From contig LVZN01000014.1 of NCBI GenBank assembly GCA_001695645.1, positions 1 through 32,000 on the forward strand: 32,000 bases of DNA. Reading direction: 5' to 3'. How positions within the stretch are numbered: the first letter of the stretch is position 1; the number at the start of each line of letters is the position of its first letter. Positions 1-32,000 of this stretch are shown here, in pieces. Under the pieces are notes generated by a model that searched no databases, was not told the origin of the DNA, and was given only the letters and a program-made list of their open reading frames with translations. The DNA is from Erysipelotrichaceae bacterium MTC7 (GTDB lineage: Bacteria > Bacillota_I > Bacilli_A > Erysipelotrichales > Erysipelotrichaceae). The translations under genes and the position numbers were made by a program.

Positions 1-4
1 AGTA

Positions 5-60
5 TAAAAAAACAAGTGGTCCCTTTTTCAATGGCAACATGCCATGAAAATGGTCCACTT
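5..60 (-). terminator. Rho-independent terminator ending the ABC-transporter operon
   Basis: Long imperfect hairpin (aagtggtccctttttcaatggca / tgccatgaaaatggtccactt) starting 6 nt after the stop at 66. On the minus strand it is followed by a T7 run. Confidence 0.7.
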
Positions 61-65
61 TTAAA

Positions 66-539
66 TTACAATAAACATTCCTCTAACAAGACCGTCATAT
101 ACTCTTTTAATTTACTCTCGTTCCTTTCTAACAACTTCAAAGCTATTTCTTCTTCAGGTTCATCAAGAGTACTTTTATCTGCTAGATATCTAAATTGGTC
201 ATCTACATAAAATAAGTAACTAGTATTATTCTCCTTATTGTGTAGTATTACACCGATTTCAGATTCTTTTTTCATTAGTGTTTTAGGCCAAAAAATTATT
301 TGAACATCTTCTTCATAGTCGCTTATGGCATAGTTCCCAGTAAAGCTTGGATATTGGGGAGGATGATAAGAGATAATATACTCCTCAAATTCTTTATAGT
401 AATTTTTAACACCCTGTTCATAACCGCTTACTTTTGGAAACTTTGAGTAATTTATATACCATAAGAGATGAAATACCAAAACTATAATTAAGATAGTTGA
501 AATAAATTTAGATAAAACTTTTCTATCTTTAAATTTCAT
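66..539 (-). CDS. Hypothetical single-pass membrane protein, third gene of the ABC operon
   Basis: From the ORF track. The start overlaps the ATPase stop by 11 nt (529..539). N-terminal hydrophobic span VLSKFISTILIIVLVFHLLWYI is followed by a soluble domain. No family recognised. Confidence 0.6.
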   Translation of the reverse strand: MKFKDRKVLSKFISTILIIVLVFHLLWYINYSKFPKVSGYEQGVKNYYKEFEEYIISYHPPQYPSFTGNYAISDYEEDVQIIFWPKTLMKKESEIGVILHNKENNTSYLFYVDDQFRYLADKSTLDEPEEEIALKLLERNESKLKEYMTVLLEECLL

Positions 540-1146
540 TGAGATTCACTCTTTTCTCTACTTTACTCTTAAAATATTCGTCGTGTGTTACAATGATAAT
601 TGTCTTTCCGATATCATTTAACTGCTTTAAAATCTCAAATATCTTTTCCGCATTTTTTCTATCTAGAGACCCAGTTGGCTCGTCTGCAAGTATGTATTTG
701 CATTTTTTTAAATACAACCTAGCCATAGCGACCCTCTGTTGTTCACCACCAGATAAAGTATATACCTTACTGTTTTTTTTATCATCTAAACCTACCATTT
801 TTAATGCAGAATCTATACTTACATCCGTACGATCTTCTTTTCTTATAAGCTTTAGATTTTCTTCCACTGTTTTGCTTTCTACTAAAACGAAATTTTGAAA
901 GATAAACCCAAGTTTTTTCCTGAATAAATCGAGTTTATCCTTTTTAGTTTCAATTGGTTTTCCTTCAAATAGGATTTCTCCTTCTTGATATGGCTCTAGT
1001 TGACCGATCATATTTAATAAGGTAGTTTTCCCTGTCCCGCTATCACCAGTGATACAAAGGAAATCCCCATCATTAATTATTAAATTGAAGTTTTTGAACA
1101 ATACATGCTCATCAAAGTTCTTACATAAATTCTTTATCTGTATCAC
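529..1146 (-). CDS. ABC transporter ATP-binding protein (short, MacB/LolD-like)
   Basis: Walker A GDSGTGKTT, ABC signature LSGGEQQR, Walker B YILADEPT, H-loop VTHD. Confidence 0.92.
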   Translation of the reverse strand: MIQIKNLCKNFDEHVLFKNFNLIINDGDFLCITGDSGTGKTTLLNMIGQLEPYQEGEILFEGKPIETKKDKLDLFRKKLGFIFQNFVLVESKTVEENLKLIRKEDRTDVSIDSALKMVGLDDKKNSKVYTLSGGEQQRVAMARLYLKKCKYILADEPTGSLDRKNAEKIFEILKQLNDIGKTIIIVTHDEYFKSKVEKRVNLNEI

Positions 1147-1148
1147 TT

Positions 1149-3095
1149 TTATTGACCTCCTTTTATTATATGAGCAAGAAGTATCTCTTCATTACTCTTT
1201 ACTTGTATCATAGTATACATTATTTCCAATGCTATCAATAATATCGCAAGAATCATAAACACTTCCAAGCTAAAAACAGATAGACGTATATAAATAAGGC
1301 AACTAATCAATAAGCTGATAAGTACAGTCAATGCTTGAGTTGATAAAAATATTTTATTTTTTTCAAAAATGCTATAGCCAAGAATTGTTTTTAATACAAA
1401 TTCTTTACGACGCCAAAAGTACTGCATTCTTATTATAAAAGCTAAAATCAAAAAGTTTAAGCCTAAAAATAGCAGGTTCATAAATAATAACATTGCCGTA
1501 TTACGTCGTATATTATTCAACTCAAATGTAAATACTTCATTTATGTTTGTTCGTTTTGCTATTTGATTTTCTAACTGAAACTTCTCAATTAGTTCTTCAT
1601 ATTCTTTCCCACTTAAATCATAGGGTGTTGAATAGGCATAATAGAGCCTAGCATCCGCATTGCTGATTGAGATCCCTATGTTTCTTGTTTCTAAAATTAC
1701 TAGAGGAGACTCTAATAGAACACTTCTGAGCAAACTGTTGGTATCGTTGATTGCTATAATTTCTATCTTGTCCTTATATTTTACGTAATCAATTTTACTA
1801 TTGGACGGATAGTATAGCTCTAGAATTTTTTCTATCTCTTCCTTTGTATAATCAGATAATTCAGATCGGTAAAAAACTGCCAAGTCTGTTCCTTCTTTTA
1901 AGTCATGGAGAGGTAGCTGTATCCCTTGCTCCTCTAATGCTTTTTTATTTACTAATATGGATTCCATACCACCTAAATTTCTTGAAAAATTAAACATCAA
2001 CATTGAACGTTCATAATATTTGTCGTTTAAGTATTTATGAAGGAGGGCTGTATCGTCGGTATTATCTATATCTTTCCCCAAGGAATTATCAAGTTTGTAA
2101 TTTAATTGATAGTAGGAATATTCTTTATGATTTTCAAAAAAAGGTTTCTGCTTAGCATAGTCTAACCCGTTTTTTATAATCAATCCATTGCTGTACATTA
2201 ACTGTATGAGAATCAATAAAACAAGAACTCGAACACCGTATGAAATCTTTACTACAGTATTATTGTTTTCTGCACGAATCCCAGTTTTTTCAATTTTATT
2301 TGCTGTTCTTATATAGAGTAGTAAGGCCAGCAATAACTGTAAACTATATGCAACAGCTAAATAGTATCTTATGTATTCTAAGTAATAGAATCTCTTTATA
2401 AAAAGGTATAAGATAGCTGTAATCATACCCAAAATTAGCTGATCTTTTAAAAATAATTTCAAATTGCTTTTTACTATATCCACACCTTGTATAAGCTTTA
2501 TATAGTTTTCTTTTTTGCTAATTTGCAGTTCGAATGTAGTTATCAAAATGAGGACAAGATAAACAATTGACAGCACGAGAAGAGTTTTGTTCCTCAATGT
2601 ATTGGATTTTCCATAGTAATTTGGGAATCCTCCCCCGTATTGATCGATAAGTTCTTTTTTAAACTCTCTTATTTGGGTTAAATCTTCGACATCATTGGTG
2701 AAGAACAATACTTTTAAGGAATCTACATTCTCTAGTTCTTTCCAGTCATGGAATATAACCTCTGCTTCACCTGCTACTAGGCTATTATAAGCACCTTTTT
2801 TATTAAATGTTTTTTGAAGTTTTTTAAGCCCAATTTCATTACCATAAATATGGTACTCTTTTCGTTTTTCTTTTGGTAACTTGTTTTCTAAAGTAAAAAT
2901 TCCTAAATTATATTTTTTTGCTATGTCTACGAAATCTTTTTTTGCAACACTTAAATCCTCTACTTGATTAACAGCAAAAGTACAGTTAATATAATCATTA
3001 GAAAAGCTATCTAAATTATAAACATATAATTCTCCTAAAATCAGGAAAGAAATGATGACGCATAAGCTATATACTATAATTTTTATTTTTCTCAT
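1149..3095 (-). CDS. Large multi-TM ABC permease, FtsX-like / bacteriocin-associated putative immunity type
   Basis: 648 aa: N-terminal TM, ~150-aa loop, 4 TM, ~220-aa loop, 3 C-terminal TM. The stop lies 2 nt before the ATPase start. Architecture plus pairing with a short ATPase resembles permeases of lactococcin-972-type loci (recollection, not searched). Confidence 0.7.
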   Translation of the reverse strand: MRKIKIIVYSLCVIISFLILGELYVYNLDSFSNDYINCTFAVNQVEDLSVAKKDFVDIAKKYNLGIFTLENKLPKEKRKEYHIYGNEIGLKKLQKTFNKKGAYNSLVAGEAEVIFHDWKELENVDSLKVLFFTNDVEDLTQIREFKKELIDQYGGGFPNYYGKSNTLRNKTLLVLSIVYLVLILITTFELQISKKENYIKLIQGVDIVKSNLKLFLKDQLILGMITAILYLFIKRFYYLEYIRYYLAVAYSLQLLLALLLYIRTANKIEKTGIRAENNNTVVKISYGVRVLVLLILIQLMYSNGLIIKNGLDYAKQKPFFENHKEYSYYQLNYKLDNSLGKDIDNTDDTALLHKYLNDKYYERSMLMFNFSRNLGGMESILVNKKALEEQGIQLPLHDLKEGTDLAVFYRSELSDYTKEEIEKILELYYPSNSKIDYVKYKDKIEIIAINDTNSLLRSVLLESPLVILETRNIGISISNADARLYYAYSTPYDLSGKEYEELIEKFQLENQIAKRTNINEVFTFELNNIRRNTAMLLFMNLLFLGLNFLILAFIIRMQYFWRRKEFVLKTILGYSIFEKNKIFLSTQALTVLISLLISCLIYIRLSVFSLEVFMILAILLIALEIMYTMIQVKSNEEILLAHIIKGGQ

Positions 3096-3304
3096 GACAT
3101 CGCTCCCCTTTTAATTTAATCCTTTATTATATTATACCCAATTTCTTTCAAAATCACTCCTTTCTTCATTCTTATAATTGTATTCAAGTTTCTATAATCA
3201 AATTACTTATATTATTTAACTATGGTATTTTTTATTTCCTCTTTATTTAATTAAAATATTAACTATAAGTTATTTTCTATTACTTGATATATCACTTTAA
3301 ATGA

Positions 3305-3336
3305 GCAAAAAAATAAAGGCAGTCCGAAGACTGCCG
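3305..3336 (-). terminator. Rho-independent terminator after the SSB-like gene
   Basis: Stem ggcagtc/gactgcc (3318-3324 / 3329-3335) with a 4-nt loop, directly after the stop at 3341. Followed on the minus strand by tttatttttttg. Confidence 0.8.
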
Positions 3337-3340
3337 ATAT

Positions 3341-3997
3341 TTATCTCTCTGCTCCTTTGCTATGGTCTTTCTTATTTGACTTAGCTTTGTCACCTGTCTT
3401 AAAGCTTTTTATTTGCCCTAATATGGACTTTTTATCTTTATCTTGACTCTTTACTTGTTCTTTTGCTTTTAAGAGCTTAGAAGAGAAAATACGGACATTT
3501 TTATGCTCCTTTCCTTTGTTGTCAATGCTTGTTTTTACTTGTCCAAATATTTTAACAAAATCTCCTTGTTTTAGGTTTTCTAAATCTTTTGTCTTATCTC
3601 CATAAGCTGAACAATTGGTATAAATTTTATTCCCATCGTCATCTTTTGAAACAAGAGAAAAATTACTTACTTTAAATTTTTCTCCATTGGCATTTTCTCG
3701 TTCAAGATTTTCTATTTTGCCAGCTATATTACCCACGAGATTTATAAGGTCATCTTTTTCTTCAATATCACTGACATTTTCAACAATCTTACCTTGTTCT
3801 TTCATGTCATCAATCATATAGTCAAAGTCATCACTTAGTATACCTGTTGTGTCATTGTTCATATATAAAACATAGACTTCTTCAAGTGCTTTTTCATCAT
3901 TAACACCTTTTTCTATGCTTACAAGTGCTTTTATAAAGTCCTTGTAATTATCATTCATCATTTCTTCTAAGTTTTCTCTAATATCTTTGTATTCCAT
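3341..3997 (-). CDS. SSB-like OB-fold protein with a helical N-terminal extension and a basic C-terminal tail
   Basis: The C-terminal half (LINLVGNIAGKIE...FKVSNFSLVS...YTNCSAYGDK...GDFVKIFGQVK) is paralogous to the 104-aa OB-fold ORF at 25516..25830. RBS aaggagg lies upstream. The tail SILGQIKSFK...KGAER is shared with the giant protein. Confidence 0.7.
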   Translation of the reverse strand: MEYKDIRENLEEMMNDNYKDFIKALVSIEKGVNDEKALEEVYVLYMNNDTTGILSDDFDYMIDDMKEQGKIVENVSDIEEKDDLINLVGNIAGKIENLERENANGEKFKVSNFSLVSKDDDGNKIYTNCSAYGDKTKDLENLKQGDFVKIFGQVKTSIDNKGKEHKNVRIFSSKLLKAKEQVKSQDKDKKSILGQIKSFKTGDKAKSNKKDHSKGAER

Positions 3998-4040
3998 ATT
4001 TTCCTCCTTGTACTAAATAAGGAGAGCCTTTCGCCCTCCT

Positions 4041-7000
4041 TTATCGTTCTTGTCCTTTTTCACTTTTTTCTTGATTTTTATCTTTTTCTTCTTCAGATTT
4101 GAATTTTGATATTTGTCCCAATATTGATGGTTTCTCTTCCCTTGAGTGAAGATTATCCTCTACATCATAAGTTGATTCAAAGTAATCACTATCTTTAAAA
4201 TCATTGTCATACCTATCTGGTATTCCGTCATTATCAAGATCTTTTGCTAGTGGATCATAGAAGTTTCCATCATCATCTATTTCTAGTCCTAGAGCTTGTT
4301 TCAAATCTTCTTCATCTACTGATACCAGATCGTCAAAACTTGACATCTTTATGGCTTCAGTCATATCTTTAATAGCTTGTGAATTAGATATATCTTCTTC
4401 TACAAAAGATTCTGTTCTAATAGCTACATTATCTACATACTGAGTCCATGTTTTTTCTTCCAAATTTACCTCATATTGAATAGAGTGTTTACCATCTGGT
4501 GTTTCTGTATAGGCAAGTCCTATATGGCTTAAATCTGGGTATAATTTGTCAAAGTCTTCATAGCTATTAGATTCTGAAAACTCATAGTTAGAATAATCAA
4601 CTATCGCCCTCTTTAAATCTTCCAATAATGGTGATTGGTTTTCTAATTCTTCTACTTCTCCCATATCTAAAAGTTTATTAATCTCAGCTAATCTTAGTGT
4701 CTTATCCCTTAACTCATCTGCTTTTTCAAATCGTTTGGTCAATTCTACTTTGGCATTTTCTAAAGATTCTTTATAATTTTCAAGGTTTTGATTTAATCTT
4801 TCAAGTCTTGAAGGCATTTTTTCAATGGCATTATCAAGCCTTGTTATATTGCCATCAGTAGAGTTTGAAAACTCTCCAAAGTATTCTGCTTTTCCTAGGA
4901 GTTTAAAGGTGTGAGTGTTAGTCATAAAGTTATATGAAACTTGCAAGTCTAAATTTCTATATTTACCAATGACCTTGCTATCATTTATCTTTACTTTTTT
5001 TATTTCTTCTAATAATTTCTCTCCAGCTTCTTTCTTATCTAGAATTTTATTTTCTCTAAGACTGATTGAAGTGAATTTTATGTCTCCTTCTCCCAATTTC
5101 TCAATACTTGCAATATCTTCTTTAACTGCTTGTATTTCCATTTCAGTTTTTAAAATACTTTGAGGATAAATTTTATTTACCTTATCTTCAAGCTTATATT
5201 TATTAGACTTGTAGTTTGCTTCAAGCATTTTTAGTTTTGTAACTTCGTTATCTAAGTCCATCTTTTCTTTAATCAGAGGATTGCCTGTAGCTAAAGCTTT
5301 AATTTCTGAATAAGATAGACTTGCTTCATCAACATCTTCAGCAACACGCACAGGCGTCTTGCTTGTCATAATTTGAGATATGAATTTTTGCTTATTCTCT
5401 ATTGTCTGCCATAAATAGGCATCAAAGGTATTTTCTGTTACATATCTAAAGATATTTACCTTATCATTTTCATTACCTTGACGAACAATTCTACCACTTC
5501 TTTGCTCTAGGTCAGACGGTCTCCATGGGACGTCTAAATCGTGTAAAGCAATTAGTTTATTTTGTACATTTGTACCTGCTCCCATTTTTTGAGTAGAGCC
5601 TAATAATACTCTTACTTCTCCTCTTCTTACCTTAGAGAACAATTCATCTTTTTGTTTGTCTGTATCTGCTTCGTGAATAAAGGCTATTTCCTCTTTTGGT
5701 ATTCCCATATTCACTAGCTTATTTCTAATATCATCATAGATATTAAATTCTCCATCTCCTTTTGGTGTAGACATATCTGAAAAGACTAATTGAGTTGATG
5801 AATTTTCTTTTGTCTTATCCCAGATACTAAAGACGTTTTTAACGCATACATTTACCTTTGAATTAGGATCATCTGGAAGTAGTGGGTTTATTAATCTTTG
5901 GTCTAGGGCAAGTTTTTTACCATCATTTGTAATCTTTAGCATATTATCTTCTGTAGGCTCGACTTGGTTATTTCTAACCGCATCAGCTCTTTCTGAAATA
6001 GCTTCTAATATTTCTTTTTGTTCCTCAGTAGGTTTTGTTTTAATAACTTCAAAATTTGCTTCAGGAACTGGCAAATTTAACATATCTGAAGTCTTTATAT
6101 CTGCTACTTCTTTAAACATGCTCATCAGCTCTGGCAAGTTATAAAACTTTGAAAATCTTGTCTTTTGCCTATAACCAGTGCCTTCTGGAGATAATTCAAA
6201 GGTGTTTTCTGTTTCTCCAAAAGTAGAAGCCCAAGCGTCAAAATGTTCTAATCCTCTTGCCTTTAAATCGTCATACTGAAGGTATCTTTGCATGGTATAA
6301 AGCTCTGTCATTGAATTTGATATTGGTGTACCAGTAGCAAAAACAACTCCCTTGCCATCTGTCATTTCATCCATATACCTACATTTCATATACATATCCG
6401 AAGACTTAAAGGCTTCACTCTGACCGATACCCGCAACATTTCTCATCTTGGTATGCAAAAATAAGTTTTTGTAATTATGAGCTTCGTCTATAAATAACTT
6501 ATCTACTCCTAGTTCTTCAAAGGTTATTACGTCATCCTTTTTAAAGTCATCGTTTAACTTTTCCAGTCTTACCAAAAGCTTCTTCTTTGTCTTTTCTAGT
6601 TGTTTAACCGTGAAATTTTCCCCTCTATTTCTTTTATTCTCATCAATAAAGGAAACTATATCATCTATTTGGTCTTGTATATGTCTAACCTGGTATTCCT
6701 TAGACATTGGTATTTTTTCAAATTGAGAGTGTCCTATGATAACTGCGTCATATTCTCCCGTTGCAATCCTACCAATAAATCTTTTTCTGTTTTTTGGTTG
6801 AAAGTCTTTTTTATCGGCCACCATAATGTTTGCTGACGGATATAACTGCATAAACTCTCTACCAATTTGAGTGGTTAGATGGTTAGGAACTACAAATAAT
6901 GATTTACTTGCAAGTCCCAACTTTTTAGATTCCATAGCAGAAGCCACCATTTCAAAAGTTTTTCCTGCTCCTACTACATGGGCAAGCAGTGTATTTCCAC

Positions 7001-10000
7001 CATAAAGAGTCCTAGCTATTGCGTTTTTCTGATGTTCTCGAAGTCTGATTTCAGTATTCATTCCATCAAAAGTTAAGTTAGAACCATCAAATTCTCTATT
7101 TCTAATTGAATTGAATTTTTCATTATAAATTTTTTCTAGCCTATATCTTCTATCAGGATCTTCAAATATCCAATTCTTAAATTCTTCTTTAATCAGTTCT
7201 TGCTTTTGACTTGCTAGCATAGTTTCTTTTTTATTTAATACAGAAGTCTTAGACCCATCATCATTTATTACTTGGTCAAATACTTTTGTATCTTTTAAAT
7301 TAAGAGCGTTCTCAATTAGCTTATAGGCATTCACTCTACTTGTACCATAAGTCATGTTAGCAAGGTCATTAGTTGAGTCAACACTCTTACCTTCAATATT
7401 CCATTCACTTGTATGTGGTGAGAACCTAACATTTATATTCCACCTATCATAGCCTGGTGTTTTTAAAAGATTAAAAGTAAAGTCTTCTATATCTTTTTGA
7501 GGTATCCAGGTTGCTCCTAACCTTACATTTATATCAGAAGCAGTGAGTTCTTCAGGGATAACTTCTTGTAATTTCTCTCTTTGGTATTTGAGTTTTCCTA
7601 ACTCGTTTAATAATGTATCTTTCTTTTCAGAAGGTGCTAAATCAATTACATTTTCAATTTCTCCTATATATGAATTGAGGTAGCCAATCTTTTCTCTAAT
7701 ATTTCCACTTAAATACTCGTCAGCCGATACATATGAAAAATGAAACGGATCGTCATTGTCAAAGTTTTCAAATGGCATTCTGTTATTTATTAGGTCTGTG
7801 TCCTTAATATCTAAAAATATCTCGCCCTCAAGCTCACCAATTAAGGTGTCCCTATCTTTATTTGTGATAGATTCCATATATTCAAAATCTACATATCCTT
7901 TTTGTGAAACTGATAAGAGTAAGGCTTCAAGGGAAGTATCTACATGATCTACTACCTTTGCCTTTGTAATTGTTCTTTTTGAAAATATATCACTCTTAGC
8001 TTTAAAATTATCCTCATCATCAAGTATTTCTATTGATGATACCAAAGAAAAGTTTGAGTCTTCTTTTAAGGCTCTAGTGTTTGATAAGGAGTTAATAAAA
8101 CCATGTTTCTTTGAAAAGTTATCATAGACTTCATTTAACTTTGCTTGTGACTCTTTTATTTCTTCATCAGAGAAATCGTCCTTTTGCTTTTCTATTACAT
8201 CTTTTAAAGCACTCATTACATCAAGATAATCTTTTATCTTTTCTTTATTTTTATCTGATATATTCTGCTTGATTAAGACTGAGTTTTCTCTTAGATATAC
8301 ATCTTCGTCAATAATGGTATAGGAAAAGTTTTTAACATCATCTGTTGCTGGAAGACTTAATTCTTCATCTTCCAATAGCTCGACTTCTTCATATTTTGAA
8401 TTTGAAGATATTTCCTTGCTTGCAAGATCCATTAAATCTTTTAATTTTTCATCTTCTTTTTCATCACAAGTAATAGTATTGCCAAATCTTCCAGATACTT
8501 CTTTCATATCCCCTAATACCATTTGAGGATTATCTACAAAGTATTTATTATAGGTCAAACCCTTTTTATCAGTTGCTAGGTGTATCCAATCGTCATCTCT
8601 TTCTATAACTGAATCTCTCTTTTTTAGAAAAATAATATCTGAAGTAACTTCTGTACCAGCAAGTCCTTTAAATGTTGTATTAGGAAGCCTCATAGCTCCT
8701 AAAAACTCACATCTTGCATTAATATATTTTCTAACAGATTCATCTTTTTTATCCATAGTTCCAGATGAAGTTATGAAGGCAATAATTCCTCCATTCCTAA
8801 CCTTATCTATTGACTTTGCAAAAAAATAATCGTGAATCAGAAAGTTATTTCTGTTATATTCACGATCGTTAACTTTAAAATCTCCAAAGGGAACATTTCC
8901 TATTACCAAGTCAAAGAAATTATTTGAGAAGTTTGTTTCTTCAAAGCCTTTAATTTGAATATTAGCTTCAGGATAAAGTTCTCTTGCTATTCTTCCGCTT
9001 AGACTATCTTTTTCTACTCCATAGACTTTAGAGCCTTGTATTTCACTTGGCATATTACCAATGAAATTACCGACTCCTGCAGATGGTTCAAGGATGTTCC
9101 CAGTCTTAAAACCCATATCTGTTAGGGTCTTATATATTCCATCCATTACCTCTCTAGGTGTATAAAATGATGTTAAAGTAGACTCTTTAGCATTCAAATA
9201 CTCTTCATTTGTTAGGTTTTCTTTTAAAATATTTCTTGCTTCAAGCCATTGTCCTCCCTTTTCTTCATCGAAGACATCGGCAAGACCTCCCCAACCTAGA
9301 TAATCAGCAAGATAGGCTTGTTCATACTCTCTTGGACTCCTATTTTCATTTTCAAGTCTTTTTAGCATTTTAATAGCTTTTATATTTTTATCTAGTCTTT
9401 CTGATGGTGTAAGGTATTCTGAGTAGATATGATTTTTCAAGTCATAATTTCTAGCAAAACTTAGCCTTTCCTTATTAGGTTCATAGCCTAGATTTTTTAA
9501 ATCTTCTTTTCCCCTCAATAAGTTTTCGGCTGAATCTCTTGGAACATCGTACCTATCCATCATTTGGTCAATTTCAGGATTGAACTTATCAATAAAGCTT
9601 TCTTGTTCTACTTGTCTTTCAATTTGATTTTCATGGTCAGATAATTTGTATATCTCATAGTTTCCACTATCTAAAAGGTCATCAATCTTTCTACTTTCTT
9701 CAAATGTTGCACCCTTATATAAAGGATATTCTTTCTCATTAACTTCTACCTTAGTTCCTGTTTCAATTAAGTTAATTCCATTAAATGTATTTTCATCTTC
9801 TAAAATAAATTCATTTCCAACCTTTACTGCTAGTTTTTCTGATGTTTGACTTAGATTTTCAAAGATTTCTTCAAGGTATGAATCGTTTCTATATGGAATT
9901 ACTTCCGAACCCCTAATCATACCTCCCATATATTCCATATTGTCTCTGATAGTGACAGTTTTAAGTCCTCCACTTAGTTCATCAAAATTTGTAATGGTAA

Positions 10001-11684
10001 AGTCCTTATCTTTATATCTAACCTGATCACCTATCTTAAATTTAGGTTCTATCTTTTCCTTAACTTCTTCTTGTAATGATTTTTCCTCACTTAGTGCAAC
10101 TTGCTCTTCTAAATATGAAAATTCACGCTCATTTACTTCTTCACCATCACCAAGGTCAATCCTATAATGCTCGACAACTTCATCGTCTACATAGTGGTCA
10201 AAATAGAATTTGAAATACCCGATATAGTCATCAGTCATTTCTCCAAATTCATTTTCTCCAAGAGTTTGATTATGGTCTTTAACATCAATATCCTTTTGTC
10301 TTAGGATATTGATTAAGTCTTTAGTTACTATCTGCCCACTATAATCGGGAACTAATTCGTGATTTTCATTAAATTCTACAATCCAGTAATCTTTTCTATT
10401 TTCAGTGCTTTTGCCATCAAAAAAAGAAGCTTCATCAGCTTCCTTTTCTTGACTTATTTCATTTTTTAAGCTTCCACGTATTCCTTGATTGCCATCTTCT
10501 TCACTGTTGCCATCAAGTTGTTCATCTGTCCTTGGTATTCCTCTGGATCCTCTCTCATCATCTTCTCTGTCAATCCTTGTGCTTTCATCATCTTGACTTT
10601 CTCTCTCTTGATAAAGTCCACTGCCTGATTCTGAATTTCCTTCAGGTGGTTCAAAAGTGTTTTCTCCTCGTACATTTTCTGAAGTTTCTTCCAGTTCTCC
10701 ATGTCCTCGCTCCCTACTAGGTAAGACAGTCTTAGAACTGCGTATGTCGGATTCGGATATCTCTCCATAAATTCCAGATCCTTCTCCATCATGTCCAAGA
10801 TTTTCTCTTCGATCTTCATCGCTATTTCCTCTGTCGCTTCCATCTGTGAAAACTCGTCTATCTCTACTTCTTGACCTATCATCTCGTCTATATAAATCAT
10901 CTTGACCTCCTCTATCTTCATTTATATTTTCTATATCTCTATTATAATCGCCACCGGCCCTTTCTGTCAGCAGCCTAGCACGATCTATTTCCTTAGATTT
11001 TTCTATTGTGCTATCTATAATATCTTCGCTAACCCTTGATATTACAAGACCTATCTGCTCTAAAGAAATTGTATTAATCCTAGAAAAATTATTTTTTAAA
11101 TTTTCCATATCCATAGGATAGACTGTATTAAACCTATTAGCTACCGCATAGGATATTGAGTCTCTCATAAACTTTTCAAAGCTAAGTCTATCCTCTATAT
11201 CTATCCTCAAATCAGCAAGAGCCAAGTTAATGTATTCATCTCCATAAATTCGACTCAAAGAAAATATATTTTCGTTTAGTGAATCACTCGCTTCAAATGA
11301 AAAATCTCTTATTATTTCTTTTAAAGCCTCCTTATGGTTTTCGTGGTCAAACTGCCATAAACTAACCTCATTAATATTCCTATCCATTGATGTGGTCTGA
11401 CTAACATCAAAAATATATGAAATTTTTTGATTTATATCACTTCCAACTAAAATTGGAATACCCCTTTGACCTCTCATAACAACTCGACCAAAATATTTCT
11501 TCCACATATCAAAAGTTGCACAAGCTCTAGCTTTAGGTTCTTTGTTGTATATACTTAGCTGGCTAGAAAAATCATATTTCTGATTATTGCCTATAACCTT
11601 TAAGAGTTTTAAATATTCTTTTTCATCTTGTAAAACTTCATACTTTATTGCTTCTTGTATATTCTTAAAATCATTTACTTGCAT
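4041..11684 (-). CDS. Polyvalent 2547-aa protein: ArdC-N-like domain, low-complexity linker, N6-adenine MTase, SNF2/DEAD-like helicase, C-terminal tail (phage P1 DarB-like architecture)
   Basis: N-terminus [24 protein letters not shown] is ArdC-N-like. MTase motif [12 protein letters not shown] (~nt 9064-9095) and motif [10 protein letters not shown] (~nt 8878-8903). Helicase motif [13 protein letters not shown] (~6961-6990), motif [12 protein letters not shown] (~6481-6495), motif [13 protein letters not shown] (~5481-5510). The start overlaps the upstream MTase stop by 14 nt. Confidence 0.9.
10466..10900 (-). CDS. Candidate nested alternate-frame gene, TnpV-like small protein (144 aa from ATG 10900; 151 aa from ATG 10921)
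   Basis: Open frame offset from the host ORF and bounded by TAA on both sides. GGAGG lies 5 nt upstream of the ATG at 10900. G-ending codon usage differs from the flanks. The C-terminal pattern [38 protein letters not shown] is recalled as TnpV-like. Not verified by search. Confidence 0.4.
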
Positions 11685-12636
11685 TTCCTACCTCCATTCT
11701 ATGAAATTCTTTTATAATAGCCATTAAAATATCAACCACAATAGAATTGCCGGCCTGCTTATATAGTTTGCTCGATGTACAATTCTTTCTTCTTGGATGT
11801 ACTTTCTCTAATTTGTCTATATCACAGTCATCAAAACCCATGAGTCTTAGGCATTCTCTTTCTGTTAAATACCTATATTTACCATTTCCAATATCTATTA
11901 TTCCAGAATTTGGTACTCTCATTTGTTTTGTAGAAATAGTATATGAAAAATCTTTAATCACTTTTAGTCGCCCTCTAAAACTGTTATCTATGCTTTTATT
12001 TAAAAATTTCAGCATATAAGGTTGGGTCATTGTATAAAGTTCACTTACATCCTTTTCTAAAAATTCACTTAGTGGTCTTGTTTCTTTCCTCTCCAATTTA
12101 TTAAAAGAAAAGTTATTTGCCCCAAGACATGAAACAACAAATATCCTTTCCCTTTTTTGAGGTATCCCAAAGTCCATTGCATTTAAGATTTCATACTTGC
12201 TTTCATATCCTAGGCTCTCTAACTCTTTTAGATAAATAAAAAAGGAGTCCCTCATATTTCTATCAAGGACTCCCTTTACATTTTCCCAAATTATCCATTT
12301 AGGTTTATCTTTCATTTCTTTTATTATTCTAATTGTTTCAAATAGTAAGCTTGATCTAGTTCCTGAGTTTTTTACTCCTCCTTGCTTTTTTCCTATTCTT
12401 GAAAAGTCTTGGCAAGGACTTCCATGCATAATTAAGTCTATCTTTTCATTAGGAGCTTTATATCCTACTACTGATTTTGCTCTATATTCTCCTCCATAAA
12501 GTGCATTGTATGATTTAACACAAGCCTTATCTATTTCTACATAATCAACTACTTCATAAGGTATCTTTAAATTAATAAAAGCCTTTCTAATAGCACCTAT
12601 GCCCCCGAAAAGCTCTAATATTTTCACCTTATTCAT
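11671..12636 (-). CDS. DNA (cytosine-5)-methyltransferase, orphan (no cognate endonuclease seen)
   Basis: Motif I ELFGGIGA, motif [10 protein letters not shown], motif VI WENVKG, motif VIII QKRERIF, motif X GNSIVV. The start overlaps the TopB stop by 8 nt. Confidence 0.92.
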
Positions 12637-14350
12637 TTAGATTGTTCTTGTACCTATCTACAAGCTCCCTTATACTATCTTCAATTTCTCTTAAAAAGTC
12701 TTCTTTATCTACTTCACCAGAGCTAATTTTTGCAAGTTTCATTTCCCATTCAGAAGTTGTTTCTGCCGACTTAAAATTATCTTCTACAATCGATACAAGT
12801 CTATTGCCTTTTTCTGTTACAAGTAATTTTTTCTTATCTCTTCTTATAAGATCCTTATGGATAAGATTTTCAATAATTCCTGCTCTTGTAGCTGGTGTTC
12901 CTAAGCCTTTTCTCTCCACTTCTACATCTTTATCCAAGGATTCTACTCCTGCACTCTCCATAGCCTTTAAAAGTGTATCTTCATTATAATGACTTGGAGC
13001 TTTGGTAAATTTCTCCGATATGTTTTTAGAAGTTAGCTTAATTTTATCTCCAGTCTTTACATCTGGTAATTCATTTTCTTGTTTTTCTTTTCCATAAGTC
13101 TTTAGATACTTTATATAACCTTCATTGATTACAGTCTTGCCACTTGCATTAAAGTTAAATTTATCATATTCATATCTGATTTTTCTACTAGATTCCTTTA
13201 AGTTATCCGAACATGAAGCAAGTAACTTATCTTTAATTAGATTATAAATTTTACTTTCTTTGTCAGATATATCTTTAGCTTTTCCAATACCTGATATAGT
13301 AGGAATAATTGCATAGTGGTCTGTAACCTTAGATGAGTTAAAAATAGACTTAAAGTTTGACTCATTAACTTTAAAGTCTTCTTCAAGTCCTTCTAATAAT
13401 TCTTTCATAGTATTTACCATATCATCGGTTAAATACCTGCTATCCGTTCTTGGGTATGTGATTAGCTTCTTTTCATACAAACCTTGTGCCAGATTTAAAG
13501 TGTCATTTGCTGAATATCCAAAATATTTATTTGCTTCTCTTTGCAAGGTAGTAAGATCATAAGGCTTATCTGGTTTTGTGCTTATTTCTTTATCTTCTAC
13601 CTCTGTAATAACTATTTCATCTTCTAGCAGATTTAATAGTTGTTCAGCAACTTCAATTTTATCAATCCTATCTGATACAAGTTTTAATCCTTCATAAGAT
13701 AGGTCAACTGTATAATATTTTTGCTTCTTAAATAGGTTTATTTCACTATCCCTTTTAGCTATTAAATATAGAGTTGGAGTTTGTACTCTACCAACTGAAT
13801 ATGTTTCCTTGTAAATGCAAGAATAAAGCCTACTTAAATTCATTCCTACCAGCCAATCAGCAATTGCTCTTGCACTTGCTGATCTATATAGGTCTTCAAA
13901 GTTTTCTCCGTCTTTAAGATTTCTAAATCCATCTTCAATAGCTTTGTTTTCCATTGAAGATATCCAAAGTCTTTGAATCTTCTTCTTACATTTAGTTTGA
14001 TTATATACAAGCCTAAAAATAAGTTCTCCCTCTCTTCCAGCATCACAAGCATTTATTACTGTGTCGTTGTTCTTATCGTTTAAAAGTTTCTTTAAAACTC
14101 CATATTGTTTTTTAGTGCTTTTAGATACTTCATAAATATATTCTTCTGGGATTATAGGAAGAGTGTCTATTGTCCATTTCTTCCATTTTTCGTCTATCTT
14201 ATCTGGACTTGCCATTTGAATTAAATGACCGACACACCAAGAAACAATGTATCCATTCCCCTCATAATATCCGTTTTTTCTTGTTCTTGCTCCAATTACT
14301 TTTGCAATTGTAACTGCTACACTTGGCTTTTCTGCTATTACTAATTTCAT
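12629..14350 (-). CDS. topB: Type IA DNA topoisomerase III, short form without C-terminal zinc fingers
   Basis: Toprim MKLVIAEKPS and CDAGREGE; active-site tyrosine motif ITYPRTDSRYL. RBS ggaggt lies upstream. Confidence 0.9.
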   Translation of the reverse strand: MKLVIAEKPSVAVTIAKVIGARTRKNGYYEGNGYIVSWCVGHLIQMASPDKIDEKWKKWTIDTLPIIPEEYIYEVSKSTKKQYGVLKKLLNDKNNDTVINACDAGREGELIFRLVYNQTKCKKKIQRLWISSMENKAIEDGFRNLKDGENFEDLYRSASARAIADWLVGMNLSRLYSCIYKETYSVGRVQTPTLYLIAKRDSEINLFKKQKYYTVDLSYEGLKLVSDRIDKIEVAEQLLNLLEDEIVITEVEDKEISTKPDKPYDLTTLQREANKYFGYSANDTLNLAQGLYEKKLITYPRTDSRYLTDDMVNTMKELLEGLEEDFKVNESNFKSIFNSSKVTDHYAIIPTISGIGKAKDISDKESKIYNLIKDKLLASCSDNLKESSRKIRYEYDKFNFNASGKTVINEGYIKYLKTYGKEKQENELPDVKTGDKIKLTSKNISEKFTKAPSHYNEDTLLKAMESAGVESLDKDVEVERKGLGTPATRAGIIENLIHKDLIRRDKKKLLVTEKGNRLVSIVEDNFKSAETTSEWEMKLAKISSGEVDKEDFLREIEDSIRELVDRYKNNLNE

Positions 14351-14366
14351 TCATACCTCCATAAAT

Positions 14367-14398
14367 AAAAAAAAGAGCGAAAGATTTCTCTCTCGCTC
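14367..14398 (-). terminator. Rho-independent terminator after abiEii
   Basis: Minus-strand stem gagcgagag / ctttcgctc (one G-U pair), a 6-nt loop, then a T8 run. It lies between the AbiEii stop (14443) and the TopB start (14350). Confidence 0.8.
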
Positions 14399-14442
14399 AA
14401 AGTATTTCTCCTGAATATCGTATTATTTTCGGGAGAATTCTA

Positions 14443-15432
14443 TTACTTATTAATTTCTTTTTCTAGTTCTTGAAGAACTTTTATAATCTCTTCAAATTTT
14501 GGATAGTCTCCATAAATCATTTCTGCCATAGCCTTATAATCTTTTTCTATTTCAGAAAATCTGTACTCTCTTGGGACTAATCTTAATCTACCATTTAGTG
14601 CTTCTTCATACTTTGCCCACTTCCTAGGATAAAATTTCATTTTAAATTCAGTCACTTTCTTTAGTAATTCTTTATCCTCTAAGGCTTTGTTTTTAAAATC
14701 TGATTTTGCTATTTTATATAAGTCATAAAAGTGTCTTGCATACCTGTGCGGCATAGGAGAAGATTCTGGTCTATTTGCTTCGTGATGAAGTATAGTTGCC
14801 TTTTCCCAAAATGTTCTCTCTGCTGATACCGTTCTTATATTAGTTTTTTCTTGGAATACATTTGAATATGCTTCGCCAATTATCGGCAAAACTTCAACAT
14901 CAATTGCAGGTGTCCATGCTGCAAGGCTTCCTATTTCAAGCTTTATATTTTGTGTTAAATAATTAGATTCAAAGATTTTAGGATATTTACATAGAATTGT
15001 TTGTGAATCTATACTATCTATAGAAAATTCAAAATCAAAATCCTTTAAATCTTGTTCTAAAACTTTTAAAAATTCATCTCTTAAAAATACTTCTGTCTTT
15101 TCATTAACTGCTTTGTTGAATTTATCTTGCTTGGTATTTGACCTTTCTAACCAAGGTTCTTTTTCTTCATAGCCTAATACTCTCCAATCTAAGATCAGAT
15201 CTATATCTTCAGAAAATCTTTCTATAAGTCCAAAACACTTTGAAAGTGATGTGCCACCTTTAAAGGTAAAACAATCTTTCCATTTATTTTCATTGAATAG
15301 ATAGTCTAAGATAAAAGTAACCCAATAGTCTTTTTCAATGACTGCTTCAGATATATTTTTCTTTCTGGCTGTATTTACTATTAAAACTCTTAAGTCTTCT
15401 TTGTCTTCTATATAAAACTTATTCATTTTCAC
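14443..15432 (-). CDS. abiEii: AbiEii/DUF1814-type nucleotidyltransferase toxin (type IV TA / abortive infection)
   Basis: NTase motif FKGGTSLSKCFGLIERFSEDIDL. 329 aa. The start overlaps the upstream antitoxin stop by 14 nt. Confidence 0.8.
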   Translation of the reverse strand: MKMNKFYIEDKEDLRVLIVNTARKKNISEAVIEKDYWVTFILDYLFNENKWKDCFTFKGGTSLSKCFGLIERFSEDIDLILDWRVLGYEEKEPWLERSNTKQDKFNKAVNEKTEVFLRDEFLKVLEQDLKDFDFEFSIDSIDSQTILCKYPKIFESNYLTQNIKLEIGSLAAWTPAIDVEVLPIIGEAYSNVFQEKTNIRTVSAERTFWEKATILHHEANRPESSPMPHRYARHFYDLYKIAKSDFKNKALEDKELLKKVTEFKMKFYPRKWAKYEEALNGRLRLVPREYRFSEIEKDYKAMAEMIYGDYPKFEEIIKVLQELEKEINK

Positions 15433-16030
15433 CCTCAGAAATTTTCCTTATTACTTCATATATCCATGCTGGCACTGATTTTGACTCGTTCATTAAGTCT
15501 ATTCTTTCTTTTTCACTTAAATTTTCTCTTATCTTTTGTATAACTTCATTAGTTATATTTTCTTTTCCCAAAGACTTAATTGCTTGAATAACTGTCGCTG
15601 TCTTCAAAGACATATTGGCAATTTCTCCTGGATTTACTTTTTTAAATTCTAAAACTGTATCCCCAATTTTATATTCTTTATATCTTCCACTAGATATATA
15701 TTTATAGTGAGTTGGAACTTGTGTTGAAAGTCCTAATAAGTTTAAGGCTGTGCTACTATATGGTGCAATATTCCAATTATATTTTCTTGCTATGGCAAGT
15801 GCTAACTCGTGAATCGATACTGCTTCGTACTCTCCAATTAATTCACTATATCTTGGATTGTAATAAAATCCATAAATGACACGCTTAATTTTATCTTCAT
15901 CTGCTAATCTTTTTAATATTTGTCTAACCGTAGCATTAGATGCAACATCTAAAAAGTCATTTGCAAAAAATACTTTATGCGAGTCAAAGCTATTTATTTT
16001 ATCTGATATTATTTCCATATATGAACTCAT
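15419..16030 (-). CDS. abiEi: AbiEi-like antitoxin / transcriptional regulator
   Basis: 203 aa encoded directly upstream of, and overlapping, the NTase gene. N-terminal wHTH-like segment NATVRQILKRLADEDKIKRVIYGFYYNP. RBS aaaggag. Confidence 0.65.
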   Translation of the reverse strand: MSSYMEIISDKINSFDSHKVFFANDFLDVASNATVRQILKRLADEDKIKRVIYGFYYNPRYSELIGEYEAVSIHELALAIARKYNWNIAPYSSTALNLLGLSTQVPTHYKYISSGRYKEYKIGDTVLEFKKVNPGEIANMSLKTATVIQAIKSLGKENITNEVIQKIRENLSEKERIDLMNESKSVPAWIYEVIRKISEGENE

Positions 16031-16042
16031 TACAATTCTCCT

Positions 16043-16082
16043 TTGTCACGGATATTGTATCATATTCGTGACAACAATTCAA
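16043..16082 (-). promoter_or_regulatory. Sigma-70-type promoter with an overlapping inverted-repeat operator for abiEi-abiEii
   Basis: On the minus strand: -35 TTGAAT (16077-16082), a 17-nt spacer, -10 TACAAT (16054-16059). A perfect 8-bp inverted repeat TTGTCACG-N16-CGTGACAA (16043-16050 / 16067-16074) spans the -10. Confidence 0.7.
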
Positions 16083-16103
16083 TTGTACTTAAATTTAATA
16101 TTC

Positions 16104-16973
16104 TTATAATAGTTCATCATCTTCATCGTCATCATCTAAAGATTCTTCATGACTTTCTTCATTGTCTGACTCATCTTCTGACTCACTAATATAATCCTCA
16201 TCATCTTCTTCAAAGTCTTCCAACATTTTATCTTCCTTAGCTTTGACTACCTTAAAATAATATCCTGCTCCTACAACTCCTCCAATTACAAGTGCAACAA
16301 TTAGAAATGAACCTATCCCGCTTTTCTTTTCTTCTTTTACTGGAACAGTCTTAGGCTCTTCTTTTTTTACTTCTTCTTTCTTAGGTTCTTCAACCTTTAT
16401 AGTATTTTTATCTTCTGACTCAATCATATTAAGTAGGTCTTGCTCTCCTACCTCTGTCAATAGCCTTACATTATCTTGGTTTGATGAGTGATCCACTATT
16501 AGGTGCATAGTTTTTCCACTTTTAGTTTGAAATGTTAAAAATTGTCTTACATCTACTGGATTTTCTTTATCTTTTTCTGTATCTCCACTTGGTGTAATGT
16601 CTTTTCCATTCCTATCTACATTTTCAATTACTGAACCTCTTGCCTTATTTTCCCCAGTCGCAAGATTATTTACTGCCTTTGTATTACCACCTTTTAAAAG
16701 TGGTACTTTCTTAGGAGAATTATTTGAAGGCTTATTTGCTTCACTTGTATTTCCTGGTATTCTTGGAACATCTTGATAAGGAATCTCTTCTTTTGACGGT
16801 GTAAAAACATCATCTTTCAACATTTTTTCAAATTCTTCTTTTTGTGGTTCATAGATTGATTCATTTTGACTTTCTATTTGATCTTCATTTGTCATCGCAA
16901 ATGTAGTTGCTGGTACTGTAAATGTAAAGAGGAGTAACGCTATGGCTACTCCTCGTTTAATGCTCTTATTCAT
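16104..16973 (-). CDS. Secreted, membrane-anchored transfer protein, DUF4366 / CD1107-like
   Basis: Signal peptide MNKSIKRGVAIALLLFTFTVPATTFA. Conserved-looking core FLTFQTKSGKTMHLIVDH. C-terminal TM IGSFLIVALVIGGVVGAGYY plus an acidic tail. Confidence 0.65.
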   Translation of the reverse strand: MNKSIKRGVAIALLLFTFTVPATTFAMTNEDQIESQNESIYEPQKEEFEKMLKDDVFTPSKEEIPYQDVPRIPGNTSEANKPSNNSPKKVPLLKGGNTKAVNNLATGENKARGSVIENVDRNGKDITPSGDTEKDKENPVDVRQFLTFQTKSGKTMHLIVDHSSNQDNVRLLTEVGEQDLLNMIESEDKNTIKVEEPKKEEVKKEEPKTVPVKEEKKSGIGSFLIVALVIGGVVGAGYYFKVVKAKEDKMLEDFEEDDEDYISESEDESDNEESHEESLDDDDEDDELL

Positions 16974-16987
16974 TTTTATATCCTTTC

Positions 16988-18571
16988 TTATTTTACATTT
17001 TTAAATACATAGACTGCTTTTCTAGTATTGTCCCATTCTATTGTTTGGTTTTTACCATCTTTAATATCCCCATGGCTTGCTCCAAAAGCTTTGGCAATAT
17101 TTGAAATTGAAGCATGAATTCTTCCATTTATAATCACTGGCTTAACATCTGAATTGTAGACCTTTCCATCTGAATCTTTCATAACACCAGTATCAATATT
17201 TAGTCTTAATGTCTTTTTAGCTAAGATATTATTCTCTTTATTTGAGAAAATAGCTTCACGAGTAGAGTTGTCATACTCAACATTAAAACCTAGAGTATAA
17301 GCAATATATCTTACTGGAATCATAGTTCTTCCTTGATCTACATAAGTTTTTACATCCATATATACTGTTGTCTTACCATCTTTGTTAATAATGTTATAGA
17401 AGTTTTTGTCTACTTGAAAAACTGCAAATTCTTTTTCATCTTTAACTTGTTTTTTGTCTTGTTGTTCCTCTTGCTTTTTCATCTTGTTAAGATCAAATTG
17501 ATTTAGGATGTTCTTATCATCAGCTTTCAAAAGTTCGTCCCACTTCTTATCTTGAGATTTCTTATCTTCTTTCTTTTCTTTGTTTTCTTTTTGGAGTTTT
17601 AGAAGTTCATCTAATTTTTTAGATAAGTCTTGATTTAGATTTTTATCTTTTTCATCTTTAGCTTGTTTCTCAAGTTCTTCTTTCGATTTTTTATTTGCTT
17701 CCTCGATTAACTTCTTTACTTCTTCAATTTTCTTATCTAACTCTTTTTTTAGCTTTTTAATTTCTTCTTCAGAAGCTTTTTGTTTTTCTTCTAGTTCTTT
17801 AATTTTCTCTTCTAATTCTTTTTTTGTATTTTCAGAAGATTCTTTTAAACTATCAATATCCTTTTGAAGCTCTTCAATTTTCTTAAAGCATTCTGACTTA
17901 GAATTTTCTGTCTCTTTCTTTTTAGACTCTAAGTCTTTTATCTTAGTATCTTTTTCATCAAGAGCTTTTTCTAAGTCCTTAATTCTATTGTCTTTATCCT
18001 CAATTTCTTTAGTCTTCTTTGCAAGTTCTCCTTCTAAAGATTCAAGCTTTTCTTGCATTTCTTTGATTTTATTTTCGTTTTTATCGGTCTTTTCTTTCTC
18101 AGCTTCTAACTCCCATTTTGTAGATGAATAATCTTCTTTTAATTTTTCATTTTCATCTTGTAATCTTTTTAATTCATCTTTAAGCTGAGTAATTTCTGCT
18201 ATTAGTTCATCATTATTAGAGTTTTTAAGATCCTCAATTTCTTTATTCAGTTGAGCAATCTTATTATCTTTATTTCTAATCTCTTCTTCTAGCTTAGCTT
18301 TTTCTTGTTTTAGTTTCTCTCCATTATCTTTGCAAGATTCTAACTTTTCCTTTAATTCATCTATCTTTGATTGGTCTTCTTGTTTCTTATCATTTAAGTC
18401 TTTGATCTGATTTTCTAAATCACTAATTTTGCTTATTGAACTTTCTATAACTTTTTTACTACCATCTGTATCATCAGCTTTAGCTAGTACATTAGTAGTT
18501 GAGGTTGATGTTAAAACTAATAAAAGAGCCATAAAAAAGGCTCTTAGTCTTTTCGTGTTAAATTTCTTCAT
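16988..18571 (-). CDS. Secreted coiled-coil protein with a C-terminal copper-amine-oxidase-N-like (stalk) domain
   Basis: Signal peptide, ~330 aa of E/K-rich heptad sequence, and a C-terminal MIPVRYIAYTLGFNVEYDNSTREAIF motif. Confidence 0.7.
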   Translation of the reverse strand: MKKFNTKRLRAFFMALLLVLTSTSTTNVLAKADDTDGSKKVIESSISKISDLENQIKDLNDKKQEDQSKIDELKEKLESCKDNGEKLKQEKAKLEEEIRNKDNKIAQLNKEIEDLKNSNNDELIAEITQLKDELKRLQDENEKLKEDYSSTKWELEAEKEKTDKNENKIKEMQEKLESLEGELAKKTKEIEDKDNRIKDLEKALDEKDTKIKDLESKKKETENSKSECFKKIEELQKDIDSLKESSENTKKELEEKIKELEEKQKASEEEIKKLKKELDKKIEEVKKLIEEANKKSKEELEKQAKDEKDKNLNQDLSKKLDELLKLQKENKEKKEDKKSQDKKWDELLKADDKNILNQFDLNKMKKQEEQQDKKQVKDEKEFAVFQVDKNFYNIINKDGKTTVYMDVKTYVDQGRTMIPVRYIAYTLGFNVEYDNSTREAIFSNKENNILAKKTLRLNIDTGVMKDSDGKVYNSDVKPVIINGRIHASISNIAKAFGASHGDIKDGKNQTIEWDNTRKAVYVFKNVK

Positions 18572-18797
18572 TATGAATATTCTCCTTTTCTTTTAATTTT
18601 TCTTCTCTTTTTCTATCATTGATTTTCTCCATTAATTCTTCCAAGCTAATATTGTTCCTCCTAAGAGTTACAATTATTTCTTCATTTTCAACTTGTATTT
18701 CTTCATCGCAAATTTCCTTGTATTTTGCATTTAAATCTTTTAATTTCTCTTCTATTTTTTTCTTTTTGTTCCTAATACTTGTAAGTTTTCTGTTCAC
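18558..18797 (-). CDS. Small coiled-coil protein, DUF4315-like
   Basis: The track ORF 18558..18851 was trimmed to the GTG at 18797, which is preceded by agaagggag. This removes the overlap with the P60 gene. Sequence KIEEKLKDLNAKYKEICDEEIQVENEEIIVTLRRNNISLEEL. Confidence 0.55.
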   Translation of the reverse strand: MNRKLTSIRNKKKKIEEKLKDLNAKYKEICDEEIQVENEEIIVTLRRNNISLEELMEKINDRKREEKLKEKENIHNEEI

Positions 18798-18811
18798 ATA
18801 ATATCTCCCTT

Positions 18812-21391
18812 CTATCTTGGTCTTCCAAAACCATAAAAGTGTGATTTCCAATATTTTGAATTTATTGATGTGTATTGAATTGGATCTCCTGCGTGAATCA
18901 TCATTCCGTTACCTGCGTATATTCCCACGTGAGATATTGGTGTTCCACTGTTATATGTTGAGTGGAAAAATATAATATCTCCAGGCTGAGCTTCACTTGG
19001 ACTTACTGGATTGCAATAGTCTTTGTATATTCTCCATGCAGTTGTTCTTGGCATTCTCTTTACTCCAGACTTAGTAAATGACCAACATACAAAACCTGAA
19101 CAGTCAAAGTTAGATGGTCCACTTGCTCCAAACACATATCTTTTGCCTATATGTTTTTCTGCTTCATTAAATAAGGCTTTGGCAGTAGCTGAATCAAAAG
19201 CAAGACCAGGATTTCCAAAGTTTGGATTATCTACTATTTCTCCTAAATCCCCATTACCTGATCCAAAAACATCACCCATATTCCCCTTAGCTTCAAGAAG
19301 AGCTTCATAATGAACTACATTGTCTGGATAATCTTTAAATATTTCCCTAACAACTTCATCCATTTCTTTTTTCTTTAAAGTTACAATTAACTTTTTATAT
19401 TCGTACTCTTCCTTTTCATAGCTAGTATAAGGATTTCCACGACTATCATATCTAGTTCTTGCTACTGTTCTTGTTCTAATTTCAATTTCTTCCTTAAAGT
19501 CAAGCTTATACATCTTGTCGAAAAGTTCTTTTAAAATTCCTTTTACTTCAGATGCTGATTTTACTTCTCCACATCTTGAAGTTATATAGGATAAAAGTTC
19601 GTGGGTATTATGACCAATTTCTCCTTCTTTGTTTATGATATATTCGTCATATCCAGGATGACTTGTTTTTACACTTTCGATTTGTGATTGTAGGTCATAT
19701 TCCATTGATGAAAATTCTTGATTTACTTCACTTAGAACTGTGTCTTGTGATAGGTATGTTGTTGTCATTACTGAGTTAACAGAGTTACTTAATCCACTCA
19801 TACCAACACTTCCACCACCAATCATGATTGATAGCATAAGACCTAGCCCTATTACTAGAAATAGAACCATCTTGCTTTTTCTTACTATTAGCTCTTTAGA
19901 AGCCTTACCTAAACTTAAAATAGCTTTTTTAACTCTATCTACAAGTCTTGTTTCGTGCTTTTTAGCTATAATGCTCTTCATTTGTTTTCTCTGGTAAAAC
20001 TTCTTAAATCTATTTTTCTTTATATAGGCATCTGACTTTTTTAAATCTTCCAAGCCACTTTTAAACTCCAACTTGCTTTTTCTCTTTTTTATTTTCTTAT
20101 CAAGTTTAGATAGCTTTTTTAAGGACTTTTTCTTTTTGTCTAACTTATACTTCCTTATTCCATGCTGGAGTTTAGAGCTTACATTAGCGACCTTCTCTCC
20201 AGATTCTACACCAGTATTGTCCGATCCTGAACTTAGATAATCTCTCACTAACTCTGCTGACTTAGCTCCAGATAATAAAACCCCAGAAGATAGACTTCCT
20301 TTAGTTTTATTCTTTAAGATATTATCCTTTAACTTGCTTTTAGACTTTTCAAGCTCTCCAATCTTTTTATCTGAGATAAAATCTTTAACATCTTGTGCCT
20401 TCTTAGAATCTTTCGTTGTAACTTTCTTAGATTCATTTTTTAAGTCATCGATTTTCTTTCGAGTAAATTTATCACTTTCATAATTTTTTCTTTTGTAGTA
20501 AGTCTTCTTTTTATTAACTTTCTTTTGTTCTGAAGGTTTAAGACTTGTTTCCTTTTCATCTTTTATAAATTCTTGATTATTTTCTTTAACCTTCGAATTA
20601 TCAAAAGTTTTATCTGCATCAACTTCGTTTAGCTTATTTTCTTTATCTATCTCTTTAGAAATTTTTTCCTTATCTCTAAAATTCTTTTCTTGATAAAGTT
20701 TCTGCTTTTGCTTTTTATCGATATTAGCATTACTCTCATTATTGCTTACTTCATCTTTAACAAGCTTATCTTTTTTATATACTCTCTTGCTTTTCCTTGC
20801 TTCGATAGGTTTATCTTCGCTTGTGTGGATTCTCTTAGACTCTCTCTCGTTGATTTTGTCTTGGAATTTATCCTTACTATGGATAAGTTTATTCTCGTAA
20901 TTTTTGAGAACTTGTCTTTTACTTGATGGCTTCTTATTGCTTATTACTTCAGAGTTCGCTGAAATATCATCTGTTGTTAGTTTATCAGGATTAATATTTC
21001 TACTATTTTCACTATCAAAATTTACTTTTTTGAAGTCTACATCTAAGTCTTCATCAAGTTTAAAGCTTTCATCTGTCCTTATTTCAAGATTAGCTTGTTT
21101 TATTTCTCCAGCCTTATCCTTATTATCTAAAACTTCTTTTCTGATTCTTTCCTTGTTTTTAGCCTTCTGAAAATCTTTTAGTTTATCTTGTTTTTGATCT
21201 TTAGCTAATACATTCTCATGGATAAGTTTAGATTCTTTTTCTGAAATTTTATCTCCGAACCTATCCTTAGTCTTAATTATCTTATTGGTATAATCATCTG
21301 AATGAACAAGTTTACTTTCAAGATTCTTTTCAGGAGAGTCCCTATTTCGTATAATTTTCTTTTGAAAATCTTTTTTTAGTTTTTTATCCAT
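18812..21391 (-). CDS. Transfer-associated cell-wall hydrolase: K-rich N-terminus, TM, CD1108-like region, C-terminal NlpC/P60 domain
   Basis: TM MVLFLVIGLGLMLSIMIGG. NlpC/P60 catalytic Cys in NFDCSGFVCWSF and His in HVGIYAGNGMMIHAG. Confidence 0.88.
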   Translation of the reverse strand: MDKKLKKDFQKKIIRNRDSPEKNLESKLVHSDDYTNKIIKTKDRFGDKISEKESKLIHENVLAKDQKQDKLKDFQKAKNKERIRKEVLDNKDKAGEIKQANLEIRTDESFKLDEDLDVDFKKVNFDSENSRNINPDKLTTDDISANSEVISNKKPSSKRQVLKNYENKLIHSKDKFQDKINERESKRIHTSEDKPIEARKSKRVYKKDKLVKDEVSNNESNANIDKKQKQKLYQEKNFRDKEKISKEIDKENKLNEVDADKTFDNSKVKENNQEFIKDEKETSLKPSEQKKVNKKKTYYKRKNYESDKFTRKKIDDLKNESKKVTTKDSKKAQDVKDFISDKKIGELEKSKSKLKDNILKNKTKGSLSSGVLLSGAKSAELVRDYLSSGSDNTGVESGEKVANVSSKLQHGIRKYKLDKKKKSLKKLSKLDKKIKKRKSKLEFKSGLEDLKKSDAYIKKNRFKKFYQRKQMKSIIAKKHETRLVDRVKKAILSLGKASKELIVRKSKMVLFLVIGLGLMLSIMIGGGSVGMSGLSNSVNSVMTTTYLSQDTVLSEVNQEFSSMEYDLQSQIESVKTSHPGYDEYIINKEGEIGHNTHELLSYITSRCGEVKSASEVKGILKELFDKMYKLDFKEEIEIRTRTVARTRYDSRGNPYTSYEKEEYEYKKLIVTLKKKEMDEVVREIFKDYPDNVVHYEALLEAKGNMGDVFGSGNGDLGEIVDNPNFGNPGLAFDSATAKALFNEAEKHIGKRYVFGASGPSNFDCSGFVCWSFTKSGVKRMPRTTAWRIYKDYCNPVSPSEAQPGDIIFFHSTYNSGTPISHVGIYAGNGMMIHAGDPIQYTSINSKYWKSHFYGFGRPR

Positions 21392-21398
21392 ATCACAC

Positions 21399-23822
21399 CT
21401 ACTTAGCTTCTTCTGGTTTTGTTGTCATCAGCTTATATAACATGGTGTCTTTAGGGAATTTATCAATAAAGGGAACAATAGTATTTCCAAAGAATAGTAA
21501 TCCCTCACCTGCATTTGAATTAGTAATATAGTTTAACTGATAAGGCGATATTTTTAATTTCTTAGCAAGAATATCTCTATCTCCAGATGCTTGATTTAAC
21601 ATTAGAACAAAGTCTGTATTATCAAAGATATTTTCAATTTCCTGACTTGTTAAAAGGTCTTTTACGTTTTGAGTTATACCTGTTGGAATACCACCCCATT
21701 TTCTAAATCTTTTCCAGATTTCTACTGAATATGAAGCAGTTTGTGGATCTTTTAATAAAAGGTGGAACTCATCTATATAGTATCTTGTAGACTTGCTTCC
21801 TCTATTAAGGGAAACCTTATTCCAAACCTGGTCTTGAATTACAAGCATACCTATTTTTTTAAGTTGTGTTCCTAGTTCTTTTATATCAAAACAAAGCAGT
21901 TGCCTATTTAGGTCAACATTTGACCTATTATTAAAGACATTAAGACTTCCCTTAACATAAATTTCCATTTCTGTTGCTAGTTTCCTACCAACTCCCTCTT
22001 CTTGAGATAGGAGCATTTCGTATAAATCTCCTAATATAGGCATATTTTCTGGTTTTGGGTCTTCAAAATATTTTTGGTATATCTTTGGCAAGCACCTATC
22101 TATAACAGATTTTTCTGCAGCAGTTAGACCAGATCCTCCAACCACAAGTTCAAGCATAGACATTATGAAGTTTGCCTTATCCTTTAAAGGTGCGTCCCCA
22201 TCTCCATAGTTCATATTAATATCTAGTGGATTTAGGTAGTCCTTTGACTTTGCCGAAACTTTAATAACTTCTCCATTAAATTGTTTTACAAGGTTTGAAT
22301 ACTCGCCTTCAGGATCACAAATAATTACATCATCGTCTGTTACAAGAATTGCATTTGCCATTTCTCTCTTTGCTGAGAAAGATTTACCAGAACCTGGTGT
22401 TCCTAATATTAGTCCGTTAGGGTTCTTAAGTTTCTTCCTATCTGCCATAATCAAGTTTTGGCTAAGGGCGTTTAATCCATAGTACAAAGAATTTGCCGAA
22501 TCAATAAATAGCTCTTCTGTTGTAAAAGGCATAAATACTGCCGTTGATGATGAAGTTAAAAATCTTTTTATTTCGACTTGATTAACTCCTAGAGGTAAGA
22601 CAGAAACAAGTCCTTGCTCTTGTTGGTGAGATAATCTTTTTACCTGACAATTATGTCTATTTGCAATTGATGATATTTGAGCAATAGTATTTTCTAATTT
22701 TTGATTAGTCCTTGCAAAATTCATCATTACTATGGATACTACAAAGAGCCTTTCATCTCTATTTTGTAAGTCAGATAACATGGACTTAACATCAGCCCCA
22801 AAAGTATTTATATCTGATGGAATAATATCCATATCATATCCAGCACGAACTGCTTTCTTTTGTTCTTCGATTTTCATTCTATCCAGGTCTGTGTTTTTTC
22901 TCTTAATGAGTTTAATGGCTTCTGCTTGTTCAACTACATCTATATGAAAAGCTACATAAATATTGTCATCAATATCTAAAAACTCAGATAACATTCTGTC
23001 TGATATCTCACTTGCAAGTATTTGAAAATGACTTACTGCTCCAATGAATTTCCCAAATTTAAAATTATTTGCTGGTGCAAAATTAAAGATATTGGGAGTT
23101 ATATGTGATTTTGTAGACTCTTTCTTCTTCAAATCTTTATATGAAAAATCAAAGCTCTTGTCGGGATTTAACATATCGTGAACAAGTCTTAGTCTTTCTT
23201 CGCCATCAAGGCTCTCTGCTCTTACTCCCATAGATTTAAAGTTAGATAAAATATCTACTTCAAGTCTATTTAACTTTGCTCTTGCTTGTTCTAGGTTATC
23301 GGCTTCTGTTGTAAAGGTTATATACTTCATCTTTTTAAGTCCGTTATTGCCCTTTGCAAGTTGAAGCTTTAGCATCTCCCTAAACTCTTTTCTTACATCG
23401 TCATAGAAATCTCCCTTATCAGCAATTTTAATTGCATCTTGTAAGTCCTTATTTCTTCCTAATTGATTTACATACGAAAGTTCAATATGGACACTTGGAT
23501 CGAAAGAATTTAAAAAGTTGGCAAATTGGTTAAAGATTAAATCTCTATCTTCTTCCAATGCCAACTGGTAATTTATATCTTGAAATGAAATTGTCTTTGA
23601 ATAATTTTTTTCATCTAACTGGCAAATGCCCTCTGGTAATATTCTTATATAAGGAATTGTATCCTCAACTGTAAATCTCTTTTTCTCTTTCTTTAAAAGT
23701 ACACTTAGAAGACTATTTGTTGGATCTTTCTTTGTTTTTAGCCTTCTTACTTCCTTTCGGTCTTTTTTTAATTGTTTTTCCCTTAGATTTAAGTCGCTGA
23801 TTTGCTTTTTTCTTTGCTTCAA
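21399..23822 (-). CDS. VirB4-like conjugal transfer ATPase (CD1110-like)
   Basis: Walker A GTPGSGKSF and Walker B YYIDEFH. TTG start at 23822 with a strong SD aaaggagg 6 nt upstream. Conserved N-terminal RFTVEDTIPY. Confidence 0.9.
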   Translation of the reverse strand: MKQRKKQISDLNLREKQLKKDRKEVRRLKTKKDPTNSLLSVLLKKEKKRFTVEDTIPYIRILPEGICQLDEKNYSKTISFQDINYQLALEEDRDLIFNQFANFLNSFDPSVHIELSYVNQLGRNKDLQDAIKIADKGDFYDDVRKEFREMLKLQLAKGNNGLKKMKYITFTTEADNLEQARAKLNRLEVDILSNFKSMGVRAESLDGEERLRLVHDMLNPDKSFDFSYKDLKKKESTKSHITPNIFNFAPANNFKFGKFIGAVSHFQILASEISDRMLSEFLDIDDNIYVAFHIDVVEQAEAIKLIKRKNTDLDRMKIEEQKKAVRAGYDMDIIPSDINTFGADVKSMLSDLQNRDERLFVVSIVMMNFARTNQKLENTIAQISSIANRHNCQVKRLSHQQEQGLVSVLPLGVNQVEIKRFLTSSSTAVFMPFTTEELFIDSANSLYYGLNALSQNLIMADRKKLKNPNGLILGTPGSGKSFSAKREMANAILVTDDDVIICDPEGEYSNLVKQFNGEVIKVSAKSKDYLNPLDINMNYGDGDAPLKDKANFIMSMLELVVGGSGLTAAEKSVIDRCLPKIYQKYFEDPKPENMPILGDLYEMLLSQEEGVGRKLATEMEIYVKGSLNVFNNRSNVDLNRQLLCFDIKELGTQLKKIGMLVIQDQVWNKVSLNRGSKSTRYYIDEFHLLLKDPQTASYSVEIWKRFRKWGGIPTGITQNVKDLLTSQEIENIFDNTDFVLMLNQASGDRDILAKKLKISPYQLNYITNSNAGEGLLFFGNTIVPFIDKFPKDTMLYKLMTTKPEEAK

Positions 23823-24123
23823 GGTATTCCTCCTTTCTTATTCTCTTAGTTGGTTGATAAAACTTGTGAAGATAGAAAAATTTAAAATATTTTTCAAAAG
23901 TTAAGGTGTCTTTTTCATATAAGGTTATAAAAAAGATTGGCAGGGTTACTATTAGCATTACAATGATTGAAACATCATTAGGTAGATATTTCTTCATAAA
24001 TAAATAGGTTGGTATGCCAATTAGTCCTGCCACAGAAAAACCTATAAGTTGTCTTTTCGTTAAGTTAAAGGCAACTTTTGTTTTTATCTTGTCCAAATCT
24101 TTTGGTATTGGTACATATGCCAT
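23713..24123 (-). CDS. PrgI/TcpE-like two-TM transfer protein
   Basis: MAYVPIPKDLDKIKTKVAFNLTKRQLIGF followed by two TM spans. The K-rich tail overlaps the VirB4 start by 110 nt. Confidence 0.7.
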   Translation of the reverse strand: MAYVPIPKDLDKIKTKVAFNLTKRQLIGFSVAGLIGIPTYLFMKKYLPNDVSIIVMLIVTLPIFFITLYEKDTLTFEKYFKFFYLHKFYQPTKRIRKEEYLEAKKKANQRLKSKGKTIKKRPKGSKKAKNKERSNK

Positions 24124-24124
24124 T

Positions 24125-24415
24125 TTAATCTCCCTCTACTTCTTCTTTGGAAAGTTCAAGTATATGGTCATAATTTGATGTTGTTTCTTCTTCTAGGTAG
24201 CTAATTCTTTCTTCTAATTCTTCTTGTTTTTCTTCATTTTTGTCATTGTATTCTCCTTGATACATAACAAATTCATTGTGACATCTTCCGAGTCTATTTA
24301 TTCTCCTCTTTAAGTTTCTAATCTCTTCATTTCTTTTCTTCTCTTTTAAGATTTCATAAGTTCCTCCCAATAAAATTCCAAGTCCCAATAAAGCACAATT
24401 TTTCTTTTTTAACAT
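24125..24415 (-). CDS. Small membrane-anchored coiled-coil protein, unknown function
   Basis: From the ORF track. N-terminal hydrophobic CALLGLGILLGG followed by a charged helix. Tightly packed between the VirB6-like and PrgI-like genes. Confidence 0.55.
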   Translation of the reverse strand: MLKKKNCALLGLGILLGGTYEILKEKKRNEEIRNLKRRINRLGRCHNEFVMYQGEYNDKNEEKQEELEERISYLEEETTSNYDHILELSKEEVEGD

Positions 24416-24424
24416 TTATTCCTC

Positions 24425-25288
24425 CTAGTGCGTATTCATAATACTTTTTGCAATTGTTCCACTCTTAAACATCATAAGTCCAAGTAGTAGAGCATATCCT
24501 AATATACTAAACAAGCTTGCGTGAATATCTGTAACCTGTACCGTTCTTATTAAAACGGTGTAGATACCTAAACATATCATCAAAAACAAACCTTGTAGTC
24601 CCAAGGCAAAAAGTCCCTTGATATAATTTGTTCCAATCTGACCCCATTCTTTATTTCCCATAGTCGCAAATGGTATGGATGATACTGATGAGTAGACATA
24701 TATTTCAAACATACGCCCATATACTATTAAGGTAATAGTTAAAGATATACATTGAATTGCAATCCTAACAAGGCTAGTTTCGACTAATATCATTATTAAT
24801 GCACCAACATCTTTTTCTTTTAATGTATCAACCATTGCAACTATTTGATCTCCTGAAACAGTGGCAGAAGTAGTGATTACCCCTGCCGCTTTGTTTACAA
24901 GATTTTGTGCCACATCAAAGACTGCCATTGAAAATTCAAAGGCATGGCTTGCAAGGTAGACTGCTATAAACATCTTTATAATGTATTTGAAAAACTCAAA
25001 AGTATCTGTATCATGCATATTATTCTTTTGCATAACCATATTTATGAGTTCAATACATAAAACTGCTGTTATGATAAGACCTGCTATTGGAACAATCACA
25101 TTATCATTAATGTTTTTTATGAAGTTATATACTTCTCCATTCCAACCCATGGGTGTTTTCCCAACATCAGTTGCAATAACTCCTACCTTCTCATTTATAT
25201 CTAAGAACATGGACTCAAGATTTGCTTTGATACCTCCGAGTAGCATATCCTTAAAAAATTCAGTTAGCTTGTCAAAGATACCAAACAT
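24425..25288 (-). CDS. VirB6/TrbL-like polytopic membrane protein (CD1112-like)
   Basis: 287 aa with about 6 TM spans, positioned between the Maff2-like and PrgI-like genes. Confidence 0.75.
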   Translation of the reverse strand: MFGIFDKLTEFFKDMLLGGIKANLESMFLDINEKVGVIATDVGKTPMGWNGEVYNFIKNINDNVIVPIAGLIITAVLCIELINMVMQKNNMHDTDTFEFFKYIIKMFIAVYLASHAFEFSMAVFDVAQNLVNKAAGVITTSATVSGDQIVAMVDTLKEKDVGALIMILVETSLVRIAIQCISLTITLIVYGRMFEIYVYSSVSSIPFATMGNKEWGQIGTNYIKGLFALGLQGLFLMICLGIYTVLIRTVQVTDIHASLFSILGYALLLGLMMFKSGTIAKSIMNTH

Positions 25289-25298
25289 AGATTTTCTC

Positions 25299-25514
25299 CT
25301 AATTTAAAACATTTGCAAGTAGTGGAATTAATTTAATACCGATTAGTACAATTCCTCCACCAGCCATAAGCTGCTTAATACCTTGAGATTTAGCACCAGG
25401 GTTATCATTACCATAACCTTCCATTAAGTTAATAACTCCCCACGCTCCTAAACCTGCACCAATTGCAGTTACAAGTGTCTTTAAAACTCCAACTCCAGCT
25501 GTAAAAAATTCCAT
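25299..25514 (-). CDS. Maff2-like small membrane protein
   Basis: 71 aa, G/A-rich with two TMs: GVGVLKTLVTAIGAGLGAWGVINLMEGYGNDNPGAKSQG. Confidence 0.7.
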   Translation of the reverse strand: MEFFTAGVGVLKTLVTAIGAGLGAWGVINLMEGYGNDNPGAKSQGIKQLMAGGGIVLIGIKLIPLLANVLN

Positions 25515-25515
25515 A

Positions 25516-25830
25516 TTATTCCTCCTCGTTTTCTTTCTCTTTATTTTCTATTTTGTTTAGTGATTTAACTATAAAGTTTTTGTAGACCTTATCTCCTTTT
25601 TTATTTTCTTTGAAATATCCAAAGACATGGATTAGATCTCCTTTTTCAAATTCTTTTACAATTTCTACCTTTTCTCCATATAATGAGCAATTTGTATATT
25701 CTTTGCCCTTTCCATATTTTTTAACAAGAGCAAAATTTGCTACTTGAACACTTTCTCCATCTTTTTCAAATTCTGAAAATTCAGCTTCCTTAACTAAATT
25801 TGCATTTATATTTATCATTTCTCTATCCAT
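25516..25830 (-). CDS. Minimal OB-fold SSB-like protein, first gene of the transfer block
   Basis: 104 aa, ININANLVKEAEF...VQVANFALVKK...YTNCSLYGEK...GDLIHVFGYFK. Paralogous to the C-terminal half of 3341..3997. RBS aaggag. Confidence 0.7.
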   Translation of the reverse strand: MDREMININANLVKEAEFSEFEKDGESVQVANFALVKKYGKGKEYTNCSLYGEKVEIVKEFEKGDLIHVFGYFKENKKGDKVYKNFIVKSLNKIENKEKENEEE

Positions 25831-25862
25831 TAATTTCTTCTCCTTAATCTATAAATTCCAAT

Positions 25863-25895
25863 TAAAAAAGCGACTGAATTTATATTTCAATCGCT
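25863..25895 (-). terminator. Intrinsic terminator immediately upstream of the transfer operon
   Basis: Minus-strand stem agcgattgaa / ttcagtcgct (10 bp, one G-U pair), a 7-nt loop, then T6. Confidence 0.7.
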
Positions 25896-25918
25896 AAATG
25901 TCTAATATATTAAATTAT

Positions 25919-25956
25919 TTAAGTGGGGCTTCTTATCCTTACCATTTTTACCTCCT
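25919..25956 (-). promoter_or_regulatory. 8-codon mini-ORF (MVRIRSPT) with a consensus SD, a possible leader peptide
   Basis: AGGAGG (25951-25956), a 5-nt spacer, ATG at 25945, TAA ending at 25919. It lies between two terminator hairpins. Confidence 0.3.
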
Positions 25957-25967
25957 AATTTTGAGTA

Positions 25968-26002
25968 TAAAAAAAGACGATAGAGTTTAATTATCTATCA
26001 TC
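25968..26002 (-). terminator. Intrinsic terminator (the upstream one of the pair)
   Basis: Minus-strand stem gatgataga / tctatcgtc (9 bp, one G-U pair), a 9-nt loop, then T7. Confidence 0.7.
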
Positions 26003-26042
26003 TCTTGCGTTCCTATTTAATTATTTGGCTCGACAAACTGGG

Positions 26043-26119
26043 ATTGTCTAAAATAGTAAAGCCGTACCGCTTACTATTTTTTCTTTTACTGCTGAAACAG
26101 TATCTTTGATTGAATGCGT
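26043..26119. repeat. 77-bp direct repeat, copy A (last ~65 nt plus stop plus a few nt of the P-loop kinase gene)
   Basis: Identical to 27074..27150 except for one mismatch (agtaaAgcc versus agtaaGgcc). Confidence 0.9.
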
Positions 26120-26165
26120 CATTAACTTGTTTCATTAAATCATATATATCCATTTGTACCACCAT

Positions 26166-26963
26166 TTATAAAACTTTCTTTATTTTATCAACTTGTTCTT
26201 CTACTTCTTCCGGATAGTTTTTAACCATATCATCAAAATCAGCAATTTCACGTGCCTTTATTAACATTGATACTCTTTTGATTAAATCTTCATCTGTATA
26301 TTTATAATAACTTAATACCTTATTTATAAAACCTGTTCCTAAATAATAAAGTGCAGCAATATCATAAGCAGGATCACCCATACCAGAGCCTTCAAAATCC
26401 ACTATTCCAACTAATTCGTTATTATCGTTAAGAATATAATTCTCATACCATAAATCTCCGTGTATAAAATGATAATCATTAAATGTTAATAAATAGTTTT
26501 TATATTCATTAAACCAAGATAATATTTTTTCATAATTAGATTCACTTAAATATTCTTTTAATTCAATAACACTTTGTTCAGTTATTTCTAATTCATTTTT
26601 TATATATTCATCTTTATCAAAATCAACTCTTATTTCATATAATTCATCCATAAATTCAGCGAGTTTTTTAGCAATATTATCTAAATTAACTATTTCAATA
26701 TGTTCTTTTCTAAAAGTATGTCCTTTAATCATTTTATAAATTAATGCGCCATTTGGATATTCTTCGCAAGGCTCAATCAATTCAATAATTCTTGGTATTT
26801 CCAACGATTTAACATTACTTATTTGATTAATTACGTTCACATATTTTTGATAGTTTTTATATGAATTTTGATTTACTCCATCAAGTAAAATATAATCATC
26901 ATTTATAATATATGCCTTACTATTAAAGCCTTCATTTATGTATTTTCTACTTATAATATCCAT
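26166..26963 (-). CDS. APH-family (aminoglycoside/antibiotic) O-phosphotransferase, subclass not assignable
   Basis: 265 aa. Catalytic loop FIHGDLWYENYIL, metal-binding GIVDFEGSGMGDPAYDIA, and a kinase-like N-lobe. RBS gaggtg. Very low GC. Confidence 0.8.
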   Translation of the reverse strand: MDIISRKYINEGFNSKAYIINDDYILLDGVNQNSYKNYQKYVNVINQISNVKSLEIPRIIELIEPCEEYPNGALIYKMIKGHTFRKEHIEIVNLDNIAKKLAEFMDELYEIRVDFDKDEYIKNELEITEQSVIELKEYLSESNYEKILSWFNEYKNYLLTFNDYHFIHGDLWYENYILNDNNELVGIVDFEGSGMGDPAYDIAALYYLGTGFINKVLSYYKYTDEDLIKRVSMLIKAREIADFDDMVKNYPEEVEEQVDKIKKVL

Positions 26964-27073
26964 CTTTGCACCTCATTCTTAATAACTAAATAGAGTCATA
27001 ATAATAAACATTTTCTGGCAATTCTTGATTAGGCAATTTGAATGTTCTAATTTTAACAAACTTACCACCAATA

Positions 27074-27150
27074 ATTGTCTAAAATAGTAAGGCCGTACCG
27101 CTTACTATTTTTTCTTTTACTGCTGAAACAGTATCTTTGATTGAATGCGT
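27074..27150. repeat. 77-bp direct repeat, copy B
   Basis: Matches 26043..26119 at 76/77 positions and forms the 3' end of the kinase C-terminal half. Confidence 0.9.
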
Positions 27151-27366
27151 AGTTGTATCTATAACATTTAATTCATAGATTCCCAAATTGGAAAATTGCT
27201 CCCACATGGTTTCTACCAATTCGATATTTGTCTTTCGGTCTAACTTTGAGCGTTCAACAGCTCGCTTCAAGGTTTCTTCCTTACTTGCCCTTAAAATAAT
27301 ATAATGCACCTCATAATGTTCCCGAACAAGACTTTGCCACGGCTTTAAAAACCACGGTCCGATACC
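27079..27366 (-). pseudogene. C-terminal half of a P-loop small-molecule-kinase-like gene (TmrB/CPT-like, tentative)
   Basis: The frame reads GIGPWFLKPWQSLVREHYEVHYIILRASKEETLKRAVERSKLD...KEKIVSGTALLF. It continues the N-terminal half at 28752..29012 once 27367..28752 is removed. Confidence 0.7.
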
Positions 27367-27566
27367 CTAACTTCCCGGAGAAGAAGCGAATACCAAACAA
27401 CGGAGAGCATCAGAAATACATCCAGGAGGATCATTATCCGGCAATCATCTCACGAGAGACGTTCCGGGCAGTCCAGGAAATGCGTGAGAGCAGAAGCAAC
27501 ATCGAGCGTCATGCAGATGGTACGGTGACCAGAAAGGCCAGGAGGTACACTGGGAAGAAAGAGTAA
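27367..27566 (+). pseudogene. Internal fragment of a large serine recombinase
   Basis: GC-rich. The frame reads ...PEKKRIPNNGEHQKYIQEDHYPAIISRETFRAVQEMRESRSNIERHADGTVTRKARRYTGKKE*. No start codon and no catalytic or zinc-ribbon regions. Confidence 0.6.
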
Positions 27567-27602
27567 ATATTGGTTTAAAGAGTTTTATGACTCGAAATTT
27601 TT

Positions 27603-27947
27603 CTAACAGTTTTTCTGATTTAGGTAATCAATATATTCTTCGCTCCACTCACCAAGAGCATCGAGAACTTTCTCAAATTTTTTTCCGATACTGGTCAATG
27701 AATACTCTACTTTTGGAGGAATCTGGGAATATTCAATGCGTTGAATAAGTCCCTCCTCCTCTAAAGTTTTTAATTGCCTCGACAGAGTAGTATGTGTCAT
27801 TTCGACAGGCATCCTCCGTTGCAGTTCATTAAACCGGATAGGTGCTTCCTGGGATAGAATATATAAGATATACATTGACCATTTTCCAGTCAGAACTTTT
27901 TGAGAAGTTACATATGGACATAATCCAAACAATTGTTTCTTTGCCAT
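27603..27947 (-). CDS. HxlR-family winged-helix transcriptional regulator
   Basis: CPYVTSQKVLTGKWSMYILYIL...RFNELQR...TLSRQLKTLEEEGLIQR...PPKVEYSLT. Start moved to ATG 27947 (MAKKQLFG), which is preceded by aaagga. Confidence 0.85.
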   Translation of the reverse strand: MAKKQLFGLCPYVTSQKVLTGKWSMYILYILSQEAPIRFNELQRRMPVEMTHTTLSRQLKTLEEEGLIQRIEYSQIPPKVEYSLTSIGKKFEKVLDALGEWSEEYIDYLNQKNC

Positions 27948-27988
27948 AATGGTATCCTTTCTGATAGTGGTATCATAAAATATCGTAC

Positions 27989-28017
27989 TTGTGATTTTGC
28001 ACTTACGATCGTATAAT
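27989..28017 (+). promoter_or_regulatory. Candidate sigma-70 promoter for the PNPOx-like gene in the divergent intergenic region
   Basis: -35 TTGTGA (27989-27994), a 17-nt spacer, -10 TATAAT (28012-28017). Confidence 0.5.
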
Positions 28018-28083
28018 GTCAGTATACTTGAAATCGACATTCAAGTCAATTAAATGAAATCAATCAGAAAGGAAATGATTATT

Positions 28084-28479
28084 ATGAAAGAAGTATATGA
28101 ATTTTTAAAGAATTGTGGTACGTTTTATCTTGCAACGGAGGAGAATGGCCAGCCTCATGTCCGCCCGTTTGGCACAGTATGTGAGTTTGAAGGGAAATTA
28201 TACATTGTAACAACCAATCAGAAAAAGGTATATCAGCAAATGTTGAAGAATGGAAAAGTGGAAATTTGCGGTATGAACAAGGGAAAATGGATACGTGTAG
28301 AGGGAACTGTAAAAGAGGACTTGCGTCGTGAGGCAAGAGTTGCAATGATGGAGGAAAATACCGCTGCGCTTAGCAGTATGTTTTCTGTGGATGATAATTT
28401 GATGACCGTATTGTACTTTGAGAATGGAACGGCAACGATTTATTCATCTACAGAGGATCCAAAAGTTATTACATTGTAG
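28084..28479 (+). CDS. Pyridoxamine-5'-phosphate-oxidase-like (split-barrel FMN-binding) family protein
   Basis: MKEVYEFLKNCGTFYLATEENGQPHVRPFG...GKLYIVTTNQKKVYQQMLKNGKVEIC. Start moved to ATG 28084, downstream of aaagga. Divergent from the HxlR gene. Confidence 0.75.
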   Translation: MKEVYEFLKNCGTFYLATEENGQPHVRPFGTVCEFEGKLYIVTTNQKKVYQQMLKNGKVEICGMNKGKWIRVEGTVKEDLRREARVAMMEENTAALSSMFSVDDNLMTVLYFENGTATIYSSTEDPKVITL

Positions 28480-28508
28480 TTCCAAAGCTATTTGACAAGG
28501 ATAAAAGA

Positions 28509-28643
28509 ATGGATTTCACAAAATTTCATTGGACAAGAGAGCCGGATTTGCACAGGATAAATAAGGACTCCATTGAGATTATCACATTACATGTATATAA
28601 TACAATAAAAAAGGAAACAAATCGAAAACTTCCGCTTTATTAA
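28509..28643 (+). pseudogene. Possible 5' remnant of a DUF1349-like gene
   Basis: A 44-codon ORF begins MDFTKFHWTREPDLHRINKDSIEIIT, which I recall as a DUF1349-type N-terminus. It then runs into AT-rich unrelated sequence. Confidence 0.3.
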
Positions 28644-28660
28644 ACTGAATACCCATTATG

Positions 28661-28693
28661 AGCACTGGTTAGCAATAACTGGTGCTTTTCTTT
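28661..28693 (+). terminator. Candidate intrinsic terminator at the right end of the inserted segment
   Basis: Stem agcactggtt / aactggtgct (two G-U pairs), a 6-nt loop, then ttttctttgg. Confidence 0.45.
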
Positions 28694-28751
28694 GGTTTTA
28701 GGTAAACGACCTATGATCCGGAATGTATTTTGGCTCCTTTTGCAGCAAAGT

Positions 28752-29012
28752 AATACCGTCAACAATTACATCATATCCACCACGAGCATATCGCTTCGCA
28801 GCTTCTAAAAACGCTTCAATGACAATCAAATTTTGCTCATTTGATTCTGGTAAATGCGGTGGTATTGCCCCTTTACTCAAATAATGATAAAAGTCATCTG
28901 TGTGCATATGCACAGACTTTTCCAAATCTGATTCTTTTGCAACAGCAGATGCCGTTGTAGTTTTTCCTGTCCCCGGCGCACCTGTGATTACAATAATTCT
29001 ACCTTGATTTAT
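28752..29012 (-). pseudogene. N-terminal half of the same P-loop kinase-like gene
   Basis: INQGRIIVITGAPGTGKTTTASAVAKESDLEKSVHMHTDDFYHYL...GGYDVIVDGI. SD ggagg lies upstream, but the codon at the expected start position is ATA, directly after an in-frame TAG. After ...DGI the frame runs into insert sequence. Confidence 0.7.
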
Positions 29013-29056
29013 CTATATTTTACCTCCACAAATTCCGATTTGTTGATAACTCATTA

Positions 29057-29094
29057 TATCATAAATCTATTCACTGTATCATAAATCTATCCAC
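29057..29094. repeat. Two 18-bp direct repeats with 20-bp periodicity upstream of the kinase gene
   Basis: tatcataaatctattcac (29057-29074) and tatcataaatctatccac (29077-29094), one mismatch. Confidence 0.8.
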
Positions 29095-29132
29095 TTTTCA
29101 ATCTATATCACGCAATTAACTTGGAAAGGAAC

Positions 29133-29161
29133 ACCGCCGAGCAATGGGTTATCTCGGCGGT
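29133..29161 (-). terminator. GC-rich hairpin directly after the pcp fragment's stop
   Basis: Perfect 9-bp stem accgccgag / ctcggcggt with an 11-nt loop. The T-tract (gttcctttcc) is weak. Confidence 0.4.
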
Positions 29162-29168
29162 CACTCTT

Positions 29169-29495
29169 TTACTCGTTGTCCGCTCCATACGATACCGACG
29201 ACGGAATTCCGTTATCATTTAGATTTTTCTCGATATCCTTCACCGGAAGTGAGGAAAAATACGCTTCTCTTCCCTCTTTTATTATAAGCTCGTGGCACGG
29301 CTTGTTTCCGGCGTTGTCGGGAATGCGCGCGTCCATTATGTTCACGGCTATCATCTCGGGAGTAATGGCGGCTCTCCCTCCGGCTTGACCTACGCACACC
29401 ACCGCGTCGGGTCTGTATTGCTCCACCGCTTTTTTAAGAACCTCTCCTGCCTTTCCAAACACCGTCGGCACTTCGAGCTTTAAAATTTCCGCGCC
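29169..29495 (-). pseudogene. pcp: Internal fragment of pyrrolidone-carboxylate peptidase
   Basis: GC-rich. GAEILKLEVPTVFGKAGEVLKKAVEQYRPDAVVCVGQAGGRAAITPEMIAVNIMDARIPDNAGNKP...FSSLPVKDI matches the Pcp core. It lacks the N-terminus and the catalytic-Cys C-terminal part. Confidence 0.8.
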
Positions 29496-29496
29496 T

Positions 29497-29702
29497 TGTA
29501 TATCGTTTTAAGGGCAAGTAAAGAAGAAACTATGAAGCGAGCTATCGAACGCTCAAAGTTAGACAGAGAAACAAATATTGAATTAGTTGAAACAATGTGG
29601 AAGCAATTTTCCAATTTGGGAATCTATGAATTAAATGTTATAGATACAACTACGCATTCAATCAAAGATACTGTTTCCGCAGTACAAGAAAAAATCGCAA
29701 GT
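29497..29702 (+). pseudogene. Third, inverted and diverged copy of the kinase C-terminal segment
   Basis: YIVLRASKEETMKRAIERSKLDRETNIELVETMWKQFSNLGIYELNVIDTTTHSIKDTVSAVQEKIASK. By eye roughly nine-tenths identical to the reverse complement of 27090..27300, including a ~74-nt identical core. Confidence 0.8.
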
Positions 29703-29813
29703 AAGCGCACCACTCTTGTGGAAGAAAGCGAACTTACTCATGTTGCGGCTCCTGATAATCCCACGAAAGAGTTTGAGAACCGGCAAGAGCGTTTTGGATT
29801 GTCAACACCTATT
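29703..29813 (+). pseudogene. ECF sigma-factor fragment (inter-region linker), 5'-truncated and cut by the IS
   Basis: GC rises here. The frame reads ...LVEESELTHVAAPDNPTKEFENRQERFGLSTPI, fused in frame to the kinase fragment. Confidence 0.5.
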
Positions 29814-29851
29814 TGTACAATCTAAAATCGAACGTACTAATTTAAGATTAA

Positions 29852-30664
29852 CTAATAATATCTATTTAATCTTAAATGTCTATATTTAACTGGTGGCAAG
29901 TAACCTAAGGATCCATGGATCCTTATGTTGTTGTACCAATAAACATACTCTGATAGTTCTAATTTTAGTTGATTTAAACTTCTAAATTCTTTCTGATAAA
30001 CAAATTCTGTTTTCATTACCTTATTAAATGCTTCAGCTACAGCATTATCATATGGACTTCCTTTTTTGCTTAAGGATCTTTCTATTCCAAATACATCTAG
30101 GATTTTATCTATACTCTTGTTATCAAATTCTCTTCCTCTATCTGTATGGAATATTTTTATTTTATTTAATGGATATCTTATTGAGTAAATTGCTTCTTTT
30201 ACTAATTCAGCACTTTTATTTTTCCCAGCTGCATATCCTATTATTTCCCTGTTGTGTAAATCGATTATTGCACAGATGTAGTTCCAGCTATTTCCTACTC
30301 TTACATAGGTTAAGTCACTTACACATGCTTCTAAAGATTCTCTATTATTAAAGTGTCTGTCTACTTTATTTGCTATTTTTTTGTTATTGCATTTACTTTT
30401 TTCTACCTTGTATTGTTTTACTGTATAGCTTGATACTAAGGCGTGCTTTTTCATTATTCTACATATTTTTCTTCTTGATACTACTATGTCTTGATTTTCT
30501 AGTTCTACTTTGATTTTTCTTGATCCATACGCGTTTTTACTTTTTCTGAATATTTCTTTGATTTTTTCTTCTAAAAGCTCTTCTGTTTTTAGGTTATTTT
30601 TGGATTCTTCTTTGTTTAGGTGATAGTATATTAAGCTTCTTGTTATTCCTAAAAACTTACACAT
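29852..30664 (-). CDS. IS3-family transposase OrfB (DDE), expressed presumably as OrfAB by a -1 frameshift
   Basis: DDE residues in CVSDLTY, FHTDRGREF and YDNAVAEAFN. The orfB frame is open upstream to ~30750 and is offset by -1 from orfA. Confidence 0.85.
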   Translation of the reverse strand: MCKFLGITRSLIYYHLNKEESKNNLKTEELLEEKIKEIFRKSKNAYGSRKIKVELENQDIVVSRRKICRIMKKHALVSSYTVKQYKVEKSKCNNKKIANKVDRHFNNRESLEACVSDLTYVRVGNSWNYICAIIDLHNREIIGYAAGKNKSAELVKEAIYSIRYPLNKIKIFHTDRGREFDNKSIDKILDVFGIERSLSKKGSPYDNAVAEAFNKVMKTEFVYQKEFRSLNQLKLELSEYVYWYNNIRIHGSLGYLPPVKYRHLRLNRYY

Positions 30665-30705
30665 TGCACTAATACTGTATTTGTCTCTATTTGAGATTAT
30701 GAGCT

Positions 30706-30981
<276 letters not shown>

Positions 30982-31044
30982 TTTAAAATCCTCCTATGAT
31001 TTCTTATTATTTATTGTATCATATATTCGATTTTAAATTGTACT

Positions 31045-31256
31045 ATTTATTGTATCCATACCATTTTGCACTATATCGAGCAATGCAACAGTTAGATGCC
31101 GAAACTCGTGAAGTAATCCATCTGCGATTAGCCGGTGATTTCTCTTTCCGTGACATCGGTGACATTCTTGGGCACAGCGAAGTATGGGCTCGAGTGCGCT
31201 TTTATCGTGGTAAGGAAAAACTTGTAAAGATTATCGGAGGTGATAACAATGCGTGA
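31045..31256 (+). pseudogene. ECF sigma-factor region 4 (3' part of the IS-disrupted gene)
   Basis: ALYRAMQQLDAETREVIHLRLAGDFSFRDIGDILGHSEVWARVRFYRGKEKLVKII. The leading part of track ORF 30996..31256 is IS-end sequence, not coding sequence. Confidence 0.7.
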
Positions 31257-31914
31257 AACCAATCTTGACTGCTGCGTAGTCAGGGATTTACTCCCATCCT
31301 ATCTTGAAGAATTGACCGAGACAGAGACCTCTGCTATGGTCAGAGAACACATTGAGCATTGTGCGGCCTGCCGCCAGCTTGAAGAGGATATGCGCAGGCA
31401 GGTTCCTATTGAAAAAGCGCCACAGCGTGCACTTAGATTTTTAAAGCGTGTTAAACGCACTCGCTTAATAGCGGCAATTCTTTCCGCACTTGTTGCCCTG
31501 TTTTGTATAGGGTGGCTCTATGATTTGGAGTTTCATTATGCCAATACAGAAGCCGGTAGGCTGGAAGCGGTATGTGACTATATTCCTTCACCGGAAGGCA
31601 ACACTATTTCCGGTGTGGAAGCAGGAACTCCGGTTCGTGCAGTCTCGTGGCAAACAATAGACAATCACCTGCTGATCTTTTTCGCAGCTGATAACGAGGA
31701 AAATGTTCATGGTGTTATGCATCTTTACTCTGTTAATCCTGTTCAAATTTTATTCCTCCTCTGTGACTTCCATAAAAAGTATATCCTATGCGTTCTTAAG
31801 CTAGCTGCTGTTAGTGCTTCTCATTGCACCCTGGTTATAAAAGCCATACTCACAAACCTCTTCACCAAAACTCTTTACATCTCTAATATAGAACTCTATC
31901 TAGCGAACTTTTAG
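31249..31914 (+). pseudogene. zf-HC2 anti-sigma factor, 3'-truncated (authentic part to ~31725)
   Basis: ATG 31249 follows ggaggtg and overlaps the sigma stop. Zinc motif HIEHCAACRQ; TM LIAAILSALVALFCIGWLY. After ~31725 GC drops and the frame runs through unrelated AT-rich DNA. Confidence 0.65.
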
Positions 31915-32000
31915 AAAAGATATAAAACATCAGAGTATGGACAGTTGCGGATGTACTTCAGAAAAGATTAGATGTCTAAAAAGCTTGTAGTTAAAGCTTT
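31896..32000 (-). other. 3' flank and terminator region recalled from downstream of aph(3')-IIIa (aphA-3), in inverted orientation
   Basis: The reverse complement reads aaagctttaactacaagctttttagacatctaatcttttctgaagtacatccgcaactgtccatactctgatgttttatatcttttctaaaagttcgctagata. That matches my memory of the sequence following the aphA-3 stop codon in widely used kanamycin cassettes. Confidence 0.6.

Follow-up and report, generated by a model that had tools for sequence, protein, structure and literature searches.

A peptide of ~30 residues at the C-terminus of otherwise unrelated proteins is a strong candidate for an address label that brings proteins of conjugative and mobilizable elements to the DNA-transfer machine. 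It is seen at the ends of two neighbouring genes, one encoding an SSB-like protein and the other a polyvalent methylase/helicase, in a 32,000 nt stretch of DNA from Erysipelotrichaceae bacterium MTC7 (hereafter ‘the window’, which denotes the whole stretch). The same tail ends five unrelated protein families, namely SSB-like proteins, polyvalent proteins, MobQ (MobA/MobL) relaxases, PcfB/DUF3801 proteins and PF03432 relaxases. As judged from comparison of these sequences, it may be a modular C-terminal address peptide, acting as a docking or translocation signal for the coupling protein (T4CP) of the element, a reading to which we give somewhat better than an even chance.

Two adjacent genes with a common C-terminal tail

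The SSB-like gene (3341..3997, minus strand) encodes a protein of 218 aa with an N-terminal helical domain (residues ~3–67), an SSB-type OB fold (residues ~84–177; 3467–3748, minus strand) and the tail. The OB fold is assigned from the AF2 model and Foldseek comparison. The mean pLDDT of the model is 67, with ~80 in the OB region; residues 192–200 form a short low-confidence helix, and residues 200–218 have pLDDT values <50 and are without secondary structure. C-terminal T4SS signals are usually disordered. Foldseek ranks bacterial SSBs first, with target-normalised TM-scores of 0.6–0.8 (5odn_E, E = 3e-8), and the OB region shares 40% identity with the small SSB of the same element. PF00436 does not match the window protein at E ≤ 0.01; some homologues with 63–65% identity have a precomputed PF00436 hit. 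The protein ends in ...HSKGAER, and the tail replaces the usual acidic SSB tip of the D-D-D-I-P-F type.

The neighbouring gene (4041..11684, minus strand), located 7–10 kb downstream of the T4SS genes, encodes a polyvalent protein of 2547 aa that comprises a methylase, a helicase, a coiled coil, a 12-residue motif and the tail. Pfam matches cover an Eco57I domain (N6-adenine methylase) at residues 912–988 and ResIII/SNF2/Helicase_C domains at residues 1546–2070. The N-terminal region weakly resembles an ArdC-type ssDNA-binding domain, aligning with the ArdC-like part of PcfD from pCF10 at E = 0.006 in a pairwise comparison, and has no Pfam ArdC-N match. The mass of this anti-restriction-type enzyme is 295 kDa.

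The C-terminus of the SSB-like protein reads ...DKKSILGQIKSFKTGDKAKSNKKDHSKGAER in translation. Its tail (residues 188–218; 3344..3436, minus strand) consists of the patch D-K-K-S-I-L-G-Q-I-K-S-F-K and 18 charged residues ending in K-G-A-E-R-COOH, while that of the polyvalent protein (residues 2517–2547; 4044..4136, minus strand) consists of a 13-residue patch and 18 charged residues ending in K-G-Q-E-R-COOH. An earlier, sequence-only reading of this DNA had described the two tails as the same end motif at equal C-terminal distance, with SILGQI-xx-FK followed by exactly 18 residues up to K-G-x-E-R. Translation confirms both points, the Ser of SILGQI being located 28 residues from the C-terminus in each protein. 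That reading had also held that the tail DNA is not obviously identical and the motif confined to these two ORFs, and both statements stand. Only 53 of the 93 nt coding for the tails are identical (57%), and 7 of the 14 identical residues are specified by different synonymous codons. Thus, the tails are alike at the protein level and do not reflect a recent DNA duplication. In a six-frame scan of the window, SILGQI occurs in no ORF besides these two, and the relaxed motif near the C-terminus is found in none of the other real ORFs.

A T4SS operon block lies upstream of both tailed genes (15517..25956, minus strand). According to Pfam matches, it encodes a VirB4-like protein (21399–23822, minus strand), a small SSB that retains its acidic end (25516–25830, minus strand), as well as Maff2, a VirB6-like protein, PrgI, an NlpC/P60 hydrolase and a CD1107-like protein, all on the minus strand. 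An AbiEi gene (DUF6088; 15419–16030, minus strand) reaches slightly beyond the low end of the block and is followed by AbiEii, topoisomerase III and Dcm (11671–15432). The tail motif is present neither in the proteins of the T4SS block, from AbiEi to the small SSB, nor in AbiEii, topoisomerase III and Dcm. At the DNA level the block shares 96% identity with the related locus L015, and homology stops at window position 25956. The element copy is truncated at about this position, and for this reason the T4CP is missing from the window.

Distribution and conservation of the tail

In related elements the tail module corresponds to [ED]-K-x-S-[IV]-[IL]-x-x-[IL]-x-x-[FY]-[KQ], followed by 18–32 charged residues with a usual E-R end, replaced by E-L in another allele. 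Among 3,302 ORFs from 76 related loci, the motif occurs 148 times, and 140 occurrences, in the SSB-like and polyvalent families, are found exactly 28 or 29 residues before the stop, a fixed distance that excludes chance. A relaxed motif, searched in 6,912 ORFs (1.07 M residues), gives 294 matches, with 270 of them at 28–45 residues from the stop; 254 tail-zone matches belong to four families. In the two families of the window pair the Ser lies 28 or 29 residues from the end, compared with 32–39 in MobQ relaxases (24 in one) and 31–42 in PcfB.

The tail is kept in all intact SSB-like homologues, with identities down to 56%, and S191, L193, I196, K214, E217 and R218 are invariant across 24 of them (63–94% identity). 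It is likewise present in all polyvalent homologues recovered; related loci yielded 26 different polyvalent tails, each with a terminal R and with S-I-L-x-x-I-x-x-[FY]-[KQ] located 28 or 29 residues before the C-terminus. All full-length MobQ relaxases recovered (41 distinct C-termini, 50–97% identity) end with GEK[EP]S[IV]I..[IL]K.[FY][QK]...[QE]ER. The gene for PcfB/DUF3801, another carrier of the tail, either adjoins the T4CP gene or directly follows the MobQ relaxase gene. The Pfam DUF3801 model extends into the PcfB tail, and apart from the C-terminal end of this model, Pfam, NCBIfam and PDB sequence searches revealed no family covering the tail.

Conservation extends to residues outside the search pattern. 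In the four profiled families a Lys occupies position −2 (26/26, 56/57, 19/19 and 41/41) and an acidic residue is most often found at −3. The tails of these families end in E-R, with the exception of most PcfB tails. The distal part of the tail is rich in Lys and Glu, with 50–65% charged residues, and its mean net charge goes from −2.0 in polyvalent proteins to +1.5 in MobQ relaxases, +1.8 in SSB-like proteins and +6.1 in PcfB.

An exhaustive search with the tail profile in 1.84 billion representative proteins gave 106 matches. No recognisable housekeeping protein is found among those inspected, which are all fragments or deletion chimeras of element proteins; the search is sensitive to near-identical tails only, so that exclusivity holds for the present allele family. 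Matches to a profile of the tail alone are all fragments of ≤73 aa and are taken as leads only. A candidate third family, in which a coiled coil would precede the tail (P0128, P0143, P0201, P0242 and P0326), was resolved otherwise: some members are variants of the SSB-like protein into which a coiled coil is inserted (L011), and the others are remnants or deletion chimeras, such as P0242, where the N-terminus of a C40 hydrolase is joined to the tail.

Collectively, the motif and profile scan of related elements turns out in favour of the sequence-only reading and reaches further than it predicted, to relaxases and PcfB. The tail persists in homologues of both window proteins, and all carriers found are encoded by conjugative or mobilizable elements. 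Neither absence from homologues nor equal occurrence on non-mobile cytoplasmic proteins, the two sequence-level grounds for rejecting that reading, was observed. The motif could not be recognised in more remote plasmids that encode CD1115-type T4CPs, namely p732-a of E. faecalis, p75 of B. mycoides and pCF10, where charged tails and hints of other common motifs are all that is seen; this counts against the docking or translocation reading.

Relaxases of mobilizable elements and exchange of the distal tail

The fifth family comprises PF03432 relaxases encoded in small guaA-linked integrative mobilizable elements (IMEs), which have no T4SS genes within 10 kb on either side. Their C-termini conform to KKESVIG.IKK[FHY][KQ]...E[RL] in 114 of 120 cases, with the Ser at 26–29 residues from the end. 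Of the six relaxases without the standard tail, one has a variant form of the motif, and the other five have suffered a frameshift or truncation. Position −2 is occupied by Lys (102/114) or Arg (12/114). The tail is therefore found on relaxases of two unrelated families, including mobilizable-element relaxases that depend on a foreign T4SS. The relaxase is the one obligate substrate of the T4SS.

In the L007/L094 pair, the tails of the IME relaxase and the SSB-like protein share 27 of 32 residues, 12 of these 27 being specified by different codons. The tail is under purifying selection at the protein level, since the peptide is retained through many synonymous changes. The distal half behaves differently from the rest of the IME relaxases. 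While the bodies of these relaxases are 89–93% identical, identity in the distal 19 residues goes from 17/19 down to 2/19, with ER-type versus DMEL-type alleles. Thus, the distal tail half swaps between IME relaxase genes like a cassette.

Within-element co-variation of tails was considered as support for a common receptor and was dropped. It gives no signal for the polyvalent and SSB-like tails, and a weak one for the MobQ and PcfB tails, based on 13 non-independent pairs, with 5 of 5,000 shuffles reaching the observed value.

Possible functions of the tail

The sequence-only reading had interpreted the tail as a T4SS tag. This idea is strengthened by the occurrence of the tail on homologues, on mobile-element proteins and on relaxases of two families, but the identical spacing seen in the window is not general. 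It is tempting to propose that the T4CP is the common partner of the tailed proteins. The tailed relaxase would be piloted through the channel, and the SSB-like protein and the anti-restriction-type enzyme would be delivered with or alongside the single strand, coating and protecting the DNA in the recipient. Mobilizable elements would copy the tail onto their own relaxase, which may then be accepted by the T4CP of the helper element. The hydrophobic patch of the tail is probably a Ser-capped helix. The choice of the T4CP as candidate receptor is a guess; PcfB, the relaxosome, VirB4 or a host protein could take this role instead. The spacing, which varies from 24 to 42 residues between families, counts against the docking or translocation reading, as do the inconsistent net charge of the distal part and the weakness of the co-variation between tails.

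A more elaborate version can be offered tentatively, as a possibility well short of an even chance. The label would be in two parts, with the proximal K-x-S-[IV]-[IL]-x-x-I-x-x-[FY]-[KQ] conferring general affinity for the Gram-positive T4CP class and the hypervariable distal half (E-R versus D-M-E-L) determining which element's T4CP accepts the protein. A mobilizable element could then switch helper by swapping the last ~19 relaxase codons, and the set of tailed proteins would represent the complete co-transferred ‘conjutome’.

The comparative evidence points to a common partner, not to export, and would be the same if the tail were an assembly tag operating in the donor only. In that case it would tether the relaxase, PcfB, the SSB-like protein and the methylase/helicase to a hub, either the T4CP or a relaxosome component; the outgoing strand would be acted upon, for example coated or methylated, before leaving, and only the relaxase, or no accessory protein, would enter the recipient. 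The location of the PcfB gene beside that of the T4CP, or just after that of the MobQ relaxase, is as expected of a docking or relaxosome partner. Moreover, a polyvalent protein of 2547 aa is an awkward cargo for a channel needing unfolded substrates, which counts against the export reading. Yet transfer of SSBs and anti-restriction-type enzymes is known from other conjugative systems (PMC8406263; ArdC and TraC1, cited in PMC5512222), and methylation of donor ssDNA would need no tail common to foreign IME relaxases. Confinement of the tail's role to the donor is rather unlikely, but deserves to be taken seriously.

Far less probable is a membrane-targeting role, in which an amphipathic helix and a charged tail would keep the proteins close to the T4SS at the cytoplasmic membrane, with no specific protein receptor. 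Hydrophobic positions 2, 3, 6 and 9 could share one face of a helix, AF2 predicts a short helix there, and some tails are strongly basic (mean net charge +6 in PcfB). The hydrophobic moment is, however, ordinary (0.32–0.65, values reached by 9–43% of shuffles in five of seven tails), which leaves the idea of an amphipathic helix or membrane anchor unsupported, and the polyvalent tails are net acidic with an acidic flank. An invariant Ser, a Lys at −2 and an E-R or E-L end speak for specific recognition, while cassette-like ER and DMEL alleles would be senseless for plain lipid binding.

A degradation or turnover tag, by which a common protease adaptor would keep the conjugation proteins short-lived, is hardly credible either. 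A tail that is C-terminal, disordered and common to co-regulated proteins would suit such a tag, but known C-terminal degrons, such as ssrA, have non-polar ends and the tail does not resemble them; its copying onto helper-dependent IME relaxases and its swapping between them are unexpected for a degron. Least probable, and largely refuted by the codon analysis, is the absence of any common function, with the likeness due to recombination between neighbouring genes, to gene conversion or to a conserved DNA/RNA element overlapping the gene ends: recombination in or near tails does occur, as seen in the many database deletion chimeras that join other N-termini to the tail, but synonymous change is abundant (7/14 in the window pair, 12/27 in L007/L094, with window tail DNA 57% identical) and five families, encoded on different elements, all have the motif in frame and at the C-terminus.

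Relation to known transfer signals

The address-peptide reading recalls the C-terminal VirB/VirD4 translocation signal of Agrobacterium, reportedly defined by Vergunst and colleagues in 2000 and 2005 on VirE2, VirF, VirD2, VirE3 and VirD5. This signal is also short, unstructured, C-terminal and common to a relaxase, an ssDNA-binding protein and other transferred proteins, and it is read by the coupling protein. In contrast, it is Arg-rich and net positive without a fixed hydrophobic motif, whereas the present tail has a defined patch, a Lys/Glu spacer that can carry a net negative charge and a conserved E-R or E-L end. Of the features that characterize VirB/VirD4-type signals, the tail shows the extreme C-terminal location, the sharing by relaxase and accessory proteins and the disordered, hydrophilic nature, but not the Arg-rich net-positive consensus. 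The tail is neither Arg-rich nor consistently basic, in contrast to the classical Gram-negative signals.

The acidic tip of bacterial SSBs (SSB-Ct, ...D-D-D-I-P-F) recruits partners and offers a parallel in architecture, in that a conserved docking peptide at the terminus follows an OB fold and a flexible linker. The tail differs from it in sequence and charge and is common to relaxases and further element proteins. Legionella Dot/Icm substrates carry degenerate C-terminal or E-block signals that are read by adaptor complexes. In T4SS effectors of Xanthomonas and Stenotrophomonas, the XVIPCD is a folded domain of ~120 residues found on toxins (PMC8740702). Both are C-terminal modules on unrelated T4SS substrates, bound by VirD4 or a coupling complex, but, unlike the tail, they have no link to conjugative DNA-processing proteins.

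In conjugative systems, the F-like pED208 T4SS delivers SSB, PsiB, ParA and other proteins to recipients (PMC8406263; conjutome in PMC11288057). The likeness would concern delivery of a plasmid SSB and establishment proteins through the conjugative T4SS. To our knowledge, no common sequence tag is defined for the pED208 substrates, whereas the present sequences reveal a discrete peptide that can be transplanted. The F/R1 relaxase TraI contains internal translocation signals, TSA and TSB (PMC3912908), which are also relaxase elements mediating recognition for transfer, but are folded internal domains of ~300 residues; the present tail is a terminal peptide also found on non-relaxases.

Polyvalent proteins of conjugative elements have been predicted to be delivered with DNA (Iyer et al. 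2017, PMC5512222), and a term search of this paper gave no mention of a common C-terminal tail or delivery signal. The 2547 aa protein has the defining combination of several enzymatic or anti-defence domains in one ORF beside a T4SS. It resembles both these proteins and phage P1 DarB in pairing a methylase with an SNF2 helicase; DarB, however, is packaged in the capsid and not sent via a T4SS. The literature searched yielded no description of a consensus substrate signal for Gram-positive conjugation, nor of the present tail.

Implications for Gram-positive conjugation

Substrate selection by Gram-positive conjugation machines is largely unexplained, and experimental evidence on this choice is limited according to a 2025 review (PMC12857230). 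If the tail is an address peptide, a signal readable from sequence on two relaxase MOB families and three accessory families would provide a handle for binding and translocation assays. Proteins travelling with the DNA would become predictable from sequence, including an ssDNA binder and a 295 kDa anti-restriction-type enzyme. It would likewise become possible to predict which conjugative elements move which mobilizable elements, many of them with defence systems, in human-associated anaerobes and streptococci. The tail may also serve as a portable tag for protein delivery between Gram-positive bacteria. Finally, it would give a first functional clue for PcfB/DUF3801, which is conserved beside the coupling protein gene.

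Distribution of the C-terminal tail

The main new finding, on sequence evidence, is that the C-terminal tail of ∼30 residues extends beyond the SSB-like and polyvalent proteins of the window. In plasmid pAPRE01 of Anaerococcus prevotii it ends the MobQ relaxase (...GEKESIIKKIKEYKQDSDNFNKKRQMTKDYYKNQER), one PcfB/DUF3801 protein (...KDSITKTINKFKD...KEQSL) and a second PcfB (...KESILKQIKKYKD...MTREI), the latter frameshifted in pAPRE01 and intact in the related locus L034. With the MobQ relaxase as query, a metagenome scan gave 80 loci. All full-length MobQ proteins recovered there (41 distinct C-termini, 50–97% identity) end in the tail, and the adjoining PcfB proteins are likewise tailed. In one locus (L136, 7523–7810), a 95-aa ORF directly 3′ of the MobQ relaxase gene has a tail-like end (…KKSIKAEIERYKKMEQREKNRPKARTKEDIKMEKER) and may represent a further tailed family.

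Small ORFs found in the tail search led to a second relaxase family, PF03432, unrelated to MobQ, whose gene is split in some loci by a frameshift just 5′ of the tail. In L007–L010 (∼9900–10160), a one-base frameshift in an A/T-rich run leaves a 400-aa ORF and a 51-aa tail ORF. This split recurs on many contigs and could reflect a pseudogene, a sequencing artefact or a switch between tail-less and tailed forms. With the frameshift-repaired relaxase as query, 114 of 120 relatives (478–486 aa) carry the tail in frame, its Ser 26–29 residues from the end; the termini are E-R in 82 and E-L in 28. These relaxases lie on small integrative mobilizable elements (IMEs) that sit next to guaA and also carry an integrase, NikA-like and AAA_25 proteins and defence cargo; no T4SS genes occur within 10 kb of them in the guaA-linked IMEs. 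The IMEs share a backbone with varied cargo (restriction–modification, Dnd/BREX-like genes, a kinase–helicase; L182–L185 and proteins P0329–P0448). Most of the difference between their relaxases falls in the final ∼19 residues (ER versus DMEL alleles), and some records are assigned to Fusobacterium, Seminibacterium or Haemophilus.

The tail on the SSB-like and polyvalent proteins

Translation confirms the C-termini of both window proteins exactly as quoted in the sequence-only reading: each contains SILGQI-xx-FK, with Ser 28 residues from the end, followed by 18 residues of which K-G-x-E-R are the last, and a scan of the window ORFs finds the motif in no other. The DNA encoding the two tails matches at 53 of 93 nt, with half of the identical residues differing in codon. 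The SSB-like assignment of the 218-aa protein also stands, since the AlphaFold2 model (helical N-domain plus OB fold), the Foldseek matches (for the OB fold, bacterial SSBs rank first) and the paralogy to a small SSB of the same element agree. The two OB folds are 40% identical (25516–25830 versus 3533–3751), and the small SSB ends in acidic residues in place of the tail. In the model, the tail of the 218-aa protein forms a short, low-confidence helix over ILGQIKSFK and then a disordered end.

Six positions (S191, L193, I196, K214, E217 and R218) are invariant among 24 aligned SSB-like homologues of 63–94% identity. The strict motif has 148 matches in 3302 ORFs from 76 genomic loci, 140 of them exactly 28 or 29 residues before the stop (80 SSB-like, 60 polyvalent). 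Distant polyvalent proteins vary in residues and keep pattern and distance (e.g. SILGQIRAYQ...YAR, SILKQIKSYQ...DER).

Some SSB-like proteins have a coiled-coil insert of ∼45 residues (…DKSQEIAKLKSEIEEREKDLFYADSWEQSGQIRADIEKMKAKL…) between OB fold and tail (L011 6187–7006, a frameshifted copy; database protein P0255). Shortly upstream of the polyvalent tail lies a DLDNDG[IVT]PDR.D motif (residues ∼2485–2510; window 4150–4230), also present in ArdC/metallopeptidase-like or small proteins of Enterococcus faecalis p732-a and Bacillus mycoides p75 (L013 25743–27182; L014 5091–5597); the p75 protein ends in ...HDMEL.

Position, selection and exchange

In the pooled loci (6912 ORFs, 1.07 million residues), the relaxed motif has 294 matches, 270 of them 28–45 residues from the stop; four families account for 254 of these tail-zone matches (SSB-like 84, MobQ 70, polyvalent 64, PcfB 36). 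Outside the search pattern, Lys at −2 shows no or almost no variation and −3 is mostly acidic in all four; a basic residue at −2 is also kept in the IME relaxases. The E-R terminus is common to the profiled families, most PcfB tails excepted. Between the tail of an IME relaxase and that of an SSB-like protein, 27 of 32 residues are identical and 12 of the 27 are encoded by different codons, so the peptide itself is under selection. On relaxase bodies of 89–93% identity, distal tail halves range from 17/19 down to 2/19 identical (ER-type versus DMEL-type), and the tail thus behaves like a cassette that can be exchanged.

A profile search run exhaustively over 1.84 billion representative proteins returned only 106 matches; each of those inspected is a fragment or a deletion chimera of a protein from these elements. 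Many short database proteins (P0123, P0128, P0242, P0278, P0290) join the SSB-like tail to the N-terminus of PcfB, DUF3847 or a C40 hydrolase, or to a polyvalent tail; deletions that end in or beside the tails thus seem to be frequent in decaying elements.

The element in the window

The window (GC ∼30%) contains one long operon, entirely on the minus strand from ∼25956 down to 3341; it belongs to a Tn1549/CTn5-type conjugative element of Gram-positive bacteria, with its genes assigned by Pfam matches. The T4SS operon opens with the small SSB (104 aa, acidic C-terminus, 25516–25830). Maff2, a VirB6/TrbL-like protein and PrgI lead to the VirB4-like ATPase (21399–23822), followed by an NlpC/P60 hydrolase and a CD1107-like protein, an AbiEi/AbiEii pair (DUF6088 and nucleotidyltransferase, 14443–16030), topoisomerase III and a Dcm methylase, the 2547-aa polyvalent protein (Eco57I-type methylase and SNF2/ResIII helicase, 4041–11684) and, last, the SSB-like protein (3341–3997). 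AbiEi/AbiEii, a toxin–antitoxin pair, is thus embedded in the transfer operon; the CD1107-like and topoisomerase III genes flank it, and pAPRE01 keeps the pair as well.

The element region is 94% identical in DNA to pAPRE01, and it recurs almost unchanged in many Peptoniphilaceae as well as in Streptococcus, Peptococcus and other bacteria. In pAPRE01 (L001 16560–26544), a group II intron (ltrA reverse transcriptase/maturase) splits the polyvalent gene, which is annotated as two ORFs. The match to intact relatives breaks off at 25956, and their upstream module (RepA_N, IstB-like, PcfB, Ant and a VirD4-type coupling protein) is absent from the window; this copy looks truncated or rearranged. The flank (25957–32000) encodes an HxlR/RrpA-type regulator, a PNPOx-like protein, a pyroglutamyl-peptidase fragment, an IS3 transposase, a sigma/anti-sigma pair and a generic APH-family kinase scoring far below resistance-gene cut-offs. 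Downstream of the tailed genes (66–3095) lie a lactococcin-972-type bacteriocin export ABC ATPase and a DUF1430/bacteriocin-associated membrane protein; cargo at this position differs in other copies.

A candidate transfer signal

The transfer apparatus is the only obvious common factor of two relaxase families, PcfB, an SSB-like protein and an anti-restriction-type enzyme, and one of the relaxase families (PF03432) resides on elements that have to borrow a foreign T4SS. As the coupling protein of the T4SS (T4CP) has to recognise the relaxase, the most economical reading is that the tail is a common docking peptide for the T4CP. Among other readings, a membrane anchor gains no support from the hydrophobic moment, and a DNA-level or gene-conversion origin is contradicted by the codon data.

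If the tail docks at the T4CP, the SSB-like and polyvalent proteins may in turn be exported. VirE2 of Agrobacterium provides an analogy for such export. SSB, PsiB and other proteins of F-like plasmids provide another (PMC8406263). Four points speak against a simple analogy: the tail here is Lys/Glu-rich and can be net acidic; its spacing varies from family to family, so that the identical spacing seen in the window pair does not hold as a general property; co-variation of tails within one element is weak or absent; and plasmids that are more distant but have a T4CP of the same family show no recognisable motif. In pCF10 (L179; genes at 3857–4342 and 6222–8381), PcfB (...TFDERLAY...) and the ArdC-like PcfD (...KFEERLLN...) have F-[DE]-E-R-L in common, 30–41 residues from their C-termini; this may be pCF10's own version of the tail or a coincidence.

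No description of the tail was found in the literature searched, and a term search of the polyvalent-protein paper (PMC5512222) turned up neither a shared tail nor a delivery signal. PcfB/DUF3801 is ‘not defined’ in PMC12084326, and a 2025 review describes the evidence for how Gram-positive systems recognise their substrates as limited (PMC12857230). C-terminal T4SS signals are already known as a kind; what is new is a candidate signal with a defined consensus, exchanged like a cassette, on conjugative and mobilizable elements of Gram-positive bacteria.

What the first reader, a model, noticed from the sequence alone, without database searches (positions are those of the whole stretch)
10466..10921. 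TnpV-like ORF nested in an alternate frame of the same strand, inside the linker of the 2547-aa polyvalent gene
Seen in sequence:
- ORF 10466..10921 (-) lies wholly inside 4041..11684 (-) in a different frame (11684-10921=763, not a multiple of 3).
- It fills the whole stop-to-stop interval: a TAA sits directly 5' of its first ATG and a TAA lies at 10466.
- An in-frame ATG at 10900 is preceded by GGAGG with a 5-nt spacer (agaGGAGGtcaagATG).
- The interval is visibly more G+C- and purine-rich than its flanks. The nested frame uses G-ending codons (gag, aag, ctg, atg), unlike the A/T-ending usage elsewhere in the element.
- In the host frame the same DNA gives D/E/R/G/S low-complexity filler ([21 protein letters not shown]...[23 protein letters not shown]), exactly between the ArdC-like N-domain and the next folded domain.
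- The nested frame instead gives an amphipathic helical protein.

Recollection: its C-terminal part (LRLSYL...[12 protein letters not shown]...[38 protein letters not shown]) fits the pattern I recall for TnpV-family small proteins of clostridial transposons (..LRYL..L..L.EID.QA...M..AQG.TE.LKA.D...W.G.MNN...A.E.V..E.V).

Inference: this is either a genuine overprinted gene, or a captured higher-GC TnpV-like gene now read out of frame as a disordered linker. Either would be unusual.
Basis: partly seen in the sequence, partly recalled or inferred. Interest (0 to 1): 0.72.

Follow-up and report, generated by a model that had tools for sequence, protein, structure and literature searches.

The report
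Real TnpV gene nested inside giant gene
A small, well-folded protein gene (TnpV family) is written in a second reading frame inside the flexible spacer of a 2547-residue conjugative-element gene; evolution protects the small gene's protein sequence and only keeps the big gene's frame free of stops, and the same layout recurs across very distant mobile elements.

Summary
ORF 10466..10921(-) lies in frame +1 of the giant gene 4041..11684(-). Its product is a divergent TnpV (PF14198, 26.9 bits against a cutoff of 27) that links through intermediates to core TnpV (147 bits). AlphaFold gives a confident all-helical fold (pLDDT 92).

In 73 of 78 loci chosen only by the host's N-terminal domain, both frames are intact. 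In 82 of 84 loci chosen only by TnpV motifs, TnpV is nested the same way, directly after the N-domain. This holds from 30% to 62% GC and down to about 24% N-domain identity.

In three independent lineages, substitutions in the overlap that are silent for TnpV but change the host protein occur at the neutral rate. The reverse class is suppressed (odds ratios 6–7; p = 1e-15 and 2e-5 in the two lineages tested). The flanks show the opposite pattern.

Keeping the host frame open requires selection. Simulation gives 11–15 expected stops and 0 of 20,000 open frames. This explains the T-poor, G-ending codons and the GC bump.

A GGAGG or AAGGAG motif followed by ATG (window 10900) is present in nearly all lineages examined, so the likely product is 144 aa. 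NCBI already labels the ORF "TnpV protein". I found no paper that describes the overlap. TnpV's function remains unknown.

The parts
10466..10900 (-). Nested tnpV-like gene from its conserved start codon: 144 codons plus the TAA stop at 10468-10466, in frame +1 of the host gene
   Evidence: ORF listing and sequence. The start MIYIDEM / MYFDEM / MLFDQM is conserved in all lineages. Pfam TnpV E=4.9e-6. Purifying selection acts on this frame. AF2 pLDDT is 91.9.
10901..10921 (-). Optional 7-codon 5' extension (MKIEEVK) from the first ATG at 10921. It is probably not the true start.
   Evidence: The first ATG is absent in about 17 of 49 close relatives. NCBI calls both 151-aa and 144-aa forms.
10906..10910 (-). 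Shine-Dalgarno GGAGG, 5 nt upstream of the ATG at 10900
   Evidence: GGAGG or AAGGAG lies about 4-9 nt upstream of the homologous ATG in nearly all lineages, although it encodes different host residues (Gly-Gly versus Glu-Glu-Val).
10922..10924 (-). TAA stop in the nested frame, directly upstream of the first ATG
   Evidence: stop-to-stop interval starts at host offset 763.
4041..11684 (-). Host giant gene of 2547 aa, called 'snf2' or MTase-SNF2 in the streptococcal ICE literature
   Evidence: Pfam finds Eco57I methylase, ResIII, SNF2-rel_dom and Helicase_C. Literature context: PMC12942858.
10935..11684 (-). Host N-terminal domain (aa 1-250), putatively ArdC-N-like
   Evidence: Conserved at 23-97% identity in all homologues. 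No Pfam or PDB sequence match. Distant Listeria homologues are named ArdC-like by NCBI.
10466..10921 (-). Host-frame linker (about aa 255-406). It reads the same DNA as D/E/R/G/S low complexity and is kept open, with no detectable constraint on its amino acids.
   Evidence: Host-nonsynonymous/nested-synonymous changes occur at the flank synonymous rate. No Pfam match. Openness requires selection.
8721..9095 (-). Host methyltransferase core (aa ~864-988)
   Evidence: Pfam Eco57I and Methyltransf_25
5475..7049 (-). Host SNF2/ResIII helicase region (aa ~1546-2070)
   Evidence: Pfam ResIII, SNF2-rel_dom and Helicase_C
10941..10970 (-). Candidate internal sigma-70-type promoter: CTGACA (10970-10965), 18-nt spacer, TATAAT (10946-10941), about 40 nt upstream of the nested start
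   Evidence: Best promoter-like match in 10300-12800 at 11 of 12. The motif is conserved in the low-GC lineages but absent in the GC-rich ones. Function is untested.
10869..10908 (-). Pair of 9-nt direct repeats AGGTCAAGA (10908-10900 and 10877-10869), 31 nt apart
   Evidence: Deletion between them in Anaerococcus octavius (L010) fuses the N-domain in frame to TnpV and truncates the giant gene.

Best explanation
The 435-nt interval 10466-10900(-) encodes two things at once.

In frame +1 it is a bona fide gene for a 144-aa all-helical protein of the TnpV family.
- I infer that this gene is translated independently. It has its own Shine-Dalgarno (GGAGG) and ATG inside the mRNA of the giant gene. 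In low-GC lineages a dedicated internal promoter is also possible.

In frame 0 the ribosome translating the giant gene reads the same nucleotides as a disordered acidic spacer.
- The spacer tethers the N-terminal (ArdC-N-like) domain to the methylase and SNF2-helicase body.
- Selection acts on the TnpV amino-acid sequence.
- The spacer shows no detectable constraint other than staying free of stops. TnpV's synonymous codon choice achieves this: T is avoided at third positions before codons starting AA, AG or GA. That choice also raises GC and produces the G-ending codons.

What is shown:
- homology of the nested product to TnpV;
- conservation of both frames;
- the direction of selection;
- the codon-choice mechanism.

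What is inferred:
- independent initiation at the ATG at 10900;
- that TnpV is the older gene and the spacer frame was overprinted on it when flanking genes fused. TnpV is the folded, conserved reading with stand-alone relatives. The spacer frame is disordered and unconstrained.

TnpV's biochemical role is unknown. My low-confidence guess is that it is a small accessory factor of the DNA-processing or establishment machinery of conjugative and mobilisable elements.
For: Homology and fold:
- Pfam TnpV E=4.9e-6.
- 281 close relatives, named TnpV by NCBI among the 120 listed.
- 50 representative clusters, all 250 aa or shorter, none in frame within a giant protein.
- Nested ORFs in distant lineages are core TnpV at 147.5 bits.
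- AF2 pLDDT 91.9, pTM 0.82.

Conservation, sampled two independent ways:
- 80 loci were picked by the host N-domain alone. TnpV is always in frame +1 at aa ~257-404, and both frames are intact in 73 of 78.
- 84 loci were picked by TnpV motifs alone. 82 are nested in homologues of the same giant gene, directly after the N-domain. This includes a subfamily with an extra 340-aa N-terminal extension.
- The layout holds in S. suis, C. botulinum and C. perfringens hosts at 24-28% N-domain identity.

Selection:
- Clade A overlap: variant events by host codon position are 74/30/29, against 49/46/151 in the N-domain. Host-nonsynonymous/nested-synonymous transitions run at 0.41, the same as the flank synonymous rate of 0.42. 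Host-synonymous/nested-nonsynonymous transitions run at 0.107.
- Clade B: OR 7.1, p=1e-15. The flanks are reversed, with OR 0.12 and 0.19.
- GC-rich group C: OR 6.0, p=2e-5. The flank OR is 0.11.
- Nested-frame amino-acid identity exceeds host-frame identity in all 15 cross-lineage pairs.

Dual-coding cost:
- 11-15 host-frame stops are expected, and 0 of 20,000 back-translations were open.
- T at nested third positions is 12% against 26% expected.

Translation signals:
- GGAGG or AAGGAG lies about 4-9 nt before the homologous ATG in nearly all lineages examined. It does so despite encoding different host-frame residues.
Against: - There is no direct evidence of expression: no Ribo-seq, proteomics or transcript mapping.
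- The window copy scores 0.1 bit below Pfam's gathering threshold.
- Some relatives (L001, P0126) fail the Pfam model outright. Family membership of this sub-branch therefore rests on transitive similarity.
- A purine-rich Shine-Dalgarno-like motif is easy to find in a purine-rich region.
- The candidate promoter is absent in GC-rich lineages.
- No host homologue lacking the nested frame was found, so the direction of origin (capture versus escape) is not resolved.
- G is preferred over A at nested third positions beyond what stop avoidance requires. This hints at some weak constraint on spacer composition that my rate test did not detect.
Confidence: 0.85

Rival explanations
1. The TnpV frame is reached by programmed +1 ribosomal frameshifting from the host frame near the GGAGG motif. 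This would yield an N-domain-TnpV fusion of about 395 aa alongside the full giant protein, instead of or in addition to independent initiation.
For: Natural variants encode exactly such in-frame fusions ending at the TnpV stop, so the fusion is at least tolerated: P0172/L010, P0216 (12 contigs), P0191 and P0153. An internal Shine-Dalgarno-like GGAGG just upstream is the kind of element that stimulates +1 shifting in prfB (own knowledge).
Against: The homologous ATG with correctly spaced SD is present in nearly all lineages. The nested frame carries a stop 0-7 codons upstream of the start region in the low-GC clades. No conserved slippery or hungry-codon site was noticed. The fusion variants arise by ordinary deletions or indels, for example a 31-nt deletion between direct repeats, and occur in only about 1 of 78 sampled loci.
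Confidence: 0.08
2. The nested ORF is a chance open frame. A purine-rich, T-poor linker has few stop codons in any sense frame, and the TnpV resemblance is spurious.
For: The region is purine-rich and T-poor. The Pfam hit for the window copy is marginal.
Against: The third frame is full of stops. The nested frame is homologous to core TnpV at 147 bits in distant loci. It is under purifying selection in three lineages. It folds with pLDDT 92. The T-poverty is a consequence of dual coding and is specific to nested third positions.
Confidence: 0.01
3. This is an assembly artefact. Two compensating indels put a TnpV domain out of frame, or a separate gene was merged into the giant ORF.
For: Some database entries do show frame switches within this interval: P0130, P0135, P0191.
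Against: The same +1 relationship, with identical boundaries, is seen in more than 150 independent assemblies from many species, sequencing technologies and GC contents. Among 50 representative clusters no giant protein carries TnpV in frame.
Confidence: 0.01
4. The host-frame spacer is itself a functional, sequence-specific segment, so both frames carry amino-acid-level function as in Rz/Rz1.
For: Some host-frame motifs recur across clades (…I(Y/H)G(E/R)ISES(D/N)(I/L)RS…). G is preferred to A at nested third positions, which biases the spacer towards Asp, Glu and Gly. The transversion rate of host-nonsynonymous/nested-synonymous changes is somewhat below the flank synonymous rate in clade B, 0.23 against 0.37-0.45.
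Against: Host-nonsynonymous/nested-synonymous transitions accumulate at the full synonymous rate in all three lineages. Host-frame identity is always lower than nested-frame identity, and recurring host motifs are the expected by-product of a conserved overlapping frame. There is no Pfam match. Composition differs completely between low-GC (D/E/R/G/S) and GC-rich (A/G/E/D/P/R) lineages.
Confidence: 0.12

Closest known systems
TnpV of Tn4451/Tn4453-type mobilisable transposons and IMEs (Pfam PF14198)
   Same: The protein family is the same. The R..(Y/F)L, HL.EI and MNN/LMN motifs are shared and the size is similar. It is encoded on mobile elements of Bacillota. [quoted passage not shown]
   Different: Those copies are ordinary stand-alone genes, for example downstream of a large serine recombinase in C. 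coli pCOS502 or next to tet(O/W/32/O) in pSGG1. Here the gene has no DNA of its own. The window copy is divergent: it carries an extra N-terminal helical segment and scores 26.9 bits.
Rz/Rz1 spanin genes of phage lambda (Rz1 wholly embedded in the +1 frame of Rz) — own knowledge
   Same: A complete gene is nested in the +1 frame of a same-strand host gene. It has its own ribosome-binding site, and both products are made from one stretch of DNA.
   Different: In Rz/Rz1 both frames encode functional, interacting protein segments. Here one frame appears to be only a spacer. The overlap here is longer (about 435 nt) and sits in a 7.6-kb gene of conjugative elements, not in a phage lysis cassette.
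comS embedded out of frame in srfAB of Bacillus subtilis — own knowledge
   Same: A small regulatory gene lies hidden in another frame of a giant multidomain gene, is co-transcribed with it, and is translated from its own start.
   Different: comS is 46 codons, is confined to a narrow taxon, and overlaps a catalytic domain. The nested gene here is 144 codons, occupies an inter-domain linker, and is conserved across classes of Bacillota and from 30% to 62% GC.
Polyvalent proteins of conjugative elements (Iyer et al. 2017, PMC5512222)
   Same: The host gene has the described logic: an N-terminal ssDNA-binding-type domain followed by methylase and SWI2/SNF2 modules, inside a T4SS-type transfer region.
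   Different: That survey treats these genes as single-frame multidomain proteins. It does not mention TnpV, linkers or overlapping frames.

Membership tests
TnpV (Pfam PF14198) | Profile match at or above the curated gathering score (27 bits) | tested here: inconclusive
   The window product scores 26.9 bits, E=4.9e-6, over profile 23-110 of 111, which is 0.1 bit short. Several 93-97% identical database proteins carry a precomputed PF14198 hit. Intermediates score 63 bits (P0143), and distant nested copies score 147.5 bits over the full profile.
TnpV (Pfam PF14198) | Small protein of about 110-150 aa with the conserved core motifs (R..YL; HL.EI; …MNN…; …E.V/I at the C-terminus) | tested here: met
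   In alignments A4 and A5, R57 and H85 are invariant or nearly so, and L61 and L86 are nearly invariant, across window, intermediate and canonical sequences.
TnpV (Pfam PF14198) | Encoded on mobile elements of Bacillota | tested here: met
   Window neighbours are a VirB4/TraG-like ATPase, TrbL/VirB6, NlpC/P60, topoisomerase III, Dcm and AbiEii. Relatives lie on ICEs and plasmids.
TnpV (Pfam PF14198) | Defined biochemical function | not testable with these tools
   No function is established for the family. There is no PDB sequence relative and no structural relative in PDB or BFVD.
Same-strand nested (overprinted) gene pair | Two open frames over the same DNA, both conserved in homologues | tested here: met
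   73 of 78 N-domain-selected loci and 82 of 84 TnpV-selected loci.
Same-strand nested (overprinted) gene pair | Evolutionary signature of protein-level selection on the embedded frame | tested here: met
   The substitution-class and codon-position tests agree in three independent lineages, with the flanks as internal controls.
Same-strand nested (overprinted) gene pair | Own translation initiation signals | tested here: met
   A conserved SD plus ATG is present in nearly all lineages. This is sequence-level evidence only.
Same-strand nested (overprinted) gene pair | Both products demonstrated in cells | not testable with these tools
   Needs Ribo-seq, proteomics or tagged constructs.
Polyvalent ArdC-N / methylase / SNF2 protein (host gene) | ArdC-N ssDNA-binding domain at the N-terminus | tested here: inconclusive
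   There is no Pfam ArdC_N hit for the window or the GC-rich N-domain and no PDB sequence hit. Listeria homologues at 25% identity (E=7e-6) are named 'ArdC-like ssDNA-binding domain-containing protein' by NCBI. No fold comparison was run.
Polyvalent ArdC-N / methylase / SNF2 protein (host gene) | Methyltransferase and SWI2/SNF2 helicase modules in one polypeptide | tested here: met
   Eco57I 30.1 bits, SNF2-rel_dom 28.7, ResIII 27.8 and Helicase_C 33.4, all above their cutoffs.
Programmed ribosomal frameshift site | Conserved shift-prone heptamer or hungry codon with a stimulator at the frame junction | not tested
   No systematic motif search was run. The junction region was only inspected by eye in the alignments, where the conserved elements are the SD and the ATG.

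The most novel reading that the evidence does not exclude
The +1 frame of the linker in these giant ArdC-N/methylase/SNF2 genes is the ancestral and main home of the whole TnpV family. The family has at least 7,869 members. The stand-alone tnpV genes of Tn4451-type transposons and snf2-targeting IMEs would then be escapes from this context. The nesting would be functional, not just tolerated. For example, ribosomes traversing the host frame could gate the internal Shine-Dalgarno, setting TnpV dosage relative to the giant protein during establishment in a new host. That would make this one of the oldest and most widespread long same-strand overlapping gene pairs known in bacteria.
Probability: 0.25. 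Interest if true: 0.85.

Novelty: new member of a known kind. Interest (0 to 1): 0.7.

Why it matters
Long same-strand overlapping genes are well accepted in viruses. In bacteria they are rare and usually contested.

This case has unusually clean comparative evidence:
- two independent sampling routes;
- three lineages tested for selection;
- the flanks as internal controls;
- a quantified dual-coding cost.

It occurs in clinically important resistance-carrying ICEs of streptococci, enterococci, clostridia and anaerobic cocci.

Several consequences follow:
- A disordered inter-domain linker can be 'free real estate' that hides a complete folded-protein gene.
- Annotation of this gene is inconsistent. 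It is called in some RefSeq records and invisible under 'helicase-related protein' in others, and studies that knock out or interrupt 'snf2' also hit tnpV.
- The analysis explains a local GC and codon-usage anomaly without invoking horizontal transfer.
- The giant gene is a hotspot for integration of other elements (PMC9815147, PMC12942858), some of which carry their own tnpV. The hidden gene may therefore matter for how composite ICEs form and survive.

Tried and rejected
- Hypervariability or a DGR-like process. The many distinct 93-97% variants suggested it. I rejected it because the whole 2.4-kb region shows the same 93.6-99% pairwise identity.
- Foreign higher-GC origin of the interval. 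It is not needed: T-avoidance from dual coding accounts for the composition, and the GC-rich lineage shows no GC bump (0.62 against 0.62).
- NCBIfam and PHROGs scans of the nested product gave nothing useful.
- A PDB sequence-profile search with the TnpV alignment gave no hits. Foldseek against PDB and BFVD gave no meaningful hits (E>1, TM<0.3), so no functional inference from structure was possible.
- Pfam and PDB searches of the N-domain gave no ArdC_N match.
- The viral-contig scan found only 3 loci. The first attempt with a 16-sequence alignment failed for lack of conserved stretches.
- The last homology search returned mostly near-identical proteins in its top 120. It did not give the diverse contexts I wanted, and the metagenome scan supplied those instead.
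- I looked for a host homologue without a nested TnpV frame in order to polarise the origin. None was found, even at 24-28% N-domain identity. The Listeria plasmids have a degenerate but still open +1 frame.
- An internal promoter as a universal feature was rejected, because it is confined to the low-GC lineages.
- Literature searches found no prior description of the overlap.
Full report
**1. The observation**

The ORF listing and the sequence confirm every stated feature.
- The ORF 10466..10921(-) has 151 codons. It lies wholly inside the 2547-codon ORF 4041..11684(-) at an offset of 763 nt, which is frame +1.
- A TAA sits immediately upstream of the first ATG, and the ORF ends in TAA.
- A second ATG at 10900 is preceded by GGAGG with a 5-nt spacer.
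- GC rises to 0.39-0.43 over the interval, against about 0.30 around it.
- The host frame reads D/E/R/G/S low complexity there.

**2. Is the nested product really TnpV-like?**

- Pfam gives TnpV (PF14198) at E=4.9e-6 over profile positions 23-110 of 111. The score is 26.9 bits against a gathering score of 27.
- NCBIfam gave nothing and PHROGs gave only weak matches to families of unknown function.
- A database search found 281 proteins. The top 120 are all 151-153 aa and 93-97% identical. Most are named 'TnpV protein' by NCBI and come from S. agalactiae, S. pyogenes, Finegoldia, Peptoniphilus, Anaerococcus, C. difficile, Enterococcus and S. aureus. NCBI's automatic annotation already calls this ORF.
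- An exhaustive search of 1.84 billion representatives found 50 related clusters. All are 250 aa or shorter, and none is embedded in frame in a large protein.
- Intermediates bridge the window copy to the core family. P0143 is 35% identical to the window product and scores 63 bits on Pfam TnpV. The nested ORFs of GC-rich relatives score 147.5 bits over the full profile.
- With a 22-sequence alignment, AlphaFold2 gives an all-helical model with mean pLDDT 91.9 and pTM 0.82.
- The model has no relative in PDB or BFVD, so the fold gives no functional clue.

**3. Is the arrangement conserved?**

I sampled in two independent ways.

(a) By the host only.
- An alignment of the N-terminal domain (A1) was used to scan one genome per species. 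It returned 80 loci.
- About 56 loci are at 90-98% N-domain identity, one is at 80%, and about 24 are at 55-59%.
- In every locus with enough sequence, a TnpV-like HMM match lies in frame +1 at host residues ~257-404. The host frame runs on for more than 1250 codons.
- Both frames are intact through the overlap in 73 of 78 loci.

(b) By TnpV only.
- An alignment led by a distant member (A3) was used to scan metagenome and viral contigs. It returned 83 loci.
- Counting the stand-alone Vescimonas plasmid copy as well, 82 of 84 TnpV ORFs have the frame one step behind them free of stops. That frame stays open for up to 6.3 kb.
- Those hosts are homologues of the window's giant gene. The N-domain is 23-35% identical and the methylase region 40-66% identical.
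- TnpV always sits directly after the N-domain. In a subfamily whose host has an extra ~340-residue N-terminal extension, the nested gene is displaced by the same amount.
- Many of these nested ORFs are the canonical TnpV sequence.

More remote plasmid-borne hosts behave the same way.
- These are from S. suis, C. botulinum and C. perfringens, at 24-28% N-domain identity.
- Listeria plasmids keep a 121-codon open +1 frame with recognisable TnpV remnants, but it falls below HMM significance.

Stand-alone tnpV genes also exist. Examples lie in a Vescimonas conjugation module, downstream of a large serine recombinase in C. coli pCOS502, and next to tet(O/W/32/O) in pSGG1.

**4. Which frame is under selection?**

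I took every variant allele in an alignment as one event. I classified it by its effect in each frame and normalised by opportunity. Transitions and transversions were kept apart, and the flanks served as controls.

Events per host codon position (1 / 2 / 3) and the Fisher test of the two mixed classes:

| Lineage (call) | N-domain | Overlap | Overlap test | Flank test |
|---|---|---|---|---|
| Clade A, 46 unique sequences, 93.6-99% identical (30) | 49/46/151 | 74/30/29 | not run | not run |
| Clade B, 22 sequences, 80-99% identical (32) | 78/51/223 | 92/46/34 | OR 7.1, p=1e-15 | OR 0.12 and 0.19 |
| Group C, 33 sequences, 62% GC, canonical TnpV (49) | 14/9/72 | 23/7/7 | OR 6.0, p=2e-5 | OR 0.11 (N-domain) |

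- In clade A the downstream flank also peaks at host position 3 (63 of 109 and 156 of 283 events). In the overlap the peak moves to host position 1, which is TnpV position 3.
- In the clade A overlap, changes that alter the host protein but are silent in TnpV occur at 0.41 (transitions) and 0.21 (transversions). This equals the flank synonymous rate of 0.42 and 0.18-0.23.
- Changes silent in the host but altering TnpV occur at 0.107 and 0.033, which equals the flank non-synonymous rate.
- Across lineages, the TnpV frame is better conserved than the host frame in all 15 pairs. Examples are 0.82 against 0.62 and 0.44 against 0.33.

Selection therefore acts on the TnpV protein, and the host frame shows no detectable amino-acid constraint.

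**5. How is the host frame kept open?**

- I back-translated the TnpV protein with the element's own codon usage. This gives 11-15 stops in the host frame, and 0 of 20,000 simulations were open.
- Real sequences avoid T at TnpV third positions: 12% observed against 26% expected. T never precedes a codon starting AA, AG or GA.
- G rises to 43% at those positions, and GAG, AAG and CAG are preferred.
The GC-rich lineage shows no bump.
- G is preferred over A beyond what stop avoidance needs. I cannot explain this; it may reflect a weak preference for an acidic spacer.

**6. Expression signals**

- The homologous start (MIYIDEM / MYFDEM / MLFDQM / MTELTY…) is preceded by GGAGG or AAGGAG at about 4-9 nt in nearly all lineages examined. 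The motif encodes different host residues in different clades.
- The first ATG (10921) is missing in about a third of close relatives. The likely product is therefore 144 aa, starting at 10900.
- The best promoter-like match in the neighbourhood is CTGACA-18-TATAAT at 10970-10941 (11 of 12), about 40 nt upstream of the start.
- That promoter-like motif is conserved in the low-GC lineages but absent in GC-rich ones. It is a lead, not a finding.

**7. Rivals**

- A chance ORF and an assembly artefact are excluded by sections 3-5.
- A programmed +1 frameshift that would make an N-domain-TnpV fusion cannot be excluded formally. It is unnecessary, given the conserved SD and ATG.
- The in-frame fusions seen in databases arise by ordinary mutations. 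One example is a 31-nt deletion between two AGGTCAAGA repeats in A. octavius. Such fusions are rare among the sampled loci.
- A sequence-specific function for the spacer is not supported by the rates. It is not excluded at the level of composition.

**8. Origin (inferred)**

- TnpV is folded, conserved and has stand-alone relatives. The spacer frame is disordered and unconstrained.
- By the usual logic of overprinting, TnpV is the older reading. The spacer frame would have been created when an N-domain gene and a methylase-helicase gene fused by reading through tnpV in another frame.
- No homologue lacking the nested frame was found. The opposite polarity, in which stand-alone copies are escapes, therefore remains possible.

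**9. Context and prior knowledge**

- The window is part of a conjugative element. It carries a VirB4/TraG-like ATPase, TrbL/VirB6, NlpC/P60, topoisomerase III, Dcm and AbiEii.
- The host gene is the 'snf2' or methylase-SNF2 gene of the streptococcal ICE literature. It is a known integration hotspot for Tn1806-like ICEs and for IMEs that carry stand-alone tnpV (PMC12942858, PMC9815147).
- Those papers do not mention a nested or overlapping TnpV. Neither does the polyvalent-protein survey PMC5512222, nor the 25 top-ranked of the 38 papers containing 'TnpV', judged from their titles and abstracts.
- TnpV's function is untested. PMC3158075 records only an old suggestion of an Xis-like role.

**10. 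Verdict**

- The ORF itself is already in databases. What appears to be new is the dual-coding architecture, its selection signature, its codon-level mechanism and its deep conservation.
- This is a new and unusually well-supported member of the known class of same-strand nested genes, comparable to Rz/Rz1 and comS/srfA.

Noticed in passing
window 10869-10908; locus L010 (Anaerococcus octavius); proteins P0172, P0216, P0191, P0130, P0135, P0153: Some database entries are natural frame-switch variants. The N-domain is fused in frame to TnpV and ends at the TnpV stop, or the TnpV frame runs into the host frame. In L010 the cause is a 31-nt deletion between two AGGTCAAGA direct repeats. The Treponema phagedenis form (P0216) occurs on 12 contigs. 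These may be decaying genes, sequencing errors or tolerated alternative architectures.
   Followed up: partly
window 10941-10970 (- strand): A near-consensus promoter-like site, CTGACA-18-TATAAT, lies about 40 nt upstream of the nested start. Its TATAAT is the invariant host Tyr-Asn codon pair. It is conserved in low-GC lineages only.
   Followed up: partly
window 10466-10900, nested-frame third positions: G (43%) is strongly preferred over A (31%; 44% expected) at TnpV third positions. Stop avoidance only requires avoiding T. This could mean weak selection for an acidic, Gly-rich spacer.
   Followed up: no
literature (PMC9815147, PMC12942858) and loci L168, L169: Stand-alone tnpV genes travel with large serine recombinases on IMEs that integrate specifically into the 'snf2' giant gene. 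Tn1806-like ICEs target the same gene. So elements carrying tnpV insert into a gene that itself hides a tnpV. Whether the insertion sites relate to the nested gene was not examined.
   Followed up: no
loci L170, L171 (Listeria plasmids): The remote host homologue is annotated 'ArdC-like ssDNA-binding domain-containing protein' or 'SNF2-related protein'. It keeps a 121-codon open +1 frame at the equivalent position with TnpV-like remnants (MPIGKIGK…, …RMQAEEIILNQL), below HMM significance. In L170 the host gene is truncated at about 500 aa next to an IS6 element.
   Followed up: partly
window 11671-11684 and 12629-12636: The giant gene's start overlaps the end of the dcm gene (11671..12636) by 14 nt. 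dcm in turn overlaps the topoisomerase III gene (12629..14350) by 8 nt. This suggests one translationally coupled operon.
   Followed up: no
window 14443-16030: An AbiEii-type nucleotidyltransferase toxin gene (14443..15432, Pfam E=9e-42) overlaps a 203-aa ORF (15419..16030) that is probably its AbiEi antitoxin. This would be a type IV toxin-antitoxin or abortive-infection pair inside the transfer region.
   Followed up: no
plasmid records NC_013164.1, NZ_CP134263.1, NZ_KJ776578.1 and others: Annotation is inconsistent. The nested tnpV is called in many RefSeq and TPA streptococcal assemblies, but it is absent under 'helicase-related protein' or 'SNF2-related protein' in other records. Part of this may be the incomplete PLSDB gene table.
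   Followed up: partly
Homologous-protein result: A search with the host N-domain returned only proteins of 437 aa or shorter, with none of the ~2500-aa full-length homologues. Some are real truncations or frame-switch fusions. Others look like contig-end fragments, so the list under-represents intact giant genes.
   Followed up: no
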